Source: an uncultured virus (IMG/VR IMGVR_UViG_3300020458_000003) (Duplodnaviria > Heunggongvirae > Uroviricota > Caudoviricetes). From it: a stretch of DNA of 64,000 nucleotides. Numbering within the stretch: position 1 is the first letter of the stretch; each line of letters opens with the position of its first letter. The notes under the pieces are model-generated. The model had not been told where the DNA came from, did not search any database, and saw only the letters and a program-made list of their open reading frames with translations. The stretch lies in the IMG/VR virus record IMGVR_UViG_3300020458_000003; one strand, given 5' to 3'. Positions 1 through 64,000 of this stretch are shown here, one piece after another. Both the position numbers and the translations under genes were made by a program.

Positions 1-350
1 ACGCCGCGAGTGTCGTCATTCCATCCAGCGAGATGCGTTATAGCTCCTTGCAAATCACCAAAATCTGTAGAATCCCCAGTTGAAGCTATTGTGATGTAAT
101 CTATAACATTTTGGTTTGCCAATGCGGCGGTTCTACCCCCCGCAGTCACCCCCCTAACATCACTTGCAAAGCCGGCTGGATAGCTTCGACCGACAGTTAA
201 GTCACCGAAATCAGCCGTGTTTCCCGTAGTTGAAATCTCAAGATACTGAATTCTATCTACCCCATTTCCGGTCGCTTCCCCTCCACCACTAGCAACTCCT
301 CGGTCTATACCTAAGCCACCGCTGCTACTGGGAGGTTTAATAATGATCAT
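1..350 (-). CDS. Virion-associated repeat protein (IDYITIASTG-x-DFGDL beta-propeller-like repeats), truncated by window edge
   Basis: Not in the ORF track. Hand translation from ATG at 350 gives MIIIKPP...RIQYLEISTTGNTADFGDLTVGR...VIDYITIASTGDSTDFGDL..., a repeat typical of aquatic phage structural proteins. Confidence 0.75.
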   Translation of the reverse strand, partial: MIIIKPPSSSGGLGIDRGVASGGGEATGNGVDRIQYLEISTTGNTADFGDLTVGRSYPAGFASDVRGVTAGGRTAALANQNVIDYITIASTGDSTDFGDLQGAITHLAGWNDDTRG

Positions 351-381
351 CCCGACAAAAAACGTCACGTCACACCTCGTT

Positions 382-1617
382 CTACGGCAAGCGGAAACCC
401 ATTGTGACCAACAGACCCTTAGCGGCTGTCGTTTGTACGGCGTCGACATCTATCCGCAGCATGTCATTCACAGCAACGTCATCGTTCGATGTATCGATAA
501 CTGCCGGTGTAGCCGCAGTGTCTGACCCACTCTCCGTAGAGTCGAGAGTGATCTTTGTAGAGAGCATGTCCGCGGTTTGCGTGACATTGTGAATCTGAAT
601 GTCCATCGTTCCGGTTGTCCCGGCTGTTATGGCTTCGGCGTGCACTTCCACGAGATTCATGCCAGCATATGCTGCTGGGACATGGACGTATGAAGCGCCG
701 TTTCCCGTCTCACAGTCAGTGCCAGCGTCAAACGCGAACATTTGGATGTAACGGATACCGGCCCCATCCCCGACCAGTCTAATATCGGAATCTGAAGAGA
801 TTGTCACATTTCCAGTTGTCGTTTGAATTGTTTGCGCTCCGGTAAACGTAATCCCTCCAGCCTGGGTTACGAGCCCGCCGTCGGTCACGTTCCATTTACT
901 GACGGCTCCGACCTGAAAGTCTGCAATCGTGTTTGTTCCTGGACTGGCAGTGTCGGTCATATTCATCAGCAGGCCGGTCGTGTTGCCGCTGGTCGCTTTA
1001 TTGACCGTATAGCTCAAGTCGTAGGCTATTTCATTCCCGGTTGCCGCCACCAGAGAATCGGCGCAGTGAATCAACGACGTCGGGGTCCCACCGGAACCGA
1101 GCCCCAAGCCGAGATTGCCATCCCTAATCAAGACAGCCTTTGAGGTCGCATCATTGAACGACCCGTAGATGATCAGGGAAGACGCAGCCGCGCCACCACC
1201 TTCCAGGGCTTTCGCTGACCCCACACGGAGATTGGTCCCGGTGATCACGGCGCCCGTGGACGTGCCGCCCAGTGTGATCGTGCCTGACCCCTTGGCGTCA
1301 AGTGTAATATCTTCGTTGGTGCCGCTGCTGATAGTCGCCAACGCAACTCCAGCAGCTGCAGCGGCGCCTGTGATGCTGATACCAGTGGCTGCCGAAGACG
1401 TATTAGTATCCACCGTGAGGCATGGGTTTGTCGCTCCGTTCGGACCGACAGTCAAGGCCGTGGCGCTGGCCAGGTTGATCGGAAACGCTGAGGTAGAACC
1501 CAGTGCCATAATTGAAGATAGCGCGACCTTCCCGCCTGTCCCACCACTGTCCTGGACAGCGATAAAATCGCCAAGATCGGCTGTATGTGTCGTTAGATCC
1601 TTGATGTCAGTTGGCAT
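382..1617 (-). CDS. Tail fibre-like or virion structural protein
   Basis: 411 aa, Gly/Thr/Ala-rich and beta-strand-like; C-terminal TADMLSTKITLD...NDMLRIDVD..AKGL segment resembles common phage fibre termini. Confidence 0.65.
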   Translation of the reverse strand: MPTDIKDLTTHTADLGDFIAVQDSGGTGGKVALSSIMALGSTSAFPINLASATALTVGPNGATNPCLTVDTNTSSAATGISITGAAAAAGVALATISSGTNEDITLDAKGSGTITLGGTSTGAVITGTNLRVGSAKALEGGGAAASSLIIYGSFNDATSKAVLIRDGNLGLGLGSGGTPTSLIHCADSLVAATGNEIAYDLSYTVNKATSGNTTGLLMNMTDTASPGTNTIADFQVGAVSKWNVTDGGLVTQAGGITFTGAQTIQTTTGNVTISSDSDIRLVGDGAGIRYIQMFAFDAGTDCETGNGASYVHVPAAYAGMNLVEVHAEAITAGTTGTMDIQIHNVTQTADMLSTKITLDSTESGSDTAATPAVIDTSNDDVAVNDMLRIDVDAVQTTAAKGLLVTMGFRLP

Positions 1618-1630
1618 AGCGAGTTCCTAG

Positions 1631-2161
1631 CTAGGCAAAAGCCGCCCCAAGGGCAAACGCCCCTGTATTGGACAGGTCCGTGGCAGCCACCGTGGGCGTT
1701 CCTGACACCTCGGCTATGCCATTCAGGTAGAACTTTGTATTTGCGGTCGAATTTCTGTCTACCGCCACTGCCGCCCCATAGAACGTACGAACAAGTAGAG
1801 ACGTCGCGCCAATTACCTCGACAACCGTCGCGCCTCCCGCCAGAGCGATAAAATGCAGTTTATCGCCCGAGGTGACCTCGTACAGCCAGTAGTTGTTTTT
1901 GTCCTGGTATTTCCCGGCGATCGCCTGCTGAATGCCGACCGCATCCAGGTACACAAACCCGTTAAGAAGAACGTCTCCGGTCCCGAGATCAAAAGCGGGG
2001 TCGTCCGCGAGAGAGAAATGCTCTTGATTGGCTCGGGTTAACTGCCTCGCCCCTCCTGACTTCAGTGTTGTGTCCCCGCGATTCCAGACAGTAATCCCTG
2101 CAATGTGCGATGGGAGTCCACCGGCAGCTGCAAATCCAGCCCCAGTTGTCGGTAGACTCAT
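1631..2161 (-). CDS. LamG/ConA-like domain virion protein (domain looks C-terminally short)
   Basis: DDPAFDLGTGD, AVAVDR...KFYLNG and NTGAFALG motifs; the usual final IDEV-type strands are absent. Confidence 0.6.
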   Translation of the reverse strand: MSLPTTGAGFAAAGGLPSHIAGITVWNRGDTTLKSGGARQLTRANQEHFSLADDPAFDLGTGDVLLNGFVYLDAVGIQQAIAGKYQDKNNYWLYEVTSGDKLHFIALAGGATVVEVIGATSLLVRTFYGAAVAVDRNSTANTKFYLNGIAEVSGTPTVAATDLSNTGAFALGAAFA

Positions 2162-2487
2162 TAGATCTGAACTTCCTGATATGTGATCGATCCACCAACC
2201 TGCACAGCGTCACCCAACAGCAAATGTAGCGCTTTCCCGGACGGCGTCTCTTGCCACCCGATACCGTTGAAAGGAAGAACAACCCCTCCATTCGCCGGCA
2301 AATCCATCGGTCCGATGAGGTTAGCCCCGTCCTCGTCTTCCAACGTGACAGTCACATCAGCGGCAGCAATCGCACAGAAAGCCAAAATCCGGATGCCTCG
2401 ACTGGCAACCAGAGCCACGATTGCATTTGACGCAGCAGTGTTTTCGTCAATATTCGCGTATTTAATTGGTCCTTGAGATAGCAACAT
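2161..2487 (-). CDS. Small structural-like hypothetical protein
   Basis: Probable start ATG at 2487 with GGAG about 10 nt upstream; jelly-roll-like sequence; stop overlaps the next start. Confidence 0.55.
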   Translation of the reverse strand: MLLSQGPIKYANIDENTAASNAIVALVASRGIRILAFCAIAAADVTVTLEDEDGANLIGPMDLPANGGVVLPFNGIGWQETPSGKALHLLLGDAVQVGGSITYQEVQI

Positions 2488-2631
2488 ATCCACAAACTCC
2501 TTACACGTAACGGGTTGCTGAGATTCTACTCCAGAACGTTCGATTATGTCGAGATGCACTTGATATGGCCGTCCAAAACGACTATCACTTAGTGATAAAC
2601 TCCACCCCTCTCCCATAGGACAAAAATTGCA

Positions 2632-3105
2632 ATGGCATCATTTAATCAAGTGATACTTTTGGGGAACGTCACGCGGGACATCGAACTAAAGTATCTACAG
2701 GGTGGAACTGCGGTCGCCGAGATGGGGCTCGCGGTAAACAGCAAGTACAAAAACAAGTCTGGCGAGTGGACGGATGATGTAGTATTCGTCGATATCACGT
2801 TATGGGGGCGGACCGCGGAGGTAGCGAGCGAACACCTAACGAAAGGCTCTTCAACGCTGATCCAGGGGAGGCTGAAGCTCGACAGATGGGAAAAAAATGG
2901 CCAAAAACACCAAAAACTCAAAGTTGTGGCAGAGCGGATGCAGCTACTGGGATCTAAGGATTCGAGTCAGCAGCAGACAATTCATTCAGCGTCCACCGAA
3001 AACCCGGAGGAAACAACAAGCCACAGTTCACTACCCGAGACAAGCCGTAGTGGCGTCGCACCGAGAGTCCCCGCCCGAGCTGCAGGCGAAGATTGTCCAT
3101 TCTAA
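2632..3105 (+). CDS. ssb: Single-stranded DNA-binding protein
   Basis: [21 protein letters not shown]...[12 protein letters not shown]...GRLKLDRWE, with acidic C-terminal EDCPF. Confidence 0.97.
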
Positions 3106-3123
3106 TGAAACAGAAGGACGAGA

Positions 3124-3636
3124 ATGCCTCTGACACCGAGACAGCGCGACATGTACGAGAAGTTCTCGTTGGATAATCCGTACTGCTGGGCTTGTGGCAT
3201 AGAGCCCGACGGGGCCAGGAAACGTTCCAAGCCTCTCGAAGGTCGTGAACCGCTCACCTACTTCCGAAATCTCGAAAACGCCCACATCGTCGGTGGTTAC
3301 AGTCTAGTCCATGACGTGAGAGTCCTGGCGCGACTGTGTAAAATGTGCCACGACCTGTCTCACAGGCTTCAAATACCGCACCCCAAAACCAAACAGAGAT
3401 ACTTGCCTTTACTTCGCTGCGACCACCTTCTTTGGCTGAAATATCGCCACGAGGGTGCTCCTATCGACCGGCAATTCATCCGAGACATCCGAGTGTCTCG
3501 GGTGGTCCCTGCCATATACAAACCACCGACATGGTTTCGGAAAACCTATGAGATGCGACGAGGACCGTACCCAGAATCTAGCTGCGTGGATCCAGCAAAC
3601 AATCTAGCCCAAAACGCCACAAGGAAAAAACAATGA
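3124..3636 (+). CDS. HNH-like Zn-binding nuclease
   Basis: CWACG...AHIVGG...RLCKMCHD pattern. Confidence 0.6.
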   Translation: MPLTPRQRDMYEKFSLDNPYCWACGIEPDGARKRSKPLEGREPLTYFRNLENAHIVGGYSLVHDVRVLARLCKMCHDLSHRLQIPHPKTKQRYLPLLRCDHLLWLKYRHEGAPIDRQFIRDIRVSRVVPAIYKPPTWFRKTYEMRRGPYPESSCVDPANNLAQNATRKKQ

Positions 3637-4328
3637 TTCAACAAGACCTACCAATCCTCTACATGAAGCTCGTCAAGGATATCCGAGACATCTGGCAGTA
3701 TGATCCCGATCTACAGGGGCTGAATGCATTCATCGAGGATACAGTAGGACAAGCGAAAGGTCTGATGCACCTACGGGATTTACTGACAGCCGGTAGTAAT
3801 GAGGCATGCGAAGCAACAGTGACTTGCGAAACCGCTTATGCGATCGTTGAACAATCGGACACCCCCAAAGTACGGTTAGAACTCAAGGAAACAAACGGAC
3901 GTGCCCGGACAAACGATAAAACCAACCCGCCGACTGATATAAGGACCCTCGTGAAAGACGTCATTCGAAAGCAGGGATCGTTAACGGCTGTCGAAATCGC
4001 CAACGACATCATTAACCAAGGGACGGGCGTCTTACGCTCCACTGTCTTGTCTCTGGTCAGCAACATGAGAAAGCAAAAACAGATCTACAGGACCGACGAC
4101 CAAAGGCCCTACCGGTACGTACTCAAGACAGAGGAAAAATCCGACGTCACCATCATCTCCTTGGAAGAAAGGATTTACGACTTCTTGTCTAAGCACAGGA
4201 ATGCATCATCGGCAGACGATATCGCCTTCAAGCTTTCTGCTGACACACTCAAAGTGGCGAATGTTCTCACTAAGAGCGAATGGTTTAGCAATGTTGGCAA
4301 TAATAAGTTCGTGATAGCTCGCAAGTGA
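3633..4328 (+). CDS. Winged-helix DNA-binding protein (putative)
   Basis: LTAVEIA...RSTVLSLVSNMRK..IYR segment and a second HTH-like C-terminal segment; ATGA overlap with the upstream gene. Confidence 0.5.
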   Translation: MIQQDLPILYMKLVKDIRDIWQYDPDLQGLNAFIEDTVGQAKGLMHLRDLLTAGSNEACEATVTCETAYAIVEQSDTPKVRLELKETNGRARTNDKTNPPTDIRTLVKDVIRKQGSLTAVEIANDIINQGTGVLRSTVLSLVSNMRKQKQIYRTDDQRPYRYVLKTEEKSDVTIISLEERIYDFLSKHRNASSADDIAFKLSADTLKVANVLTKSEWFSNVGNNKFVIARK

Positions 4329-4356
4329 AATATCAACCAAAAGTAAGGATACAAAA

Positions 4357-4638
4357 ATGCCAACCATGACAAGTTGCGATGCGTGCCGAGAGCTTGTTAC
4401 AGCAGACAAATCACTGTCGTTCCGGTATCGAATTGTGGACAAACACCGATACCTAGAAGTGGTTACGGAATCGGATCAAATCACACACAGAGACAACGTC
4501 GCTAAGAAACAGGAGGAATGGATCGCAAGAGTGATTTGCCTTCCATGCTGTGCGGCTATTTCTGCTGCCTTTTGGGACTCGGTTCCTGGGAAAACGAGGA
4601 AATTTACCAATTTGTGCGCCACGGAGAAGACGGAGTGA
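4357..4638 (+). CDS. Small Cys-rich hypothetical protein
   Basis: CDAC...ICLPCC; AAGGA upstream. Confidence 0.5.
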   Translation: MPTMTSCDACRELVTADKSLSFRYRIVDKHRYLEVVTESDQITHRDNVAKKQEEWIARVICLPCCAAISAAFWDSVPGKTRKFTNLCATEKTE

Positions 4639-4642
4639 AAAA

Positions 4643-5239
4643 GTGATTGATAACTGGCGGTACGTTACGACCGGTTTTCTGCAGACTCAAGGCACCCCCA
4701 CGAGGCTGGTATCACTGTGGCAGGAGTTGCATGCGAAATACTCCGCTGCCGACTCGGTCGTCCGTCTCTGCTCGTGGAACAACAGCTGGAGCGATGAGGC
4801 TGAGTTTGTCTTCCGTTTGAGTCCCGGGGGCCGTCCGTCTGTCGTTCAGGTGTTCGCTTATTCGTGGGGCGCCGGATGGGGCGCTATGGAGTTTGCTCGA
4901 CAGCTGAGGATACGCGGGATCAACGTGAGCTTGATGGTCTTGGTAGACCCTGTTTACAGGCACACCTACCGTACTGGAAATTGGCGGTCGTACGTCCCGA
5001 ATATCATCGGACAGTGGCGAGTTTTGTCGTCTTGGTCCAAGATCGTAATCCCGGACAACGTTCGGGGTGATGTGCACTGGTTCCGTCAGCAGATCAGTTG
5101 GCCCGCAGGACACGATCTTGTGGCGGAAGACGCCCGTTGGACTCGGATCTATGATCCGATCACTCTCAAGGTCAATCACACGCACATGGACGACCAGAAG
5201 GTTGTGGTCGACAAGTGCATGGGAGTGGCGCACGCATGA
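4643..5239 (+). CDS. Alpha/beta-hydrolase fold protein
   Basis: Nucleophile elbow AYSWG, LVDPV and C-terminal HTHMD; GTG start after GGAG. Confidence 0.7.
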   Translation: MIDNWRYVTTGFLQTQGTPTRLVSLWQELHAKYSAADSVVRLCSWNNSWSDEAEFVFRLSPGGRPSVVQVFAYSWGAGWGAMEFARQLRIRGINVSLMVLVDPVYRHTYRTGNWRSYVPNIIGQWRVLSSWSKIVIPDNVRGDVHWFRQQISWPAGHDLVAEDARWTRIYDPITLKVNHTHMDDQKVVVDKCMGVAHA

Positions 5240-5477
5240 AATGTCCCGCGAGAAGCCGGATGCAGGCGTACCGGCCCCGGGCGGATCTCCTGACCTAAGG
5301 GAGTGGGGGGTTATTCCGATTGAGCCTGCCGTCAGGCGAGGATTGCCCTACAGTTCGATTCTGTCCGCGGGACCTGATGATGCGAGGTGGCAGCCGATGC
5401 TTGACGACTTTATCGGTTTCTGATAACACTTCTGAATGATTTAAACACTCGGCAATTTAACCATGGAGGGCTAAAGA

Positions 5478-5762
5478 ATGCGAAAATCATTACTTGCTGC
5501 TGTACTACTCGGGGTGGTGATCACTATCCCGATTGACGTATCAGCCGTGGGGCGGCGGCCTATCAGGGTGCGAGTGGTGATTGCTCGGCCAGTCCGGAAG
5601 GTCATAGTTCAGGAATCGCAGGCGGTCGTGCAAAGGGTAGTTTCGGTGCGCCCCGCTACGGCAGTTATTACCACAACGTTTCGCCGTGGATTCTTCGGGC
5701 GACTCCGGGCTATCCAGACCGTTACTCTCAAGGAAGCGGATGCAGCTCCGCCAGCTCAGTAA
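5478..5762 (+). CDS. Small secreted basic protein
   Basis: GGAGG RBS; N-terminal signal peptide; Arg/Val-rich. Confidence 0.6.
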   Translation: MRKSLLAAVLLGVVITIPIDVSAVGRRPIRVRVVIARPVRKVIVQESQAVVQRVVSVRPATAVITTTFRRGFFGRLRAIQTVTLKEADAAPPAQ

Positions 5763-7007
5763 ATGCTGATTCGTCGAGTCTTCTCTCTGCTGGCCCTTCT
5801 TTCCCTATCCATGAATATCGAAGTTCATGGGCAAGGAGGGGTTGGCCAGATACTGTCCGCCTCTGATTTGTCCCGAATTCGAGAACACCTTCCACAGCTG
5901 GATGACGAACGCCTAAACGACGTCCTCCATAGCCCTGAGGTCGTTTGGTACGACGACAGCATCGGAGTCTTGCACCAGGAGAGTCTAGGCCCCGGAACGG
6001 CCGGGTTTGTGAATTCTCAGTTCGTCAACAATGACCTCAACTCAGAGTTTCCCTGGACTCAGTTGAAGCCAGGCGGATTTCACAACTCACCAAACGTAAC
6101 GACCGTCAAAGGCTTCCATCTACCACGAGACAACGACCAGGGAGACCTGATCCCTATTGTCTGGTATAGATCTCCGATTGAAGGATTGATCAACCCGGAG
6201 CTGACCTTGCGAGGGTGGGATATATCAGCGCCAGAGGGTACGGTTTGGATCGAGGTTATCTTTGTCGACTTCGACCAGCAGCACCATGCATGCGAGGTTC
6301 GCTTTAGAATCCGAGAATCGGACCAATATGCCGTTGATCTGTATCGTCCATTCACTACCCCCGAGTCCCTCGCACAGGCTATTGTTGACCGGATGGCAGA
6401 CTGGCAGGATTCAGAGACGTTGGCCACACTCGTCAATCACCTGCTCGACCCGGACACCCCACAACTGAGACAACTAAGACACCGCGCGATGGGAAGCAAT
6501 GTCTTCCGAACGGTCGCCTTTCAGGCATTCGAACAGCAGGCTTATGTAGACGACCTGCCACCCGTAGGAAACAACAAGCTAGTTCGTCACCTGTTAGACG
6601 AAACCGTCTTTATCGACGCGCTAGGATCGACGTGGGGGCCGACCACACAGAGCGAGGCACACGTGATTCCGAAAAATGCAGATATCGCCTTTTTGGGCTC
6701 GGACAGAGTCGCATGCGCTCGGTGTCACGTGGACGCCCTGGCCAGTGCTCGGAGATGGGGGACACAATTTGATCTAGGGAATGGATCGGTGGCTACCCAG
6801 GAATTCGCAGGATGGGTCAGGGGATGGTCTGAGGGAATACTCAGTTTCCACCCACTGATGAATCAGCAGTTCGAAGATCGGTTTATTAGACAGCCGATCT
6901 TCCGGAAACAATGGATCGACGCCGGCATAATTGCCCCGTACGACCCACGAGTACACAGCAAAACACACACAAGGATTTATGGACCCCTAAACACGGGAAG
7001 GAACTAA
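5763..7007 (+). CDS. Secreted protein with one CxxCH (c-type haem-like) motif
   Basis: Signal peptide MLIRRVFSLLALLSLS; ACARCHV near the C-terminus. Confidence 0.6.
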   Translation: MLIRRVFSLLALLSLSMNIEVHGQGGVGQILSASDLSRIREHLPQLDDERLNDVLHSPEVVWYDDSIGVLHQESLGPGTAGFVNSQFVNNDLNSEFPWTQLKPGGFHNSPNVTTVKGFHLPRDNDQGDLIPIVWYRSPIEGLINPELTLRGWDISAPEGTVWIEVIFVDFDQQHHACEVRFRIRESDQYAVDLYRPFTTPESLAQAIVDRMADWQDSETLATLVNHLLDPDTPQLRQLRHRAMGSNVFRTVAFQAFEQQAYVDDLPPVGNNKLVRHLLDETVFIDALGSTWGPTTQSEAHVIPKNADIAFLGSDRVACARCHVDALASARRWGTQFDLGNGSVATQEFAGWVRGWSEGILSFHPLMNQQFEDRFIRQPIFRKQWIDAGIIAPYDPRVHSKTHTRIYGPLNTGRN

Positions 7008-7009
7008 AG

Positions 7010-7945
7010 ATGAAGATGTTCTGTTTTTTGATTGCATTAACGGCAGGCGTTAATGCGGCGCATGGGCAGTGTAATAGCGGAAGATGTAACGTACAAACTC
7101 GCTTCCAACTGCCGAACACGGCATTTCAATCAGCTCTCAATATCCCCAGCCTCAGCACATCCATTGAGAATCAACCGGACCGCCGCACGAAACCGCCGAA
7201 GCTATTGGCGTCTGCCTTCTTCGCGAGTACTGCCGCCGAGCAGAGAGTACGCGAGTCGTCGGTGTCTATTCAGTTGCCAAGTGGGCGACACGCCCTCTCA
7301 GGTCATATTATCGGACTCCGAAGCGACGATATTGCAACTATCTTGACAGCGGCCCACCAGTTACCAGATCAGCCGGTTATCCTCTACGCGACCGGCCAGC
7401 AAGCGCAGGGTACCGTTGTGGCCGTTAGTCGACAGTACGATGTAGCGGTTGTCATGGCGAGGTCTGGAAGGGGAGTGCAGGCACTTCCCATCAAAAAATA
7501 CCCATCGCAATACACTGGCGACCGTGTGGCACACGTTGGATTTGGGAAGGGCAACGAATACCGTGTTTCGGCCGGTGAAATCGTCGGACATGTCTCGATT
7601 GAACATGATGGACTGTCGGAGCCGAAATATTTGGCGTCATCCCGACGAGGTCTTAGTCTTAGGTATGACACGAAAAAAACACAATTAGCCATCACTGGTG
7701 ATATTCGGCCCGGAGATAGTGGGGGTGCAATCGTGAACCAACACGGGGAGCTTCTGGCCGCGGTCTGGGGTAATTCCGACCCCGAAGAATCGAGAGTGTA
7801 CGGCACCGACAACACGACACTGACAACGTTACTGGACCGCGCTAAGCAGGTTGCTGGGTTGACCTGGGATATGGCGGAAGATAGACGCCCCCAGCATACG
7901 GCAGCCAGTGACCCGTCTGCCGAATCGAATCCTCACCCTTTTTAG
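7010..7945 (+). CDS. Secreted trypsin-like (S1) serine protease
   Basis: Signal peptide from ATG 7010; catalytic motifs LTAAH, YDVAV and PGDSGG. Confidence 0.9.
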   Translation: MKMFCFLIALTAGVNAAHGQCNSGRCNVQTRFQLPNTAFQSALNIPSLSTSIENQPDRRTKPPKLLASAFFASTAAEQRVRESSVSIQLPSGRHALSGHIIGLRSDDIATILTAAHQLPDQPVILYATGQQAQGTVVAVSRQYDVAVVMARSGRGVQALPIKKYPSQYTGDRVAHVGFGKGNEYRVSAGEIVGHVSIEHDGLSEPKYLASSRRGLSLRYDTKKTQLAITGDIRPGDSGGAIVNQHGELLAAVWGNSDPEESRVYGTDNTTLTTLLDRAKQVAGLTWDMAEDRRPQHTAASDPSAESNPHPF

Positions 7946-8490
7946 GTGCCCTCGATCTCGACGATATTTCTCCGGAGAGGACGCCGGAGGTCGTGACCGA
8001 GGAAACGAAAGATGACGATCTGGTGGCACTAGGTCATGGACGACAACGCACGGTACTTCTGACGAATCCACAGATAGTGCGTGGCCCTGCTGGTCCTCCA
8101 GGCGCCCGTGGTGTTCAGGGGGAACCCGGGCTACCGGCAGACGAGGAATCTATTCTGCTGGCGCTATTCAAACACATTAAATCGGACCCGTCTTTCAGAG
8201 GATCTGACGGATTGCCCGGAGAACCGGGACCACAGGGGGTTTCCGGACCGGCTGGCCCTATCGGACCAGCAGGAGGGACCGCAGAGATTGAGTCTCTAGT
8301 TGCTCAGCTGGAGGGAATCAAGCAAAGGCTGCGGAATCTGGAGCATTACGACTACGAAATCCACCTAGTAGATGAACACGACCAGCCGACATATAAAAGA
8401 AACGGACAGGCCAACGTCGTGACTACTGGCCTGCATCGTCCGGGATACCTACGACAGCTCCCGCCGTCAAATTCAACAGGTACACAATAG
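7936..8490 (+). CDS. Collagen-repeat and coiled-coil domain, probably the -1 frameshift extension of the protease
   Basis: G-X-Y repeats (GPAGPPGARGVQGEPG, GLPGEPGPQGVSGPAGPIG); frame is open back to CCCTTTT at 7936-7942. Confidence 0.7.
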   Translation, partial: PFLGALDLDDISPERTPEVVTEETKDDDLVALGHGRQRTVLLTNPQIVRGPAGPPGARGVQGEPGLPADEESILLALFKHIKSDPSFRGSDGLPGEPGPQGVSGPAGPIGPAGGTAEIESLVAQLEGIKQRLRNLEHYDYEIHLVDEHDQPTYKRNGQANVVTTGLHRPGYLRQLPPSNSTGTQ

Positions 8491-8610
8491 CCAATGCCTA
8501 GGTCGTGGCCGTGGCCGACACCGGACACAGAGGGACGTACTGGAGAGATACCGGCAACAGGGGGAACCGGTGTATCTGACACATCACCCCCACCCACAGA
8601 GGAGTGTCAT

Positions 8611-8898
8611 ATGCCCATGCTAGAGGAAACGAAATCAATCCTAGAACAGTCTTTCGTGAATACTCATAAGCGGCTCGAACAGACCGCCGAGAGGTTCAAC
8701 GACGGTTCCGGATTCATCGCGCAGGAGAGTAAGCAGCAGTTCTTGCTGCAGAAGCAACTTATGACGGCTACCGCGCAAAATCTCATGGAAAAGGAAGGAC
8801 TCGCCGATACGCTCATGCAGCTGAAGACGGCCGGGACGTTCCCGAATAACCTTCCTAGTGGCGGTGGTGTTGTTCTGGCGCCGACGACTGGCGCCTGA
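8611..8898 (+). CDS. Small helical hypothetical protein
   Basis: GAGGAG RBS before ATG 8611; followed by a terminator. Confidence 0.65.
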   Translation: MPMLEETKSILEQSFVNTHKRLEQTAERFNDGSGFIAQESKQQFLLQKQLMTATAQNLMEKEGLADTLMQLKTAGTFPNNLPSGGGVVLAPTTGA

Positions 8899-8921
8899 GA
8901 TATTGGGGATGCAGTTCGGAG

Positions 8922-8963
8922 GCCGGGGCGATGGGGAAGGACTCCGTCGTCTCGGTTTTTTTT
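8922..8963 (+). terminator. Rho-independent terminator
   Basis: CCGGGGCGATGGGG / CTCCGTCGTCTCGG stem followed by T8. Confidence 0.8.
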
Positions 8964-8967
8964 CTAA

Positions 8968-9219
8968 ATGACACCACTGCAAAAACAAGTCGTTTCGCAG
9001 TTGGCTGTGAATGTTGCCAACGACCTATCCTGGGTACCAGACGAGAAGGACCGCCAGAAAGTATGCGATTGGTTCCATGAGAGAATCGTCTCCCTGGTGC
9101 CGACTCTCGAACCACAATACCGTGAACATCTCCTGCAGCAAAACCACGACACGGTGGCTGGAATTGTGCTGACGATTCAGGACAAGGGCGAATTTTCATT
9201 TCTCGACAACAAGAAGTAA
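8968..9219 (+). CDS. Hypothetical protein
   Basis: Compact 83-aa ORF, colinear with its neighbours. Confidence 0.55.
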   Translation: MTPLQKQVVSQLAVNVANDLSWVPDEKDRQKVCDWFHERIVSLVPTLEPQYREHLLQQNHDTVAGIVLTIQDKGEFSFLDNKK

Positions 9220-9225
9220 AGCCAG

Positions 9226-9738
9226 GTGATCATGTGGAACCCACTGACAGCTTCCCAGACGAATACCCCTGGATCCAATCCAGAATCTCATTCCGATCCG
9301 AACTCCACGCAGGGTTCGAAGGGATCGCTGCCGCGACAAAACGGCTTTTGGAATATCAAGAAAGACTTCGCCGACCTGGCAGTGATCCAGCAGCTCAAGG
9401 GGATGCAGACGGAGCTCAACAACGAAAGACGGGCAGTCTCAATGGGTGATCGACAACTGCGCGAACACTATCCGGATTCCTGGGAAAAACCCGAATATGA
9501 CTCGGACATGCAATATCACAGCCCAACAACAACGAATTACTACCAGCCACCGCCAGAGAAAAAAACAAACCTGTGGCCGTGGCTAGCGCTGATGGGACTA
9601 GGAGCCATGGGATCGTCTGCCTACTGGGATGCGAATCGGGACAAGGACCACCACATTAAACCACAGCCACAAGGAAACACGACGACGAACACCACAGAGG
9701 TGTGGAGGCTGGAAGCAGGAGAAGGACCAAATGAGTAA
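9226..9738 (+). CDS. Single-pass membrane hypothetical protein
   Basis: PPPEKK followed by hydrophobic LWPWLALMGLGAMG. Confidence 0.6.
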   Translation: MIMWNPLTASQTNTPGSNPESHSDPNSTQGSKGSLPRQNGFWNIKKDFADLAVIQQLKGMQTELNNERRAVSMGDRQLREHYPDSWEKPEYDSDMQYHSPTTTNYYQPPPEKKTNLWPWLALMGLGAMGSSAYWDANRDKDHHIKPQPQGNTTTNTTEVWRLEAGEGPNE

Positions 9739-10186
9739 CCTCGTCGGGAGAAGTCTGTTGACTGTAGGTCTGTCGATCCAGGTGATGTACATCATTGCCC
9801 TGCTCGACATACACATCCTAGATAATTCAATTGCTTCCCAAGAACATCCGGAGCCGACCCCTAAGCTAGTCCTTCCAGCGACAGTTACCGAGGTCTACGA
9901 CGGGGATACCGTTACGTGTGAAATCACGATGCGGCTCCGGGTCCGGCTGTTGGATTGCTGGGCGCCCGAGCTGAGCGACAGCGGTGGCGCTGAGTCCCGC
10001 GATCATCTCAAGGAACTGGCCGAAGGAAAGCCTGGGAAGGTCGTAGTGAGCCTCGCGGGTGTCGACCGGCTCGACGACGTGCTGACCTTTGGGAGGCTTC
10101 TGGCTCACGTCTGGGTAGACGGGAGAGACGTCTCTGATGCCCAGGTCCAGACTGGCCACGCGACAAGGGAAAGGCCCCCAAGGTAA
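9731..10186 (+). CDS. Membrane-anchored thermonuclease (SNase-like)
   Basis: N-terminal TM; VTEVYDGDTV, VRLLDCWAPE and FGRLLAHVW motifs. Confidence 0.9.
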   Translation: MSNLVGRSLLTVGLSIQVMYIIALLDIHILDNSIASQEHPEPTPKLVLPATVTEVYDGDTVTCEITMRLRVRLLDCWAPELSDSGGAESRDHLKELAEGKPGKVVVSLAGVDRLDDVLTFGRLLAHVWVDGRDVSDAQVQTGHATRERPPR

Positions 10187-10278
10187 GGCCCCCAAGGCAC
10201 GGGCAAAAATAGGGCAAAAATGATCCAGATTTGCCGCTGTTTATAGTTGATCACCCAGCACCGCCAGGAGGTGTCTAC

Positions 10279-10506
10279 ATGACCAACGACGACATCCTAA
10301 CCACGGGCAAGGTCGCCCGGTCAATTGGAATGTCGGTGCGAACTGTTTGCCGACTGATTGACACGGGTTTCCTCAAGGGGTGGCGGATCCCCGGAAGTGA
10401 ACATCGACGAGTGTCCAGGGACGACCTTGAGGAGTTCATGCGGCTGCATGGCATACGTGGCACGGACGAAAATCCTCTGCCTAGGCGCACGCCTAAGCAC
10501 ACCTAG
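10279..10506 (+). CDS. HTH_17 (excisionase/MerR-like) DNA-binding protein
   Basis: LTTGKVA...RTV..LIDTGFLKGWRIPGSEHRRVSRDDLEEFMRLHGI; AGGAGG RBS. Confidence 0.85.
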   Translation: MTNDDILTTGKVARSIGMSVRTVCRLIDTGFLKGWRIPGSEHRRVSRDDLEEFMRLHGIRGTDENPLPRRTPKHT

Positions 10507-10551
10507 ACAGGGGAACGGGCTACAAGCCCTCAGTCAACAGGAGATTGATCG

Positions 10552-10884
10552 TCACCCAATCGTGTCCTTGTTCCTTCGCTTCCGGTCGTTTTCGTTCACT
10601 TGATTTTCAACTCTCTTGAGGATTGCGGAGGCGACTTGGCTGAGAGATCGCACATCCGCAACTTCACCAGTAACTGCCGACAATTGTTTACGATACTGAC
10701 GTAGGTCGTCTTCAATTGTTCTGATTCGTCTTTCAATTTCTGCATATCGCACGTTGCCGTTGCCGTCATTAGAATTAGCTCCGCCGTTGGATTTGTGTAT
10801 CTTTGGGAAGACGAACTTGTCCACTAGACCGTAGATAACGAGCAGCGCGATGCTGAGCGCCGAATATTCCGCAATGTTTTCCAT
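10552..10884 (-). CDS. TM plus coiled-coil protein (holin-like, tentative)
   Basis: One N-terminal TM (LSIALLVIYGLV), a heptad-like segment and a basic C-terminus. Confidence 0.5.
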   Translation of the reverse strand: MENIAEYSALSIALLVIYGLVDKFVFPKIHKSNGGANSNDGNGNVRYAEIERRIRTIEDDLRQYRKQLSAVTGEVADVRSLSQVASAILKRVENQVNENDRKRRNKDTIG

Positions 10885-11017
10885 ATTGTGACCTGGCTTT
10901 TGAAGGGAGCGGTCGCATCCAGTCCCCCCCTCCAGGGGTGCCCTGATTTTGACAGAATCCTCGTGTGGCAGCCAGATCGAAGTCAGCACCGCTCTGGGAT
11001 CCCATTTTCAGGCATCC

Positions 11018-11052
11018 TCGCCTGTCGCCTCGCCTGTCGCCTCGCCTGTCGC
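11018..11052. repeat. 12-bp tandem repeat (CTCGCCTGTCGC), about 3 copies
   Basis: Read directly. Confidence 0.9.
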
Positions 11053-11227
11053 GTGACTCAAGGCTACCTCACGAGACGACTGCCAGCCGTCCGCGAAAGA
11101 TTCATACTTCCAGTGAGTCGAAGGGAAAGGGTTATCCTCCAGCTTCCTCCCTTGCTTTGCCCACTCCCACCCCAGGCCAAACGCCGAAAGCTCGCCACGT
11201 GATCGTACCATGCCAATCCTCGTATGA

Positions 11228-11461
11228 TTTCCCGTTGGCTTCCCGAAGCTTCCCGGAGCTTCCCGGGGCTTCCCGGGGCTTCCCGTTGGCTTCCCGGGGC
11301 TTCCCGGGGCTTCCCGTGGCTTCCCGTGGCTTCCCGTTGGCTTCCCGTTGGCTTCCCGTTGGCTTCCCGGGGCTTCCCGGGGCTTCCCGGGGCTTCCCGT
11401 GGCTTCCCGTTGGCTTCCCGGGGCTTCCCGTTGGCTTCCCGGGGCTTCCCGGGGCTTCCCG
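11228..11461. repeat. Tandem array of GCTTCCCG cores (22 copies, 10-11 bp period)
   Basis: Cores separated by GG, TG, TTG, AA or GA. Confidence 0.97.
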
Positions 11462-11478
11462 GTGAATTATGGCAGATC

Positions 11479-11524
11479 AGCAGCTAGGCAAGAAAGTTCT
11501 TAAGTTCGCCGCGCGAACTTTCTG
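11479..11524. repeat. 46-bp direct repeat, copy 1 (copy 2 at 12694-12739, partial copy at 12979-13001)
   Basis: AGCAGCTAGGCAAGAAAGTTCTT(A/G)AGTTCGCCGCGC(G/T)AACTTTCTG, 2 mismatches between the full copies. Confidence 0.95.
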
Positions 11525-11807
11525 GGCACGGTCAATCGGTGGGGTAACCTTAGTAATGACCGAAACTATGGGTTGAAACGGAACTGACACGCATGACTGA
11601 TTTCTGTTTAAAACTTAGCAAGAATGTAGTTAGGAAAACCATGGAAGGATGGACGCTATGGATTTGTAGCGGTGTAGCTCTGTTGCTCACCGTCGTGCTT
11701 TGTGAATTAAGATACAGGCGGAGGAATCAATGACTCAGATGGTCAGTGGTCGGTTGCCAGGAGTGTATGTTGAGTATGACCAGCACTTTCGAGTTCTTCC
11801 TCGTCCA

Positions 11808-12219
11808 TTAAAACAACACTCGTGGTCCAACCTCGTGTACGGCCGGAATCGCCATCCACCCGCTCGGCAGCAAGGCGATCTCTTCTGCGGTTAACGGCTT
11901 CTGGTAGTGAACTGCGTGCGCCGGTGGATCAGTTCGGAAGCGAAAGCCATCGGCTCCAACTCCCGCCAACATCAGCATCGCGATCCGTGTCGCCTTTCCG
12001 ATATGCTTTGGCGTCAGTTCGCTGAACCGAAGCGTCCTGGTTTTCCCGAGCCGGGCCACTGAGGAATGCCACACGGGCGCTCCATCGCAAAACGACAGTC
12101 ACTTGTTGATCGTGAGAATCGTTGACCAATTACGTTCCCGCCTCCAGTGTCGCTTGGGAGGCCCGGTGTCAGCCCGAGCAGATGGGTTGTTGATCGCGAA
12201 TTTCTGTCTGTTGTCCATG
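11808..12219 (-). pseudogene. Hypothetical gene with one in-frame TGA (12099-12101)
   Basis: MDNRQKFAINNP...WSTILTINK*LSFCDGAPVWHSSVA... reads in a single frame across the stop. Confidence 0.45.
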
Positions 12220-12254
12220 GACTCACTTCTTGGGAGATTTCTGAGAAACGGGGC

Positions 12255-12382
12255 TTGCGCAACGAGACTTGCGCAACGAGACTTGCGCAACGGCTTGCGC
12301 AACGGGGCTTGCGCAACGGGGCTTGCGCAACGAGACTTGCGCAACGGCTTGCGCAACGGGGCTTGCGCAACGGGGCTTGCAA
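12255..12382. repeat. Tandem array of palindromic TTGCGCAA cores (9 copies, 12/14 bp period)
   Basis: Spacers CGAGAC, CGGC and CGGGGC. Confidence 0.97.
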
Positions 12383-12494
12383 TGCCCAAAGCTTGCGCCG
12401 CTTCCCTCGGTCGGAGTGCCAAGTTGGCAGGCGGGGTGGCGCCAACAGGTGGCGCCGAGGTGGCGCCACTAGTCTTCTTGTCATTCTTATTCTT

Positions 12495-12614
12495 GTTACC
12501 GTTTCCGTTACCGTTTCCGTTACCGTTTCCGTTACCGTTTCCGTTACCGTTTCCGTTACCGTTTCCGTTACCGGATCGGTAACGCTCATTGCCTTCCGTT
12601 ACCGAATTGGTAAC
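12495..12614. repeat. (GTTACCGTTTCC) x6.6 followed by two GTTACC-N5-GGTAAC inverted repeats
   Basis: Read directly. Confidence 0.95.
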
Positions 12615-12693
12615 GCTGCCAATAGCGATTGCCCGCCTTTAAACTGGGGATGCGGCCAGCGGCATTCTCGCGCAACCCAGCTGGTCCTTTCAG

Positions 12694-12739
12694 AGCAGCT
12701 AGGCAAGAAAGTTCTTGAGTTCGCCGCGCTAACTTTCTG
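12694..12739. repeat. 46-bp direct repeat, copy 2
   Basis: Matches 11479-11524. Confidence 0.95.
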
Positions 12740-12761
12740 ATTTCTGAGAAACTAAGATTTC

Positions 12762-12959
12762 TCACAAGCCCTGTGGTAAACGGGGCTTTCTGGATGAAAC
12801 AGCCTGGTCAATATCCCCAAAGATGAGAATCCTGGCGAAGTACTCCGCATTCGCCCGAGATAGGCCACCGTCGTACTCCATGATGGCGGCGCGTTCCTCA
12901 AACCGCTCTTCGGCTGCCTCACGCGCCAATGTCAACAGCTCGCCCTTATCTGCCTTCAT
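12762..12959 (-). CDS. Small phage protein with EERAAIMEYDGGLSR motif
   Basis: Motif recurrent in phage replication/primase-associated proteins. Confidence 0.7.
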   Translation of the reverse strand: MKADKGELLTLAREAAEERFEERAAIMEYDGGLSRANAEYFARILIFGDIDQAVSSRKPRLPQGL

Positions 12960-13270
12960 CGATAGTCTTCTCGATCTGGAAAGTTCTTAAGTTCGCCGCG
13001 CTGTCGTCTCGCCGCAGGTTGCAGATCCGCAGCCCTGTCCGCCTCAGCCGCCCTCGCAAGGAAACAGCCCGCCCAGTGCCTAGCTGAGCGGTCCGTTTCG
13101 CTCCCTAGCAGCCCGCCTGTGCAATTGAGACCAAGCAGGCGGGCTGCGAATTCTCTACCGATCATTGTACCTATAGATGCCAATCTTACGGAAATCAAAC
13201 GCAGTATGCGAGTCCTGCGCACCTGCCATTCGGACAAACTCTCCGGACCATCGGACCCCAACTATCGCGG

Positions 13271-13837
13271 CTACGATTCTGCAGACTCCAGCCGTTCGGC
13301 TCCTACGTAGACCAGCTGAATTTCAAGATCGGAAGGCTCACGGTTGCCGCTGTAAATGTGCCGAGTGCTCGCATCGGTGCGGGGCAAATGCTCGTATCGG
13401 ATCAAGCACCAGTCAGCCGGGATCTGCTGCGGGCGGACTAACCCGTCCAGCGGACCGCCTTGAAAGTGGAGGATGACTTCCATCTCGGTACGTTCTTGGT
13501 TTGAACCACCTTGCTGCGAGGTGTGGTCCTGATTTAGACCACCCCTGAGAACCCAATAGCGAGTTGACGTGCCAGCCTTGGGGCCCCGCCGGATCTCGCC
13601 AGCTTGCTCCAAATGTTTAAGTGCATGCACGATCGTCGTTCTGCCAAGACGTAAGTCACAGGCGATTCTAGATATCGATGGCCAGCACTTGCCGCTGTGG
13701 TCCGCGCGCATGCAAAGATAGGCATAGACAAGAAACGCAGCGGGCCCCAACGGCGCAATCCGCATCGGCGAGTCGGCGTCCATGTCCATCCACAGACGCG
13801 GTAAGGGTTTTGAATTACGTCCGTCCTCCGATGTCAT
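13271..13837 (-). CDS. HTH_36-type (replication-initiator-like) winged-helix protein
   Basis: LVYAYLCMRAD..GKCWPSISRIA..LRLGRTTIVHALKHLEQAGEI; AAAGGA RBS. Confidence 0.8.
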   Translation of the reverse strand: MTSEDGRNSKPLPRLWMDMDADSPMRIAPLGPAAFLVYAYLCMRADHSGKCWPSISRIACDLRLGRTTIVHALKHLEQAGEIRRGPKAGTSTRYWVLRGGLNQDHTSQQGGSNQERTEMEVILHFQGGPLDGLVRPQQIPADWCLIRYEHLPRTDASTRHIYSGNREPSDLEIQLVYVGAERLESAES

Positions 13838-13879
13838 GGTCGTATCCTTTCTGAACGCTCGGTAAATTGAGATTGCCCT

Positions 13880-14293
13880 TCAGAAAAACTTCAAAAGAGG
13901 TTGGTTAGTAGTGGTCCGAACTGGGACCGATGCTGGTTCATTCTGAGACCGATGCTGGTCCATTTCAGGACCGATGCGAGGGTCGCATCGCATGCAGTGC
14001 TGTGCTCCGGCCGGGTCCCACCAGTACTGCAGTCCTGTGCAGTCCGGACAGGGAGTGACATACGTAAGCACTTCGCCGTCCTCGTCCAGCACCGGGACCG
14101 GGCAAAAACACGGCAAGCCATCCACCACTTTCTCACTGGATGGTCGGCATCCGAAACAGCGATGACACTCCGGACATTCGAGATTCAAGAAACCGTCGAA
14201 CGTTGGCGTTTCGACCAGTGCCACACCACAGCCTGAGCACTTGCCGAGGTCGGGCGCTGTTCCACCTTCGCACGTCTTGCTAATAATTGACAT
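13880..14293 (-). CDS. Multi-CxxC Zn-ribbon protein
   Basis: CSGC, CPEC, CPDC and CMRC pairs. Confidence 0.6.
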   Translation of the reverse strand: MSIISKTCEGGTAPDLGKCSGCGVALVETPTFDGFLNLECPECHRCFGCRPSSEKVVDGLPCFCPVPVLDEDGEVLTYVTPCPDCTGLQYWWDPAGAQHCMRCDPRIGPEMDQHRSQNEPASVPVRTTTNQPLLKFF

Positions 14294-14337
14294 AACCTGT
14301 GTACTCCAATGGATTTACAGACAGAGATCCCGGAAAC

Positions 14338-15255
14338 TCACCCATCTTTATTGAATTCATCGAACACGGGGATCCTGTATCCCTCGGTTGACGAATCGTA
14401 AAACGAACTCTCTCTCTCGAATATCGTCTGCTTCGAGCGGTCGAAATGCACGGTGATAGGAGCGTTGATAGTTGAAGTGTGTCTCGACTTTGGAACGACA
14501 ATATTAAGGTCATCCTCCGACGCTTTTGGCTCGTACGCCGCTGGTCTCCAGCAGAGCATTATTTGATCCGCATCCTGTTCAATCTGCCCAGAGTCACGAA
14601 GATCAGACATTCTAGGAACTCCACTGCGATCTCTGTTTTCCACCGACCTACTAAGCTGGGCAAGAACGAGGAGTGTCATTTTCGAGTGCCGGGCGAACTG
14701 TTTGAGTTCTTCCGAAACATGGCTGACTTGGCTGTATCGGTCTTGCCCATTCCCCTGTACCAACTGCAGGTAATCTATAATACCCAGTTCACACCCACGC
14801 CCCTGAGCCACGGAGAGCGTCTGTATGACACGATCTACCTTTCTGTCGCCCAAGTCCCCAATCAAAACCCGTTCGCCCATCTGGAGCAGCCCCAGGGCCC
14901 CCTGAACGACAATGGGGATATTATCACTCCACTGATCTGTTGGAAGATTCACATATCGCTGAAGCGACCTTCTTGCTAACTGCTCTGGCGTCATCTCCAG
15001 CGAGACGAAGCAAACGCCTCGATCTGCGTTGTGGAGTGCCATCTGGAGCGCAATTGCGGTTTTCCCCATTCCGGGTCTTCCGGCGAGGATACACAGGTCA
15101 CCTTGCGCCAGCCCTCCGATGACGTTGTCGATTTGCTTTAGCCCCGTTGGTATCAGGGTTTTTTCGTTTTCGAGGCTATCCAGATAGGAGGTTATCGCTT
15201 GCGCCAGGGTCTGGATTGTAGGCCGTTGATTGGAGTGTTTGGAGAGCTCGGACAT
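14338..15255 (-). CDS. dnaB: DnaB-like replicative helicase, C-terminal ATPase domain
   Basis: IPTGL, Walker A AGRPGMGKT, FVSLEM, IIDYLQL, LAQLSR and SDLRDSGQIEQDAD. Confidence 0.95.
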   Translation of the reverse strand: MSELSKHSNQRPTIQTLAQAITSYLDSLENEKTLIPTGLKQIDNVIGGLAQGDLCILAGRPGMGKTAIALQMALHNADRGVCFVSLEMTPEQLARRSLQRYVNLPTDQWSDNIPIVVQGALGLLQMGERVLIGDLGDRKVDRVIQTLSVAQGRGCELGIIDYLQLVQGNGQDRYSQVSHVSEELKQFARHSKMTLLVLAQLSRSVENRDRSGVPRMSDLRDSGQIEQDADQIMLCWRPAAYEPKASEDDLNIVVPKSRHTSTINAPITVHFDRSKQTIFERESSFYDSSTEGYRIPVFDEFNKDG

Positions 15256-15628
15256 AGCGTTCTCGCTGCCTGTGTGTCGTGATTAGTTTATCGATGTAAT
15301 ACCCTACCATTGCTGACTTTACGCGAGATTCTGCTCGGATGTTCAGCAATAGAATCGAGATGCTGTAGGACGTACTTTCTTCAATGGGTTTGTTCGGCAC
15401 GGAGCGGATTCTCTGGTAGAGCTCGGCACCATCGAGGTGCGGGCCGAAGAGTCTCATCCCACGGTACAGGTGCCTGTGAACTGGATCGTGGAAGGCATCG
15501 ACTGGGACCTTGTCGATGATTTCTGCTCGCTGCCCTGGTCTCCGGAGGAAGAGAGTCCCGAGGACCTGGGCTTCAGCCTCGATATCTCGTGGAGGTCCTC
15601 GATCAAAGATCTCTCTGGTGTTTGTCAT
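15176..15628 (-). CDS. DnaB-like helicase N-terminal domain (separate ORF)
   Basis: PPRDIEAEAQVLGTLF...DAFHDPVHRHLY. Confidence 0.85.
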   Translation of the reverse strand: MTNTREIFDRGPPRDIEAEAQVLGTLFLRRPGQRAEIIDKVPVDAFHDPVHRHLYRGMRLFGPHLDGAELYQRIRSVPNKPIEESTSYSISILLLNIRAESRVKSAMVGYYIDKLITTHRQRERYVRALQTLQSTAYNPDPGASDNLLSG

Positions 15629-16599
15629 CGGTACATCGATTCAGTTCCGGGTTCTCGATCGAGGGGACGTCCGGTTGGTCTTTTCCACGGGATGTACGTG
15701 TCGTCGTATCGTCTTTGGTTCAGCCAGGTGGTCAGTAGTGGGACAGGCATCCGGTGCTGCGGATCATCGGCATTCGGCGCCATGGTCGCGACACGAGCTG
15801 GGGGCCACTCGGTACGGACGAATTCCCGATATCGGTGGATGATCCATTTGCGAGCCGTTTCGATTCTGGTTTTCGTTTTGGTGTTCTCCGACGTAAAAAT
15901 ATCCCGTATCTCGGCGGCGCACAGTTTCGCTTCCTGCTCAAAACTTTTGAATGCCTTTCCCTTACCTTTTTTGTACGGGACCAGTTTCCACAGTTCATCG
16001 AACTCGGTGGAGTACGACGAATGCCCGTTTTCGATAATAAGCGACTCATCTCCAGAGAGGGTGGAGCTGACGCCAGGAAGCTGCACTTTCTCCTGTTCTT
16101 GTTCCTGTTCCTGCTCCTGTTCCTGTTCCTGTTCTTGGTGGCAAACCTTCGGCAAACGTTTGCCGAACCTTTGGGTAAAGGTTTGCCGAACGTTTCCTTC
16201 GAGGTACTTTACGTTAGCGCAAAACTCGTCCCAGAAAGGAGTTAACGGCAAGTCATGGCAATCCTTGAGACACCCGATCATTTGGTTTGGATTTTCCGGT
16301 CCGTTGTACTTCCACCATGTTGGTAAAAACAGCGTTCTGGACGGTTGATCCCACCCCCAATTAAACGTTCGGCAAACCTTTGCCAAACGTTCCAGGAACG
16401 TTACCGCTCCCTTTCCTAAGGGGGTTCCAAGATCGTCCATTGCCTTGCCTGGCGAGAAGACAAAGAGACCGATTCGGTTCACTTGTTCGCATGTCAGACA
16501 ATAGATAGCCAGTCTCTGGCATTCAGCATCTAGAACACGGAATTTCTCATCGTTCCAGATCCTGGGATCAATCCGTCGATATTTCGCGGACACCCACAC
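15625..16599 (-). CDS. Phage replication initiator / replisome organiser
   Basis: KYRRIDPRIWNDEKF N-terminus, (QE)n linker, FDELWK.VPYKKGKGKAFK and TWLNQRRYDD C-domain; lies upstream of the helicase. Confidence 0.8.
   Translation of the reverse strand: MWVSAKYRRIDPRIWNDEKFRVLDAECQRLAIYCLTCEQVNRIGLFVFSPGKAMDDLGTPLGKGAVTFLERLAKVCRTFNWGWDQPSRTLFLPTWWKYNGPENPNQMIGCLKDCHDLPLTPFWDEFCANVKYLEGNVRQTFTQRFGKRLPKVCHQEQEQEQEQEQEQEQEKVQLPGVSSTLSGDESLIIENGHSSYSTEFDELWKLVPYKKGKGKAFKSFEQEAKLCAAEIRDIFTSENTKTKTRIETARKWIIHRYREFVRTEWPPARVATMAPNADDPQHRMPVPLLTTWLNQRRYDDTYIPWKRPTGRPLDREPGTESMYR
16140..16196. repeat. Iteron-like GGCAAAC(C/G)TT repeats and inverted repeats inside the initiator gene (also 16363-16401); candidate origin
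   Basis: GGCAAACCTTCGGCAAACGTTTGCCGAACCTTTGGGTAAAGGTTTGCCGAACGTTT; intragenic position as in lambda O. Confidence 0.6.
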
Positions 16600-16619
16600 C
16601 CCCCATCCATGTAGATTTC

Positions 16620-16731
16620 AAAAACAGCCCCGCCCGGGCTCTAGATTGACCTCGGCAAAGGACGCGCAGGAGGGGGCGGGGCCGTCAAAGTGTGTTGATT
16701 TGCGAAACGTCCTTGAAAATTGCCGAGAGGT
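16620..16731 (-). promoter_or_regulatory. Leader terminator with a competing upstream pairing, ahead of the initiator
   Basis: GGCCCCGCCC/GGGCGGGGCT stem plus U-tract; loop segment 16649-16664 is complementary to 16708-16731. Confidence 0.55.
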
Positions 16732-17618
16732 GAGAGTCTACCCGGTATCTGGATGAGGATCAACCGTATCAGTTCGCGATACGGATCTCGATGCTCAGAG
16801 TCGAGATATCCATGCGGGGTTTTTGGTGCTGGGATGCCGTTTTCGTCAACCTGCTGCGGTGGGGGCGTCAGCTTCGCCCCCTGCGGTGGTCAAAGTAGTC
16901 ACTCTACCTAACCTGCCCAATCACCGCGTCTCCTGCTTCCACATCGCGTACAGCAAACTCCGGGCCTCCCTGACCGGTGCCTTGTGCGCCACGCGCGCGC
17001 TGCGAGATGAGTTTTGCGCGCGCTACGGTGCATCGTTGACTGGATCGAAGCCCACGGCAAAGCAGCCGAACCCGATGAGCGACACTGGCTGGAGGAAGTA
17101 CAAGAATTCCTACAAAGTTGAGCGACACGACCCTGAGTCTCGCCGCCTGTCCAGTAAAACCGAACGTGCGGTTTACCATTCGGTTTCCGACTGTCCAGGA
17201 AGATTGCGGACATCGAACTCTGCAAAATGCGAGACTATCTACTCGACAAGTGGCAAACTGGTTGACACAAAAGGTCACCAGAATAGAAGGATCCAGGCCA
17301 TGGATCCTCCGAGCCGAAGGATATTGGCCGAAACTGCATACCACGATCCTGATATGGCCGAACAAGTGATGGCGTGGCGTCGACCACGTCACTCCGACGA
17401 CGCCTAAAGAGCTGTCTGGGGCGTTTGCAAACGTTTGCAAACGTTCCTGTCCTATATACGCCGATCCTGAAAAACACGAGAAGATTCTGGGGCGTAGAGC
17501 GTAGCGTTCGCGAACGTTCGCGGTGGGTCGACCCCGTATTTCCTGCAGTTTGGCGCGAAAACCGCGAACAACGCCTTCCTTTAAAGGCCGACCAAAGGCC
17601 CAGAAAGGAAGGCGACAG

Positions 17619-17846
17619 ATGACGACCAAGAATCTTCCCCGGTTGCGGACGCCGGGTGTTATTGCCAAAGAAATTGGCGAGCCTCTAAGCCGCGTGCTCT
17701 ACATCCTGGGCACACGACGGCACATCCAACCGACAGCGGTGGCTGGTCGGCTGAGACTCTATGATCGGCGGACCGTGGCGATGGTCCGCCACGAGATCAA
17801 TGCGATAGACGCCCAACGGATGCGGAAGGGGGTGGACTGTGACTAG
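17619..17846 (+). CDS. Small HTH protein of the type seen in planctomycete integrative elements
   Basis: LRTPGVIAKEIGEPLSRVLYIL...AGRLRLYD; AAGGAAGG RBS. Confidence 0.7.
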   Translation: MTTKNLPRLRTPGVIAKEIGEPLSRVLYILGTRRHIQPTAVAGRLRLYDRRTVAMVRHEINAIDAQRMRKGVDCD

Positions 17847-18042
17847 CACCCCCCACCCCGAAAAAATTCTGTACACATCCGAGGAAGCTCGAATCGCGCT
17901 GGACATATCCGCAAGAACGTTGTGGGGGATGACGGCCTCTGGAGAGATCCCGCGCGTCCGGTTCGGTCGCGCCGTCCGATATCTGGTCGATGACCTGCGG
18001 CGGTGGATTGACTCTCAGAAGCAGGGGGGTGAGTCCCGATGA
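17839..18042 (+). CDS. HTH_17 excisionase-like protein
   Basis: LYTSEEARIALDISARTLW...GEIPRVRFGRAVRYLVDDLRRWI. Confidence 0.9.
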   Translation: MTSTPHPEKILYTSEEARIALDISARTLWGMTASGEIPRVRFGRAVRYLVDDLRRWIDSQKQGGESR

Positions 18043-18139
18043 CGCCCACGGAACGGATTCTGGCGGCCCTGGCGGATCATAATTGCGATCCCAAGCAAAA
18101 CAGCAACCGGCTTGGTCGGCCCGATGCCCGGCCCATGAC
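18039..18139 (+). pseudogene. Primase Zn-binding N-terminus remnant (frameshifted, truncated)
   Basis: MTPTERILAAL...KQNSN, then WSARCPAHD in another frame (18113-18139). Confidence 0.65.
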
Positions 18140-18243
18140 ACGGCACTGTCTGGGCCATCTGCAACATGAACATGATCCTCCACAACATCAGGTAACGAAT
18201 TACTTGACGCACTACCGTTTTCCTTGGAATGAAACATGCTGAC

Positions 18244-18372
18244 TCACTTTTTCTTTTTGATTCGCCGTGCTTTGTCGCGTTCGATCTTCGTATCGACTTC
18301 GGCTTTCGGCACCTTGACCAACTTTCTGCATAGCTGGTCGAATGTTCGCCATCCTTTGGGCTTTGCGGCCAT
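18244..18372 (-). CDS. Small basic ORF downstream of the transposase
   Basis: 42 aa, MAAKPKGWRTFDQLCRKLVKVPKAEVD...KKKK; below the ORF-track cutoff. Confidence 0.65.
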   Translation of the reverse strand: MAAKPKGWRTFDQLCRKLVKVPKAEVDTKIERDKARRIKKKK

Positions 18373-18385
18373 CCTAGCGGGTTCC

Positions 18386-19354
18386 TTATTTCAGTCCCAT
18401 GAAGCCGGAATCGCCAACGGCACAGAGCGTACGCCACGTCAAACGGCGACCTACACACTGAGCCATGACGAGAGCGAATCGCTTCGCATCCGACGTTTGC
18501 CGATTGTTGAACCGGAACACTTGCTCCGCGACGTAGCGGTAAAGATGGAAGGGGGCGACGCTGACGTACGTTCCCCGGATCGACCGTTTGAGCAGACACC
18601 AGAAGTTCTCCACGCCGTTCGTGTGAACCTCGCCCATGACGTAGCACTTACTGTGGTCGATTGCCTTGTGAACGTGGGTCAACGCCAGAGGGCCGTAGGC
18701 GGTTGCCTCATCGGTAAAAACGTTAGCCCCGTACGCGACGTGTCGCCGCACTTCCGCCATCAGGGACTCAGCAGACTCCGAACCGATAACCGACGCTGTG
18801 AGCGTGCTGTGGGTGTCCTCAGTGCCGCGTTGCAAAACAGCGTGAATCGCCGTCTTGTCGGTTCCGCCACGTCCGGTGATCTTCCGCTCGCGAATGTGCT
18901 TGTGCATGTTGGCGGCTTTGCCACCGACGTAAGTGGTGTCAGCTTCGGCGGGTCCGTCCATCTTGGCGAACGTCCCGGTTTCCATCGCCTTGCGGATTCT
19001 GTGGAGCATGAACCAAGCGGTTTTCTGAGTGACGCCGATGGCTCGCCCGAGTTCGTGACTGCTGATACCGTTCTTTGCGTTGGCAATGCACCAGACCGCC
19101 ACAAACCACTTATCCAGACCGAGGGGCGAATCCTCAAAGATGGTGTCCAGCTTGTGCGAGAACTGCTTCTGGCACGCCTTGACGTTGCATTTCAGCTTGC
19201 GACGGGACTTCAGTTCGCCGATGCGATCAGAGCCGCACTTCGGGCAGATCGGCTTGCCATCGGCCCACTTGATCCGCTTCATGTACTCGTCGCAGATGTC
19301 CAAGTCCGAGAAGTAGCGGACGGCACCGACGAGAGTTGTGGGGAGTTCGTTCAT
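18386..19354 (-). CDS. IS1595-family DDE transposase
   Basis: CPKCG Zn ribbon, TIFEDS, GVTQKTAWFMLHRIR, EADTTY, FTDE, VHTNGVENFW and FRFNNR. Confidence 0.97.
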   Translation of the reverse strand: MNELPTTLVGAVRYFSDLDICDEYMKRIKWADGKPICPKCGSDRIGELKSRRKLKCNVKACQKQFSHKLDTIFEDSPLGLDKWFVAVWCIANAKNGISSHELGRAIGVTQKTAWFMLHRIRKAMETGTFAKMDGPAEADTTYVGGKAANMHKHIRERKITGRGGTDKTAIHAVLQRGTEDTHSTLTASVIGSESAESLMAEVRRHVAYGANVFTDEATAYGPLALTHVHKAIDHSKCYVMGEVHTNGVENFWCLLKRSIRGTYVSVAPFHLYRYVAEQVFRFNNRQTSDAKRFALVMAQCVGRRLTWRTLCAVGDSGFMGLK

Positions 19355-19358
19355 TGTT

Positions 19359-19679
19359 CTACTCGTCGTCCGAGTGATGGTGATAGTGCTTGTACTCTCC
19401 ATGATTCGAGAGGGCATCAAATGACTTCAGGTATGCCCTCGTTTTCTCGCGAAGCGTTTCATAGAGATAAGAAACGTCGTCGGCGAGACCAACCAAATAT
19501 TTCGGGGCATTGTCTGAGATCCAACGGAGCATTTCACCCATTGCGTTGAATCCCTCCTGACCTTCTGCGTTAACTGCCTTGCGGAGCTTCAGGTAACGAT
19601 CACCGCCGTTAGGCAAGTCGGACACGTAGGCAGCCATGATTCGCTTCGCTGATGCGTCAGTCAGTTTCCATTTAGCCAT
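19359..19679 (-). CDS. IS passenger hypothetical protein
   Basis: 106-aa ORF inside the IRs; AAGGA RBS. Confidence 0.65.
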   Translation of the reverse strand: MAKWKLTDASAKRIMAAYVSDLPNGGDRYLKLRKAVNAEGQEGFNAMGEMLRWISDNAPKYLVGLADDVSYLYETLREKTRAYLKSFDALSNHGEYKHYHHHSDDE

Positions 19680-19884
19680 CGTAATTGTCCTTTTTCATCA
19701 GCGTTAGGGCGGAATGACTTCCCTCGTGACCGTTTTCCCAGCGGACTACCCAGCGAGTCTTAACTTGCTAAACGCCTCGTTTCAATTCGCGAACGATGAC
19801 ACCAGACAAAATGGGTTTGCGGTCGCCAGTATGTGAAAATACTTCATCGCCTACAGCGAGTTTATCGAGAATGGGATTTCCCAT
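19672..19884 (-). pseudogene. IS passenger SH3/KOW-like gene with in-frame TAG
   Basis: MGNPILDKLAVGDEVF...ELKRGV*QVKTRWVVRWENGHEG...; overlaps both neighbours at start and stop; TAG at 19768-19770. Confidence 0.55.
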
Positions 19885-20120
19885 TACTCATCTCCTAGAA
19901 TATCGGAAGGAGTGTAGCCCATGCCATCGGCAACGAATTCAACATAGCTATAGATCGCGGCTTCATCGTCCACTGTCAGCGTCTTGAAGTCTTCGATTTC
20001 CGAGCAAACAGAAGTCATGATGTTTTCGACAGCGATCGCCAACTCGTTGCCTTTGCGGGCCAAGTCGTAAAGGTTAGCGGCTCGCGTTAGTAGCGTAATA
20101 TATGTTTTGCTTTCGTTCAT
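19884..20120 (-). CDS. IS passenger hypothetical protein
   Basis: 78 aa, acidic and helical; AAGGGAAG RBS. Confidence 0.65.
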   Translation of the reverse strand: MNESKTYITLLTRAANLYDLARKGNELAIAVENIMTSVCSEIEDFKTLTVDDEAAIYSYVEFVADGMGYTPSDILGDE

Positions 20121-20700
20121 GGCTCGCTTCCCTTTCTATCCCAATTGTTGCCATTATCGGTAGTGCGTCAAGTACCTAAACAGGGAATCGGGAATTATTT
20201 TGAAAGTAGTGCGTCAAGTGATTCGTTACCCAACATCACCCGGTTCGCAAGTGGTGGTTTTGGTGTGTGTGTTACGAGATTCAAATCCACCCCCTCAATT
20301 CTGGTTCCGGCAGAGTTCCCCCTTGCGGGGTTATCCAGTCCGTATTCTGGTTCCGCGATCCGTTTCGTATTCTATATGTCCGGGCTCCGCGTTCGTATTT
20401 CCGTGTGGCCTGTGGGACTTCCCCTCAGCTCATCCGGGATCCGATTCGTTATTCCGGGTTCCAGGGTCCGATACGTTCTGCGTTTCGAAGGGGTGGGTTT
20501 GAATTTCGTTTGCATGGTCCAGACTTAAGCCTGGCTTGTGGTTATCTCTGTCTCCGCAGCTTAGATGCTGTTGCACGGGCTTTGAGAGTCTGCGGGGTTT
20601 CGGTTTCGTTCCGGGCAGGCTCAGTTGTTGTGGATGCTTTCGGGTTTCCTCCTGGTGTCTCGTGTCTCCTTTGTGTTTTGTTGTTTCCTTGCCTCACAAT

Positions 20701-20731
20701 ACAATTATCACTAGGTGAGAGAACGTCAACC
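20701..20731 (-). promoter_or_regulatory. Repeated promoter motif GGTTGACG-N16-TAATTGT (copy 1)
   Basis: Same motif and spacing at 6 sites. Confidence 0.8.
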
Positions 20732-20980
20732 ACATTTTTCGATGATTTTATTAGAACTCATCTAAAGACACTCAATGAATACACCAGTCTGCTACGACAT
20801 TGGCTACAGCCAAGACAGAGCGACGTCTGAGTCGTACCTCTTCGCTTTGGATGATGACAGGAACGAGGACGAACTGTCAGAACTGCCAGAAGGCTTTTGT
20901 CAGTTTTGGCAGTGGAGTCTGGAGGGGGTACTGAGGAAATTCCTGGGTTGATCAGTTTGCTGCGTGAATTTGCAGCGGCA

Positions 20981-21463
20981 TACACGAAGCCAAAGCCGGC
21001 CTGACATTTGTCCGGCCGTTGTCTCCCCAAGACTTCTTTGCCGCAATTCGTGGGTTCGCGAACGTTCGCGAACGGGGTCGCGTGCGCGCACTAATTAGTA
21101 CATCTATTGTGCGCGCGCACTAATTAGTGCATCTATTGTGCGCGCGCAGTCGGAGAGAGCTGGCACCCTCCAGACGGAAAGCCATGTACACGAAGCCAAA
21201 GCCGGCCTGACATTTGTCCGGCCGTTGTCTCCCCAAGACTAGCCATCGGTCGCAGACTTGCGCGACGGTCAAGGACTGTTTAGTCATCTCCTGCTCAACA
21301 AGAACGAAAAAAGGCAGCCTGGCGCACAGCAGGCCGCCTTTTAAGCGGTGGTCAACGTCCTGCGCAGGCATTTCTCCTTTGAGTCGCGTGCGCGCACTAA
21401 TTAGTGCATCTATTGTGCGCGCAGTCGGAGAGAGCTGGCACCCTCCAGACGGAAAGCCATGTA
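20981..21463. repeat. Mosaic direct repeats with GCACTAATTAGTGC palindromes
   Basis: 54 bp identical at 20981-21034 and 21187-21240; about 80 bp at ~21110-21188 and 21383-21463. Confidence 0.95.
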
Positions 21464-21651
21464 GCCGAGCCAGACGGTGGATGCGAGCCAGAATACAGAC
21501 AGTGCGATCATCATTGTTCTCCCTTCGTTCAAACTCCGAAATACTCGACAAAGAGTTCGCCTAATTCGCGGTCAGATACGCATGTGTCGGGGTGCTGCGT
21601 CAGTTCCAGGCGGGCGAGTTTCCCCGCCCGCCCCGTGATAGTAAGAGCCTC

Positions 21652-21906
21652 CTAGATTATTTCTGCTTGGTGGTGGAACAGTTCCCGAATCACTCGCGCG
21701 CCCTTGTTCGTGTCGGCGTAATAGTCTCTGGACAGGTGCGCCACAATCTTGACGCACTCAGATACAGCTTCGCCGATGTCTTCGGCTGTAAATCCGTATT
21801 CGGACGCGTTATCGTCTACCGCGGCTTCCCAGCCTCCGGTTACAGGATCTTGCGAGACTGTGATCGGTACGCCGCTGTCGCAGTGTTGGACGCTGACTTT
21901 TTTCAT
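21652..21906 (-). CDS. Small early hypothetical protein
   Basis: GGAG RBS; colinear small-gene array. Confidence 0.6.
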   Translation of the reverse strand: MKKVSVQHCDSGVPITVSQDPVTGGWEAAVDDNASEYGFTAEDIGEAVSECVKIVAHLSRDYYADTNKGARVIRELFHHQAEII

Positions 21907-21927
21907 TGTTCTGGCTCCGGTGGTTGG

Positions 21928-22161
21928 TTAGTAGTTGAGCGTGTCGGTTATCTCGAAGACTTCGGCACCCGCGAAATGCTTGGCGGCTCGTTCGGCACCC
22001 TTGCGGGTTTTCCATTCGCGGTGCTGGTAGGCTCCTATCCCGACAAATTTTGCCGAGATAAATTCTTTGCTGAGAATCTGAATTTTGGTTGTCTTGCCGT
22101 ACGAAGTACTCGACCAGATGGTCTTTTTCAGTCCAAATGTCATGGCTGTCCCGGTTCTCAT
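21928..22161 (-). CDS. Small early hypothetical protein
   Basis: WKTRKGAERAA motif; ATGA overlap. Confidence 0.6.
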   Translation of the reverse strand: MRTGTAMTFGLKKTIWSSTSYGKTTKIQILSKEFISAKFVGIGAYQHREWKTRKGAERAAKHFAGAEVFEITDTLNY

Positions 22162-22367
22162 CGTTCATTCTCCTGTCGGATGTTAGTGGGTTGCGTTTGT
22201 ATATCAGTCTCGCACATGGACACCACCACCTCTTCCGGTGTGCCGTCTCCCCTCTCGCAAGCCTGCTGGAAGATGTCAAACTGATCTGGAGTGAATCGAA
22301 GGCTGCAAAAGATCAGCTCGGTGTCGTAGTATCCGAGCTGTGTCAGGATATCGCGTTCGGTTGTCAT
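22158..22367 (-). CDS. Small early hypothetical protein
   Basis: AGGAG RBS. Confidence 0.55.
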   Translation of the reverse strand: MTTERDILTQLGYYDTELIFCSLRFTPDQFDIFQQACERGDGTPEEVVVSMCETDIQTQPTNIRQENER

Positions 22368-22372
22368 CTGTG

Positions 22373-22720
22373 TCAGTCTCCTGTGTATTCCTCAGCCTCA
22401 TTCATCTGCTCAACGCAGTCCTCCAGGTAACTGTCCCACTCGTCCTGTACCGCAGTACGTACGATACGGTCCAGCAGCTCGAACCACTCTGGGTGGCCAG
22501 GGCGGATCTCTGTGTCGTCCTCACGGCCCATCGCTGTCACCTCCACCTCAGTCAGTTCGATCGTGGGGGGTGAGCCAGGGTAGCCTGACCCGTCCCGGTA
22601 ATACATGACCATTTTCTCGCCTGGGTGAGCGTCAAAGTGGAGTGTGAAATCGACCCAGATCTGACCCGCTCGCCCGAGCTCTTCCCGCGTGCAGTCCAAT
22701 GTGCTCCTGGTGGTTGGCAT
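22373..22720 (-). CDS. Small acidic early protein
   Basis: First gene after promoter copy 2; DGSGYPGSPP motif. Confidence 0.65.
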   Translation of the reverse strand: MPTTRSTLDCTREELGRAGQIWVDFTLHFDAHPGEKMVMYYRDGSGYPGSPPTIELTEVEVTAMGREDDTEIRPGHPEWFELLDRIVRTAVQDEWDSYLEDCVEQMNEAEEYTGD

Positions 22721-22767
22721 TGCCGTTTCCTTCTGTGTTTTGGTTGTTTTTTTTCTCTCACCACAAG

Positions 22768-22798
22768 ACAATTAGCACCGAGCAGCCAGTCGTCAACC
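22768..22798 (-). promoter_or_regulatory. Repeated promoter motif (copy 2)
   Basis: GGTTGACG-N16-TAATTGT. Confidence 0.8.
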
Positions 22799-22829
22799 AC
22801 TTTTTCCAGAGGGGCACATCATGGGATCC

Positions 22830-23018
22830 ATGGGGCACAAAACTCGTGATCCGACTCCGTCGGAAATCAAGAAACTCTGTGCGGAGTTCCAGGCGAGATG
22901 GACGCCACTAGAGATGAAAAATCGCACAGGGACCGACGAGCCGACATGGTCACCACCGTCGTGCAGCGTGGACGAAGAGGAGGGGAGCCCCGAGGCAGGG
23001 CCACCAACTCGATCCTAG
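22830..23018 (+). CDS. Small DPTP-motif protein
   Basis: DPTPSEIKKLCAEFQARW, resembling a small planctomycete family (from memory). Confidence 0.6.
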   Translation: MGHKTRDPTPSEIKKLCAEFQARWTPLEMKNRTGTDEPTWSPPSCSVDEEEGSPEAGPPTRS

Positions 23019-23320
23019 CCCTCGATTCCGCAAGCTCTCAGCGTCTGGACAGACCAGTCAGGACGACACAGGCAGATCTCTATGGCCCACTGCTGCTCTT
23101 CGTTCGAGAACGGCAGGTTCTCGTCGACACATCCACCGCAGCTTGTCGTCAGGATCCGACGGAGGAGGTCCTTGGACGACGCGAGTCTGTCTAGAGTGAC
23201 TGGCATTTCCACCCTCTCCACAAGAACATCAAGCCTGTCGCTCAACTCCGTGATTCGACTGCGGAGTTGCCGAAGATCTTCGGCAACCACCGGAATATCG
23301 TGCAATGGTTTGCGTTTCAT
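23015..23320 (-). CDS. Hypothetical protein
   Basis: Coiled-coil N-terminal half; AAAGGGG RBS. Confidence 0.55.
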   Translation of the reverse strand: MKRKPLHDIPVVAEDLRQLRSRITELSDRLDVLVERVEMPVTLDRLASSKDLLRRILTTSCGGCVDENLPFSNEEQQWAIEICLCRPDWSVQTLRACGIEG

Positions 23321-23340
23321 CTAGTCATGCCCCTTTGTTT

Positions 23341-23754
23341 TTAGTCAGTCTCGGTCGTGGGGTCCTCGTTGAATACTCGACACAGCATCCATCTCGATGT
23401 GTCGCGGGCGTCATCCTCATCGGGGGTGAAATAGTCCGCTGCAGCGATCCGGCGACCATCCGCGCCGTATGCCTTCACGTGATACTCTCCATCAGCTCGG
23501 GTGATGGTCGTTCGAATGACAATATCTCGATTTTCCAGGCAGCCCGGCGACCCGGTTGGTGTCTGGTCAAAATCCCGCAGCAATTTTTCCTGCCGCGATT
23601 TCCAGCGAGGATCCGACTCGTCGATCCCATCGACCTCGGTAATCCTAGACCACTCACGATTGAGGAGCTGTAATTGCTCACCGCTGTATCCCTGAGTGTT
23701 GTCGGCCCGGAAGATGTTTTCGTTTTGAGATTTCATTCTTTGGATCCTTTTCAT
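23341..23754 (-). CDS. Hypothetical early protein
   Basis: DNTQGYSGEQLQLLN and AADYFT.D..DA motifs; looks like two fused small domains. Confidence 0.6.
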   Translation of the reverse strand: MKRIQRMKSQNENIFRADNTQGYSGEQLQLLNREWSRITEVDGIDESDPRWKSRQEKLLRDFDQTPTGSPGCLENRDIVIRTTITRADGEYHVKAYGADGRRIAAADYFTPDEDDARDTSRWMLCRVFNEDPTTETD

Positions 23755-24017
23755 GTGATTGAGAGGCGAGAACAGTCCAAGATAATTCGATTTCCGCTGT
23801 CGGCTACTTGCTTTCCACGTGTGCCGACCTCACCTGAGCAAGTGCAGTCGTCGATGCCACACAGTTCTCGCTTGGCTCGTTTGATTTGGTTTCGGGACAA
23901 TCGCAACGTTACTTCCCCATGGATATGCTGCAGTCCCGTTGTGCGGACACGAACCTCGGTGTGGTGGAAGTCGTTTTGCAGGGTGTAGGTCGTGGCCATG
24001 TGTGTTTTTTTCGTCAT
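23751..24017 (-). CDS. Hypothetical early protein
   Basis: Follows a leader copy; LQNDFHHTEV...LCGIDDCTCSG. Confidence 0.65.
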   Translation of the reverse strand: MTKKTHMATTYTLQNDFHHTEVRVRTTGLQHIHGEVTLRLSRNQIKRAKRELCGIDDCTCSGEVGTRGKQVADSGNRIILDCSRLSIT

Positions 24018-24052
24018 CTTTGTTCTGTCCTTTTTGTTTTGGTTGTCTTCTC

Positions 24053-24256
24053 TTACCACAGGGCTTTTTTTTCTCCGAGCTCGACGGCAATCCTCCACAG
24101 TCTCTGGACCGTCGAAACGAGTTCGCCGATCTCGCATTCCTCAAAATCGTCGAGGTCAATCGAAAACGTGACTTTCCTGTGCGGAGTGACGATGTCATAC
24201 CGCATCGAGCCGCGCGGGTCTGTTGTGATGTCGACGTATCTATCGGGATCATCCAT
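24053..24256 (-). CDS. Small hypothetical protein
   Basis: Colinear ORF overlapping its upstream neighbour. Confidence 0.5.
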   Translation of the reverse strand: MDDPDRYVDITTDPRGSMRYDIVTPHRKVTFSIDLDDFEECEIGELVSTVQRLWRIAVELGEKKALW

Positions 24257-24521
24257 GTTGATTCAATTCACGATGGCCTAGACGCCTGGGTCCCCGCACG
24301 GCATCGCCGTCGGCAGTGATGGTCACGTCCTGGGAGACGCACAGTTCTCTATCGCCATCCTCGATCCAGCAGACCGCGTCGTACTCTCCGTCACTGTCGG
24401 GCCATCCAGATTCTGCGTATTCCAACATCTCTTCCAGAGCTGCATCGGACGAATCGGCAAGAATTGGAATCTCGTCGTCTTCTTGGCCGATGGTGTTTCC
24501 CAGTTTTCCGGTGTACCACAT
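24249..24521 (-). CDS. Small acidic hypothetical protein
   Basis: GGAGAAGGA RBS. Confidence 0.6.
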   Translation of the reverse strand: MWYTGKLGNTIGQEDDEIPILADSSDAALEEMLEYAESGWPDSDGEYDAVCWIEDGDRELCVSQDVTITADGDAVRGPRRLGHRELNQHG

Positions 24522-24545
24522 GGTTCCTTCTCCGTTTCGATTTGT

Positions 24546-24830
24546 TTAATTCGATCTTCGACCTGAAACTATGGGATGAAGTTCGCCATTCACAACAATT
24601 CCCGCCTGACGTTCTTCATCCGTTGGCGGACGGTTACTTTGAATCGTATTGAGTTCAAACTTGTTCTCTTTACGCAACCGGTATAGTTCCGCGTCGAACT
24701 GGTCCTTCGCGAACTCGCTCAACTCTCGACGCAGGTCTACCAGGTTAACCCAGTTGTAACGGTTTTTGTTTAAGCGATTGAACGCCTCAGTAAACCGATC
24801 CTCGAAGGTTTCCGGTGTGGCTGCCTGCAT
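24546..24830 (-). CDS. Small winged-helix-like protein
   Basis: WVNLVDLRREL....DQFDAELYRLR; first gene after promoter copy 3. Confidence 0.65.
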   Translation of the reverse strand: MQAATPETFEDRFTEAFNRLNKNRYNWVNLVDLRRELSEFAKDQFDAELYRLRKENKFELNTIQSNRPPTDEERQAGIVVNGELHPIVSGRRSN

Positions 24831-24872
24831 TGTTCTGTCCTTCTTGTTTTGGTTGTCTTCTCTCGCCACCAG

Positions 24873-24903
24873 ACAATTAGCACCAAGTGATAAATCGTCA
24901 ACC
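24873..24903 (-). promoter_or_regulatory. Repeated promoter motif (copy 3)
   Basis: GGTTGACG-N16-TAATTGT plus shared leader. Confidence 0.8.
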
Positions 24904-24930
24904 AACTCTTTGAAAAAGAGTCTCATGCTC

Positions 24931-25146
24931 TCACTCTCCCAGAGTGTAGTCGGCTGGGATTGCGATAGATGGAACCTCGGCTAGTACCTCACGTACCGTG
25001 TGTTCGTGGATGGACGGATTGCCGTTAGCCTCGTATGGATGCAGCAGGTGAAGCCAGTGCGCGCCGCAGTCGTCTGGGGAGTACTCGTACTCTGTGATCA
25101 GTGGGTGTTTAGCTGCCAGCTGTTCCAGTGTGCGGCTTCTAGTCAT
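24931..25146 (-). CDS. Small hypothetical protein
   Basis: GAGGAG RBS; SIHEHTVREVL. Confidence 0.6.
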   Translation of the reverse strand: MTRSRTLEQLAAKHPLITEYEYSPDDCGAHWLHLLHPYEANGNPSIHEHTVREVLAEVPSIAIPADYTLGE

Positions 25147-25309
25147 TGTTTCAGGTCTCCTCTTGTTTGGGTCATTCGCATCGAAAGATTCCTTATGAAA
25201 CTGAAATCCAACAGGATACGTGAATCAGTAACATCGAAGACAACCAAAGCACTTCTGTGCGCGTCATGGGTCCCGCCTCCCTTATTGTGTCGTGGTTTCC
25301 TTCCGCCAG

Positions 25310-25340
25310 ACAATTAGCAACCAGTCAACGATCGTCAACC
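25310..25340 (-). promoter_or_regulatory. Repeated promoter motif (copy 4)
   Basis: GGTTGACG-N16-TAATTGT. Confidence 0.8.
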
Positions 25341-25403
25341 AACCAAATCATTCTTTGATCCAATAGCCGTAAACGCACCGTTTGCCACCCCGGCTACACG
25401 ACT

Positions 25404-26429
25404 TTAAAAAAGAGTGAGTTGCGGAGACACGGTTTTAGCTACCGGATCAGCAACGTCGACAGGCGGCAGAGCTCCGGAGCTAAGCCCGATAGTTGCCGTG
25501 GCTGTCGGGTCTGTGGTCATCCACTCGGCCCATGTGGTTTTTCCATGCAGCCCTCGGTACGGTTCAAATTCTTCGCGTCGGAACGACGGACCAGCTTGGA
25601 ACCGTTCCTCTAGGGCCAGCGCGAACGCGATGTTTTCAGGTTCCTCGATGGCCATTGTTTTGAGTTCGCACAGCTTCGAGACTGGACAAAAAAAACAGGC
25701 TGATTTTCCCGGCCTTGGAAGTCCAGCAGCGTCGATCGACTCCAGGCAAGATTGGCGGTCCATGCCGTAATCGATCAGCGGGTACCACTGCTGGTAATCG
25801 TCTGTATTGTCGGGCGTGTAACGGCTGCTCCGCTTGTCTTCGGCCGCTTCGTATCCAATGGCCTCGGTAACTCTTGTGCCCTTTCGTGTGGCCACTTCGT
25901 GGTCTTCCCAGAGCCATCCGAGTAACTGTTGATATTTCCGTTGTGGTTCGAGCTTCCACGAGATCGAACAGCTGTGATTTCGATGGAAGGCCGGGCTAGG
26001 GAGCTGTTGAGTGTGCCAGGTCTGTTCGGCTAATGACCTATGCCCAGCCTTGGGGCAGCGACGGCGAACAATCACGATTGGAGGAAATCCAACCGATTGA
26101 CACCAAGCCTGGATCACATTGAAGGCGCGATAGGTGTGGGCCCTCTCGCTTCCCGTGTCTGCCCACTGGATGCAATCGGGACGGATGCCACGGCGATGCA
26201 ATTCGATCAGCATTGCCCAGGAGTCGACTCCGTTACCGAAGGCCACAACCAGTCTTTGGTTGTCGTGGTCGGGTCGTGGGTAGTCCTCGGGTGCTATTGT
26301 GGCTTCCAGGCTGTTCATGCGGCGCCGCTTCACCGGGACCAGTCCAGCCGCGCGGGTTAGCGTGTGGCCGCCGACGTCGTAACGTTCGAGTTTGATTGTC
26401 TGATAAAGTTTGGGGTCGATGGGCGGCAT
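25404..26429 (-). CDS. PAPS-reductase-like PP-loop protein
   Basis: VVAFGNGVDS, WADTGSE, CSISWK, YPLID and PGKSACFFCP; ends in QLTLF; probable start ATG 26429 after GGAG. Confidence 0.85.
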   Translation of the reverse strand: MPPIDPKLYQTIKLERYDVGGHTLTRAAGLVPVKRRRMNSLEATIAPEDYPRPDHDNQRLVVAFGNGVDSWAMLIELHRRGIRPDCIQWADTGSERAHTYRAFNVIQAWCQSVGFPPIVIVRRRCPKAGHRSLAEQTWHTQQLPSPAFHRNHSCSISWKLEPQRKYQQLLGWLWEDHEVATRKGTRVTEAIGYEAAEDKRSSRYTPDNTDDYQQWYPLIDYGMDRQSCLESIDAAGLPRPGKSACFFCPVSKLCELKTMAIEEPENIAFALALEERFQAGPSFRREEFEPYRGLHGKTTWAEWMTTDPTATATIGLSSGALPPVDVADPVAKTVSPQLTLF

Positions 26430-26523
26430 CGTGGCTCCAGCCGGGTCTAGGGTGTGTCGATGGTCAGTCAACAGATTTGATTGATCGGCAGCGTATCGGG
26501 CCGTGGAAAGAAAATCGTGGTTA

Positions 26524-26931
26524 CTACTGCTGGGCATCGTCGGAATCCTCCTCCGAGAGAATCGCATCAGTGTCGAGATCCAGGTGCGCGTGACGCATCC
26601 GACGAGGATTGTATACACGGAGCACTCTCCGGCCCGATTTAGACCGCCCTGGCAGCTCGGTTCCAGAGCTGGCCGGGACCCAGGCGTCCAGGCCATCGTG
26701 TACAGCCCGGGCAAACTCTGCTTGTCCCCGTGCTACCTTCTGTCCGGTACGAATCCCCTCTACCATCCGGAGGATGGTCCGAGCAAAACGGACCGTGCAT
26801 TCGATCCAGTCCGACAGTTGTTTCGCCGTCACGTCGCCGCCGTGGTGATCCTCGCAGGACCTCACCGCGTCGAGCAACTCCGGAGTTGTCATGCAGATGT
26901 TCGTTGCGTTGCTGGCGGTAGTAGTCCTCAT
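26524..26931 (-). CDS. Hypothetical early protein
   Basis: First gene after promoter copy 5. Confidence 0.6.
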   Translation of the reverse strand: MRTTTASNATNICMTTPELLDAVRSCEDHHGGDVTAKQLSDWIECTVRFARTILRMVEGIRTGQKVARGQAEFARAVHDGLDAWVPASSGTELPGRSKSGRRVLRVYNPRRMRHAHLDLDTDAILSEEDSDDAQQ

Positions 26932-26989
26932 TGTTCTTTCCCTGTTTGGCTGGGTTTGGCTGGTGTTGTTTGCCTTCCGTCCTCACAAT

Positions 26990-27020
26990 ACAATTAACAC
27001 CAAGTGATAAATCGTCAACC
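26990..27020 (-). promoter_or_regulatory. Repeated promoter motif (copy 5)
   Basis: GGTTGACG-N16-TAATTGT. Confidence 0.8.
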
Positions 27021-27042
27021 ATATTTCTAGAGGATTTCTAAC

Positions 27043-27381
27043 ATGCGAAAACAGGGGCTCCTATTTGATTCACGAAAAGCGATGGACGCAAAATCCTCCT
27101 CTATGGATGCGGTCGAGAGGAACACACTACTGTCCAGCAAGGAAATTATCCTAGACGCGATTCGTGCTGTGCCTGTCGGCACGGAATTTACGACCGATTC
27201 AGTGTGGATGGTAATCCCCGAGTCGGTCCGCCAGGAAATCGAGCCTCGTGTGCTGGGTCCACTGATGACAATCGCGGCCAAACGCCGACTGATATCCAGG
27301 ACAGACCGCGTGGAGAATTCCACAATGGTGAGCTGCCACGCGCGGCCAAAAAGAATTTGGATCAGAAATAATTCTGGTTGA
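27043..27381 (+). CDS. Small phage protein (winged-helix-like)
   Basis: GAGGA RBS; FTTDSVW...EPRVLGP...CHARPKRIW. Confidence 0.65.
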   Translation: MRKQGLLFDSRKAMDAKSSSMDAVERNTLLSSKEIILDAIRAVPVGTEFTTDSVWMVIPESVRQEIEPRVLGPLMTIAAKRRLISRTDRVENSTMVSCHARPKRIWIRNNSG

Positions 27382-27406
27382 CGGTTCGCGACTCACTGCT
27401 AATTGT
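27376..27406 (+). promoter_or_regulatory. Repeated promoter motif (copy 6, rightward)
   Basis: GGTTGACG-N16-TAATTGT plus shared leader ending AAGGACAGAACAATG. Confidence 0.8.
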
Positions 27407-27449
27407 CTGGTGGTGAGAGATGGAAGACCAAAACAAAAAGGACAGAACA

Positions 27450-27740
27450 ATGACAAATCCCATGACAACAGCTATCGAGAGTCGACCGGACGGAACCAGT
27501 GGACTCGTGACCGAGCCGTGGGCGGCCGGCGAAATTTACGGGGTCGCCGCGGATTGGACCGACGGTGCATCGCCGGTGTGGTGCTACGGCGCCAGTGACT
27601 GGGTGGACAACGGCAAACGCGTGGCCGATTTCGCCCACGAGCCACGGTCAGCGATGCTCTGTGAGCTGGAGGATTCTCTGCTCTCTAGTGGTGATGACCC
27701 AGACGCGGAGGACTTGCTGAACGATGCAGTTGAATTCTAG
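27450..27740 (+). CDS. Small acidic early protein
   Basis: Starts at the leader ATG. Confidence 0.65.
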   Translation: MTNPMTTAIESRPDGTSGLVTEPWAAGEIYGVAADWTDGASPVWCYGASDWVDNGKRVADFAHEPRSAMLCELEDSLLSSGDDPDAEDLLNDAVEF

Positions 27741-27766
27741 AGATACACGAAAGGGCTTAGTAGACC

Positions 27767-28177
27767 ATGACCATAACAGAACAGATGCTACAGGATGCGA
27801 TCGAGACCGTTCGCCGGATGAATGCCGAGGTGCTGAATCGACTGTCGCGCCGCCGCAGCCTTTGCATGACCCCGAGGGTTGAACCCGATCTTAATGAGGA
27901 CCACAACAGGAGCAAGGGAACAACGATGACATACCGAGTCTACGCAGTACCAGATGGGTCTGATATCAGCTATTGCGGAGAGTTTTTGACACTCGGTGCG
28001 GCTCAGGCTGCAGCCGAGCGCGAACCGGCGGGACTCGACCGGTCCGAGTGGGACACAGCCAGAGCGGCGGGCAGCTGTGGCGGACAGTACTCGCCGGAAT
28101 CGGCCGATGAATCAGAACCGATCAGCTGGCATGGACCGATGGGATTTCACTGTGTGGTTCGCGCGACTCACTGCTGA
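27767..28177 (+). CDS. Hypothetical protein (true start may be internal, at MTYRVY)
   Basis: Colinear ORF. Confidence 0.5.
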   Translation: MTITEQMLQDAIETVRRMNAEVLNRLSRRRSLCMTPRVEPDLNEDHNRSKGTTMTYRVYAVPDGSDISYCGEFLTLGAAQAAAEREPAGLDRSEWDTARAAGSCGGQYSPESADESEPISWHGPMGFHCVVRATHC

Positions 28178-28277
28178 TTGTCTGGTGGTGAGAGAAGACA
28201 ACCAAAACAAAAACATTCGAACCGACTGGATCGAGCCGGACGGTTTCCAACAGCCCACGAGATAAGGAGTCGGAGCG

Positions 28278-28751
28278 ATGAAAACAGAAAGGATAGAAAT
28301 CTACGGCCGAGGCTTCCCCAGAGGATTCACGCATGTTGGACGAGTTCGGCGCATCCTGCACGCCAATTTGTCAGGTCTTCCCAAATCCCACTTTCCACGG
28401 TTGCCCAAGGAGGGAGAGATATTAGTCGATATCCAGGTGGACCCTAACGGAGAGCCCTACCAGAGAGGTGACGTTGTCCTAAGTGTTTCAATCGACAGCA
28501 AAGCTATGCCTGAATTGTCGGAGCGTCGAAACTATGAAATAGTCCAGATAAAATCACGATTTACTACTGGCAATGGGGAACCTCGTCGGTCCCATCCGTC
28601 CCCCTTTTCTGATTTTCTGCAATGGCACAGATACGCGTTGTTGCGGCCAGCCAAAACGTCGGACTCCGCAGCATGCGCAAAAGCGGTCAGCGACCGATTA
28701 CGCGCCCTAGGCCGACAGACGATAGACACCATGATGAGCTCCCGAGCATAA
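28278..28751 (+). CDS. Hypothetical protein
   Basis: TAAGGAG RBS. Confidence 0.55.
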   Translation: MKTERIEIYGRGFPRGFTHVGRVRRILHANLSGLPKSHFPRLPKEGEILVDIQVDPNGEPYQRGDVVLSVSIDSKAMPELSERRNYEIVQIKSRFTTGNGEPRRSHPSPFSDFLQWHRYALLRPAKTSDSAACAKAVSDRLRALGRQTIDTMMSSRA

Positions 28752-28881
28752 ATCCACGAGACAAAAATGAAGCATGAGCTACTCCACCAACATCAACGAA
28801 ACACGATGACGGCATTGACGACATTAACGCGAAGTGATAATCTAGCCCCACCACAACGATAACAAAAGGGAGAACGAAGGA

Positions 28882-29187
28882 ATGCCAAGAAAAGCACCGA
28901 TGAAAACTTGCGTCAGCTGCGGAAAGAAAGTGCACGCAAGAACGAAGACATGCAAAGGCTGCGGCGGTCCGGCATCCGCCCCTGGCGCGACAGTCGATTC
29001 GCTGGATGAGCAGCTTCGCCAAAAAGCAAAGGCGGTACCGCTTGAGGTCAGTAGAGTCCTCAAGGGGGACCTGAGCCACCGAGCTCTATCGGAAACCGTC
29101 CAGTTCGTGCGCGAGTGCGGAGGGCTAGACAAGGCAGCAGAGAGGTTGCGCGCGGTCGCAGCCCTCCAGTTTATTCTGACGCCATAG
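28882..29187 (+). CDS. Zn-ribbon hypothetical protein
   Basis: KTCVSCGKKVHARTKTCKGCG. Confidence 0.7.
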   Translation: MPRKAPMKTCVSCGKKVHARTKTCKGCGGPASAPGATVDSLDEQLRQKAKAVPLEVSRVLKGDLSHRALSETVQFVRECGGLDKAAERLRAVAALQFILTP

Positions 29188-29277
29188 AGGACATCTAGAC
29201 ACACTGGCAAAAATGAACTCGCACTGAATTTTCCTCCGAACGGTGCACCACCACTCATTCCAAGGGGGGGGAAGCTA

Positions 29278-29631
29278 GTGACGACGTTTGAGGAGCTTGC
29301 GTTTACACGGCTCGTTGCAACGAATGTGAAACGGCTGCGAATTGAGAGATCACTGGGCGTAAGAGAGGTTTGCGAAAAATCTACCAGGCTCTCGAAGGGC
29401 AGTCAGCCTCTGATAGCTCGGCCGATAACAGTGCCCCGGTGGTACAGGATGGAGCAAGGGACCCACCCGAGGATGGTGGCATCAGCCGTGGACGCTTTTG
29501 CCCGAGTCCTTGGAGTCAGGAGAGACGACCTCGTGACAATGAAAAAACCCAACCGAAGAAAAAAGAAAATCACACGAAAGAAGGGAATTGATCGTGCTCG
29601 TACTCACAAGAAAACCCGGCCAGTCAATTAA
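29278..29631 (+). CDS. XRE/Cro-like HTH regulator
   Basis: NVKRLRIERSL...RMEQG...ARVLGV. Confidence 0.75.
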   Translation: MTTFEELAFTRLVATNVKRLRIERSLGVREVCEKSTRLSKGSQPLIARPITVPRWYRMEQGTHPRMVASAVDAFARVLGVRRDDLVTMKKPNRRKKKITRKKGIDRARTHKKTRPVN

Positions 29632-29743
29632 GGTCGGCGAGGTCGTAATAAAAGTCCTCAATGTGTCTGGGAATCGCGTAAAAATCGGCATCGACGCGCC
29701 GTCTGAAGTGAGAATTTCAAGGACCGAAGCTCCAAAAAGGTAA
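29594..29743 (+). CDS. csrA: Carbon storage regulator CsrA homologue
   Basis: Not in the ORF track (49 aa, GTG start): MLVLTRKPGQSIKVGEVVIKVLNVSGNRVKIGIDAPSEVRISRTEAPKR. Confidence 0.93.
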   Translation: MLVLTRKPGQSIKVGEVVIKVLNVSGNRVKIGIDAPSEVRISRTEAPKR

Positions 29744-29753
29744 TAACGGCAGC

Positions 29754-30275
29754 ATGAGGTTTTTTTCCCGAAACGCCGTTGCAAGCAATGAAGTCATCGA
29801 AACCAGCAAGGCTATACGTTCCCTTCTTGAATCAGAGAGGGGGGAGCGAAGCCGAGCATACGGGAAACTGTTGAGTCTCGACGAGAAACTATTCAGCTTC
29901 GAAGAGGAGCTCCGACAGCACAAAGAGCGTACAGACGACCAGTATCACAGCGCATACGCGAGGACGGCCGAGGTGCACTACAGGCACGCCATGGCCGAAT
30001 CGCAGCATCGGAGGGAGCAGGAAAAGACACTCCTGGAGAGGTGGCAATCACATGTTGATTCGCTGCATGAGCAGATCGGACTGCTTTCGACAGAAAATGG
30101 ACGACTGTCCAGAATGCTGGAGCAGGCAAGCGACAGCAACAAGAAACTTCAGGAACGGATTGACGAGGCGCCGCGTCTGTATCAGATCCGCGACTGGCTG
30201 AGGGAAATCATGGACACCCTCGAAAAAAAGAAAACCTCCAAGAAACAAAAAAACAATGAACGAGACGCTAACTGA
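29754..30275 (+). CDS. Coiled-coil hypothetical protein
   Basis: Long heptad-like E/R/Q-rich sequence. Confidence 0.65.
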   Translation: MRFFSRNAVASNEVIETSKAIRSLLESERGERSRAYGKLLSLDEKLFSFEEELRQHKERTDDQYHSAYARTAEVHYRHAMAESQHRREQEKTLLERWQSHVDSLHEQIGLLSTENGRLSRMLEQASDSNKKLQERIDEAPRLYQIRDWLREIMDTLEKKKTSKKQKNNERDAN

Positions 30276-30477
30276 GGACGAACTGAAGATGACATGCGAA
30301 ACCTGCGGACACCAGGCCACTCCAGAGGGGTGCCCGTGCTGTCTGTCCGCCGAGGTGGTGCGTTTGCGGAAATGGACTGAGAGACTGGTTAACGGACTCG
30401 TCGAATTTGTCGAGCCGTTTAGGGCTCCTCGATCCACAGTCGATTTTTTGGATCGAACTGGCGGAAAGGAACGCTAA
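30256..30477 (+). CDS. Small Cys-containing hypothetical protein
   Basis: CETCG...CPCC. Confidence 0.5.
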   Translation: MNETLTEDELKMTCETCGHQATPEGCPCCLSAEVVRLRKWTERLVNGLVEFVEPFRAPRSTVDFLDRTGGKER

Positions 30478-30482
30478 ATAAC

Positions 30483-31451
30483 ATGCCAATAGCTGGACCA
30501 ATGTCAGGCACACCAGAGTGGTACGCTATGCGGCAGTACGACCCGGACCGCACGCCCAGTGTCGTCATTGGAGCCTCTGAGGCGTCCGCCGCATGTGGTG
30601 TCTGTCCGTATCAGACGACGCTCGACCTATACCTAAAAAAAAGAGGGGAATGGGAAGGCGACCGCGACAATGACGCCATGATGATCGGCCGAGTGTTCGA
30701 GTCGGGGGTCTTGGACCATTACGACGATCAGAATGGAGTCACGACATCGCGGCAACATCCTATGTATTTCTGCCAAGAGCACCCGTGTATAGCTGCCACC
30801 CCGGACGGCATGCTGGGAGACCGCGCCGTTGACGCCAAAATAACAAGCAAATTCATGCTAGGCGATGCAGATCACCAATGGGGGACGGATGGGACCGACG
30901 AGGTCCCCCAAAGCGCGCAGCTGCAGGGACAGCAACAATGTCTGGTAATGGAGGTCGACCGGGTCGATTTTGCCGTCTTCGTCACGGACCTCAGAAAGTT
31001 TAAAACTTATACCGTCTGGAGAAATGAACAACTGATCCGCCAACTGATAGACACACACCTGGAGCTGGTCGATCGCATCATCTACGGAGACCCGCCACCA
31101 CTGGACTTGTCCAGCCCGACCGCCGGCCGGGCGCTGCAGTATCTGCATCCGATTGATCCAGACGAGATTATCATCCTAACGGATGGCATGGCTGAATCGT
31201 GGCTCCAGAGGGCCGAGATTAAAAAACAAATCAAGGCATTGGAGAATGAAGCTGAGACGATATCCAACATGGTCAAAAGCGAAATGAAAAACGCTCGCGT
31301 CGGGGTTTTTCCGGACGGGAGTGGAGAAATCTCAAGGGTTGTTGTCAAGGATTTGATGTGGACCCAGGAATACGTGGATTCCCTGCAAGGAAAAGTCGGT
31401 GGAGTCAGACGAAGGGGATCCGAGCACCTCCGCACAAGAGAGAGAAAATAA
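30483..31451 (+). CDS. YqaJ/lambda-exonuclease-family recombination nuclease
   Basis: EWYAMR, IGASEASA, AATPDG, VDAK and QLQGQQQ. Confidence 0.92.
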   Translation: MPIAGPMSGTPEWYAMRQYDPDRTPSVVIGASEASAACGVCPYQTTLDLYLKKRGEWEGDRDNDAMMIGRVFESGVLDHYDDQNGVTTSRQHPMYFCQEHPCIAATPDGMLGDRAVDAKITSKFMLGDADHQWGTDGTDEVPQSAQLQGQQQCLVMEVDRVDFAVFVTDLRKFKTYTVWRNEQLIRQLIDTHLELVDRIIYGDPPPLDLSSPTAGRALQYLHPIDPDEIIILTDGMAESWLQRAEIKKQIKALENEAETISNMVKSEMKNARVGVFPDGSGEISRVVVKDLMWTQEYVDSLQGKVGGVRRRGSEHLRTRERK

Positions 31452-31456
31452 ATCGA

Positions 31457-32707
31457 ATGGGAAAACAATTAACATCGTCGCCACAGAACTCAAGAGTCCT
31501 TAAAGAGTGGCTCGCCACGGACGACGCCCTCAAAACGATCGAAAACAACCTAATGGGATGGATGTCAACAAAAACATTCATCTCACAGGTGCTGTTCGCC
31601 CTAAACAGTCCGGTGCTGGCAGGCTGCACGCCAACCAGTAAATACCAGTCTGCACATACGTGCGCGGCATTCCAGTTATTGCCGACTCTGGGGCACATCG
31701 CGCTGATACCAAGGAACAACACCTGCACCACGATGATCCAATGGCAGGGGTTTAAATCGCTCATGGAGCGACACCCAGAGGTCCAGGAGGTCACCGCGAT
31801 GCTCGTGCACCGTCGAGACTCCTTCTCCTGGAGCTCGGTAAACCACGTCCTCCGTCACGAGTACGACCCGTTTGACGATCAACGGATCTATGACAAAACC
31901 TTCAGCGCGCTACAGGGTGCGTACCTGAGAATCGAATATTTCGACAGTGCTAGAATGGAAAAATACCACTTCCTTTCGACCGCCGACATCATAAAGCGGC
32001 GGTCATGTGCGATGACGAAAGAAATCTGGGACAAATGGCCTCAAGAAATGGCGCTGAAAACCGTATTTCGCGACGCCTGGGGGAGGCGAGTGGTGCCCAT
32101 CGACCCAGCGGCGGGTGGGACGGGATTAGGAAAAGCAATGGAGGCCGAGAACCAGCTAACAGACCCCTCACGAGTCGTAGTGTCACAGGCAAAGACAAGC
32201 CGTGTCGAGAGATTGGCTGGAACAATTCGACCAGCCCCCACCCCGGTAAATGACATTGTCGCACCTCCGCCCGTGGAAAACTCCCCGCCAGAAGAGGAGG
32301 AGGAGGTAGAAACCGTCGAAAAAGACGTCAGCACTCCTCGTGACCGACTGTCGGCCGAACTAGCGGAGTGCAACACCAGAGGAGAAGTCAGCAAGTGGTA
32401 TGAGCGGACCATCAAGGTCGTTGCCGAGGAGGAGAAGAACTGGCTGTTCGGTATCACCGAATCTCGGTACGGAGCTGTGCCCGAAGAACCACCCCCAGGC
32501 AAGGACGATCCACCCCCAGGCAAGGACGATCCTCACGAAGAGGAGATTCAGCAGATGCGGGACCGCATCTTCTCGTACAAGCAGGTGGCGAGAGTGAAGC
32601 AGGCAGGAGAGGCAGCCATGTCTGGGACGACCTTGTCTCCAGGAGGGCAAGCCAGGGTCATGCAGTGGGTTGCCCAGAGAATCAAACAACTAGAGACACG
32701 AACGTAG
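31457..32707 (+). CDS. recT: RecT-family single-strand annealing protein with long C-terminal extension
   Basis: LAGCTPTS, GHIALIPR, IQWQG and IWDKWPQEMALKTV; adjacent to YqaJ. Confidence 0.85.
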   Translation: MGKQLTSSPQNSRVLKEWLATDDALKTIENNLMGWMSTKTFISQVLFALNSPVLAGCTPTSKYQSAHTCAAFQLLPTLGHIALIPRNNTCTTMIQWQGFKSLMERHPEVQEVTAMLVHRRDSFSWSSVNHVLRHEYDPFDDQRIYDKTFSALQGAYLRIEYFDSARMEKYHFLSTADIIKRRSCAMTKEIWDKWPQEMALKTVFRDAWGRRVVPIDPAAGGTGLGKAMEAENQLTDPSRVVVSQAKTSRVERLAGTIRPAPTPVNDIVAPPPVENSPPEEEEEVETVEKDVSTPRDRLSAELAECNTRGEVSKWYERTIKVVAEEEKNWLFGITESRYGAVPEEPPPGKDDPPPGKDDPHEEEIQQMRDRIFSYKQVARVKQAGEAAMSGTTLSPGGQARVMQWVAQRIKQLETRT

Positions 32708-32864
32708 TTGTGTGGATCTTCAAATAAGCTGCCCTAATAGTAGAGCCACCACCTAAACAATACATACACAACAATCGTCGTGACGACTCCAGCAAAGACT
32801 CCAGCCACGAACCCACGGACCCAGGATCGAATCGAGTAGTCGAGCTCGTCCCACGGGGGGATTA

Positions 32865-33326
32865 TCAACGCTTTGGACTCCGGAGTCCCTTACGTTGGTC
32901 CTTGGGGAGAAATTCCCGGTCGTCAATTTCAGGATCATGGAGCGTCCAAGTTTCCCGGAACATGGGCGCCGCAACTTCTCTCCAGCAGCGATCTTTCTCG
33001 TCTTTCCATTGGCTTACCCACCAGCCCCCTCGGTCGCGTCTGCGGATCGGAGTAGCGTGACCGCCGTTCCACTGTGGGAGAGGTTTCCATCCGTCAGGGG
33101 GGACCTCGACCTGCTTCGGCGCATACTCCCGGACACCTCTAAGGTGTCGCCAGGCAACCACTCGATAATGAGACTCACGTGAGACCCATCGCCAGAAAAT
33201 GACCTGATCAAGGACAAGAGCTCCGCGAGGGCCAACAACGTGGTTGACCTCGATGACGTCAACAATATCCCGGATGTTGTGGATTCTGGGAATGGCCACA
33301 CAGGCAAAAAGAAGGAAGGCCGCCAT
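32865..33326 (-). CDS. Hypothetical protein with hydrophobic N-terminus
   Basis: VDVIEVNH...DQVIFW...FRETWTLHDPE; last gene of the late operon. Confidence 0.65.
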   Translation of the reverse strand: MAAFLLFACVAIPRIHNIRDIVDVIEVNHVVGPRGALVLDQVIFWRWVSRESHYRVVAWRHLRGVREYAPKQVEVPPDGWKPLPQWNGGHATPIRRRDRGGWWVSQWKDEKDRCWREVAAPMFRETWTLHDPEIDDREFLPKDQRKGLRSPKR

Positions 33327-33374
33327 GCCTCTCCTTTCTGTATCGTTGTCAGCGATTTGAACCAGGCGGGGTGG

Positions 33375-33818
33375 TTAGGTGATCTTTACCCAACCATCAG
33401 TGGGCATTGTTACGTCGATTTTTGTAACTTCCTTCGCGATCGGCTGACCGTTGAACTCGATGAATGCAATGGGAATATCGCCGTCTCCGCCATCGACATA
33501 GTCCACCAGCAGCATTCCCTGATAATCCGATGCGGCATCCCCAGCCAACGTGAAGCTAATGGGCGTGGCGCTCTGGAACTCCGCTTGGTCGTTGGGGTCA
33601 TCCGTCACCACCGACAGCGAAGTGAGGGTTTGCGCCGCATAGCTTCCATCGTCCGATTCACCATCAGTCGTAAGGCCACCCCACGTATCTTCGTCAATCT
33701 CCGTGTCAGCCGTCGTCGTAACCATACACAGTCTCGCCCTGATATTGGACGCGGCGTCCATATCAAGCGTGCCCTTCATCCAGTTTGTCTTGGCGATGTT
33801 GTACACTACCGATGCCAT
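33375..33818 (-). CDS. Virion/tail structural protein
   Basis: GGAGG RBS; beta-rich acidic sequence typical of tail genes. Confidence 0.65.
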   Translation of the reverse strand: MASVVYNIAKTNWMKGTLDMDAASNIRARLCMVTTTADTEIDEDTWGGLTTDGESDDGSYAAQTLTSLSVVTDDPNDQAEFQSATPISFTLAGDAASDYQGMLLVDYVDGGDGDIPIAFIEFNGQPIAKEVTKIDVTMPTDGWVKIT

Positions 33819-33836
33819 AACCTAGAACCTCCATGA

Positions 33837-34199
33837 TCACCATTTCCCGATGGGGCACGACTCCGTAGCCCACTTTAACTTATCGCCCCAGGCACTGGAG
33901 CGCACAACGCTGCACCCACACTTCTTGTGTGTGCACACAACGCCATCAAACCAACAGCAAGATTGACATATTTCCCTAAGTTTTACCACTTCTATATCTG
34001 TTCGAATCGGCCTGCCTGCCCTGGTCCACCTAGATAGAGCTTTAGCGTAGTTTGTCAGGCGAGTCGTTAACGGCGGCGGCGGGCTGGCGGTCGACGGGTG
34101 ATTGACGCCACACTTGCCACATAAAATCTGGATCCCCGGGGCAACCTTCGCGCGATGTCGGCATGAAGGGCATTCCCACAAGATCATTTCGAACGTCAT
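33837..34199 (-). CDS. Cys-rich small protein ending CPIGKW
   Basis: ICQSC...C..CGC...K.KWATESCPIGKW. Confidence 0.7.
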   Translation of the reverse strand: MTFEMILWECPSCRHRAKVAPGIQILCGKCGVNHPSTASPPPPLTTRLTNYAKALSRWTRAGRPIRTDIEVVKLREICQSCCWFDGVVCTHKKCGCSVVRSSAWGDKLKWATESCPIGKW

Positions 34200-34414
34200 G
34201 GTGTTTTCTGGGAAATCGTCCCGTCATCTCCGACAACCAGATTAAGGTGAGACAGTTCCTCAGCCGTAAACCTCTCCAATAGGTCCTTCGACCGCATGCG
34301 GGCCCCCAGTTGTTCACTCACATCTTTGGCGGTCGCCTGCAAGTCTCGAATCTGGACTCGAATCCCGTCCAGGAGGTCGTTCAGCTCTTTAATTTCTTCT
34401 TCCAGCTTCTGCAT
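34196..34414 (-). CDS. Small coiled-coil protein
   Basis: Heptad pattern; ATGA overlap. Confidence 0.6.
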   Translation of the reverse strand: MQKLEEEIKELNDLLDGIRVQIRDLQATAKDVSEQLGARMRSKDLLERFTAEELSHLNLVVGDDGTISQKTP

Positions 34415-34423
34415 AATTCAAAA

Positions 34424-36871
34424 TCACTCCGCTCTGCAGATGACACCTTCGGTGGCACCTTCGTTTTCCTCGTTGCAGACGGTTACTGGTTCCGGACCGC
34501 ACTCGCATCCAGGCTCACAGTTGTCTTCTGTCACCGTCCATACAGAACTGCTGCACGTGTACGTGCACAGTTCTCCGGCACAACCTTCCGTAACTACATT
34601 AGCACTATTTGCCGTGGCGGTGGCGATAGCAGTAGATGCATTGACAGCCACATTGATGTCGTAGTCGCTCACCGAGGCAATCGCTGTTGATATATCAGCA
34701 GGAACAGCCACTTCGACCTGAGCGGCGACACCAGCAGCCGCGACAGCCGTTGCGGTTCCACTTGTCGCTGGAATAGCCACTTCTAAATCAGATGCACTGG
34801 CGGCAGAGACCGCTACGGCCGTTGCGGATGACAAAGTAACCTGCACATCAGCCGACTGTGCTGATGCTACTGACGCGGCCCCCATGGCCGTCACAGAGGC
34901 TTCCGAGCTGGTTTCGACATCGGAGGTGTCTGCTGACGAAACGGATGAGGCTGTCGAGCACCCTACGGTCACCAAAACGTCACTACTGTGCGCGGAAGAA
35001 GCCGAAATCGCCTGGGAAACGGAAGTCCCTAAAGTTGGCTCTACGGCAGCGGCACTGGAGGATGAAGCGGCGGCGGCGGTCGTGCACGAAACTGTTACCT
35101 GGGTACCGCTGGGGATTTCACTGTGACTGGTGATATCGACGAAAACGTACGCCACAGCAGTCGAGGCGGCAACCGTCACCTCCTGCAACGTACTGACAGC
35201 GGATGAAGCTGCCGACGACACTGCCGCGGCGGTGGTCGAGGAAACGGTCACCAGAACGTCCGAACTAGCAGCGGAGGAGGCCGCAAACGCCTGTAGTCCG
35301 GTCACAGTGGCTGTACTGCCAGTATCGACGCCTGCGCTGTTCCCAGTGGCCGTGGCCGTGGCCGTGGTCGCCGATACGATCACTAAGACGTCGGATGAAG
35401 TGGCGGATGAGGCGGCTGCCGCTTGGGTGGCGTCTGCGGTCACCAGGACACTGGACGAAGCAGCAGACGAAGTAGCCACCGCCTGGGACACCCCGACAGT
35501 GACCTCGACTGACGGCGAGGCAGGGACGCTGGAGGCCGCTATAGCCTGAGTGGCGGTGATCCCGGATTCAACCACCACGGTACTGCTGGCAGCCGAAGAG
35601 ACAGCCACAGCCTGGGATCCGTCAACAGTAACCTGGACTGGAGTCGAGACAGAAGCAGAGTTCGCCACGGACGTTGCAATGGCCGTGGTCGCCGTGAGTG
35701 TCAGCTGCCAGCTGGGGACGACTGTAGAGGATACCGCCGTGGCCGTTGAGTGTGCTGCCTGGACTCCAACGTCTGCATCAGCCGCAGTGGACACGGAGAC
35801 TGCCTGCTGGGCCGTCAGGAGGGCTTCTGTACTCGTCACCACATCGGCGTCGGCAGCTGGGGACGCCGCGCATGCAGCCGTTGAAACAGTAACTGTCAGT
35901 TTTAAAGCTGGCGTCCCGGCAATACTGGAGGCAGAGGCTGTCCCGGTAGAGTCGATAACAACCGGGTCAACTCCGAAACAAAAATTGTCATACTGCGCAG
36001 CAACACCAGGGACCACATCAGGCGAACCGCCCACGCCATACCAGGCGTCGACAACAAAGGTATACGTAAGGGTGAATGTTCCTATTGCAACTCCGTCCAT
36101 GCAAAAAGAAACTTCAGCCTGTCCACCTCCGAGATCGATAATTCTCATCCAAACTACATGAAAAGACAAATCTCCAAGAGGGAGAGAAAATTCAGCGTAA
36201 GTTCCACCGTACCAAAGGAACCCTGTTCCCAGTCCATCTCCATCCCAAATCACTCCACATCGAAACACAGCTTCACTGACCTCTGTGTTCGATGGTACGG
36301 AGAAGGGGTTGCGAAAATCCCAGCCAATGTAGGCGTTGTCGCTGTCAATCGAGTTATACAATTCACACTGCAGAACAACTGAAGTCGGAATTGATTCATA
36401 TTTCCTAGAAACAAAGGCCCCTGGCGTCCTGAAAACATAAGGTGATACTCTTTCGAGCTCTAGTCGTCCGCCTGTGATACGGAATTCGAAGTCAGGGTGC
36501 CTGCAAGTCCACCCTGGATCCAACGAGCTGAAGGTATCGTAATACCCTGTGCCATCACACGGATCGCAGGGGCATTCACAGCAGGTGCTCCCCTTGCCAT
36601 CGCCAATTGACAGCGCGCGGCCGCTTGACCCAGGGAACCCGAGCTCCACAATCCCAATAGCAAGATCCTCGTTGTCGATTTTTATTGGGTCGATGTTCTG
36701 AAAGACACCGCGGCCGTCTTTGCTGATCGCAAAGCCGATAGATAGTTCTACGCCGCCTATCGACGTCTGTATTCCGCCGACTCCAATACCGGCCGTCTCT
36801 GAGAATGGAACATTGATAGACAGTTCGATACCGTCTATCGACAGCTGTGCTCCACTGAGTCCCAGGTCCAT
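34424..36871 (-). CDS. Tail fibre-like protein: lectin-like domain, Ala/Ser/Thr/Val repeat stalk, Cys-rich tip
   Basis: CCECPCDPC, beta-rich domain, about 22-25 aa repeats (V.VTV.A..A.A.S.A.SS), C-terminal Cys cluster. Confidence 0.65.
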   Translation of the reverse strand: MDLGLSGAQLSIDGIELSINVPFSETAGIGVGGIQTSIGGVELSIGFAISKDGRGVFQNIDPIKIDNEDLAIGIVELGFPGSSGRALSIGDGKGSTCCECPCDPCDGTGYYDTFSSLDPGWTCRHPDFEFRITGGRLELERVSPYVFRTPGAFVSRKYESIPTSVVLQCELYNSIDSDNAYIGWDFRNPFSVPSNTEVSEAVFRCGVIWDGDGLGTGFLWYGGTYAEFSLPLGDLSFHVVWMRIIDLGGGQAEVSFCMDGVAIGTFTLTYTFVVDAWYGVGGSPDVVPGVAAQYDNFCFGVDPVVIDSTGTASASSIAGTPALKLTVTVSTAACAASPAADADVVTSTEALLTAQQAVSVSTAADADVGVQAAHSTATAVSSTVVPSWQLTLTATTAIATSVANSASVSTPVQVTVDGSQAVAVSSAASSTVVVESGITATQAIAASSVPASPSVEVTVGVSQAVATSSAASSSVLVTADATQAAAASSATSSDVLVIVSATTATATATGNSAGVDTGSTATVTGLQAFAASSAASSDVLVTVSSTTAAAVSSAASSAVSTLQEVTVAASTAVAYVFVDITSHSEIPSGTQVTVSCTTAAAASSSSAAAVEPTLGTSVSQAISASSAHSSDVLVTVGCSTASSVSSADTSDVETSSEASVTAMGAASVASAQSADVQVTLSSATAVAVSAASASDLEVAIPATSGTATAVAAAGVAAQVEVAVPADISTAIASVSDYDINVAVNASTAIATATANSANVVTEGCAGELCTYTCSSSVWTVTEDNCEPGCECGPEPVTVCNEENEGATEGVICRAE

Positions 36872-36883
36872 TCGACGTCACTC

Positions 36884-39145
36884 TTAACAGACCGCGTATT
36901 GAATTATTTTGGCTAAAGGCTCATCGCAGAGGCCATGCCACGCGATCTCGTAATATACGTCTGTTTTCAGGGTTATTCCGGTAAGATTGCGGACCCCGGT
37001 AACGTCCATGGTGGTATCTACCCAGGCGCCACCGACTCTCTTGAAGATATCAAATGTCTGCGCGCTGCCGTCCTGGACATCAGCTTGTGGTTTTCCAAGC
37101 AACGGACCACGAGGAACACTGTCCGCATGCCACATGCCCTCGTAGTAAGACACATAGAACACTTCGCCGGCCAGGATTGCGCGATGATGGTCGACGTTGC
37201 TCCCGCCATTGCAGACCGTGATGTTTTCGTCGCTGTCAAACCCGTCGCACGTTCCGGTGTGATACCAAATGGAACACGTACCAGTTCCGTTTTGTGGTAT
37301 ATGGGCGTCCGCCTTCACTTTCCGATGGAGACCCTGTGGACCGATCATGACCCAGTCGTCGGTGTCGAGTTGCATCGCCCAGCCAAACTCGGACGTCAAT
37401 AAGCAGCAGTTGTCGTTGGCGTCCTGAACCCCAATATCAAGACCGCTGTCACTCCAGGCATTGGCAGCCCATGTGAATTTGTCGAAGGTCGTTTTGACTT
37501 GGTTTGGCTCAAAAAACACCTTGGCTTTTACGCGAACAATAGCCGAACCACTACCACCAGCTCCGGCGCTGCCATAACCAAGCGTCTCCCACCTTCCACT
37601 ATCTTCTCCGCGACGGACAAACAGCTTGTCACCAGAGTTAAAGCTGTCGACCCCAAAAGGCTCGTAGACAGTGACACCACAGTCGGTGTCTTCCGTCCAG
37701 CCAGCGCTCCAGGTCAGTTGATTGGCCGTTGCGCTTCCATTGGCTGCAAGGGCGGCTGTCAGCACCACCGGCAGGAGACCTTGCGGAGGTACTGCGGCAA
37801 TGTTATTCGTTAGCTGCTGCTCGGTGCCGAAATTTCCAGGCGGAGAGACTACCCGTGTTGTGTATCTCCTCGAATAGGACTCCGTGATCTTAACGTTTAG
37901 GTCGTCCTCGCCGCCTGAAATGATCGCTCCTATTTCTGGTCTCTCGTGCTCGCATCCAAAGGAATACATCGCGTGGTCGTCGTATCCGCTGAATGTCCAA
38001 TCTTTAATCCCAACCCACGTAATATCATGACGCGGAAAGCTAAATTGCAGATAGTAATCAGTGGCAATTTTGTCAGCCAAAGCGTCCAGCTCTACCTGAT
38101 TTTTGAACGTTGTTTCCGCGTCGTTATAGTTTGCCCACTGAGCAGAATGTATGGTTTTTATGCTTCCGGAAACTGACTTCAAAGGTAATGGAGACATTGA
38201 CGTGTGACGTGGCTTATACTCCTCCGCCGTGCGACTTGCTAGATAATAAGTGCGCTCAAAACGAGGTGCCCCACACGTTGCCTTCGGGAAAATTATTTGC
38301 AGTGTTTCCGGAATCGGGTCCTCTACATAAGGCCCACCTGCTGCCACAGCGTAGTTTTCTTCGTCTGGGGTTTCATGCGAATTAAGCTTAGTAGTGAGAA
38401 TGCTGTCTGGCCAATCGCGAGAATAAATAAAACCGCTAGGATCTCGACAAATTCTTTGATTGAGCGAATGCACAGTCGCATCTAAAATGACAGCAGCATT
38501 GTCGTACTTTCGGTTCAGCGTGAGGTGATCAGGATCCAGATAAGCGGCATCGGCCCTTGTGGTTGGCCAGCCGACATTCGTGGAAAGGATCGTGATGCCT
38601 AACTGAGTCTCCAGAGACGCGAAAAGGGCGTTCCAGGTAGATATAGATGCGGGCCCAAAATTGCGAAACTGCCAGAAGTACCGTTCGTCTACTAATGGCA
38701 GAAGCATCAGACGTTTGCGATCGCCTCGGCTCAAAGCCAGGGGATCGATCGACACTTGACGTGGCGGCAATAAATACATGTCCGCCACGATCGACTGTGT
38801 GTCTGAAATAATCGCCTTAAACTTTCTAGGTTGATCAATCTCAACGATCAGTGACAGGTAGTCTGAATAAGTACAAAGGAAATATCCCCTGGACCACCGC
38901 GCAGCACCAGTCGGCCAATACAGCTGATTTATCCGCAGCGGCGGGACCTTGGGGTAATTCGGAAGCGGCAACCCGACGTAGGCGTCACCGCGGTCACCGG
39001 TCCGTGAGTTAGTCCGATGGAGAGACTCTTCGATCTCTGTAATCATCCCGTTGATAGGATGGTACTTGTCGAAGAAATCCTGGGCGCCGTGATCGTGATC
39101 GTGAAGGAGAGGACGGCCGCCATAGCTGAGTTCTGGTGTTGCCAT
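36884..39145 (-). CDS. Tail tip/baseplate-like structural protein
   Basis: 753 aa in the tail region; no catalytic motif recognised. Confidence 0.55.
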   Translation of the reverse strand: MATPELSYGGRPLLHDHDHGAQDFFDKYHPINGMITEIEESLHRTNSRTGDRGDAYVGLPLPNYPKVPPLRINQLYWPTGAARWSRGYFLCTYSDYLSLIVEIDQPRKFKAIISDTQSIVADMYLLPPRQVSIDPLALSRGDRKRLMLLPLVDERYFWQFRNFGPASISTWNALFASLETQLGITILSTNVGWPTTRADAAYLDPDHLTLNRKYDNAAVILDATVHSLNQRICRDPSGFIYSRDWPDSILTTKLNSHETPDEENYAVAAGGPYVEDPIPETLQIIFPKATCGAPRFERTYYLASRTAEEYKPRHTSMSPLPLKSVSGSIKTIHSAQWANYNDAETTFKNQVELDALADKIATDYYLQFSFPRHDITWVGIKDWTFSGYDDHAMYSFGCEHERPEIGAIISGGEDDLNVKITESYSRRYTTRVVSPPGNFGTEQQLTNNIAAVPPQGLLPVVLTAALAANGSATANQLTWSAGWTEDTDCGVTVYEPFGVDSFNSGDKLFVRRGEDSGRWETLGYGSAGAGGSGSAIVRVKAKVFFEPNQVKTTFDKFTWAANAWSDSGLDIGVQDANDNCCLLTSEFGWAMQLDTDDWVMIGPQGLHRKVKADAHIPQNGTGTCSIWYHTGTCDGFDSDENITVCNGGSNVDHHRAILAGEVFYVSYYEGMWHADSVPRGPLLGKPQADVQDGSAQTFDIFKRVGGAWVDTTMDVTGVRNLTGITLKTDVYYEIAWHGLCDEPLAKIIQYAVC

Positions 39146-39149
39146 AGTA

Positions 39150-39180
39150 AAGAAGCCCGTCCGTAGACCGGACGGGCTCC
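39150..39180 (-). terminator. Intergenic hairpin/terminator
   Basis: GAGCCCGTCCG / CGGACGGGCTT stem plus TCTTT. Confidence 0.65.
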
Positions 39181-39219
39181 AAAGATCCTACGGTTGTTCT
39201 AAACGACCAGATTAACCGA

Positions 39220-40068
39220 TCAACCAGCGTTTCGGCTAATCGACTGCCCGTAGACAGTCAGCGCCTTGGCTGCGGACGCGCCGTCAGCTTCGACGCAGAT
39301 ATAGGGGATGAGGTCCGTCGTGTCCGTCAGGGCCGTTGTCGTGACAACCAGAGCCCCGTCTATGTAGATCGTCGCCAGTCTCGAAGAATCAATCGAAATG
39401 ACAATCTTATACTTCGTCGAAACGGCTACAGTCACAGCGCTCGCTGTGGTCGTGTCTGTACCGCCGATAGATGAGATGACTTGGAAAATACCAGAGGCCA
39501 CATCGTCTTCGTAGCGAACAAAGACTTGATTGTTATCGGTCGCCACAACGTTAGTGTTGGTCAGCTTCAGGCCAGCCCAGATAATCGCGTTTGTGATGTT
39601 CGCGCCGGTCTTGATGGTGCACGACCATGCAGTCTCTTTATCTGTCCCCCATGTGAACTGGGTCCACGGGGACTGATTGGCATCCAAGTGGGGGGCCAGG
39701 AACATTCCGTCGCCGTCGGCACCGGCCGTAGTCAGGTCAAGACCGCCTTCGGCGTTGTAGGTGCAAAGTGCCGACGTGCCGTTCGTCCCAAGGATTTCGA
39801 AGTCAGGATCGGCAATCATCCGGACCGCTTCCGTGGCGCTAAGAATGTCAGCATTGATTCCTGGCTTTCCACGGGCGCCAGCGACCCAGTCAAGCTGCAC
39901 CCGATCTCCGGCGCTTTCCGCTCCTCCAAGCCATTGTGTACCGTCCGATACCATGTATTGTCGACTTCGAAGGTCGTAGAACCTCTGCCCGGGCTCAGTT
40001 CCCGATATGGTCGGTCGAGTTACCGGGGTCCCCGAAATGTCGTGTCCGTGTTCCACTATCGTGGCCAT
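39220..40068 (-). CDS. Virion structural protein (lectin-like fold, tentative)
   Basis: 282 aa, Thr-rich; KYKIVISIDSSRLATIYIDG. Confidence 0.6.
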   Translation of the reverse strand: MATIVEHGHDISGTPVTRPTISGTEPGQRFYDLRSRQYMVSDGTQWLGGAESAGDRVQLDWVAGARGKPGINADILSATEAVRMIADPDFEILGTNGTSALCTYNAEGGLDLTTAGADGDGMFLAPHLDANQSPWTQFTWGTDKETAWSCTIKTGANITNAIIWAGLKLTNTNVVATDNNQVFVRYEDDVASGIFQVISSIGGTDTTTASAVTVAVSTKYKIVISIDSSRLATIYIDGALVVTTTALTDTTDLIPYICVEADGASAAKALTVYGQSISRNAG

Positions 40069-40099
40069 ACTGCTATCCCTTTCGATTGAACGTTGAACA

Positions 40100-40143
40100 C
40101 AAAAAAACCCCCTCGGAAAACACCAGAGGAGGTCGTATACCGA
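40100..40143 (-). terminator. Rho-independent terminator
   Basis: ACCTCCTCTGG / CCGAGGGGGT stem plus T-tract. Confidence 0.7.
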
Positions 40144-40203
40144 ACGGTGCCTGTGCCGGTAAGACCCCTCAGAATACCAAGGAAGAGTAAAAACGGCAAA
40201 CGC

Positions 40204-40554
40204 TTAGCGAGTAACCTCTGGAGGTTCAACAGTGGGTGCCGTCTCAGCTGCAACAGGTTCCAATTCGGGTTCGGGTTCGGGTTCCAATTCGGGTTCGGGT
40301 TCGGGTTCGGGTTCGGGTTCGGGTTCCAATTCGGGTTCGGGTTCGGGTTCGGGTTCGGGTTCGGGTTCGGGTTCGGGTTCGGGTTCGGGTTCGGGTTCGG
40401 GTTCGACTGGCTCCCCAAGACTTCCAAATCGGCTATCCACCTTCTGGCCAATTACGGCCAACAAGGCGAGCTTGCTCCCAGCGTCCAGTTCTGCCGTATC
40501 GAGTTTTTCAATCCAGAGGTCAGACGCCGCTAGTATTTGTCCCTTGATTCCCAT
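40204..40554 (-). CDS. Small protein with (EP)n tract
   Basis: GAGGA RBS; encoded over a hexamer repeat. Confidence 0.65.
40255..40405. repeat. (GGGTTC)n hexamer microsatellite with two CAATTC interruptions
   Basis: Read directly. Confidence 0.97.
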
Positions 40555-40601
40555 GTAACCGTCCTCATGAAAAAATAAGTGATTTCCGATTCATTCTCCC
40601 G

Positions 40602-41108
40602 TTAACCCATGTCCCAGTCAAACTTAGCTTCGAACACGACCGTGGCATAGCCAGCTTCGCGGTCGTCTCGCGGCGGGACAGTGGCGGAAAGAGGGTGTAA
40701 CGCCTGGGACAGCTGCTCGTTTGACGATCCGTCCTGCAAATCATGGTCCCCCAGTGCTTTCAGGATACTCCGGACAATTGGAAACGCCCCGAGGGTGGCA
40801 TGTCGCAGATAGCTGTCGTCTCGCCCTGTTTCATCTTTTTGCTGCGTAATGTGAACCGTAACGGTCAACTGCATGGTTGTGTTGAGGGAGTCAAGCCCAG
40901 CACCAACAAATAGACCGTAGTCAAAAGAAAGGTTTTGACCCGGAGAAATTTCAAACATGACCTCGTCAGGATTCGGTGGAAGCTCCTCCGGAATTGTCGA
41001 GATGTATGTATTGTCAGCTGTAGCCGCTGTAATACTGGCTATCAGTCGAGTCTTGACCGAATTCAAGATGTCTTCAGGCCGGTTCGTGTTGTCGGATTCT
41101 CGTCCCAT
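40602..41108 (-). CDS. Tail completion/terminator-like protein (tentative)
   Basis: Size, sequence pattern and position in the tail operon. Confidence 0.45.
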   Translation of the reverse strand: MGRESDNTNRPEDILNSVKTRLIASITAATADNTYISTIPEELPPNPDEVMFEISPGQNLSFDYGLFVGAGLDSLNTTMQLTVTVHITQQKDETGRDDSYLRHATLGAFPIVRSILKALGDHDLQDGSSNEQLSQALHPLSATVPPRDDREAGYATVVFEAKFDWDMG

Positions 41109-41113
41109 GCGAA

Positions 41114-42751
41114 TTAGGAGATAAGTGAGTCTGCTTGAGTCTCTCCGCCAGCACTGTTGCTCGGAATGAGGAGGTCCTTGCTGCGGAGTCCGTAAATCCT
41201 ATTTGCCCATTCATGCAGGGCGCCCGCCCTGTCATTGGTGACAGGAAGCGTTATTAAGTCGTCAACTTCCCATCGCAGCGGCCCCGTAAATAGCGATGCG
41301 GACAGACCACCTATATACAACTCATCCATCGGGACGAGACAGACCTCATCCATGAAAATACTAGTCCCAGCAGAAACTGCTGTTGAGATACGAATCCTTA
41401 AATACACCGTATCAGGAATCGTAAGTGGTGTCCGAAATACACCCGCCTGATGTGTGAATGCCGAATTACTAATAGCTGTGGCATCAATCGTGTAGGAATT
41501 CGCCGTCGACTGTTTGTCGTTAATGACCGTTCCCGTGACGCTTTCAACGAGGTCGACAGTAAACACGCCGGCAGCAGGAACCACATCAGCCTTCATCCAA
41601 ATGCTGCAAGCATATTGCGATGCCTTATCCAGGACAACCGGAACCAATACAGTGGTTGTTTCTGAACCGTTAGAATCGAACTCCAAAGATCGCGCCCCTT
41701 GCATGACGTGCGCGCTGCCTGCCGTAGTGGTCGCGTGTGCTATAGACCCGCTGGTTGTGTTGTCAATGCTCGTCAACTGGCCAGGACTCGGAACGCCTGT
41801 GAACGTAATAGTGTGCGTAAAGTCCGGCGATGTTCCTGTCGTCACATTGGTAATGCTCCCTAGCCCTGTCAATGCCCTCAATGCTGACTGCACGTCTGAC
41901 TGGCTGGCGTTGTAGGCGAGAGGCGCAGTGCTCTGGGTATTGGAATCACCATCGACCCATTGAAGAATGTAATGACCCGCGCTTGGTGTGGACGATATAA
42001 TTACCGTCTGAACTTCGACCGGTGTAATCTTTAGAGTCGTGCCCAGAGTGGCTGTTTGCGCTAACCACCCCTGTGGGACATGCGGCGAAGTGGTGTCATC
42101 ATCAGCCGTTTCAATACCGCCGTTAGTAACAAGGTTGCTTCCGCTAGACGACATGTGACTGGTAAGTGAGCTGGACACTCCAGACCCCTTCGGCCAGTCG
42201 TAATTCAGAATCGGCGTTGCCACCTCTCCGTTGACATCGAGAGATGCTAGGCCACTGATCGGACTGTCAGTGATCTTACATTCAATGTGTTCCGCTAGGA
42301 TATGCTCATTTACCAGACCGTCTCCTCGCTTTGTGGAAATTAAAACTTTGCCTGTTCCGACGTTACTTCCTCCGTAACTGGGGGTACACCCTGGACTCGA
42401 TGCGTCCAACGACTGTGATGCGGCATTCATCTGTTTTATCAGTTCCGCCAGGGCATCATCGATCCCGTCAGATGGCTGTTGATTGTCCGCTTTGATTGTC
42501 TCAATCAAGTCGATAATCATGGCAGACACAACACAGCTCGACTGCGCAGGTGCGAATGCCGCCTGAAACGATCGGAGCCCGGGCAAAACCCTAGCCCTCC
42601 CTTTCTCTTTGGCGATAGCATTCGACCCCCCCATTGACTGGATTGCATCCTCTATCTCAGCTTCTATCGTTGCCGCGGCTGTTTGCATCGTGTTGCCGGC
42701 GAAAGAAAACTTCCCAAACACTGTCCAGAACGTTGTGAAATTTATGGCCAT
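41114..42751 (-). CDS. Tail structural protein with carbohydrate-binding-like domain
   Basis: NLVTNGGIE; EVQTV...STAPLAYNASQSDVQSALRAL insert; IFMDEVCL. Confidence 0.65.
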   Translation of the reverse strand: MAINFTTFWTVFGKFSFAGNTMQTAAATIEAEIEDAIQSMGGSNAIAKEKGRARVLPGLRSFQAAFAPAQSSCVVSAMIIDLIETIKADNQQPSDGIDDALAELIKQMNAASQSLDASSPGCTPSYGGSNVGTGKVLISTKRGDGLVNEHILAEHIECKITDSPISGLASLDVNGEVATPILNYDWPKGSGVSSSLTSHMSSSGSNLVTNGGIETADDDTTSPHVPQGWLAQTATLGTTLKITPVEVQTVIISSTPSAGHYILQWVDGDSNTQSTAPLAYNASQSDVQSALRALTGLGSITNVTTGTSPDFTHTITFTGVPSPGQLTSIDNTTSGSIAHATTTAGSAHVMQGARSLEFDSNGSETTTVLVPVVLDKASQYACSIWMKADVVPAAGVFTVDLVESVTGTVINDKQSTANSYTIDATAISNSAFTHQAGVFRTPLTIPDTVYLRIRISTAVSAGTSIFMDEVCLVPMDELYIGGLSASLFTGPLRWEVDDLITLPVTNDRAGALHEWANRIYGLRSKDLLIPSNSAGGETQADSLIS

Positions 42752-44541
42752 TATGTCTCCGCCTTCACACCTTCGGTCAAAATTCCAGAAGCAGATTTGA
42801 ACGCGGTAGCTGGAATAACAAAAATGTCACTTTCGCCATCCTTCGACTTTCGGTAGGGCAGCAGCGCAGCGGGGATCTCCCCCTTGGAGTAGTCCGGCCG
42901 CCGCGACAGACCAAATCGCAACTCATACCTGACGTGATACAACGTCTTGCGGCCATCCGCGCTTAGCAATGGCGCTGAAGGGTAGATTTTTTCGCTTAAC
43001 AAGCTGTGGTTAATCTTGCTTGTGGTGTCTACAAAATCTTTCGGCTCTGGAAGTGTAGGCCAAGCTTCCAGCCTCTCGGCGTCAATGCGAATGACTCGTT
43101 CTGTGACCCCTTGATGCAGAGAAATAAAGGCCACTGAAGGGTCTGTTGGAACCTTCCGTAGCCCAAGAGGCATCTGAATCACACCTAAATCAGTAGTAAT
43201 GTCCGACGACATCTTATAGACGTTATAAGCAGAAGCCATATGTTCATCCGAGTAACCCGAGTCAGATGCCTGCAGCTCCTCTCCCTGGTCGACGACCTCC
43301 ACCGAGGCGTTAGATCGTTGCGTTTCTTTCCCTTGCGAGGATGGGCTATCACCAGGAAACCCAAAAACATGACACGGATCGTTCAGAAACGCTAGAAAAA
43401 GACCTTTGAGCGTTGCGGTCTGAGAACCAATGACAGCTTTGGTGTGATCATACCCGGCCAACCGCACTGCCCCGTCATCTAAAGGCAAGCCAAACGTATT
43501 GTTGAGGTCAGCGACATTCCACAGCTTTATATCGGCGTCATCCCCAATAAGTTTGACCGTCGCATTTGCTTCCACCTCATTCTTTTCAAAAATCTCCTTA
43601 TAAGAAGCGTACTGCAGCCAGCTCTGCTTCAATCGCCGCAAGTCTTCATAGTGCAATTTCGCGATCATGATCTTTTGCGCAAGCTGCATCAATGCGCGCT
43701 TCGGGACGTTGTTAGGCGCCTTGAGTCGGACGTGAATACTGGACGTAAGTACGGCACCGCCAGGTTCTGGACTCGTGATGCTGTGATAGCCACTCCATTC
43801 CGTCGCTGGAGCAGGCGCGACCGCCCATTGCTCCTGGTCTGTAATCGAAAACTCCAGCTCAAGACCATCGGTAGATTGATTCAGTGTAATCTTCCGCCGC
43901 TTGAAGGCCCTTTGAAGAGCAGGAAATCGGTAATTCCTCCGTAATTCAAGCAGGACATTTTTGCTTAAGTCAGCGACCCGTATACGACCGTGATAAACCC
44001 TAGTTGTGGTCCAGTCCGCACAGTCGATATCCTCAGCAATCCAAAAACGGAAACTAATAACACCTCCGGGCTGTTGGCCTGGTTCAGAGCAATATGGGAG
44101 ACACATGGTGATCCCGAACTGAATCCGCATGCTCTGGGCGCTGACAATATCTAAAACCTTGACAGTTGTTACAGGACCGTGGTTTACATCAAGTTGATTC
44201 TGTGGAAGTCGTCCGGCCCCCTGAGAGTGAATTCCTGGTCGAGTGTGTCCTGCAGCGACGTCAAACAGCACACCGTCTCCGACGGTCATTTCGAAGTGGC
44301 GTCGCGGCTGCATTAGACGTTCAATAACTTGGTTGTAGCCCGAGGCAAGCGTCCCTGCTGACCCAAGGTTCAGCCCGAGACCATCCACGTTACTCATGTG
44401 GAACAAAGTTGTCACGGACACGTGAACCTTGACGTAGAGCGGATCGACTCCAGTCGGCTCTTTTACAAGCTGCTGGTCAATAGACTCTGTCAGGACATCC
44501 CGGAGTGTGATGCCATTGTAAGAGATGTTGGTTTCAGGCAT
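42751..44541 (-). CDS. Tail protein following the tape measure
   Basis: 596 aa; start overlaps the upstream stop. Confidence 0.55.
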   Translation of the reverse strand: MPETNISYNGITLRDVLTESIDQQLVKEPTGVDPLYVKVHVSVTTLFHMSNVDGLGLNLGSAGTLASGYNQVIERLMQPRRHFEMTVGDGVLFDVAAGHTRPGIHSQGAGRLPQNQLDVNHGPVTTVKVLDIVSAQSMRIQFGITMCLPYCSEPGQQPGGVISFRFWIAEDIDCADWTTTRVYHGRIRVADLSKNVLLELRRNYRFPALQRAFKRRKITLNQSTDGLELEFSITDQEQWAVAPAPATEWSGYHSITSPEPGGAVLTSSIHVRLKAPNNVPKRALMQLAQKIMIAKLHYEDLRRLKQSWLQYASYKEIFEKNEVEANATVKLIGDDADIKLWNVADLNNTFGLPLDDGAVRLAGYDHTKAVIGSQTATLKGLFLAFLNDPCHVFGFPGDSPSSQGKETQRSNASVEVVDQGEELQASDSGYSDEHMASAYNVYKMSSDITTDLGVIQMPLGLRKVPTDPSVAFISLHQGVTERVIRIDAERLEAWPTLPEPKDFVDTTSKINHSLLSEKIYPSAPLLSADGRKTLYHVRYELRFGLSRRPDYSKGEIPAALLPYRKSKDGESDIFVIPATAFKSASGILTEGVKAET

Positions 44542-46223
44542 TAAAGGTATGTTGGTCGCTTTGTTGTCGTGTCCGATTTTCCGGTTTTTGGGTCGATTCC
44601 GGCACGTAAAAAGTGATCAAACACCGCATCACCCGGCGTCGGACCGCCGCTGCCGGTAACCCAGTCGGATAGCAGTTCCAATAGGGAAACAAGTGCGCCG
44701 GCCGAGAGACTTGAATACTTTACCTGATCCTTTAAACCCAAAAGAGTCGTTTTGAAACCCCACGCCATGTTACCCAAAATTTCAACAACAGTTGTCGCAA
44801 TAACATTAAGTGCGATTGTGACTGTATCACGAATCGGCTGCAATTCATCCTTTAAATCACTGAGTGATTTCACCAATGCGGCCTGTGATGCACCGATGCG
44901 GCCTCCACTTCCGATATTTCGCATAATATCGGCGCGTTCGGATTGCAGATATGCCCCAGCGATGACTGCGTTGTAGCGTACGAGATGTTGCTTTGAATCC
45001 TTTAAGCTCTCCGTCCAATCGAGTACCGCCCCTGGAAGCTCGATTGCAGTATCGAAAAGGCTCTTGAAGACGGTCGTGAGCTTGGTAACAGGTCCAGTGA
45101 ACGGATTTATGACTGCGCCGGCGGTCTTCATCCCCCGGGTTACAAAATGTCCCATCTTGTCGGAGGCTGATGTTGCATCTCGTCCACCGAAAAACCCAGT
45201 GAGGTTGCTCCTCCTGCCGGGCATCTGTGGGCGCCCTGGATTCAGGTATCCAGCAACCCCTCCAGCGGTCCCGCCAGCGGCCATGCCTTGAGCAAAATCT
45301 ACAGCAAAGTTCGACCATCCCTGGCTGGATGGACCAGAGCCACCTGCCCCGCCAGGACGGCCACCACCACCTGCTCCACCACCGATGAGATTTCTAACGG
45401 TCTCCGCCCAACCGCCAGGACGTCCGCCGCCGCCTGCCCCGCCAGGACGTCCGCCGCCGCCTGCCCCGCCAGGACGGCCACCGCCACCTGCCCCGCCAGG
45501 ACGGCCACCACCACCGGCTCCACCACCGAAGAGATTTCCAACGGTCTCCGCCCAACCGCCAAGACGGCCACCACCACCTGACGAGCCTCCACCGCCCCGT
45601 GGCGATGGTCCTCCGACAACTGGAGGAACTGCTCCGCCTGGCGTTGGTTGGCTCCCGAGCCAGTCCCCGACGATGTCGTGGACCGTTCTTCCTCCCGGTG
45701 CCTTTCCAGAACTAATCGGAGGCTGTGGCAGTGGCTTTCCCGACAGTGTCGGAACATTCCAGCTACGGCCGCCCTTACCTGCCATGTCGAATACTGGCGA
45801 CTTTGTTACGGACTTAGCAGCCTTCGCGCCGCCCCTCCCGTATTTAAACGCTTTTGTCGCGTCACCAGCGTACGGAACGAAGCCCGAAACCGCCGAAATA
45901 GCAGCGTTTGTTAGGTGCTTATTCCTCTCTTCTGGACTGTCAGATTTCGCGGCGCGAAAAAGAGAAATGATGCCGTTAATACTGTCAACAACTGGAGTGG
46001 GGTCAAGAACCCCAGCGATATCGAGACCGAACTGCAGCGTGTCGATGCCAGGAGATTTGTCGCCATCAGCCGGACCCTGCGAGAGCATGTCCGACATCTT
46101 CGAGGCAGCGTCCTCACCTCCAGATGGCTTACCGCCTTTGCTGGACATCAAGGCGCTTGCAATATTAGGCCCATATTGGGCAGCTAGTTTTTTCAGCGAC
46201 TGAGCGAGAGGGGGATTGGCCAT
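44541..46223 (-). CDS. Tape-measure-position protein with a pre-toxin TG-like N-terminal domain and Gly-rich repeats
   Basis: Directly after the frameshifted chaperone pair; helical C-terminal half; LQFGLDIAGVLDPTPVVDSING...VPYAGDATK. Confidence 0.65.
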   Translation of the reverse strand: MANPPLAQSLKKLAAQYGPNIASALMSSKGGKPSGGEDAASKMSDMLSQGPADGDKSPGIDTLQFGLDIAGVLDPTPVVDSINGIISLFRAAKSDSPEERNKHLTNAAISAVSGFVPYAGDATKAFKYGRGGAKAAKSVTKSPVFDMAGKGGRSWNVPTLSGKPLPQPPISSGKAPGGRTVHDIVGDWLGSQPTPGGAVPPVVGGPSPRGGGGSSGGGGRLGGWAETVGNLFGGGAGGGGRPGGAGGGGRPGGAGGGGRPGGAGGGGRPGGWAETVRNLIGGGAGGGGRPGGAGGSGPSSQGWSNFAVDFAQGMAAGGTAGGVAGYLNPGRPQMPGRRSNLTGFFGGRDATSASDKMGHFVTRGMKTAGAVINPFTGPVTKLTTVFKSLFDTAIELPGAVLDWTESLKDSKQHLVRYNAVIAGAYLQSERADIMRNIGSGGRIGASQAALVKSLSDLKDELQPIRDTVTIALNVIATTVVEILGNMAWGFKTTLLGLKDQVKYSSLSAGALVSLLELLSDWVTGSGGPTPGDAVFDHFLRAGIDPKTGKSDTTTKRPTYL

Positions 46224-46528
46224 TAAAAGTCGCCGCCCCCTTTGCCGACCTGGCTCATGCCATCGGCCTGTTTCTTCTTTGCCGTGAAATACTCATAGGC
46301 AGCGTCTGCCTCTTCCTGAGTATTTGAAGTCGCTTCGAAGAACGACTTATCGATTGACCCGCCTATAGCTGTACCGATCGCTTCGACGATACTTGCGGAT
46401 CTTCTCTTGTCGGTCCTGGACTGGTTGAGGATGAGTCCGACTCTGAGTTCGTGTGTGAGCTCTCCTCGGGGGATAATGTCGAGTCCGTAGGTGCTGACTG
46501 CATCGGCAGTGGATCTTGCTTTTTTTTT
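46223..46528 (-). CDS. Tail assembly chaperone, frameshifted (gpGT-like) segment
   Basis: -1 frame entered at ATA AAA AAA AAG (46519-46530); ends at the tape-measure start. Confidence 0.8.
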   Translation of the reverse strand, partial: KKKARSTADAVSTYGLDIIPRGELTHELRVGLILNQSRTDKRRSASIVEAIGTAIGGSIDKSFFEATSNTQEEADAAYEYFTAKKKQADGMSQVGKGGGDF

Positions 46529-46854
46529 ATCGCATCCATGTATCGCATGAAGGACCATAGCAATTCGAGTGTCTCATTGATCGTGAGACCGCCGCCATTT
46601 TCAACCCACGGAGCAACACCGAACATCCTACGGGTCATATTCAGAACACGATCCTGAGCCGTAGGGTCGTATTCAATCAGACTGCCGTCATGACCGACCC
46701 CCGTGGCTGGACCAAAGTCTTCGTCAGGAGAGCATTCAGGATCCTCCCACATACTCCGCCAGCTAAGAAGCGGGTCGATGCTTCTCTTTTTTTGGCCGTC
46801 CCAGTAACGGAATAACTGACGATTATGCTCCCTGAAATGCCCGAATAGTTTCAT
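46363..46854 (-). CDS. Tail assembly chaperone (gpG-like)
   Basis: Between the tail tube and tape measure; ..AIKKK at an A9G slippery site. Confidence 0.8.
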   Translation of the reverse strand: MKLFGHFREHNRQLFRYWDGQKKRSIDPLLSWRSMWEDPECSPDEDFGPATGVGHDGSLIEYDPTAQDRVLNMTRRMFGVAPWVENGGGLTINETLELLWSFMRYMDAIKKKQDPLPMQSAPTDSTLSPEESSHTNSESDSSSTSPGPTREDPQVSSKRSVQL

Positions 46855-46980
46855 GTAGTCACTTATGGGATGGCGCCTGGAGTACCCTCATTTTGATGTT
46901 AGCGGTCGAGCCGCTTTGCAATAGTAAAATACAGCGCCGGTACGTCTGCTGTCAAAAGGAGGGGCATCATGCGCCACCAT

Positions 46981-47457
46981 CTATTCGATCCCAACTTGGA
47001 ATAGTACTCGACTGCTGGGACTGTCTACCCAACACTCAAACCCAAGCATCACAGAACTAAATCGAGTTCCCTTGTTAATCTCAAACGCCTGCTTAACGAT
47101 GGCGTTGCTAAATGTCCAATCCTCTTTGACTCCATCCAATTTAAGCACAGCAAGATAAGATTCCTGACGCATGAGCGAACCGAATGCGGGCAGAATACCT
47201 GGCCCACCGGCTCTCGAAAACGCCGTCAACTTGTGGACTTCCGTGGCGTCGTACTTAGTGAGATCACAGGTGACCGATGCCGTTGCTCCAATGAGTTGCG
47301 CATCGGAAGGGGGGCCACTGGCCCCACCGTAGTCATCAGAAGGAATCTCAATCCATCGAGGATCTATACGGATCTGTACACCGTCTCGCGAGTAACCAAG
47401 TTCGATAGTGTCCCAAAGCACTGTGACGGGACCTGCGAACACATGTTCAAGTGCCAT
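46981..47457 (-). CDS. Major tail tube protein
   Basis: GPVTV...ELGYSRDGVQI......I.SD..G pattern; AGGAG RBS; position. Confidence 0.75.
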   Translation of the reverse strand: MALEHVFAGPVTVLWDTIELGYSRDGVQIRIDPRWIEIPSDDYGGASGPPSDAQLIGATASVTCDLTKYDATEVHKLTAFSRAGGPGILPAFGSLMRQESYLAVLKLDGVKEDWTFSNAIVKQAFEINKGTRFSSVMLGFECWVDSPSSRVLFQVGIE

Positions 47458-47459
47458 AA

Positions 47460-47999
47460 CTATCCACTCCTGTAGCTTCTGCGGCGAGGGTAAAACCGAC
47501 CTCGGGCCTGATCGACTGCCAGCATCCACTCACTTTCGATTTCCGCGCGAGTGACCGTAGCGACCTTTGGGGTTCCGGCGTCAGTGATTCTCGGGACGTT
47601 AAAGACTTCAGCTCCGGAGGTCATCGCTGCAATCGCCAGGTCACTCGCCTCGCGTGCTTCTTTTCTATCAGAAGCGTGATTTCCACGATGAGGCTTGGCT
47701 TTCCAGATTTCCCAAAAAGCCACATCACACGTCAATGTCTTCAGATACTCAGAGGACTCTTCGTCATAGTTTGCGTGTCCCGAGCTCTGCATGTTGGCGA
47801 TATCATCCACCGTGTACCGCTCGGCTCTAAGCACAGCAGCCTTTAGGCGGCCAGTGGCGGACTTAAGAGCAGCTGAGAGACGAGTGTTGGCTGCCATGTT
47901 GCCAGTGGTCACACGAGTCCCGTCGTCCGCGAGTAAGTCACCCAGGGTGCGGGCGTCGTACCGAGCCAACATGTCAGCGGAATCAGCAAAAGCTGCCAT
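47460..47999 (-). CDS. Head-tail adaptor (Mu gp36/DUF1320-like)
   Basis: AFADSADMLARY...LSAALKSATG...LKTLTCDVA; follows the capsid gene. Confidence 0.75.
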   Translation of the reverse strand: MAAFADSADMLARYDARTLGDLLADDGTRVTTGNMAANTRLSAALKSATGRLKAAVLRAERYTVDDIANMQSSGHANYDEESSEYLKTLTCDVAFWEIWKAKPHRGNHASDRKEAREASDLAIAAMTSGAEVFNVPRITDAGTPKVATVTRAEIESEWMLAVDQARGRFYPRRRSYRSG

Positions 48000-48014
48000 T
48001 CGTATTCACCCACC

Positions 48015-48075
48015 AAAAAGGAACCCGACACACACCCATAAGTAAGCGCCGGGCTCCCTAACGGGGTGAGTACCG
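48015..48075 (-). promoter_or_regulatory. CGGTACT-hairpin-terminator element (copy 3)
   Basis: Same architecture as 49626-49684 and 51673-51727. Confidence 0.65.
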
Positions 48076-48094
48076 AACAGCCGATACACGGTGG

Positions 48095-49135
48095 TTAGTC
48101 AGTTGCTGCTGTGAACAAAAATCCGCTAATGAACGCAGTTCCAACTCCAGAGAAGTCGTCCACAACTCGGCCCAAGTGGCGGCGGTTGTCGCGGTCGTGC
48201 TTCGATTCGACAGTCATCTCCTCTTTAAGGAAAATTGTCACCGTCGAGAATGACGGCGCGCCTTCGATCCCCTCCAGTCCACCGACCCGAGAACACATGA
48301 ACGGGGTGGTGTCAGGCAGGACATAGCTAGTGGCCTTCGTGGCGCCCTTTTTCGAGGTCACCTTGACGGCGTCTTCAATTGCCACTTTGTACCCGTAGAG
48401 ATTCTCAGGGAGACCAAACCGGTTGGCCCGGCTAAGGGTCTTCGTGAGCTCCTTCTCAGCTGACGGCGAGCCCTTAACATGGTCAACGATTTCCTGGCTG
48501 AGCGCGATTTTTTTCGCACATCCAGGACTCATGACAATCATCAAGTCTTCGGGCTTAACCGCACCCAGAGTGGACTTGAGGATAATCTCGGCACCATGGT
48601 CAAAGGACCTCTTAATGTCCTTGCGTGCCGTGGTGCTGACGTCCCACTTTCCAGTCACGCCAGAAATCGAACTCACAGCAGACGTGTGATCTGAGGCATA
48701 GCTTCCGGATGTCGTGGCTGTTGTCACGGCTACTTGAGTTCGCCATGTCATGCATCGCTGAGCTGCATATCTGGCATGATGCGCCAGAACATCCCAAGAA
48801 GCCTGCTCGGCGGCCAGTTCTCCCATACGGAATGGGAATGCATACCGTTTCGTGACATACGAGGACCAAGTGAAGGACTCCAGATTTCCATATCCGGTTG
48901 GAGCCTCACCCTCGTCCGGCCAGAAAAAATCACCGCCATTGGTATCCAGGATGCGGCCTGCCTGTTCGACTGTCATATCGACATAGCGACCTTCGTTCTT
49001 CTCGACCGGAACGTACTGAGCCCATTCCGGCAGCGCGAACGTGTCAGGATTTCGGCTGAAATCAACCACGAGGCCGTTGGAAGCCGCATGATCTGGAATG
49101 AACGTTGTGTATTGACCCGGAGTCGACGTAGGCAT
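48095..49135 (-). CDS. Major capsid protein
   Basis: 346 aa; GGAG RBS; follows scaffold and decoration genes; VKPEDLMIVMSPG...IVDHVK. Confidence 0.8.
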   Translation of the reverse strand: MPTSTPGQYTTFIPDHAASNGLVVDFSRNPDTFALPEWAQYVPVEKNEGRYVDMTVEQAGRILDTNGGDFFWPDEGEAPTGYGNLESFTWSSYVTKRYAFPFRMGELAAEQASWDVLAHHARYAAQRCMTWRTQVAVTTATTSGSYASDHTSAVSSISGVTGKWDVSTTARKDIKRSFDHGAEIILKSTLGAVKPEDLMIVMSPGCAKKIALSQEIVDHVKGSPSAEKELTKTLSRANRFGLPENLYGYKVAIEDAVKVTSKKGATKATSYVLPDTTPFMCSRVGGLEGIEGAPSFSTVTIFLKEEMTVESKHDRDNRRHLGRVVDDFSGVGTAFISGFLFTAATD

Positions 49136-49206
49136 TGTTTGTCTCCAAATTTAAAAATCGGCCTACGACGACGACATGCTCGCCATAGGAGAGTTGGACA
49201 AAAAAG

Positions 49207-49599
49207 TCAGGCAGGAACGGAGTAGATCAGGATCATGACGTCTATCAAATCGCCAGAGATGCCGCTTTCCAGAGCGATCGCGCCGGCCACCGCAGCGGCA
49301 CCGGCTGTGACGCCCATTCCGCTGTTGTCGGGCTTAATGAAGTCGCCCTGGGTTACAGTGCCACCCAGTTCCAATTTGCAATCATCCCCGTACGGATGAA
49401 CACGGGCGTGGTCGCCGGATTCGGCATGCAGCGTGCTGCCGCCTGTCTGTGGAGCATTTTTGGTCGACTCATCGGTAATCCCGATCAACGCGGTATCACC
49501 GCTGTTGCTCTCCAAGACGGTATGTCGAGCTGCAGTGCTGACTGTAACGAACCGAGCAGGATTGATGTCGCCGCCAGCGCGAAATGTTGGAGTTGCCAT
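49207..49599 (-). CDS. Capsid cement/decoration protein (DUF2190-like)
   Basis: LELGGTVTQGDFIKPDNSGMGV...AIALESG..GDLIDV. Confidence 0.8.
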   Translation of the reverse strand: MATPTFRAGGDINPARFVTVSTAARHTVLESNSGDTALIGITDESTKNAPQTGGSTLHAESGDHARVHPYGDDCKLELGGTVTQGDFIKPDNSGMGVTAGAAAVAGAIALESGISGDLIDVMILIYSVPA

Positions 49600-49625
49600 C
49601 GTGTATTGGCTCCCGTGTGAGAAAC

Positions 49626-49684
49626 AAAAAAGCCCGACAGACTATCCCCTGGGAAGGAAATAGGTCGGGCTCGTGCGAGTACCG
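49626..49684 (-). promoter_or_regulatory. CGGTACT-hairpin-terminator element (copy 2)
   Basis: CGGTACTCGCACGAGCCCGAC...GTCGGGCTTTTTT. Confidence 0.65.
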
Positions 49685-49712
49685 AGTAAGTTTTACGAAC
49701 GATTCTGCAAGC

Positions 49713-51665
49713 TTAGGCTTTACCGTTACCGTTACCGTTGCCGTTGATATTGAAAAGAGTCTCTTCTTTAACAGACCCGCTGTTCTCAATCAGATTATCC
49801 AGCACCTTCGCATAGGTGACATTGCGCCCGGAGTTACGGTATCGCATGACCAGCTTCCCGGCCTCATCGGCGTGCTTTTCCTCTGCGACCTTCCGATTGT
49901 TTTGGCTCTTGCTGGGCTTTCGGAGACCTCTTGAAATCACTCCCGCCGGTACAGCGAAATCGCCGGAAATCTTTGTATATTTGGTGGGGATGGTCTCAGT
50001 CGTGTGCCGGTCGAACTGGTCCTCGGTGTAATCCCGGGTAAGATCCATTTCGTCATCTGGTTCAAGGCAATACCCTTCGCTCTCCAGACGCACAAAGACC
50101 GACTTCCGATTGGCGTCCCTTTCCGAGCTCTGGAGGGAATCAATCCGCTCCTCCTGTGACTCCTTCTCAACCTGCAGTCGAGAATATCGAGCCTTGAGGT
50201 TCAAATGGTCCCGATTCAACTTCGAGTATTTCTTCTTGAGACTCCCCTGTTCAGCAACAAGTTTTTTGTACTTTTGAACGGTGGGCTTCCCTTTCTTCGA
50301 GCATTTCGTAGATTTTCCGACGCTCATTTCGTCCTCGTTCATGGATCCTGAGGGCGTCGAATCGCCCGATTTTTCGGTTATGTCGTCGCCACCAATTGGC
50401 GATTTCCCATACCGTTGTGTGTACTTTTGCTTTGCGTCGTCGTCGTCGCACAGATACTTGAAGTACTTGCCGAGAATTTCTCGGTCTTCGACATCCAGAC
50501 CTTCCATGTATTTGTCCGCACGGGCTGGCGCCATTCCGTATTTCATGTACTGCCTCCCCAGTCCCCTGGCGTACATCTGATCCTCTTCGTCGAGGTCCAG
50601 CTCATCTCCTCCGATAGGTTCCGGGGGGGGGCCACCAATATCTTCTCCGAGTTCCTCGCCGCCGAGATCCAGTTCGCCTTCCATGTCCGGATCCTCCATC
50701 TCCAGTCCTGGATCACCGCCCATGTCTAGCTCATCCTCGTCGGGAAGCTCGTCCGTGAGCTCCATGCCCCCAAAAGCCTCAGGCCCAGGGGCCCCCATAC
50801 CAAGACCTTCCTCGGGCACTCCCAACTCACCGCCGCCCAACTCACCGCCGCCCAGATCCTCGGCAAGTCCTCCTTCAGGGATGAGATCCACCGGCTCCGT
50901 GTCGTCTATTGCAACCGTCGCCTGCGCCACTTCTTCTTGGATAATGGGCTTCATTGCCTCGGCAATTTGTTGGATTTCTGCTTGCGAAAGCGGCATGGTT
51001 TCACCTTTTTCGTGGCGTTGACGTTTGGTTTCGCCTGGAATGTACGTATTTGATCCACCAGGAGTGCTGGAGATCTCTTGGTACTTCAAACGCTGTCCGG
51101 GGGTCTTTTTGGAGTACCGAAGCGGACCGGGTGTGAAATAAAAGTGCGGATTGCCACCGACAGCCTTAGGGCGAGAGTAAATCATCCCCAGGTCTCGCTT
51201 GGGTGTTTCAGACCCCAGGATGGCGATGGGGTCGAAATAACGGTCCTCCGGTCGCTCTTCGGGCCATATTTCAACCGAACGACGAGGATTCCGAAGAAAT
51301 ACCTTTTCGTATTCCGGAAAGACCCAGAACTTTGTGAAAATGCACGGTCTTGGGCGCTCTTCCCCAAAGGAAGAGACATAGAACGGACCAGCAAGTCCGA
51401 TAACCGGAGGATCGTCGTTGGCGTGCTCCTTATCCTCCGCGTCTCGCGTATGTGCAAGGACCAGAGGACACCAATCTCCGCTGTCGCGGATGCGACGATT
51501 GCAATTGTCGGAGATGTGCTTTAGGAGCCTGTCGTCGTAGACAACACCGTCCTCACCTTCATGCTCATCAAACACAGCAACATGCTCGAACACTATGAAA
51601 TCACCGTCATCTGTCGGCGTTCCTCGTGTGCGAGTCGGCTGGTATTGATCAGTTGCGATGGGCAT
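49713..51665 (-). CDS. Prohead protease/scaffold fusion (Mu I-like, tentative)
   Basis: N-domain PLVLAH...PRRSVEIW...IAILGSETP; acidic linker; C-terminal coiled coil; upstream of capsid genes. Confidence 0.7.
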   Translation of the reverse strand: MPIATDQYQPTRTRGTPTDDGDFIVFEHVAVFDEHEGEDGVVYDDRLLKHISDNCNRRIRDSGDWCPLVLAHTRDAEDKEHANDDPPVIGLAGPFYVSSFGEERPRPCIFTKFWVFPEYEKVFLRNPRRSVEIWPEERPEDRYFDPIAILGSETPKRDLGMIYSRPKAVGGNPHFYFTPGPLRYSKKTPGQRLKYQEISSTPGGSNTYIPGETKRQRHEKGETMPLSQAEIQQIAEAMKPIIQEEVAQATVAIDDTEPVDLIPEGGLAEDLGGGELGGGELGVPEEGLGMGAPGPEAFGGMELTDELPDEDELDMGGDPGLEMEDPDMEGELDLGGEELGEDIGGPPPEPIGGDELDLDEEDQMYARGLGRQYMKYGMAPARADKYMEGLDVEDREILGKYFKYLCDDDDAKQKYTQRYGKSPIGGDDITEKSGDSTPSGSMNEDEMSVGKSTKCSKKGKPTVQKYKKLVAEQGSLKKKYSKLNRDHLNLKARYSRLQVEKESQEERIDSLQSSERDANRKSVFVRLESEGYCLEPDDEMDLTRDYTEDQFDRHTTETIPTKYTKISGDFAVPAGVISRGLRKPSKSQNNRKVAEEKHADEAGKLVMRYRNSGRNVTYAKVLDNLIENSGSVKEETLFNINGNGNGNGKA

Positions 51666-51672
51666 TGCGCAT

Positions 51673-51727
51673 AAAAAAAACCCAGGGACCCCCTATCGGG
51701 ATCACCGGGCTTGCTTAACAAGTACCG
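51673..51727 (-). promoter_or_regulatory. CGGTACT-hairpin-terminator element (copy 1)
   Basis: CGGTACTTGTTAAGCAAGCCCGG...CTGGGTTTTTTTT, 7 nt before the ATG. Confidence 0.65.
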
Positions 51728-51772
51728 TCTGTGTGATATATGCCTAAGTCTATCCAGTTTACTGCAAAACAG

Positions 51773-52024
51773 TCAAGACATAGATGGTGGGGGGGTTACG
51801 AAGTGTGACGGGTGCCACCTTTGGGAAAGCGCAATCAGCTCGGTCATTTGAGTTGCTAGTTGGCTAATAGCATCAGCACTCACGCGGGCTATTTCAGAAT
51901 CTGTAACCCTCAGGCACAGCATTCTTCGGTCTTCGTCTGGGAGATCCATCACTTCCGCACGGCACTTACTGCACATTGCCGGGACCCGGGCGACAATATT
52001 CGCCAAGCACAGCGAGCACTGCAT
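51773..52024 (-). CDS. Small Zn-finger protein
   Basis: MQCSLC...MCSKC. Confidence 0.6.
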   Translation of the reverse strand: MQCSLCLANIVARVPAMCSKCRAEVMDLPDEDRRMLCLRVTDSEIARVSADAISQLATQMTELIALSQRWHPSHFVTPPPSMS

Positions 52025-52027
52025 TTC

Positions 52028-52465
52028 TTATACACCTTTGGAGAGATGGTCCCAGCAGTATTTTGTTTGCTGCCGGGACATGTTCTTAAAGGTCAGTACC
52101 GCCGGAGGCATTCCATTGTGCGATGCAAACACAATGGCTTTCATCCCTACCGTGGTCTTAATTAGCCCGTGGCCGTCAAATACCAGTTGGGGGGGGATCG
52201 ACCGTAATAGCCATCGCTCGTAGTTTCTTATAAAGGTCGAAATGTCCTGGTCTCCCTTAAGTTGACACAGGACATTATCGTGTACCTCAACCCCCACATC
52301 CACCAAATGAATCACCCCACCTCTGATGTGAATCTCAGCGAGACAATGAAATTCACGTTCGTTCTGAACGCGTTTTGGGACCTCGTGACGCATAAACGAG
52401 GCGACGTCATTAACGACAGTCTGCGTCATCGCAGTCGCGTTTGGTCGCCTTTTCCTGCCCTCCAT
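52028..52465 (-). CDS. Hypothetical protein
   Basis: Colinear 145-aa ORF. Confidence 0.55.
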   Translation of the reverse strand: MEGRKRRPNATAMTQTVVNDVASFMRHEVPKRVQNEREFHCLAEIHIRGGVIHLVDVGVEVHDNVLCQLKGDQDISTFIRNYERWLLRSIPPQLVFDGHGLIKTTVGMKAIVFASHNGMPPAVLTFKNMSRQQTKYCWDHLSKGV

Positions 52466-52474
52466 GCTGCCCTT

Positions 52475-55400
52475 TTAACCGCTAACTTGATAGTGCGTCC
52501 TGCAGTAGCGCGTGACTGCCTCTCTATTGCGCGAATAACTCTCTGCTTGCGGCTTGTCCACAGAGACCATCTTTACGTTGACGCCAGTTTTGCGGAACGA
52601 TTCAGGCAGGTTAAAACTTCCTTGCGGCAGCTCTTCTGAAGACCCTCCGAGCCCACTGACCCACTCATCGAATTGTTCTCGATTCCCTCCTCCTCCTCCT
52701 GACATGATGGCAACGAGACGACCGCCGGGCTTCAGTTGCTTATATGCATGCTGAACGTGCGATATATCAGCGCCTTTCTCAAACGGCGGGTTCATCACAA
52801 TCCTGTCGTACTGTCCCTGGTGCGCTAAGAAGTCGCCATATTCGACATCATGACCCTTGGCAGACAATACCGGACTCAGCTCACGATTGAACTCCATGCC
52901 CTTTAGGTTGGCGTCTGGATGTTCGTCGCGAACAGCATCCAGGATATCGCCTTTGCCTGACGACGGCTCAAGGACATCATGCCCGGAGCGGATATCAGCC
53001 TCTGATAGCATCTGGTCGATCAAGCCTGGTGGCGTCGGGAAGAACCCTGGTATCTTGCGACCAATCAGGTCTCTTTCGGCTTTCGCTATCGGGTCCTCGG
53101 CTCCTTTTTTACCTCGGATCGGTATGTACTCTCGCAGCGCAGCGCGGAGTTCGTGCTCGTTCGTGATGCCCGCTGCATGAAGCCTCTGCATCGGCTCGGC
53201 AGCGCTTTTTAGGCTTTCGATGGTCCATTTGTGCTCCCTCGGATTCACCTTTCGGAGTTTAGCCGTGACGCTTTTTAACGCTTCCCATTGGTACTGACTC
53301 TTTAATCGTACGATACCGCGGTCACCCGCCTTCTCTGACAACTTTTTGAGGTAGTCACGTTCGTATTTAATCCCCTGCCTGCCTCGGAGCGCTTCGGACA
53401 TGCGATTGATATCACTGGACTGCAGTACGGGGTAGGGATAAGACGCATGATCCGCGTGTCCTGCCGTGATAGGCTCCTGCTGGGCATTTTCGTACGTCTG
53501 GTTGGGTAATTTTCTTCTGTCGCCTCCGTATTCTGTTTCGACGAGGTGGTCTAGCTTGTTCCACCTGGATCGATTCAAGACCGACTCTAACGCTTCGATG
53601 TGCGTACCGGCCGAAATACCGTCGAGGTACTTTGCCTGTCCGCTGTCGATAGCACTGGCTATGTTTCGCATGGTCGCAGCTCGCGCAATGTTCGACCGAG
53701 CCCTACCCTGAATTCCTGCCGCCATTTCAGCCTGTCGGGACGTGTTTGTCCTCCGGTCGGCAGAGAGGTCGGCATTGGCCGACTCGTGAAGCCTGTCCGC
53801 CATCGCATTCATCCGTTCGGCCGCGCTGGCTGACTTTAGCCGCTTATCCTCTTCCAGTCTTGCTGAAACGTCTGCATTCTCACCTTCAGTGAGTCCGAGA
53901 AACTTCTCACGGCTTTCTTCATTCTCGAAATGGAATCCGCCAGGAGTCCCCTTGTACGGCTTGTAATACCAGCCGCCAAGACGCTTAGCTTTGCTGCTCA
54001 GGTCACGAAATGTCTCACTGTCAAAGCGATCCTGGGGACTCGCCGTATAGACGTCGTAGCCTCTCTTGCTGTGGTAGTTGGTTGACAACTCAAACTCCGT
54101 GTTGCCTACCTCCACAGCCTGAACAGTCGCCTTCTCGTCCTCCTTTGCCTTTCGTGACTCACGAGACTTGTCGGCCGCCAACTGGTCGTACTGCTGTCGC
54201 TGGTCCGGTCTAAGATTCAGATATCCACCCTTTGCCTTCTCGGCCGTTTTGTACTCGTCAACCGTGGTGGGATTATTCAGCGAGCGCTCTTGGTGGGCTT
54301 TGTGTTCTTCGATTTGCTGCTTTCTATCCGCAATGCGTTCCGCGCGATCTGCCGCATGCTGTTTGATGTGTTCATCTGTCGTGTTTGCAACTGCCTCTGA
54401 CAGGGCTTCTTCGTGAGTTTCCCCCCTCGTGGGATCATAGCGAACTGATTCCCCGGTCACATGCAACTGGTCACGGATGCGGCCATAGATAGCATTCACC
54501 AGAGCTTCCTTGTTTCCACCCTGATACCTCGCGCGCGCCATCGGCCCTAAGCCGCTCAAAAGCTCCTTTTTGGTCTTGGTGCCAAGCTCGGCCTTTATTC
54601 CAGCACCGTTGTCCATGACCTTTGCATGGGCCGCTTTGAGGTCCTCAGCCGATATCGTCCCAGAATTAAGACGATCCATCACGTCATCGATATTTTGTAA
54701 GCTAATGCCGGATCCAGCTATTTTCTCCTGTTCTTGAGCTTTGAATACTTTCGGGTCGATCCCCAATAGCTTGTTCTCTGTCGTCCCGTGAGACTTCAGC
54801 GCCGAAGCGTACCGGCCGGTGAATCGCTTGTAATTTTTATTCCCAAAATGTTCGTTTTCACCAGCCACATCTCTTCGTAAATTATTGATGGCATGTACGA
54901 CGGCTTGATTCTTGTTGTCAGCCGTCCCGTGAATGTATCCCGACCCGTCGCGTTTCAAAATTCTCCAGTAGTGGCCGTGCTTCTCGACTCGACCCAACGC
55001 ATCCTCAATCTCATCTAAGGTCGGCATTCCCTGGGAGTTGATTTCGATCTTTGACGAGTCCCGTTCGGTCTCTTCGATCCCTTGGTGTGCTCTCCACTCC
55101 TCGACTGACTTGCGGATTTTGTCGCGACTAATGCCACCTTGAGAACTCATAAAGATGGATTCGGTGATGGTGCCCAGCGCTGCCGTCTTGGCTTCCCGGA
55201 CAGACTTCTTACCTGCCTCGGTTAGCATGGAGTCGAGATAGCTGGCATTGGCCGAGAGTTCTGGGGGTGCCGCCTCAGCTGGTGAGGATTCCGCAGTCGC
55301 CTCTGCCTTTTTAGAGACGATTTGCCACTTGCCAGGAGAATGCTCGCGGATAGCGTATTCCTGCCCTTCAATTCCCTTCATGCCGTCGGCCATTTTGGCT

Positions 55401-58400
55401 GCAACTGATTCACTGGCCAGGCCAGCATGAGCGCGATCCCAATCACCGTCTACCCATTCATCATTTGAAATCCGTGGGGTGTCATCGCCTTGACGAGCGA
55501 TTGCATCGTCGATCGATGATTCCTGGTCACCTTGAGAAACGGCAATCGGTTCATCTCTCTGCCGGTCCATAGCTCGCTGCCGGTCCATAGCTCGCTGCCG
55601 CGCGGGGGATGGTTGGGGCTTTGCCGCTTCTAGAAGTCGAGGCCGTTCTTCAGCTACCTCGGCGCGGAGTCCCATTTCCTTGATTGGATCCAGTCCGTGG
55701 CGCCGCATGGTGTCGCTGATATTCTCATTGTTGTCGATGGACTCTTGAGCTAGGTCGGTTGCTGCAGGTTGCTCTTTTCCTCTTGATGCTTGGGCACTAG
55801 CATTCTTTAATTCATCTTCTAGTAGACGTTTGCCTGAGGAAAGGTACTCAATATCTCGATTGAGAGCTCCCGCGCTGCCGCCGATATTTCTACCAGCCTT
55901 GACTCTCGCTTGGATTTTCTCGTCCTGTTTTTCGATGTCTTTCTCTATCGCTTCAGGACTTCGGTTAAAGCCTTCATCAATTAACGATCGAACGGCGAGA
56001 GCGATGCCATCAAAACCATCAGGAGCCAAGGAGCCGATTGTATGTGCTAAATCTGACGAACCCTGTCCTCGTTCGAGCTTTTTGAGGTTCGTCCTATTAA
56101 GCTTAAGGCCCTTCGATTCCAGGTAATCCTTGACGGCCTGCTCTGCTTCCGGCATGAATTCACTGGCATGGCGTTTTTCCTGCGGTTCTTCGGCCACTTC
56201 TTCAGTGGCAGCCTCTTCGACAGGATCCTCATCACCCCATTCCTTGGCGCCGTCCCCTGGCTCTGGGTTTATGTTCCCGCCCTGGCTCTCGACGATTGAC
56301 GGCCCGTCAAAACCTTCCATTTCGGCCGATTTGTTAAACTTCTCTAACTGTTCTCGCGCACTATCTACGCTGTCGCGGATCTTCTCCCAGGTTTCCCACT
56401 CGTAGCGGCCGTCCCCACCGAACTTCTTGTCTGCATCGCGGCCTTTTTGGAGTGACACCTCTGCGTCCTTGAGACCGTCTACGGCCTGGGTGACCATCTC
56501 CTGGACGAAGGCAGGCATGTCCTGAAATGTCTTTGTGGCTCCCTCTTCTGGTTCCGGTTCGGACGGTTCCTCGCCTTCGTTCTTGTCTTCACCAACCGGG
56601 TCACCGGGCTGCCTGGACTGTGTCGGGTAGTCCTCGATCGAGTTCTTTCCCATGTCATCGTTGGTGGCCGGTTCAAGATCCGACATGTTCACATAGTGCC
56701 GATTGCCCTTGATATCGATCAAACCGACACGGTCGGATCCCATTCCGCTCCCGCCACGCATCACACCGACAAGACCTGTCGGATCCTTAACCAGACTCCC
56801 ATACGACACTTCTCCCATCCGTGCGGATTGAGGAGACTCTGGTTCCTCCGCCGATTCTGGTTCATCCTCTTTCGGAGTGTAGTCAGGAGACCAAAACGGT
56901 TTCTTTGGTGCAAACTTAGACTCGTCGATATTTCCCGCATGCTGCTCGGTTAAAAAGTGATCAACAAGACGGTTGTAAGCTGGTTCGCCGTATCCATGGA
57001 TGTCAGAAGGGTCGCGATCTTTGCGGACAATGCCGCGACTTTTTCGGGCGTTGATGCCCCTTAAAACTGCCGACCGTTCAGAATCACTTAGACCCTCAAA
57101 CCACCTCGGGGCGTCTACTATCGCTTTGACCCGTTCGTCTCCCTTGACTTGGCGCGGGTTCCATTCTTCTTCCGGTTCCTCCGCCGCCTTCTCCTTGAAA
57201 CTACTCAGCAGCTTCAACGCCTTTTTCGGCTCCCATTTAACCATGGAATCAATTGCATCAAGAGCTTCCTTGGGGTCCCCACCGTGCTTTGCTATCGTGG
57301 CATCGGCTACTGCTTGACCCACCTCATCGAATAGCTCTTTAGCCTGGGCCTTGGCTTCCCTGTTTTCACTGAAGGCGACCTTTCGCTTATCTTTGGCGAT
57401 TTTCGCTTGCTCTCGCTTGTCGCGATCGATCTGGGAATCGAGAGACCCACTCCCGCGTTTATCGACCGGGACATTAGAAATGGCCGTATCCCCGCCAGTG
57501 TCGGTCACTGGATCGCCTTCCCGTTCTCGCTTGGCTTCCAATCGCACTTTTAATTCGTTATGGAGGTGGTCAAGCAGCTTCTCACCGTGGCCACGTCCTG
57601 CAGCATTGAAGTAGCGGTTATACGAAGAAGCGATATTGCGGTCGTAGTTCTTTCCTTGCAGTGAGTACGGCTTGGCTTCGTCTAGGACTTCCGCGTGCCG
57701 GTCAATCACACCACCAGTCGGCTCTTCGTTTGGCTCGGCGACTTCCTCTGCAGGTTTCGATTCTTCAGGCACAGGTTCTGGCGAACCCTCTTCCTCTGGT
57801 GCCGGTTCCTCTTGGTCCCGCCGCTCCCACCGAGAGTTGGCGTTAAGGACATAGGTCACGCCGCCCTCTGTCTTGGTTTCACCTTGTTGGTGTTGCGGCG
57901 TTTCAAACAATGGACCAGGAGAACCGAAGAGGTCCATCTGGCCTGGACTGGACTTTCTGCGCGCATACGATTCCGGGTAGTTGGCTTTCATGTACCGCTG
58001 GACGGCATCCTCGGCATACGTCATTCGGTCGTCAGACGGGTCGAATGTTCCTTGATTGTCTGATGACTTGATTTGGTTTGGTTCGAATGCGACCCATACG
58101 CGATGTTCATGACCGCCTCCCATGATGTTTCCGCCTGTGTGCGTTAGTCCGTCGTGTCCCATCTGGCGGAATAAGTCATGCCTTTGGTCCTTGCTTAAAG
58201 GTCTCATCCCACGAGCAACCTCTACTCCAACGTAATTGCTGATCTCGTCCATCAAGCCCCAAACGGAATGCTCCTGACCGCCCTGCATATTGGGGTGCTT
58301 CTCCACCATTCGTCGGTCATTTGCATACCTGCGAAGCACTCTAGCTGCCTTTCCACGCTCACCATGAAAATCACTGGATTCGATGGTATATGCCAGAAAC

Positions 58401-61400
58401 TCTGCTTGATCGGATGTAGCGATTTGGTCTAAGTCGAGAGGATTGCGGATGTTCAAGTAAACATTCTTGACTTCCGACTTAGGCAGCAATCCCTTGAGGT
58501 AGTCATGTAGCGGCTGTAGATCAGCCTCGTCTCGCATCGGTAATTCATCGTGAATAGTGGTCTGATTCAGCGTCCACTTACCCGGAGTTGCCGGTGAATC
58601 ATGTGCTATCCGCACGTTTTTATAAGGCTGCTGACCTGTCTTGTAGATGATATTGACTTCCGCACCACCAGTTCGCCCGCTGCCAAATGCCGGTTTCTCT
58701 TGCAATTTGTAGTCGTCCGGCAATAGTGAGATAATCTTGCTTTCAATAGCCGCCCAGTCTTTGGATTCAGGGTGATAATCGACTGTTGGAAGATTTCCGG
58801 CGTATTCACCCGCGATACTTTCATCTTCTGTGAAGTAAAAACCTGGGCCATACAGCAGAGAATTTGCGTCGCCTATTTTGGACTTATCGAATCGATCCCA
58901 GCCGCCAGAAGGCGTCCCATGGTAAGCGACAATAGGCTTTCCTTCCTTGTCAGCCACCTTACTCATATGGTAATTCTCTTGCGGCTCACCCGTCTCCAGA
59001 TCGACCACTTGAGAGGCATTCTCGGAGTCATTCTCCCAATCACCGAACCAAGACTTGAACGCTTTCGCGCGAACGCCGTTCTCTTGCCAATCTTGGGCGG
59101 CCTGCTCTGGGCTGTACTGCTCTTCGTCCGGGGATTTATCGGAATCGGAGGCTTCCCATCTGTCAATCATCTGTTTGGCGAACCACAGCTGACCGACAGC
59201 GTCCTGAGCCTGCCAGCCGCCAGGAGTGTCCTCGAAAATAGTCCATTCCTTAGATAGCGATCCATCCTCTCTTTCCAAGTGGCCTATTTGGTAACCCTTG
59301 TAGATGTACTCGCTTGGGCCAGTCTTTACAGGTTTCGATTCTTCAGGCACAGGTTCTGGCGAACCCTCTTCCTCTGGTGCCGGTTCCTCTTGGTCCCGCC
59401 GCTCCCACCGAGAGTTGGCGTTAAGGACATAGGTCACGCCGCCCTCTGTCTTGGTTTCACCTTGTTGGTGTTGCGGCGTTTCAAACAATGGACCAGGAGA
59501 ACCGAAGAGGTCCATCTGGCCTGGACTGGACTTTCTGCGCGCATACGATTCCGGGTAGTTGGCTTTCATGTACCGCTGGACGGCATCCTCGGCATACGTC
59601 ATTCGGTCGTCAGACGGGTCGAATGTTCCTTGATTGTCTGATGACTTGATTTGGTTTGGTTCGAATGCGACCCATACGCGATGGTGATGGCCGCCACCCA
59701 TACGGTCACCGCCGATATGAGTAATACCGTCGTGACCCATGCCTCGCAGTACTTCGTACATGGCATACTTACCGATCTGCGAAGACACAATGTTATACAG
59801 TGTCTCAACCTTCCCACTCGGGGTATCGATCTCTTGTAACGTCCGCCAAGAGCTCGACAACTTCTTGCGAAGAGTTTTCGTAACACTCTCTTTAAGTACC
59901 GGACTCATGTCCTTGTACCACCTGCCCCCCACACCGCTAGTTTCCATAGACTTAACGATTGCATCCGCATCCGCAGTCTTTAATACATTGATCCAATCCG
60001 AAACATTCTGATCGGAATCCAAGTCCAATGGTTTCCGGATATTCAAATAGACTTCTTTCGTTTCCTCTGTGCGTTGTCTTGTCACTAGCTGAAGAAGGTC
60101 AACACCATATCGTGACAACGCATTGTAATTGGCCGAATTCATGCCTTCCAAGCTGGCAGCATCTATTTGACCTTCATTTACCTTATTAAGGGTCCATGTA
60201 AGATTATCTACTGCCTCTTTAGCCATTTTTGGTGCAAGCTTACCCCACTTTCCATCGCCAGCCCCCTGTGCTTCAAGCTTTTTCTTTTCTATGGCAACTC
60301 CTATGAGATGTTTGAGCTTTTCTGTCGCTTCATCAACGTTATATTTCAACTTTGCTCGATAGCTACCGCCAGGAGACGATTCCTTCTGTTCATACGAACT
60401 AGCCACAGACTCATCTTCAGTGAAATAAAATCCCGGACCAAATAATAGGTGTTCTGGATTCCCCATCTTCGACTTATCGAACGCTTCCCAGCCGCCAACA
60501 GCTGTCCCGTGATACACCCGTACCGGCTTACCATCTTCACCATGCACCTGGCTCATATGGTAGTTTTCGGTCGGCTCCCCAGTCTCCGGACCGACCACTT
60601 GAGAGGCATTCTCGGAGTCATTCTCCCAGTCACCAAACCACGACTTGAAGGACTTCGCGCGGACGCCGTTCGCCTGCCAGTCCTGGGATGCCTGCTCGGG
60701 GCTGTACTGCTCTTCCGGGGCCTCTTTTTCTGATTCTGGAGAGGTGGTCTCGATTTCCGGTGTGGTCGCAGTCGCAGGTTTCGCGGCTTGTGGTTCTTCC
60801 CTGTTGGCCAGTTCCCACCGATGGTTTTGATTGAGCCTGTACGTGGTCCCGTTCTCTGTCTTCGTGTCTCCAACTTGGTGGTCTGGGAAGTCAATCATCA
60901 ACTGCTGCGCGTACTTCAGTAGCTGGTCGCTGTTCTTCGAATACTGTCCAGATCCCATATTGGCCTGGAGCAACTTCATAGCGCCCTTTGCAATCTTGGC
61001 CGCACCCTGCTTGCTCATGCCCAGCTTCTCACCGATCTCGGAAAAACTCATACCCTCTTCGAACTTCATGGACAGAACGGCGCGCTGGCGTTCCGGTAGC
61101 TCCTCCATCAACTCTTGGAGTTGTTCAACTAGCTCGCCTTCGCCCGCGAGTTCTCCGCCAGATCGCATCTTTTCATCGACCGGATTCATCGGAGCATCAG
61201 CCGCTTCTTGTGGGATCCCCGCAAAGTCTTCATCTCCTGGAACGGCTACCACACCACCGCGGCGAAGCTTCCCGGACGCGCGCTGTATACTCTGCAAAAC
61301 CCAGTAGGCAGCGTATTTATGGAAAGCCTTTCCTTTGCTTGGGTCGAATTTGTCAGCTGCATGTAGCAGAGCAATCGAGCCCTCCTGGAGGAGGTCGTCG

Positions 61401-64000
61401 CGGTCGTTCGACTTGTTGGAGAATCGCTTTGCAATATTGCGAATAAGACCGCCGTTCTTTTCTAACAGAGCCCCGGCGGCGTCTTTGTCACCAGACTGTA
61501 TTCTGGACACTAGATCTTCGTTAGATCCTGGCTTGAACGAAGGCGCAGGGGATCCTACTGACTCCGGCATGACGTCAGGACTAGCAGATTCCGGAACCTC
61601 TACAGGAGGAGCAGAAGGTGTAGCTACAGAAGCAGGTGCAGCTTCCTTGGGCTTGGCCGGAGTGGGTTTTTTCGCTGCGGGCGGAACAGCTTCTTTCGCG
61701 GGCGCTGCCCCTGATGAACCTGGATCGCTAGTAAACTGACCACCTTCGCCACGAGGGTGCTTGCCCTCTTCCCAGTCTGCCGACCCAGGAACAGTAGGTT
61801 CATCAAATAGAGACAGCTGTCGAGCATATCGCACAACTCGAAGAGCGCCCGCCCGTCCATGACCCCGCTGTCGCAGGAAGTTGTATAGACGACGATAGCT
61901 CCGCCGCCTCTCTCGCATGCAATGGAAGATCGGTGCCGAGTTACCACCTTCGATTATTTCGCAATTGCCAAACGCTTTCTTCAGAATCCCTTGGACCATC
62001 TGGGTGGCTTCGTCGGAGCTCATTCCGTCATACGCGCCCTTGCGAGGGCTATTCGGAAGATTGGCAATGCAGTGTCCATTAACCTCAGTCGACTCCAGCA
62101 TCTCCTGAATTGTCTTCTGGAGCTCTTGGAGGCTGTCCTGGACGTTTAGAACGTTCGAGGCATAAACGACGCAGTATTTTTCATTGAGTGCGTTAGAGTC
62201 GTGTACGGGGCTTTTGTTCTCGCCGTATTCGTAGGGCGTGACGTCCACACCGTGACCAGAGAGAATTCCAGCATGAACGGCGTGTTTGCCAGCACCGAAA
62301 TCTAGGACGGTGGCGTCCTGTCCCACCTGCTGGGCTACCTTCTCAGCAATCTTAGGGACCTTAGCATTGGGGCCAACGGCACCACCGGACCGAGAAGTGG
62401 AGTTTGCAACAGCCACTGCCGTGTCCTCGTGCGAAGCGGCCCGATACCGTCGCCATCTCGCTAGAGACTGCCGTGACCATTTTTTATAGCGAATTTTCCA
62501 TCCTCTCCGCATCGATCGCTGCCCAGCCTGGGACCAAGAATCGATAAGGGCTCTCGCCTCGGAGCCTGGCTGTTCCTCATGGCGTGAAAGCTGTTCCAAC
62601 GCTTCCGCCATGACTTCATCATGCCACGGCTGGATGTTCTTCATCATGGATTTCTGGAGAGTATTCCACAGTGCTTCAGAGGAATCACCCTGTCCCGCAG
62701 ACTCTCCCACATCCCAATCCAAAACATCCGGATGATATCTCTCTGCAGTCTCTGCCATCTCGTCAAACTGCCCTCCGTAAGGGCTGTGTTTCTGAAATGC
62801 ATCGTGATCACGACCGCGGTACTGTCTCAACGAAGCTAGGAACCTCTGCCGGGGCGATGCTTGCCGGGTCGTCTTTCCTGTGACCGGATCCTTTTCGACT
62901 ACCGTTTCGTTACCGAAGTACTGCCCAATGACGTCATTGATACCTGCTGCACGCCCAGCGGCCTGTTCCTGCTTTTGACTGTAAATATCTTCAGCTACAG
63001 ACTTTAGTTGCTGCTGCAATTCCGCATACTCTTCGTCGGAAGTCTCTGCGGACTGTGGCCCCAGGGCTTCCAGGATCGCCTTGCCTATGCGGCTCTTGGG
63101 ATTCACTCTGCGAACTTTGGGGGGCGTTTTTGGGTTTTCTGTGACATTTGAAAACTCATCAGAAGAGCCCGTTTCCTCCGTACCAGTTACTGAAGGAGGT
63201 GTCTGCTGTGGAGACTCAGCCGGCGAAACATCCTCTCTTGGAATCGAATACCGTACGTCCCAGTCATCGCTTTTGAACTTCGGCGGGATCATCACGACGT
63301 TTCCGCCGTCGGAAGAGAATCCAATCGCACCGTGTCCTAGGGTTTTCGATAGGTCGTGCAGTTGTCCGTATTCGGACGCTTCTGTACTGTCTTTGAGGTG
63401 GTCGTACAGCTCCCTCGCGTACTCATGCCCTAGCCGAGTGGTCTGGACGTGCCCCCTTCGCTTTGTGTCCCGCAACCGGTGTAGAGAACCTAGTAGACCC
63501 TGGATGGATGTGGGGGCTTGCTCAATATGTCCTCCAATGATGGCGTACTTTTCGTCGTTTGACTGTGGGGCTGGCTCATCGAGTTCGACATCGGACCCCA
63601 CGTCACTACCCCGGAGTTCTTCTCCGGGCTCTGCACCGGCAGCATCCTCCTGTCGCTTGGCCTCCTCTATTTCTCTCTGCCTATCCATAGCTCGCTGTCG
63701 CGAAGGAGACGGCTGCGGTTTTGGAACTTCAGAGTCCGGCGGCCTTACTGGCTCTGAGCCGACTCCACTAGAGTCGCCCTTGGCGTCGGGTAAATCTCGT
63801 GTCCTGCTGGCACTTTCATGCTCCGCGAGAATGGCCACCATTTGATGGCGAGCTTCTCGACTTGGCCTGAAGGACTCGTAGAGACTAAACGGATTATCTG
63901 ATCCGGACGCTGCTTGAGCGGCCTGGTCGACTTTGTCATGCATCTCTTCTGGCAAATCTGACTTGAGAATGTCGGCCAACTGGCCAACTACTTCTTGGGG
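52475..64000 (-). CDS. Giant polyvalent protein (>3840 aa, 5' end beyond the window): SAM methyltransferase, sigma-70 r2/r4, two ADP-ribosyltransferase-like domains, N6-adenine DNA methyltransferase
   Basis: Frame is open to base 64000. VLDFGAG...YASNVLNV (~61915-62400); DLLQEG..AL..AADKFDPSKG..F..YA.YW and LPERQRAVL...EIGEKLG (~60960-61525); YHGT..GPGFYFT..YLNIR.P..GHDG..WVAFEPNQIKS twice (~59600-60690, ~58020-59100); FFPTP..VLEPSSGKG..IVMNPPF (~52550-53060). Confidence 0.9.
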   Translation of the reverse strand, partial: PQEVVGQLADILKSDLPEEMHDKVDQAAQAASGSDNPFSLYESFRPSREARHQMVAILAEHESASRTRDLPDAKGDSSGVGSEPVRPPDSEVPKPQPSPSRQRAMDRQREIEEAKRQEDAAGAEPGEELRGSDVGSDVELDEPAPQSNDEKYAIIGGHIEQAPTSIQGLLGSLHRLRDTKRRGHVQTTRLGHEYARELYDHLKDSTEASEYGQLHDLSKTLGHGAIGFSSDGGNVVMIPPKFKSDDWDVRYSIPREDVSPAESPQQTPPSVTGTEETGSSDEFSNVTENPKTPPKVRRVNPKSRIGKAILEALGPQSAETSDEEYAELQQQLKSVAEDIYSQKQEQAAGRAAGINDVIGQYFGNETVVEKDPVTGKTTRQASPRQRFLASLRQYRGRDHDAFQKHSPYGGQFDEMAETAERYHPDVLDWDVGESAGQGDSSEALWNTLQKSMMKNIQPWHDEVMAEALEQLSRHEEQPGSEARALIDSWSQAGQRSMRRGWKIRYKKWSRQSLARWRRYRAASHEDTAVAVANSTSRSGGAVGPNAKVPKIAEKVAQQVGQDATVLDFGAGKHAVHAGILSGHGVDVTPYEYGENKSPVHDSNALNEKYCVVYASNVLNVQDSLQELQKTIQEMLESTEVNGHCIANLPNSPRKGAYDGMSSDEATQMVQGILKKAFGNCEIIEGGNSAPIFHCMRERRRSYRRLYNFLRQRGHGRAGALRVVRYARQLSLFDEPTVPGSADWEEGKHPRGEGGQFTSDPGSSGAAPAKEAVPPAAKKPTPAKPKEAAPASVATPSAPPVEVPESASPDVMPESVGSPAPSFKPGSNEDLVSRIQSGDKDAAGALLEKNGGLIRNIAKRFSNKSNDRDDLLQEGSIALLHAADKFDPSKGKAFHKYAAYWVLQSIQRASGKLRRGGVVAVPGDEDFAGIPQEAADAPMNPVDEKMRSGGELAGEGELVEQLQELMEELPERQRAVLSMKFEEGMSFSEIGEKLGMSKQGAAKIAKGAMKLLQANMGSGQYSKNSDQLLKYAQQLMIDFPDHQVGDTKTENGTTYRLNQNHRWELANREEPQAAKPATATTPEIETTSPESEKEAPEEQYSPEQASQDWQANGVRAKSFKSWFGDWENDSENASQVVGPETGEPTENYHMSQVHGEDGKPVRVYHGTAVGGWEAFDKSKMGNPEHLLFGPGFYFTEDESVASSYEQKESSPGGSYRAKLKYNVDEATEKLKHLIGVAIEKKKLEAQGAGDGKWGKLAPKMAKEAVDNLTWTLNKVNEGQIDAASLEGMNSANYNALSRYGVDLLQLVTRQRTEETKEVYLNIRKPLDLDSDQNVSDWINVLKTADADAIVKSMETSGVGGRWYKDMSPVLKESVTKTLRKKLSSSWRTLQEIDTPSGKVETLYNIVSSQIGKYAMYEVLRGMGHDGITHIGGDRMGGGHHHRVWVAFEPNQIKSSDNQGTFDPSDDRMTYAEDAVQRYMKANYPESYARRKSSPGQMDLFGSPGPLFETPQHQQGETKTEGGVTYVLNANSRWERRDQEEPAPEEEGSPEPVPEESKPVKTGPSEYIYKGYQIGHLEREDGSLSKEWTIFEDTPGGWQAQDAVGQLWFAKQMIDRWEASDSDKSPDEEQYSPEQAAQDWQENGVRAKAFKSWFGDWENDSENASQVVDLETGEPQENYHMSKVADKEGKPIVAYHGTPSGGWDRFDKSKIGDANSLLYGPGFYFTEDESIAGEYAGNLPTVDYHPESKDWAAIESKIISLLPDDYKLQEKPAFGSGRTGGAEVNIIYKTGQQPYKNVRIAHDSPATPGKWTLNQTTIHDELPMRDEADLQPLHDYLKGLLPKSEVKNVYLNIRNPLDLDQIATSDQAEFLAYTIESSDFHGERGKAARVLRRYANDRRMVEKHPNMQGGQEHSVWGLMDEISNYVGVEVARGMRPLSKDQRHDLFRQMGHDGLTHTGGNIMGGGHEHRVWVAFEPNQIKSSDNQGTFDPSDDRMTYAEDAVQRYMKANYPESYARRKSSPGQMDLFGSPGPLFETPQHQQGETKTEGGVTYVLNANSRWERRDQEEPAPEEEGSPEPVPEESKPAEEVAEPNEEPTGGVIDRHAEVLDEAKPYSLQGKNYDRNIASSYNRYFNAAGRGHGEKLLDHLHNELKVRLEAKREREGDPVTDTGGDTAISNVPVDKRGSGSLDSQIDRDKREQAKIAKDKRKVAFSENREAKAQAKELFDEVGQAVADATIAKHGGDPKEALDAIDSMVKWEPKKALKLLSSFKEKAAEEPEEEWNPRQVKGDERVKAIVDAPRWFEGLSDSERSAVLRGINARKSRGIVRKDRDPSDIHGYGEPAYNRLVDHFLTEQHAGNIDESKFAPKKPFWSPDYTPKEDEPESAEEPESPQSARMGEVSYGSLVKDPTGLVGVMRGGSGMGSDRVGLIDIKGNRHYVNMSDLEPATNDDMGKNSIEDYPTQSRQPGDPVGEDKNEGEEPSEPEPEEGATKTFQDMPAFVQEMVTQAVDGLKDAEVSLQKGRDADKKFGGDGRYEWETWEKIRDSVDSAREQLEKFNKSAEMEGFDGPSIVESQGGNINPEPGDGAKEWGDEDPVEEAATEEVAEEPQEKRHASEFMPEAEQAVKDYLESKGLKLNRTNLKKLERGQGSSDLAHTIGSLAPDGFDGIALAVRSLIDEGFNRSPEAIEKDIEKQDEKIQARVKAGRNIGGSAGALNRDIEYLSSGKRLLEDELKNASAQASRGKEQPAATDLAQESIDNNENISDTMRRHGLDPIKEMGLRAEVAEERPRLLEAAKPQPSPARQRAMDRQRAMDRQRDEPIAVSQGDQESSIDDAIARQGDDTPRISNDEWVDGDWDRAHAGLASESVAAKMADGMKGIEGQEYAIREHSPGKWQIVSKKAEATAESSPAEAAPPELSANASYLDSMLTEAGKKSVREAKTAALGTITESIFMSSQGGISRDKIRKSVEEWRAHQGIEETERDSSKIEINSQGMPTLDEIEDALGRVEKHGHYWRILKRDGSGYIHGTADNKNQAVVHAINNLRRDVAGENEHFGNKNYKRFTGRYASALKSHGTTENKLLGIDPKVFKAQEQEKIAGSGISLQNIDDVMDRLNSGTISAEDLKAAHAKVMDNGAGIKAELGTKTKKELLSGLGPMARARYQGGNKEALVNAIYGRIRDQLHVTGESVRYDPTRGETHEEALSEAVANTTDEHIKQHAADRAERIADRKQQIEEHKAHQERSLNNPTTVDEYKTAEKAKGGYLNLRPDQRQQYDQLAADKSRESRKAKEDEKATVQAVEVGNTEFELSTNYHSKRGYDVYTASPQDRFDSETFRDLSSKAKRLGGWYYKPYKGTPGGFHFENEESREKFLGLTEGENADVSARLEEDKRLKSASAAERMNAMADRLHESANADLSADRRTNTSRQAEMAAGIQGRARSNIARAATMRNIASAIDSGQAKYLDGISAGTHIEALESVLNRSRWNKLDHLVETEYGGDRRKLPNQTYENAQQEPITAGHADHASYPYPVLQSSDINRMSEALRGRQGIKYERDYLKKLSEKAGDRGIVRLKSQYQWEALKSVTAKLRKVNPREHKWTIESLKSAAEPMQRLHAAGITNEHELRAALREYIPIRGKKGAEDPIAKAERDLIGRKIPGFFPTPPGLIDQMLSEADIRSGHDVLEPSSGKGDILDAVRDEHPDANLKGMEFNRELSPVLSAKGHDVEYGDFLAHQGQYDRIVMNPPFEKGADISHVQHAYKQLKPGGRLVAIMSGGGGGNREQFDEWVSGLGGSSEELPQGSFNLPESFRKTGVNVKMVSVDKPQAESYSRNREAVTRYCRTHYQVSG
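57751..58105. repeat. 355-bp intragenic direct repeat (second copy 59329-59683)
   Basis: No differences seen by eye; offset 1578 bp, which is in frame. Confidence 0.93.

Follow-up and report, generated by a model that had tools for sequence, protein, structure and literature searches.

Known phage frameshifts reside mostly in the genes of tail chaperones, in capsid decoration genes and in a few replication genes. C-terminal extensions of phage proteins made by -1 frameshifting are exemplified by gene 10A/10B of T3 and T7 and by Ig-like domains, as described in the review PMC5009743. The locus reported here resembles these cases in placing the heptamer right at the 3' end of the upstream ORF, in a proposed minority product that carries an extra C-terminal module, and in a module that is in frame in some relatives and would be reached by frameshifting in others. 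It differs from 10A/10B and the Ig-like cases in that the protein is an exported enzyme of an accessory gene block and not a capsid or tail protein, in that a collagen/coiled-coil trimerisation stalk is added, and in that the stop codon abuts the heptamer; it is also known from sequence alone.

The proposal recalls the lambda G/GT pair, where a short ORF of a dsDNA phage is extended close to its end by a -1 shift and the longer fusion makes up a fixed minority of the product. Unlike G/GT, the locus has no chaperone homology and is not placed between a tail tube gene and a tape-measure gene; its first ORF encodes a protease, its neighbours encode secreted or unknown proteins, an SSB and a nuclease, and it therefore falls outside the tail assembly chaperone class. 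It had originally been predicted as a second recoding site besides the tail-chaperone one. That it would be a second one was not confirmed: the only candidate examined for the latter, a G_GGT_TTT/T7 sequence in an intergenic spacer (about 40107-40116), looks like a terminator, with a hairpin followed by a T run, and was rejected as a frameshift site.

With the dnaX and IS3-family signals of bacteria (Sharma et al. 2014, PMC4066793), the locus shares an efficient X_XXY_YYZ class (H_HH.U_UU.Y) and a stable stem-loop that starts 7 nt further on. Unlike them, it has no SD-like stimulator upstream of the heptamer, and the structure detected is a hairpin and not a pseudoknot. The proposed product is the longer one, as in IS3 and unlike dnaX.

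In protein architecture the closest systems are the stalked proteases P0010, P0005, P0023 and L042, where one ORF encodes, in the same order as here, a signal peptide, a QCxxGxC motif, a His-Asp-Ser protease, a Pro-Phe motif, an acidic linker, collagen runs, a coiled coil and a C-terminal domain. In contrast to these, the window shifts to the -1 frame at the Pro-Phe codons, which is also where another homologue, P0004, ends. Full-text literature searches found no paper on a family combining a signal peptide, a DegS-like protease and a collagen stalk. The window, i.e. the whole stretch of 64,000 nucleotides from an uncultured Caudoviricetes virus that was analysed, has the following features at this locus:

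7010..7945, + strand: ORF1, trypsin-fold (DegS/HtrA-like) serine protease, predicted exported, 311 aa, stop TAG 7943-7945
7010..7069 (extent approximate), + strand: putative signal-peptide segment, then the conserved QCxxGxC motif (from the translation, by inspection)
7936..7942, + strand: slippery heptamer C_CCT_TTT, coding Pro-Phe in the 0 and -1 frames alike
7942..8490, + strand: -1 extension of 182 codons plus stop, with acidic linker, GHGR motif, two collagen runs, coiled coil and C-terminal domain
7943..7949, + strand: 0-frame stop TAG (7943-7945) within the 7-nt spacer up to the hairpin
7945..7992, + strand: stretch between the TAG and GTG 7993, coding-like in the -1 frame by codon usage
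7950..8002, + strand: 17-bp hairpin, interrupted by an internal loop and closed by an apical loop of 8 nt, MFE -23.2 kcal/mol
7993..7995, + strand: GTG, alternative start of ORF2 (165 aa), called by gene finders in all records
8083..8136, + strand: first collagen-like run, six Gly-X-Y triplets (residues 31-48 of ORF2)
8200..8280, + strand: second collagen-like run, nine Gly-X-Y triplets (residues 70-96 of ORF2)
8278..8487, + strand: heptad (coiled-coil-like) segment and conserved C-terminal domain

From these features we propose, at a probability of roughly 0.58, that programmed -1 frameshifting yields a 311-aa protease together with a 493-aa protease-collagen-coiled-coil form.

ORF1 reads in frame 2, with ATG 7010 as its likely start. 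It matched Pfam Trypsin_2 (PF13365) at E 7.4e-16 and 59.6 bits, above the curated cut-off of 27.6, and in a 95-sequence alignment His116 and Ser237 of the triad are invariant and Asp144 is conserved in at least 90%. These findings identify a trypsin-fold serine protease, and the earlier assignment as a trypsin protease is borne out by them and by structural matches: an AF2 model (mean pLDDT 82.7) gave the protease domains of Rv3671c and DegS as the best Foldseek matches (E about 1e-12). The predicted fold assigns the enzyme to the HtrA/DegS-like proteases (MEROPS S1C), and since a PDZ domain is missing it is not a canonical HtrA. The N-terminal layout, a signal-peptide-like segment followed by QCxxGxC, is also seen in P0004, P0008 and P0010. 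The C-terminal Pro-Phe might conceivably dock in the active site like a self-cleavage product, but the tail (residues 290-311) is modelled with low confidence (pLDDT about 50).

At its 3' end ORF1 reads CAC (7934), CCT (7937), TTT (7940) and TAG (7943-7945), with five T residues at 7939-7943, so that C_CCT_TTT forms an in-frame X_XXY_YYZ heptamer on which both tRNAs can re-pair in the -1 frame. The last upstream stop of the -1 frame is at 7909; this frame is open from 7912 to 8487, is closed by TAG 8488-8490 and reads LGALDLDDISPERTPEVVTEETK... from 7942. The coordinates and phase of the CCCTTTT heptamer directly before the protease stop, and a -1 frame running without a stop into the collagen ORF, are as given in the original prediction. 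West Nile virus frameshifting uses the same heptamer, CCCUUUU. In E. coli, H_HH.U_UU.Y heptamers are among the most efficient and C_CC.U_UU.U is an under-represented motif in genes, according to PMC4066793.

Over the ORF set of the window, in-frame X_XXY_YYZ heptamers occur at 82 of 19190 codon positions (0.43%), which gives a chance of about 5% within the 11-codon stretch where a -1 shift can join the two frames, and similar heptamers are also found at further ORF ends in the window. By itself the heptamer is within chance; homology, codon usage and downstream structure raise the site over the chance level. The junction codons CCT, TTT and TTA are unusual for this genome (21% of Pro, 47% of Phe and 7.6% of Leu codons, respectively). 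Among other routes into the collagen ORF, readthrough of the TAG was rejected because the 0 frame meets a TGA 16 codons later, and transcriptional slippage was put aside because a run of five T residues is short for it. A 5-nt tandem duplication, GAATC GAATC (7922-7931), was also rejected as the origin of the frame change, because the 0-frame residues past the duplication (Ser-Asn ... Pro-Phe) align with the fused relative.

The strongest link between the two ORFs comes from homologues. At E <= 1e-3 the protease matched 143 proteins, and in 34 of these the same ORF continues past the catalytic Ser into a run of at least four Gly-X-Y triplets, so that in-frame fusions, which had been named as a check on the original prediction, do occur in homologues. 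Three of the 34 have short Gly-rich runs that resemble membrane segments; the list of fused homologues comes to 36 entries when two extra cluster members are counted. P0010 (559 aa) is colinear with both ORF1 (E 4e-15) and ORF2 (E 2e-20), and its alignment with ORF2 includes the non-collagen motif SILLALF..IKSD.SFRG. A syntenic phage contig, L042/L046, carries a single fused protease-collagen ORF, flanked by genes homologous to those at 5763-7007, about 8612-8898 and 9226-9738 of the window.

Compared with L042, the 0 frame aligned through its last two residues (...SNPHPF / ...SNDTPF; subject 12-298, E 1e-20), and BLASTP of the -1 frame of 7936-8487 aligned query 1-177 with subject 297-518 (E 7e-24). 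As one alignment ends and the other starts at the same Pro-Phe, the frame change lies inside 7931-7942. This motif is internal in the fused members (DPF in P0005, SPF in P0008, P0010 and P0023, TPF in L042). In L042, which is of the fused type and is the only relative compared at the DNA level, the Pro-Phe codons are the non-slippery CCG TTC, and no unusual structure follows them. The fused gene of L042 carries an in-frame TGA, which suggests that genes of this family may become disrupted. On the evidence of these alignments, relatives have a single protease-collagen gene in the place of ORF1 and ORF2. The idea of a protease-collagen fusion is thus strengthened by a single gene in relatives and by a frame change located exactly in the heptamer; the frameshifting itself is what we infer.

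P0004 is the closest homologue of the protease and the sole other protein at E <= 1e-30. It is 43% identical to ORF1 in the homologue search (40% in a MAFFT alignment), aligns with it end to end and also ends in Pro-Phe, with a tail 10 residues shorter. It is known as a protein from one contig of one source, and scanning viral and genome contigs with the single protein or with an alignment did not turn up its DNA. A homologue search with P0004 returned only itself; it missed the protease of the window too, so this search is insensitive. A word-indexed search with both window proteins gave only themselves, and for both proteins there was no match in 50,697 GenBank phage records or genome contigs and nothing usable in viral contigs. 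Scanning viral contigs with P0010 yielded 34 loci with collagen-repeat matches only; no match was obtained with a degenerate DNA pattern built on the motif of ORF2, and a catalytic-site pattern gave 10 loci, of which L042 alone belongs to the subfamily. An ORF2/L042 alignment scan found the same contig again and no other. The nearest virus record, G001, lacks this region.

The codon-usage log-odds of 7945-7992 is +4.9 in the frame of ORF2 and -4.3 and -1.1 in the remaining frames, and a score of +4.9 is attained by 0.16% of out-of-frame gene segments and by none of 376 48-mers from ORF-free gaps. The 17 residues of this spacer are similar, in register, to the segments after Pro-Phe of five fused homologues (p 0.044 against shuffles, p 0.013 against random peptides). 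From 7912 to 7993 the -1 frame has no ATG, GTG or TTG earlier than GTG 7993. Two SD-like sequences precede this GTG: GGAGG (7986-7990), separated from it by only 2 nt, and AGGA (7978-7981), located in the apical loop of the hairpin 11 nt ahead of it. The latter starts at -15 and thus falls inside the range of -9 to -16 at which AGGA/GGAG starts in the other genes of the window. Independent initiation at GTG 7993 had been foreseen as the outcome that would speak against a fusion. The GGAG noted upstream is present, as part of GGAGG; plain initiation at this GTG is nevertheless weakened, because the 48 nt upstream look coding in the -1 frame and because ORF2 made on its own would be missing the signal peptide present in its fused homologues.

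The hairpin follows the heptamer after a 7-nt spacer, within the 5-9 nt at which a stimulatory structure is looked for. The 60-mer 7948-8007 folds at -24.7, among the lowest 1.3% of 5813 60-mers of the window and the lowest 1.9% of 1492 GC-matched ones; at the equivalent place in L042 the values are -15.0 and -16.6, close to the mean of that locus (-15.7). Local shuffles make it stand out only moderately: of 200 dinucleotide shuffles, 8 equalled the 60-mer (z -1.72), and for a 100-nt stretch z was -1.2. No pseudoknot was found by eye downstream of the heptamer, and Rfam gave no match at E <= 1 across 6500-9500. The hairpin may be a frameshift stimulator, its statistical significance being moderate. 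Its 3' arm contains both the GGAGG and GTG 7993, with G7993 and G7995 paired, and hiding these elements of ORF2 fits translational coupling equally.

The -1 extension is open and homologous to L042 and P0010 from Pro-Phe on, as expected of a meaningful extension. ORF2 scored 26.9 bits against Pfam Collagen (PF01391; cut-off 27.2), both of its Gly-X-Y runs are uninterrupted, and its PHROG matches are only collagen repeats of tail fibres. Over its C-terminal 40 residues it shares about 75% identity with the end of the L042 fused ORF. A model of three copies of the -1-frame product scored 0.71 (best of three controls, 0.00), passing a mark that 20 of 30 proteins solved as one-chain pairs attained, as did 1 of 23 solved as single chains, a pass that may reflect the likeness of collagen/coiled-coil trimers to solved structures. 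The model runs agreed in at least 71% of contacts, with a partner pLDDT of at least 68, and the predicted homotrimer interface spans the collagen, heptad and C-terminal parts. On this modelling, the stalk tail most likely forms a trimer.

Under programmed frameshifting, most ribosomes would decode Pro (CCU) and Phe (UUU) and terminate at UAG, giving the 311-aa pre-protease with its signal peptide and DegS-like domain. Some would be delayed by the hairpin 7 nt downstream, with a slow-to-decode stop codon next; these would slip by -1 on C_CCU_UUU, the Pro and Phe tRNAs re-pairing with CCC and UUU, and would resume at UUA in the -1 frame. The resulting 493-aa protein would consist of the protease, the acidic linker, two collagen-like runs, the coiled coil and a small C-terminal domain. 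As only the fusion places a signal peptide before the stalk, frameshifting would also export the stalk. The shifting of ribosomes at this site, its frequency and the roles of the two forms are matters that we infer.

Other explanations for the frame change have to be weighed against this mechanism. An error of sequencing or assembly in the T run, with the true gene in frame, is scarcely credible, although some platforms are error-prone at homopolymers. Over 7700-8600 (901 nt), the five T residues included, a metagenome contig (L001) shows 100% identity to the window; contigs of two runs from two other studies, X8 and X9, cover 7605-8028 and 7846-8004 with no differences; and the exact 311-aa protease is present on 21 contigs from several sources. 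These independent assemblies support the T run, for which the original prediction had asked for agreement of reads, and speak against the homopolymer error that it had considered. There were no indels in the four sequencing runs examined, two of which cover the junction (not X10 and X14). Run X10 contains a slightly diverged strain with seven differences in ORF1 (three synonymous, four not), which come from low-depth contigs that end short of the junction and are uninformative. No RNA run was among the sequencing runs in which the phage was found. The phage is unchanged in runs of eight studies dated 2014-2025, and as all sampled copies across the junction are identical, these population data leave room for a recent fixed mutation. 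According to such an account, a fused ancestor lost one base from a homopolymer where it encodes Pro-Phe-Leu (a T6 run becoming T5, or C4 becoming C3), only the protease is made, and the stalk is a young remnant with at most a very low, unselected rescue by slippage. Losing one base from T6 or C4 leaves exactly C_CCT_TTT_TAG, so the heptamer alone cannot separate frameshifting from mutation. Single fused ORFs are the common state in relatives, the frame change lies within a C3T5 run of the indel-prone type, the L042 gene itself has its in-frame TGA, and a young remnant equally predicts an intact ORF2 and a coding-like 7945-7992. Low-level 'compensatory' frameshifting on indels is also described in PMC5009743. 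A fixed mutation is thus a serious rival, though we consider it less likely than frameshifting. It would make a coincidence of P0004, 43% identical and hence long diverged, stopping after the same Pro-Phe; homopolymers in the gene that are longer than that of the junction (A7 at 7673, A6 at 7493, T6 at 7024) are intact; an in-frame ancestor would need the rare codons CAC CCT TTT TTA, about 0.4% by window usage; and the hairpin at the right distance is missing in the fused relative. A dead remnant of 550 nt is also unexpected in a phage that stayed unchanged across those eight studies, and there are no further signs of decay, as ORF2 and the catalytic triad are intact and the nearest homologue stops at the same position.

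The ancestral gene could instead have been split at Pro-Phe into two stable genes, with ORF2 translated from GTG 7993. This arrangement agrees with the gene-finder calls, with the SD-like GGAGG and AGGA ahead of the GTG, the AGGA lying within the phage's range, and with the lack of any promoter-like or terminator-like site between ORF1 and ORF2. P0004 ending at Pro-Phe suits an old split. A hairpin pairing the SD and the start is a classic coupling layout, and ribosomes terminating on ORF1 could open the foot of the start-masking hairpin; from the predicted structure, however, the upper 6-bp GC stem with the SD would be out of reach of a ribosome at 7943-7945. A coding-like stretch of 48 nt, linker-like in register, is unexpected for an old non-coding spacer, the GGAGG stops only 2 nt short of the GTG, and the GTG product would have no signal peptide, whereas all the fused homologues examined place the stalk behind one. 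Two separate genes thus appear improbable to us, and programmed frameshifting is the reading that we prefer.

If a fixed deletion were the case, the site would be an ordinary young split gene. If programmed frameshifting is true, programmed recoding would reach beyond its customary places, the structural, replication and transposase genes, to an accessory enzyme that a phage has secreted, and L042 and this phage would make a natural fused/frameshifted pair for studying a fixed ratio of free to stalked protease. For the lineage as a whole we see about even odds that, in these marine phages, a conserved -1 shift at the Pro-Phe boundary sets the ratio of free to trimeric-stalked protease and is the only route by which the stalk acquires a signal peptide, while sister lineages fuse the two parts in frame.

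The original prediction proposed that a −1 frameshift joins the secreted trypsin protease (ORF1) to a collagen stalk encoded in the −1 frame (ORF2, stop 8488–8490). Its sequence observation, a heptamer directly before the stop followed by an open −1 frame, was found to be correct in both the coordinates and the −1 translation. The junction has the following features.

7010–7945, + strand: ORF1, probable start ATG 7010, stop 7943–7945, end reading ...CAC CCT TTT TAG
7936–7942, + strand: slippery heptamer C_CCT_TTT, of the type X_XXY_YYZ, in phase with ORF1
7939–7943, + strand: run of five T (T5)
7950–8002, + strand: hairpin of 17 bp, interrupted, 7 nt 3′ of the heptamer, −23.2 kcal/mol

The last stop of the −1 frame lies at 7909, and the frame is open thereafter up to 8487; its translation from 7942 reads LGALDLDDISPERTPEVVTEETK.... 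The earliest ATG, GTG or TTG in this frame is GTG 7993, and GGAGG lies upstream of it at 7986–7990. Pro-Phe is encoded by the heptamer in both frames, and the codons at the junction are rare choices (CCT 21% of Pro, TTT 47% of Phe and TTA 7.6% of Leu).

Whether T5 is real had been left to be checked, and the answer is yes: the metagenome contig L001 is 100% identical to window 7700–8600, contigs from two other runs of two other studies, spanning 7605–8028 and 7846–8004, show zero differences, and the exact 311-aa protease is recorded on 21 contigs. No indels were found in the four runs compared with the window, two of which do not cover the junction. We regard a sequencing or assembly error at T5 as extremely improbable.

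In the ORF set of the window, in-frame X_XXY_YYZ heptamers occur at 82 of 19190 codon positions, and this background rate, applied to the 11 codons at which slipping by −1 could link the frames, gives such a heptamer a chance of ~5%. Comparable heptamer coincidences were observed at other ORF ends in the window. The heptamer by itself is no more than chance. At the end of ORF 44541–46223 (− strand), an in-frame C_CCA_AAA (44586–44592) lies 14 codons ahead of the stop, with the −1 frame continuing into the next gene (42751–44541; ATGA overlap); it probably arose by chance from the way the two genes overlap. The G5T7 stretch at 40107–40116 (− strand), in the spacer downstream of a gene made mostly of Pro-Glu dipeptide repeats (40204–40554, − strand), was rejected as a frameshift heptamer, as the T run with the GC-rich inverted repeat before it looks like an intrinsic terminator; no tail-chaperone-type frameshift was seen at this site. 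We also noted a tandem repeat at 10965–11500 (+ strand), open in several phases and having repeated GFPGLPGASR/WLPVASR-like units, and one 3834-aa ORF (52475–63979, − strand) running off towards the window end.

ORF1 encodes a trypsin-fold protease (Pfam Trypsin_2, 59.6 bits, cut-off 27.6). Across an alignment of 95 sequences, its His116 and Ser237 do not vary and its Asp144 hardly does. Its AF2 model had a mean pLDDT of 82.7, and the top Foldseek matches were the Rv3671c and DegS protease domains. By inspection, the N-terminus resembles a signal peptide and leads into a QCxxGxC motif common to the homologues. ORF2 contains two Gly-X-Y runs without interruption, one of 6 triplets and one of 9 (Pfam Collagen, 26.9 bits vs a cut-off of 27.2), then a heptad segment and a ~45-residue C-terminal domain. 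The surroundings in the window are those of a phage (SSB, nuclease, excisionase-like HTH, DnaB-like helicase, RecE/RecT and major head protein). Around the protease-collagen unit there is a conserved block (5478–7007 and 8612–9738), with two signal-peptide proteins (94 and 414 aa) upstream and a small protein and a membrane-segment protein downstream. On L046, a syntenic phage contig, homologues of the 414-aa protein and of both downstream ones occur in matching order. No Pfam or PHROG match was found for the proteins flanking the unit.

An exhaustive phmmer search with the ORF1 protease as query retrieved 143 proteins at E ≤ 1e-3, among which P0004 and the query alone reached E ≤ 1e-30. In-frame fusions, which the original prediction proposed looking for, were found: a run of at least four Gly-X-Y triplets follows the catalytic serine within a single ORF in 34 of the 143 homologues, 3 of these runs being short Gly-rich stretches resembling membrane segments. 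In a nearer subfamily (P0005, P0008, P0010 and P0023), signal peptide, QCxxGxC motif, protease and a short tail with [D/S]-Pro-Phe at its end are followed by an acidic linker, collagen, coiled coil and C-terminal domain. P0010 is colinear with both ORF1 (E 4e-15) and ORF2 (E 2e-20), and a non-collagen motif lies inside the latter alignment.

Ten viral loci matched a degenerate pattern of the catalytic-site motif, among them L042 (the L046 contig), a syntenic relative with a single fused ORF, whose genes on both sides are homologous to window 5763–7007, about 8612–8898, and 9226–9738. In BLASTP against this fused ORF, the 0-frame protease aligned up to its final residue (...SNPHPF/...SNDTPF; subject 12–298, E 1e-20) and the −1 frame from the same Pro-Phe to the end (subject 297–518, E 7e-24), the final ~40 residues being ~75% identical. 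As the two alignments meet at the same Pro-Phe, the 0 and −1 frames abut inside the heptamer, which excludes a 5-nt tandem duplication at 7922–7931 as the origin of the frame change. The Pro-Phe codons of L042 are CCG TTC, which is non-slippery.

In the same fused gene (start ATG 2535 in L046), an in-frame TGA at 2610–2612 coincides with the second Cys position of QCxxGxC, the motif that follows the signal peptide. The GGU-looped hairpin 16 nt 3′ of it (−16 kcal/mol, z −0.37) is not unusual, and the region has no SECIS match in Rfam at E ≤ 1; this TGA could represent a nonsense mutation or encode selenocysteine in place of Cys. In X10, one of the runs containing the phage, a 170-nt contig matches the coiled-coil part of ORF2 (window 8270–8387) at ~80% identity; the collagen-like stretch before the matching part differs from the window, and the junction lies beyond the contig. 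From its sequence, this contig indicates a putative further seawater relative of the stalk module.

P0004 (317 aa; recorded from one contig of one source) aligns end-to-end with ORF1, at 43% identity in the phmmer search and 40% in the multiple alignment. Its stop directly follows Pro-Phe, as in ORF1, and its tail is 10 residues shorter. If the two stops are homologous, the split would be old; an old split in which the linker still codes and ORF2 is intact is predicted by programmed frameshifting and not by a young pseudogene.

In the ORF2 frame, the 48 nt from TAG to GTG 7993 gave a codon-usage log-odds of +4.9 (−4.3 and −1.1 in the others), which is above 89.5% of true in-frame 16-codon segments and was attained by 0.16% of out-of-frame segments and by none of 376 48-mers from ORF-free gaps of the window. 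The 17 residues of this spacer are similar in register to the post-Pro-Phe segments of five fused homologues (p 0.044 with shuffles, 0.013 with random peptides). Because of this coding-like codon usage and the absence of a canonical start codon from the −1 frame between 7912 and 7993, the spacer looks like coding sequence reachable from ORF1 alone.

The 60-mer 7948–8007 folds at −24.7, which places it in the bottom 1.3% of 5813 60-mers of the window and the bottom 1.9% of the 1492 matched for GC, and 8 of 200 dinucleotide shuffles folded as well; for a 100-nt fold at the junction, z was only −1.2. The equivalent L042 region gave −15.0 and −16.6 (locus mean −15.7). The GGAGG and GTG of ORF2 sit in the 3′ arm of hairpin 7950–8002, which could therefore also act in translational coupling.

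CCCUUUU is presumably the heptamer used by West Nile virus in frameshifting, and a stop codon in the A site promotes slippage. Like known −1 frameshift signals, the candidate site has a canonical heptamer, spacer, hairpin and C-terminal extension. Passages of Sharma et al. 2014 (PMC4066793) place H_HH.U_UU.Y heptamers among the most efficient in E. coli, and describe C_CC.U_UU.U as shifty and under-represented in E. coli genes. Sections of a review (PMC5009743) describe C-terminal extensions made by −1 frameshifting in phages (T3 gene 10, Ig-like domains), one case where a stop near the shift site matters, and 'compensatory' frameshifting on indels. A secreted accessory enzyme is an unusual setting for such a signal, and a full-text literature search, with subscription journals outside its coverage, found no paper on −1 frameshifting in a secreted phage enzyme of this kind.

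We favour candidate programmed −1 frameshifting as what joins ORF1 and ORF2, with a probability of roughly 0.58. It would account for the exact frame junction and the rare codon choice, for the hairpin here and its absence in the fused L042, and for the coding spacer, ORF2's lack of a signal peptide and the stop position shared with P0004. The frame junction and the coding look of the spacer would also follow from a fixed one-base deletion in the homopolymer run; this explanation, however, leaves the hairpin and the end position of P0004 as coincidences and presupposes a rare ancestral codon string, while longer runs of the same gene (A7, A6 and T6) are intact, and we hold it to be a distinctly weaker possibility. 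An independent or coupled start of ORF2 at GTG 7993 seems less probable again, as it would leave the coding look of the preceding 48 nt unexplained and the stalk without an export signal, even though the SD-like motifs and the hairpin are consistent with it.

By programmed −1 frameshifting, ribosomes at the end of ORF1 would decode CCU and then UUU; UAG would enter the A site, and the hairpin would resist unwinding at the mRNA entrance. The majority would terminate, giving the 311-aa pre-protease. A minority would shift back one base, their tRNAs re-pairing with CCC and UUU, and would read UUA and then on through 182 codons, giving a 493-aa protein.

When the −1-frame product was modelled in three copies, the score was 0.71 (best of three controls, 0.00). 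Among proteins of solved structure, 20 of 30 one-chain pairs and 1 of 23 single chains attained the mark applied. At least 71% of contacts agreed between runs, partner pLDDT was at least 68, and the modelled interface extends along the collagen runs, heptad segment and C-terminal domain. This model supports a trimeric −1-frame product, a pass that may reflect likeness, because collagen and coiled-coil trimers resemble solved structures. If it is a trimer, the long form would, as in the fused homologues, carry three protease heads on a stalk, and would be made alongside the free protease.

Follow-up and report, generated by a model that had tools for sequence, protein, structure and literature searches.

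The 64,000-nucleotide stretch of an uncultured marine caudovirus analysed here (the window; IMG/VR record IMGVR_UViG_3300020458_000003) encodes a giant head protein made of several modules, and it raises the question of how the domains of such a protein could be released and find their targets. Proteins of this kind were defined as polyvalent proteins in Iyer 2017, with the proposal that their domains are freed by proteolysis (PMC5512222). A sequence-only reading of the window had pointed to motifs like those that bind the bacterial beta clamp, DnaN, lying next to Tyr-centred motifs at the module boundaries.

The giant head protein and the neighbouring protease

The giant ORF is on the minus strand (52475..64000) and open at the window edge, with 3841 amino acids inside the window. 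The near-identical record G003 has the full-length protein, about 4976 amino acids, with one module fewer. The window part encodes sigma-70 regions 2 and 4 (60968..61468, minus strand; Pfam PF04542 and PF04545, TIGR02937 above cut-off), an ART-PolyVal domain (59606..60538, end approximate, minus strand; Pfam PF18760), a second ART-PolyVal domain whose module is absent in G003 (58028..58948, limits approximate, minus strand) and a C-terminal methyltransferase with an NPPF motif (52556..53053, limits approximate, minus strand). Profile scans find two methylase-like domains in the protein, and the part outside the window adds a GNAT domain, as seen in full-length G003. Downstream of the ORF are a 650-amino-acid protease/scaffold gene (49713..51665, minus strand) and the major head protein gene (48095..49135, minus strand; phrog_1005, E 3.8e-5), so this is a head-morphogenesis locus. 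Typical features of a polyvalent protein are found here: large size, many domains, ART-PolyVal, methylase and GNAT among them, and a gene in the head locus. P1 DarA, DarB and DdrB are likewise giant head-locus proteins with this domain set, and the InPase, LPD1, PBECR3 and ddrB-ParB domains carried by this phage's relatives are also those of polyvalent proteins (PMC5512222). Judged by its domains and location, the giant ORF encodes a modular phage head protein of the polyvalent type.

No portal domain is found in this phage's giant protein by a domain scan that included full-length G003. Portal_Mu is fused to such polyvalent proteins in 7/17 and 3/17 homologues scanned, with the polyvalent protein joined to the C-terminus of the Mu-type portal in L020, L021, L023, L028, L030, L060 and L096, and in the same way in P0059, P0079 and P0081. 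P0153, a polyvalent protein of 4707 amino acids, has beta-clamp-like domains of its own at residues ~2965-3283. A Dam-like adenine methylase gene is directly upstream of the polyprotein in record G003 (L102 1061-1891). Elsewhere in the window, an IS1595-family transposase is found inside the phage genome (18386-19420, minus strand), and a tail-region ORF has a long Pro-Glu dipeptide repeat (40204-40554, minus strand).

The 650-amino-acid protein consists of a prohead-protease-fold domain in its first 172 residues and a scaffold with many copies of [RK]Y[SA][KR]. The model of the protease domain (pLDDT 85) matches viral capsid maturation proteases at E 1e-5 in a BFVD structure search; its top PDB matches, T4 gp21 and herpes proteases, are weak (E ~0.09). 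His72 and Ser130 are invariant across 40 sequences. The family has no Pfam or PHROG match, and the annotated phage collection yielded no match to the protease, and with it no cultured relative. The scaffold tails of 53 homologues are also rich in [RK]-Y-[SA]-[KR], which occurs 81 times in 50 dereplicated scaffolds compared with 4.1 times when shuffled. From this distribution, the Tyr motif is a signature of the prohead-protease/scaffold gene. The predicted cut is most likely after the Tyr, because the next residue is small and P3 is often hydrophobic. Alternatively the cut may come after Tyr-x-[KR], in which case Gln would be the first residue of the new N-terminus.

Prohead-protease motifs are documented in head proteins, and T4 gp21 and SPN3US gp245 have the same protease fold, with a short motif that recurs in both scaffold and cargo (PMC10052503). 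Gp245 cleaves behind A-x-E, for the most part to remove propeptides (PMC10052503), whereas the Tyr-centred motif here would split a polyprotein into effectors. The candidate enzyme also differs from what is described in Iyer 2017, where processing is mainly by embedded metallopeptidases (PMC5512222); here it would be a separate prohead protease. Arg-rich stretches precede some Tyr sites (window 61830-61910 and 62440-62500), and these could be capsid-targeting or DNA-binding propeptides.

Clamp-like motifs and module leaders

The sequence-only reading had listed QLSLF, QLMIDF and two copies of QMDLF. All are present in the single minus-strand ORF, at positions right within one base. QLSLF (61805..61819, minus strand; amino acid 728), a canonical pentameric clamp-binding motif, follows the Tyr motif RYAR (Tyr725; 61820..61831, minus strand) and leads the sigma module. 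QLMIDF (60887..60904, minus strand; amino acid 1033) is hexamer-like with a non-canonical Ile at position 4; it follows KYAQ (Tyr1030; 60905..60916, minus strand) and leads the first ART module. The first copy of SYARRKSSPG-QMDLF (59504..59548, minus strand; Tyr1486, Gln1495) leads the second ART module, and the QMDLF of the second copy (57926..57970, minus strand; Tyr2012, Gln2021) leads a long C-terminal part that ends in the methylase. By a Tyr-site matrix trained on 665 Tyr from 49 scaffolds of other phages, the Tyr residues preceding these motifs rank 3 (QLSLF), 10 (QLMIDF), 9 and 8 (QMDLF copies 1 and 2) among the 115 Tyr of the protein. The motifs had been described as immediately following the Tyr motifs, which holds for QLSLF and QLMIDF, with Gln at Tyr+3, but not for QMDLF, with Gln at Tyr+9. 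Depending on the cut, a clamp motif "at the new N-terminus" may therefore mean one beginning at residue 1, 3 or 9.

QLSLF is the only one of these motifs to match QL[SD]LF exactly. The pentamer rule Q-phi-x-[LM]-[FL] is followed by QLSLF, by QMDLF and by QLTLF from a protein discussed below; QGLLF, also discussed below, lacks an aliphatic residue 2. QLMIDF departs from the hexamer rule Q-phi-x-[LM]-x-[FL] in its Ile at position 4, and Ile or Phe at position 4 lowered binding in a test of pentamers (PMC11139829). QLMIDF nevertheless gains some support because Phe-4 hexamer-like forms (QLSFDF, QLGFTF, QLSFAF and QLGFNF) occupy the same site, after Tyr sites, in four homologues. By chance, Q[LM][SD]LF is expected 0.003 times in the giant protein, and two or more copies appeared in 0/5000 local shuffles; the broader Q.[SDG]LF is expected 0.054 times, with two or more copies in 8/5000. 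By these counts, the clamp-like motifs of the giant protein are a real, non-random feature of its sequence.

Two leader units recur after Tyr sites, an HPR motif and a hairpin-like G-[ED]-T-K-T unit (window 61733-61774 and 60815-60871; L102). The HPR motif, W-E-x-x-K-H-P-R...G-x-F, at 61733..61774 (minus strand) is one of five in the full-length protein. G003 has eight module leaders, five HPR-type and three hairpin-type, each preceded by a Tyr. A clamp-like motif stands between the Tyr and the leader unit in three of them and is absent in the other five. The order read from the sequence is Tyr site, optional clamp motif, HPR or hairpin unit, linker and effector domain. Full-length G003 has seven clamp-like motifs, four of them away from Tyr sites. 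In two other independent sigma-bearing homologues examined, QKEMF precedes the domain by 21 residues in L022, and the sigma modules of L018/L019 have no clamp-like motif nearby.

The two QMDLF copies belong to a direct repeat (59324..59623 and 57746..58045). The first of these copies holds three Tyr motifs, QMDLF and a hairpin-type leader motif, and the copies are 99% identical. Because both QMDLF copies belong to one duplication, the independent motif cases number three. The repeat contig has a read depth of 11-12.5, compared with ~6-8.5 for unique pieces, in 3/4 runs (~1.5-2x); in the fourth run its depth is 6.8. Since the depth is raised in three of the four runs, the QMDLF duplication is probably real. 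Read depth likewise makes it unlikely that the second QMDLF is an assembly artefact. G003, otherwise 99.9% identical, has one QMDLF copy and lacks the second ART module. The shorter form could be a true variant or a collapsed assembly, because the read contigs neither span the whole repeat region nor show a joint. The second ART-PolyVal module is flanked by direct repeats (window 58123-59329), and it is possible that this module is gained or lost by recombination between the leader repeats.

Recurrence in relatives and in other proteins

Conservation in homologues had been proposed as a check on the clamp idea, and the motifs are both enriched and recurrent there. The ORFs from 93 loci were split into those upstream of the protease, the scaffolds and those downstream, and dereplicated at 60% identity (133 to 95, 80 to 50 and 195 to 126, respectively). 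In the 95 upstream proteins, Q.[SDG]LF occurs 25 times compared with 1.75 when shuffled (maximum 5 in 200 shuffles), in 17/95 proteins; this phage's own record supplies two of the 25, and the set retains close relatives, L064 and L067 among them. The pattern is not enriched in the 126 downstream proteins (2 vs 1.56 shuffled) or in the 50 scaffolds (1 vs 0.41). Among the best 120 of 828 homologues of the giant protein, it occurs 54 times compared with 7.4 when shuffled, in 36/120 proteins. Enrichment over local shuffles is thus ~14-fold in the upstream set and ~7-fold in the giant homologues, figures to be read with the patterns having been picked after data inspection and with related phages sharing an ancestry that clustering does not remove. 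Reversed and substituted control patterns fall inside the shuffled range. The hexamer pattern by itself is not enriched (3 vs 1.4 in the loci and 5 vs 8.2 in the giant homologues).

Placement relative to Tyr was counted with this phage excluded and motif contexts clustered, giving 34 motifs from the loci and 93 from the giant homologues; some phages in the second group probably rely on different cleavage motifs. A Tyr is found exactly three residues before the Gln in 6/34 (null 0.28) and 6/93 (null 0.47). [RKQH]Y[ASG] lies within 13 residues upstream of the motif in 7/34 (null 1.05) and 13/93 (null 2.09), and downstream of it in 2/34 and 1/93. With the loose Y[ASG], the loci set gives 7/34 against 2.8-3.5, which is marginal, since 44 and 100 of 2000 null draws gave a count at least as high. 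A second recurrent form, Y-A-[RK]-x(n)-P-G-Q-x-x-L-F, resembles the window's QMDLF arrangement. The pairing of clamp motif with Tyr motif thus stands as a preference, the clamp motif lying downstream and not upstream of the Tyr, but not as a rule: 27/34 and 80/93 motifs lack [RKQH]Y[ASG] in the 13 residues before them, and most G003 leaders are motif-free. A clamp-like motif comes after just 2/32 and 5/40 strict [RK]Y[AS][RK] sites. The same unpaired majority gives no support to the idea that cleavage is required to expose the motif.

The motif profile, Q-variable-[GSD]-L-F-[GDE], fits DnaE1 motifs as well as the QHDLF and QPDLF of MuC. The choice of Asp or Gly/Ser at position 3 does not differ between the Tyr-protease phages and 42 LPD38-bearing proteins (p = 0.66). 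In the same host-flavour comparison, DMF is found in 0/38 vs 3/21, with p = 0.04 for a feature chosen after the data were seen, and the comparison lends the clamp reading no support.

Clamp use had also been suggested to extend beyond the giant protein. ORF 25404..26714 does match the PAPS-reductase family and does end in QLTLF (25407..25421, minus strand). A motif lies in the last 25 residues of 13 of the best 150 of 2460 PAPS-reductase-like homologues, compared with 0.4 when shuffled, and 2/4 of the closest among those best 150 carry it at the C-terminus. These homologues come from a representative search, the viral contigs having no match to the gene. The suggestion of broader clamp use is therefore supported for a minority of this family. 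ORF 27043 begins MRKQGLLF as reported, with QGLLF at 27052..27066 on the plus strand, and sequence searches for its homologues returned just ORF 27043 itself, with unnamed viral clusters as its matches in the Atlas.

The host clamp and the meaning of the motifs

A Pirellulales MAG has a contig of 153 kb that includes a head module related to this one (41% for the protease, 47% for the capsid). Six chosen ORFs of that contig were scanned, and DUF1559, PSD1, PSCyt2 and DUF1501 genes were found, families that we take to be typical of planctomycetes. Through this one related provirus, the sequences support a planctomycete host for the phage. The DnaE of the MAG has QKGLFD aligned with the clamp motif of E. 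coli alpha, and the QKGLF form also occurs in phage proteins of L003, L012 and L023. Its DnaN, which belongs to the host of the related provirus and may not be that of this phage's host, keeps most peptide-pocket residues and differs at His175, Arg246 and Asn320 (alignment numbering). A clamp domain is encoded in 0/26 related virus records, and in 0/8 of those at least 90% complete.

Several known systems are similar in part. Cellular clamp clients (DnaE, PolC, Pol II, Pol IV and Hda) also use Q-phi-x-[LM]-[FL], often followed by an acidic residue (PMC11139829, PMC3919608); the DnaE1 motif is Q..LF, and that of B. subtilis DnaE is QMGLF (PMC3919608). These clients have one or two motifs (PMC11139829, PMC3919608), while one of the phage proteins may carry as many as about seven, and some of these lie where cleavage is presumed to occur. 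Phage Mu offers a phage transcription factor, MuC/Mor, with Q-x-D-L-F at the extreme N-terminus and the host clamp as partner; MuC uses N- and C-terminal motifs, and QHDLF and QPDLF were tested (PMC12867686). MuC, however, is a small activator that stands by itself and is produced in the course of infection (PMC12867686), whereas here the motif leads a sigma-70 domain and enzymes of a probable virion cargo. T4 gp55/gp33 with gp45 likewise couples a sigma-like factor to a sliding clamp, but T4 uses its own clamp and does so for late genes (PMC12867686), whereas the 26 relatives of this phage that were searched yielded none and the timing would be early. The words "clamp" and "sigma" are absent from the main text of Iyer 2017, supplement excluded (PMC5512222). 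"Clamp" is absent from the available part of PMC9503650, and that of PMC7824862 mentions clamps in other contexts only. A literature search that reached few subscription papers turned up no description of clamp motifs in phage proteins that are polyvalent or packaged in the head. One published study reportedly concerns transposases and the clamp.

On the sequence evidence, we regard it as reasonably probable that the motifs are optional docking tags for the host clamp that stay with released modules. In the mechanism that we propose, the neighbouring prohead protease would cut the giant protein at Tyr sites during head maturation, and, from the known biology of polyvalent proteins, the released pieces would be injected with the phage DNA. 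The motif would be positioned after the cut so that the module keeps it. Pieces led by QLSLF or QMDLF, and more weakly that led by QLMIDF, would bind the beta clamp of the host through its peptide pocket. Docking would gather the sigma factor, the ADP-ribosyltransferases and the piece that bears the methylase at DNA loaded with clamps, which here would be phage DNA that is nicked or being replicated, or the forks of the host. Cleavage itself is probably not an unmasking switch, because internal DnaE motifs work and acetylation of the N-terminal Gln of a peptide increases its clamp affinity (PMC11139829). We hold more tentatively, as a possibility that falls short of an expectation, that planctomycete phages use a leader code of protease site plus host-clamp tag, by which injected, clamp-tethered sigma, ART and methylase modules act, from the earliest minutes of infection, on DNA wherever it carries the host clamp.

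Other readings of the same motifs have to be weighed. Q-x-x-L-F might instead serve as a signal for head assembly or ejection, or extend the HPR motif at its N-terminal end, and resemble a clamp motif by convergence only. In L021, L028, L093 and L096, the Phe of the clamp-like motif doubles as the aromatic residue that opens the HPR motif, and in the loci the enrichment is limited to head-region proteins. In the giant protein, however, QLSLF stands 10 residues ahead of the HPR motif, and 5/8 leaders do without a motif altogether. The scaffolds show no enrichment, while the C-terminus of the presumably non-virion PAPS-reductase-like family does, and the motif matches the host DnaE form; we consider convergence fairly unlikely. 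It is also unlikely, in our estimate slightly more so, that the motifs bind the clamp late, before or without cleavage, tethering the uncut protein to fresh phage DNA and linking replication to packaging. The Portal_Mu fusions in scanned homologues and the many motifs distant from Tyr sites would suit such a tether, and T4 packaging is reportedly clamp-dependent (PMC12867686). This phage's protein, though, has no portal domain, and the motif favours the downstream side of Tyr (13 vs 1 and 7 vs 2), as expected if it is kept by a released piece.

The sequence-only reading had left open inhibition of the host clamp as well as targeting. Competition for the clamp that stalls host replication is imaginable for a protein with seven motifs in its G003 version, and over-expressed MuC kills via its clamp motifs (PMC12867686). 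For virion cargo, which is presumably low in copy number, targeting seems likelier than inhibition. Position 2 or 4 of many motifs is also occupied by a low-affinity residue, and every one is joined to a DNA-acting or transcription domain, which argues for targeting, and we judge a stalling role improbable. As for chance matches within low-complexity linkers, the motif is short, the patterns were post hoc, and QLMIDF or QGLLF taken singly could be accidental; set against the enrichment over local shuffles and the background level of the control patterns, chance as the general explanation is very hard to credit.

Docking tags that stay with released modules would offer a candidate answer to how injected polyvalent domains are released and reach their targets. 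For a widespread group of uncultured phages that probably infect planctomycetes, the locus supplies a candidate cleavage motif and a candidate protease. If the leader code is true, the virion would deliver clamp-activated early transcription and fork-targeted modification, and the use of the clamp by phages would extend from late transcription, as in Mu and T4, to virion cargo.

Follow-up and report, generated by a model that had tools for sequence, protein, structure and literature searches.

A sigma-70 domain embedded in a giant polyvalent head-type protein of an uncultured phage and its possible link to an atypical promoter array

Why would a phage carry a sigma factor domain inside a giant protein encoded among its head genes, and could this domain read a repeated, atypical promoter of the same genome? 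The question is raised by a DNA stretch of 64,000 nucleotides from an uncultured virus (IMG/VR IMGVR_UViG_3300020458_000003), which will be referred to as the window. It is phage DNA: SSB, DnaB, RecT, YqaJ and an IS1595 transposase were recognized among the 78 of 217 frames scanned, and the capsid and head genes were assigned by PHROG. At least half of the sampled words are present in eight marine metagenome runs, three of which are possible sources. Thermoguttaceae and Planctomycetia were the only organism names among the 120 SSB matches listed, and the host is probably a planctomycete; a record labelled Acidobacteria holds identical proteins, a label which may come from binning.

The preliminary description had placed a sigma-70 region 2 and region 4, with no region 3, inside the giant ORF, and on this point Pfam, TIGR02937 and an AlphaFold2 model agree with it. 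The embedded sigma-70-family domain extends over 189 aa on the minus strand (60959..61525), that is residues 826-1014 of the 3,841-aa frame present in the window, and comprises a region 1.2-like helix, region 2, a linker and region 4. Region 2 (Pfam PF04542; 61262..61468, minus strand) was matched by Sigma70_r2 at aa 845-913 of this frame with 50.3 bits for a cut-off of 24. Region 4 (PF04545/PF08281; 60968..61126, minus strand) was matched by Sigma70_r4 and r4_2 at aa 959-1011 with 35.9 and 40 bits, for cut-offs of 24.1 and 25.7, respectively. An acidic linker for which disorder is predicted (61142..61261, minus strand) replaces region 3, and Sigma70_r3 was not among the nine Pfam families matching the 3,841-aa frame at E<=0.1. 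In the AlphaFold2 model, regions 2 and 4 are helical and residues 92-128 have a pLDDT below 50; comparison of this model with the PDB gave 143 matches at E<=0.001, and those listed were all sigma factors or their complexes. The window thus encodes a true sigma-70 domain made of region 2, a disordered linker and region 4, without region 3.

With the TIGR02937 superfamily model, the domain scored 96.6 bits for a cut-off of 42.9, and this model alone was passed. Region 2 gave its best scores with the SigBFG, RpoD and RpoS models and is closer to group 1-3 models, Sigma70_ECF giving 19.6 bits, below its cut-off of 21.1; the two-domain layout, region 2-linker-region 4, is that of the ECF (group 4) factors. 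The group 3/4 bacterial sigmas resemble the window domain in region 2 (SigB/SigF/RpoS-like) and in layout (ECF-like), although it stays below the cut-off of every sigma subfamily model listed. From the group 1 (primary) sigmas it departs by the absence of Sigma70_r3, by its disordered linker and by the SKQGAAK stretch of region 4.2. The core-docking stretch of region 2.2 is retained (DDLLQEGSIALLHAADKFD in the alignment to RpoS), and the sequence makes it likely that the domain binds the host core RNA polymerase. Comparison with the orthologue of record G027 (61% identity, 189 codons) gave a dN of 0.31 and a dS of 2.25, the latter near saturation, and the dN/dS values resemble those of the adjoining domains. 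The sigma domain is under purifying selection.

The protein which surrounds this domain occupies 52475..64000 (minus strand) as 3,841 open codons that run off the window edge. Two virus records match the window at 99.9%; L001 provides the start of the giant gene, giving 1,651 + 3,841 = about 5,492 aa, of which the window holds the C-terminal part, and L002 encodes a variant of 4,966 aa without one ART repeat. Over positions 50000-64000, contigs from four DNA runs gave no sign of joints, nor of any variant in the sigma stretch; such contigs cannot reveal whether the shorter ART variant is absent. Above the cut-offs, the giant protein contains ART-PolyVal twice, two methyltransferase domains and the sigma domain, and GNAT and MutS_I-like domains, both below cut-off, lie upstream of the window. 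A methyltransferase domain is found in the cassette preceding sigma (62048..62329, minus strand); the two ART-PolyVal cassettes come after it (57751..60538, minus strand, limits approximate) and include 412-bp direct repeats at 57751-58162 and 59329-59740.

The block to which the giant gene belongs runs from a terminase (identified by eye) through the portal fusion, the giant gene itself and the protease to the capsid. Upstream, in the overlapping record G002, there are a terminase-like gene, the portal fusion and a second large head-type protein. The major capsid protein (48095..49135, minus strand; phrog_1005, E 3.8e-5) found no match in cultured phages. In the product of 49713..51665 (minus strand), the first ~165 aa form a putative prohead protease, which is fused to a scaffold. 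Its residues H72 and S130 are invariant in 20 of 20 homologues, and the top fold matches of its model are capsid-maturation proteases (herpesvirus assemblins, T4 gp21), which are weak (E 0.014 or weaker), no fold match being obtained at E<=0.001 and no match in Pfam or PHROG. With several unrelated effector domains encoded among head genes, the giant protein is a phage polyvalent protein.

The same arrangement was found in relatives. Thirteen distinct embedded sigmas were identified in head-type proteins of related phages, with intact frames in all cases and with both region 2 and region 4 kept in 13/13. Among the 150 best phmmer matches, six other large proteins carry the same compact sigma, in company with InPase, ART-PolyVal, Portal_Mu plus Zeta toxin-like plus Fic-like, or Phage_Mu_F domains; the sigma is fused to the portal in P0028, G029 and L391, and to MuF in P0039. 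In two sets of records reached via capsid/portal genes, sigma matches were present in 4/23 (two embedded, two solo) and in 6/46 (four embedded, one solo, one HTH only), and 80 metagenome loci contributed L391 and L436/L439. Records G034, L381 and L439 duplicate G029, G032 and L436, respectively, and P0010, which has three sigma-like repeats and is labelled Elusimicrobiota, was excluded from the family count. Word-based homologue searches missed the family, yielding six unrelated sigmas among proteins of 332-2000 aa and the giant protein itself only among those of 2731-8691 aa, and ESM Atlas returned generic sigma clusters only. In cultured phages, the 25 sigma matches listed of 97 were all solo sigma genes or unannotated.

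The sigma carriers are scattered over the capsid tree. In the sigma tree (FastTree on region 2 plus region 4, 70 of 73 rows), the window groups with G027, G032/P0012, P0147, P0028, P0019 and P0025 (support 94, unstarred), and the sigmas of G010, G029, G014, L391, L436 and P0039 fall outside this clade. Since the embedded sigmas occupy separate positions in the tree, several captures are possible. The residues expected to read DNA vary widely over the family, whose alignment is too variable for a pattern scan. This variation, as well as the absence of the sigma from most relatives, including G005, the nearest well-covered relative of the window, would suit a captured, inactive passenger of a mosaic protein. 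A passenger is very improbable, however, in view of a dN far below dS in the comparison with G027, of a clade whose seven members sit in different host proteins, and of reading frames that are nowhere broken.

A recurrent motif marks the cassette boundaries. Cassettes of the giant protein open with a Tyr followed by A-R/K-Q and a QLxLF-like word, to which an HPR..G.F word is often added; that of sigma starts with a QLSLF and HPR leader, followed by a Pro/Ala linker. A Tyr lies no more than 30 aa from the HPR words in 25/33 cases, for a background of 54%. A Tyr-centred profile was built from the Tyr sites before HPR words, genomes with embedded sigmas being excluded. In the 4,966-aa variant, this profile found four sites scoring at least 8, two of which bracket the sigma. 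A profile site ranking in the top 14% of windows lies within 40 aa of the end of 11 of the 13 embedded sigmas, after region 4, the exceptions being those of G010 and P0039. On the negative side, sites of at least 8 were obtained for 6/166 Tyr vs 3/193. Enrichment of the bare [RK]Y pair was discarded as evidence, head proteins giving 2.0x and other proteins 2.1x.

A motif of the same type, [RKQE]Y[ASGE], stands right after the protease fold in 21/24 homologues of the 49713-51665 gene (background 8%), these 24 being kin and hence not independent, and PLRY|S directly follows the fold in the window. As the (R/K)Y|A-type motif is present both at the cassette borders and after the protease fold, the sigma is probably excised as a piece of 305 aa, comprised between VVRY|ARQ and LLKY|AQQ (60911..61825, minus strand). 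This release would probably take place during head maturation, the balance leaning towards such a cleavage. In phage SPN3US, gp245 cleaves after Glu, both in head proteins and in its own chain (PMC10052503). By analogy, we infer that the 49713-51665 product is a prohead protease which would cut its own scaffold junction and the polyproteins after Tyr.

Is the sigma then carried in the virion? The fusion of homologous sigma domains to portal or MuF proteins ties the domain to the head, and the window domain being itself part of a head-type protein, the phage may bring into the cell a factor of its own for starting transcription. Packaging is very probable on these grounds, and virion delivery of the sigma is well supported by context. 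Another possibility is that the cassette is freed in the infected cell rather than delivered, and acts as a late or switch sigma or in the shut-off of early or host transcription. Canonical promoter-like sites lie before the protease gene (TTGACT-N18-TAGACT, 51747..51776, minus strand, also before the capsid gene) and, by eye, before the giant gene, so that the host sigma could express the giant protein first; in SPN3US, moreover, the cleaved propeptides of most processed head proteins are undetectable in particles (PMC10052503). This alternative is nevertheless unlikely, as it leaves the portal and MuF fusions of the relatives aside, as a solo gene such as those of G072, G071 and G025 would be simpler for a sigma acting in the cell, and as the arrays described below precede small early-type genes and not structural genes.

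The preliminary description had also reported six TTGACG promoters with an atypical -10 at a fixed 16-bp spacing. A search of the window for TTGACG-N10..16-TGNTAAT confirmed them, with seven matches vs 0.03 expected, a number reached in 0/100 shuffles. Six of the seven have TAATTGT at 16 bp, within the pattern TGG-TTGACG-N16-TAATTGT. Five of these, at 20729, 22796, 24901, 25338 and 27018, are on the minus strand (20701..20732, 22768..22799, 24873..24904, 25310..25341 and 26990..27021), and the sixth, at 27378, is on the plus strand (27375..27406) as the divergent partner of the 27018 copy. The seventh match is a canonical host-type promoter-like site, TTGACG-N17-TAATCT (28815..28843, plus strand). 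With this site and the one at 51776 in addition to the array, the phage carries two promoter classes. A decayed copy of the promoter-leader cassette, in which the -35 is gone and the -10 altered, was found at 28162..28213 (plus strand). No RNA run covering 20500-29500 was found.

Two further copies are present upstream in G002, giving eight in all, and their comparison amended the motif first described: TGG was found to extend the motif, and the TG is not absolute (T in 6/8, G in 8/8). TGG-TTGAC, the G at -14 and TAATT.T are invariant in 8/8 copies, and position -7 is G or C in all of them. The 13-bp spacers have a mean identity of 0.42 with one identical pair (24901 and 27018), which indicates that the array copies are partly duplicates; the copies also share a downstream leader. 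Terminators were not in excess (13 found vs 13.0 in shuffles). If the spacing is taken as 17 bp, the -10 side becomes AATTGT, which keeps -11A and -7T. When viral contigs were scanned for the promoter, the matches were due to chance or to the same element: at least 105 stretches, and two when the longer motif was used. A single 3-kb contig came from the genome collection.

Which sigma reads these promoters is the point on which the evidence divides. Positions -31 and -33 are contacted in E. coli sigma70 by their readers R584 and E585, the E585Q change relaxing -33, and the TG is recognized by H455/E458 of region 3.0 (PMC2613000). When this numbering was placed on the window domain via the RpoS alignment, region 4.2 had SKQGAAK where RpoS has TRERVRQ, and the position of the TG readers fell in the disordered linker. 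Region 2.3-2.4 differs even between close orthologues (YAAYWVLQSI in the window vs FAAYQIQAYV in G027); the early region of G027 is missing from its record. Since the readers of TTGAC and TG are not kept in the phage domain, the invariant TTGAC and the TG, which are primary-sigma elements, point rather to the host primary sigma. The array may accordingly consist of duplicated promoter-leader cassettes read by that factor, the injected sigma being then a decoy for core or anti-sigma, or a reader of degenerate targets. The AATTGT reading is favourable to such a view, and so are the common leader, the identical spacer pair and the decayed copy, which recombination between cassettes would produce; sigma70-like early cassettes that recombine are described in T4-type phages (PMC2839356). 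Primary-sigma promoters without -7T are common in Alphaproteobacteria (PMC8407463), and no published account of a planctomycete promoter consensus was found.

Against a host-read array stand the fixed 16 bp and the G or C kept at -7 despite diverging spacers, features by which the host-type sites of the group differ. In 21 records without a sigma, non-coding TTGAC-N16..18-TA sites have -7T in 32/57, for 25/117 among control pentamers. The window array has it in 0/8 vs these 32/57 (p=0.005), and the host-type sites of the phage group mostly keep TAnnnT with a variable spacing. Sigma-less means here that no sigma exceeds the TIGR02937 cut-off, 8/21 having sub-cut-off matches over part of the model; nine of the 21 records are at least 80% complete, and G012, G035, G053 and G064 were covered short of their ends. 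A decoy, in addition, would not require both region 2 and region 4, which the whole family has retained.

An unbiased gapped-word scan detected TTGAC..TAATT in the window and TTGACA-N14-CCAATA in G010 (seven copies, before small genes), and no similar motif in ten other records. In G029, two arrays were found, CGGCCC-N12/13-GTTAT (eight copies) and TGTTAA-N16-GTTAT (seven), which were significant in two scans and had a p of 0.4 in another; in one of these classes, the -10 is of the canonical TATnnT type. The -10 side differs among the window, G010 and G029 arrays, and the CCAATA and CGGCCC-N12/13-GTTAT classes fit a primary sigma poorly. Conversely, the host-read explanation is favoured by G043, which has no sigma and a host-type array of seven copies with variable spacing, and by G032, the only complete genome with an embedded sigma of the window clade, in which three scans, relaxed ones included, gave no array. 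G072 combines a solo ECF sigma with an ECF-like array, TGATCC-N16-CGTTA (nine copies), and the solo-sigma records G071, G025 and G026 have no array. The top motifs of G005, G007, G017, G071 and G025 were rejected as promoters, being tandem or terminal repeats.

Overall, atypical exact arrays occur in 3/4 genomes with an embedded sigma (window, G010, G029) vs 0/21 sigma-less records (p=0.002, kinship ignored), or 3/4 vs 1/21 (p=0.007) if any array is counted in the sigma-less set, from which G072 was moved out after its array had been seen. These counts concern genomes with a non-structural region; G014, G027, L391 and L436, which hold mainly structural genes, and G033, a close relative of G027, were left out. 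A prediction fixed in advance gave 1/2 embedded-sigma genomes vs 0/12 sigma-less ones (p=0.14), G029 passing and G032 failing. The match between sigma and array proposed in the preliminary description thus receives comparative support from -7T and from the genome counts, and is weakened by G032 and by the loss of the TTGAC and TG readers. Whether the phage sigma reads the window array is close to an even question, tilting slightly to the negative. Promoters readable by both the phage and the host sigma would, as a conjecture, reconcile much of the evidence.

The single most likely reading, which we hold tentatively, is that a sigma cassette delivered by the virion and freed by the prohead protease helps to fire the array; it ranks close to the array read by the host primary sigma, which we regard as a somewhat less probable, but serious, explanation. 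In the delivered-sigma reading, the giant protein would be made late and enter the prohead, where the protease would recognize (R/K)Y|A-type sites and cleave behind the Tyr. A sigma piece of ~305 aa would be liberated together with ART, GNAT and methyltransferase pieces, and all of these would exit the head with the DNA. The sigma piece would then bind the host core RNA polymerase and help to fire the TGG-TTGAC-N16-TAATTGT promoters of small early-type genes before any phage protein synthesis, whereas transcription from the canonical promoters of the same genome would rely on the host primary sigma. The other steps of this model would hold without cleavage in the head. A broader proposal, possible and of about the same standing as the host-read array, is that phages, probably of planctomycetes, pack polyproteins which are cut after Tyr by the prohead protease into effectors, including, in several lineages, a sigma. 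Once injected, this sigma would redirect the host RNA polymerase to private early promoters of the phage, with a -10 box of their own for each sigma. The boxes concerned would be TAATTGT in the window, CCAATA in G010 and GTTAT in G029.

Several known systems resemble parts of this picture. To our knowledge, phage sigmas are made after infection, and the transcription aids that are injected are whole polymerases or modifying enzymes. T4 gp55, for instance, is a stand-alone phage sigma. Other stand-alone sigmas (group 2 jumbo phages, PMC7824862; SPO1 middle and late factors) are also sigma-70-family proteins which redirect the host core; they are solo genes expressed after infection, whereas the window sigma is embedded in a virion-type protein. 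The giant multi-domain protein of the head block, with its ART-PolyVal, GNAT and methyltransferase domains and, in relatives, InPase and portal/MuF fusions, corresponds to the polyvalent proteins of Iyer et al. 2017, for which packaging, processing and injection to jump-start transcription were proposed (PMC5512222). The transcription tools given there are an N4-like RNA polymerase and modifying enzymes, and the word 'sigma' does not occur in the main text, although the supplements may list one. Processing is mainly attributed there to in-built metallopeptidases, whereas in the window phage the repeated Tyr motif recurs in a separate putative protease, which points to cleavage in trans. Like the virion RNA polymerase of coliphage N4 and T4 Alt (PMC5512222), the window sigma would be a head-packaged, injected protein securing early transcription, but N4 delivers a whole polymerase and T4 Alt modifies that of the host, while the window phage would deliver the specificity subunit only.

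In SPN3US and T4 prohead maturation, a short motif is likewise cut repeatedly in head or ejection proteins and in the protease itself (PMC10052503); there, however, cutting is after Glu and mostly removes propeptides, whereas the candidate cut of the window phage is after Tyr and would convert a polyprotein into effectors. The array recalls the PeSL cassettes of T4-type phages, repeated promoters that precede small variable genes and bear traces of recombination, which differ in being sigma70-like and in having terminator stem-loops (PMC2839356). A literature search that left most subscription papers out of reach found no published description of a packaged, injected or fused sigma. The polyvalent protein class is known; the 13 embedded sigmas, the Tyr boundary motif and the proposed release are new.

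The Tyr boundary motif predicts exact cut sites, and the long-proposed processing of polyvalent proteins becomes directly testable. The natural sigma-promoter pairs of the window, G010, G029 and, with a solo sigma, G072 can be cross-tested and may provide orthogonal sets. If the delivered-sigma reading is true, an injected sigma would make early transcription independent both of the sigma state of the host and of new protein synthesis, and would represent a third mode of starting phage transcription, beside the injected polymerase and the reliance on host sigma.

An ART cassette of the giant protein (1,578 bp) lies between two direct repeats of 412 bp, located at positions 57751-58162 and 59329-59740 of the window. 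When the two nearly identical virus records were compared, the cassette was found in L001 and was absent from L002, a difference that reflects either a natural loss of the cassette or an assembly collapse. In the contigs obtained from four DNA runs, no joint at these repeats was seen.

In the giant protein and its relatives, the Tyr that borders the cassettes is followed by recurrent QLSLF/QMDLF-like words at the cassette starts, which resemble the beta-clamp-binding motif. The C-terminal end of the PAPS-reductase-like gene (window 25404-26714) also reads QLTLF. For P0028 and P0039, the portal and MuF fusions with an embedded sigma domain, inspection by eye placed Met|Ala and Phe|Ser at the cassette borders instead of Tyr, and these border residues suggest that the protease preference is lineage-specific.

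Several other features were observed. P0010, a protein of 2,469 aa labelled Elusimicrobiota and left outside the family count, contains three sigma-like repeats of the r2-r4 type, with hydrophobic segments lying between them. The terminase-like gene in L117 (15864-17828, minus strand) appears by eye to carry a mini-intein, with a Cys start and an HHN|S end. An IS1595-family transposase (window 18386-19420, minus strand) is inside the phage, and both record ends of the relatives G005, G007 and G071 carry short tandem repeats.

In the window, duplicated blocks (20981-21472) carry three CTAATTAG palindromes, at about 21091, 21120 and 21397, which share CTAATT with the -10 box of the array; these blocks are a possible operator or origin. 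In relative G010, the gene that encodes the sigma contains one array promoter (L167, 9793, minus strand) within its own 3' end. An ATG internal to the gene follows this promoter, and the gene's tail may therefore additionally serve as a separate early gene. In G029, whose portal protein includes the fused sigma, two promoter-like classes (L281-L283) have GTTAT in common, the first with TTAAC and a canonical TATnnT and the second with CGGCCC. Finally, G072 has a solo ECF sigma gene (5359-5832) and an array of nine dispersed TGATCC-N16-CGTTA sites, and these constitute a clean candidate for a phage sigma-promoter pair.
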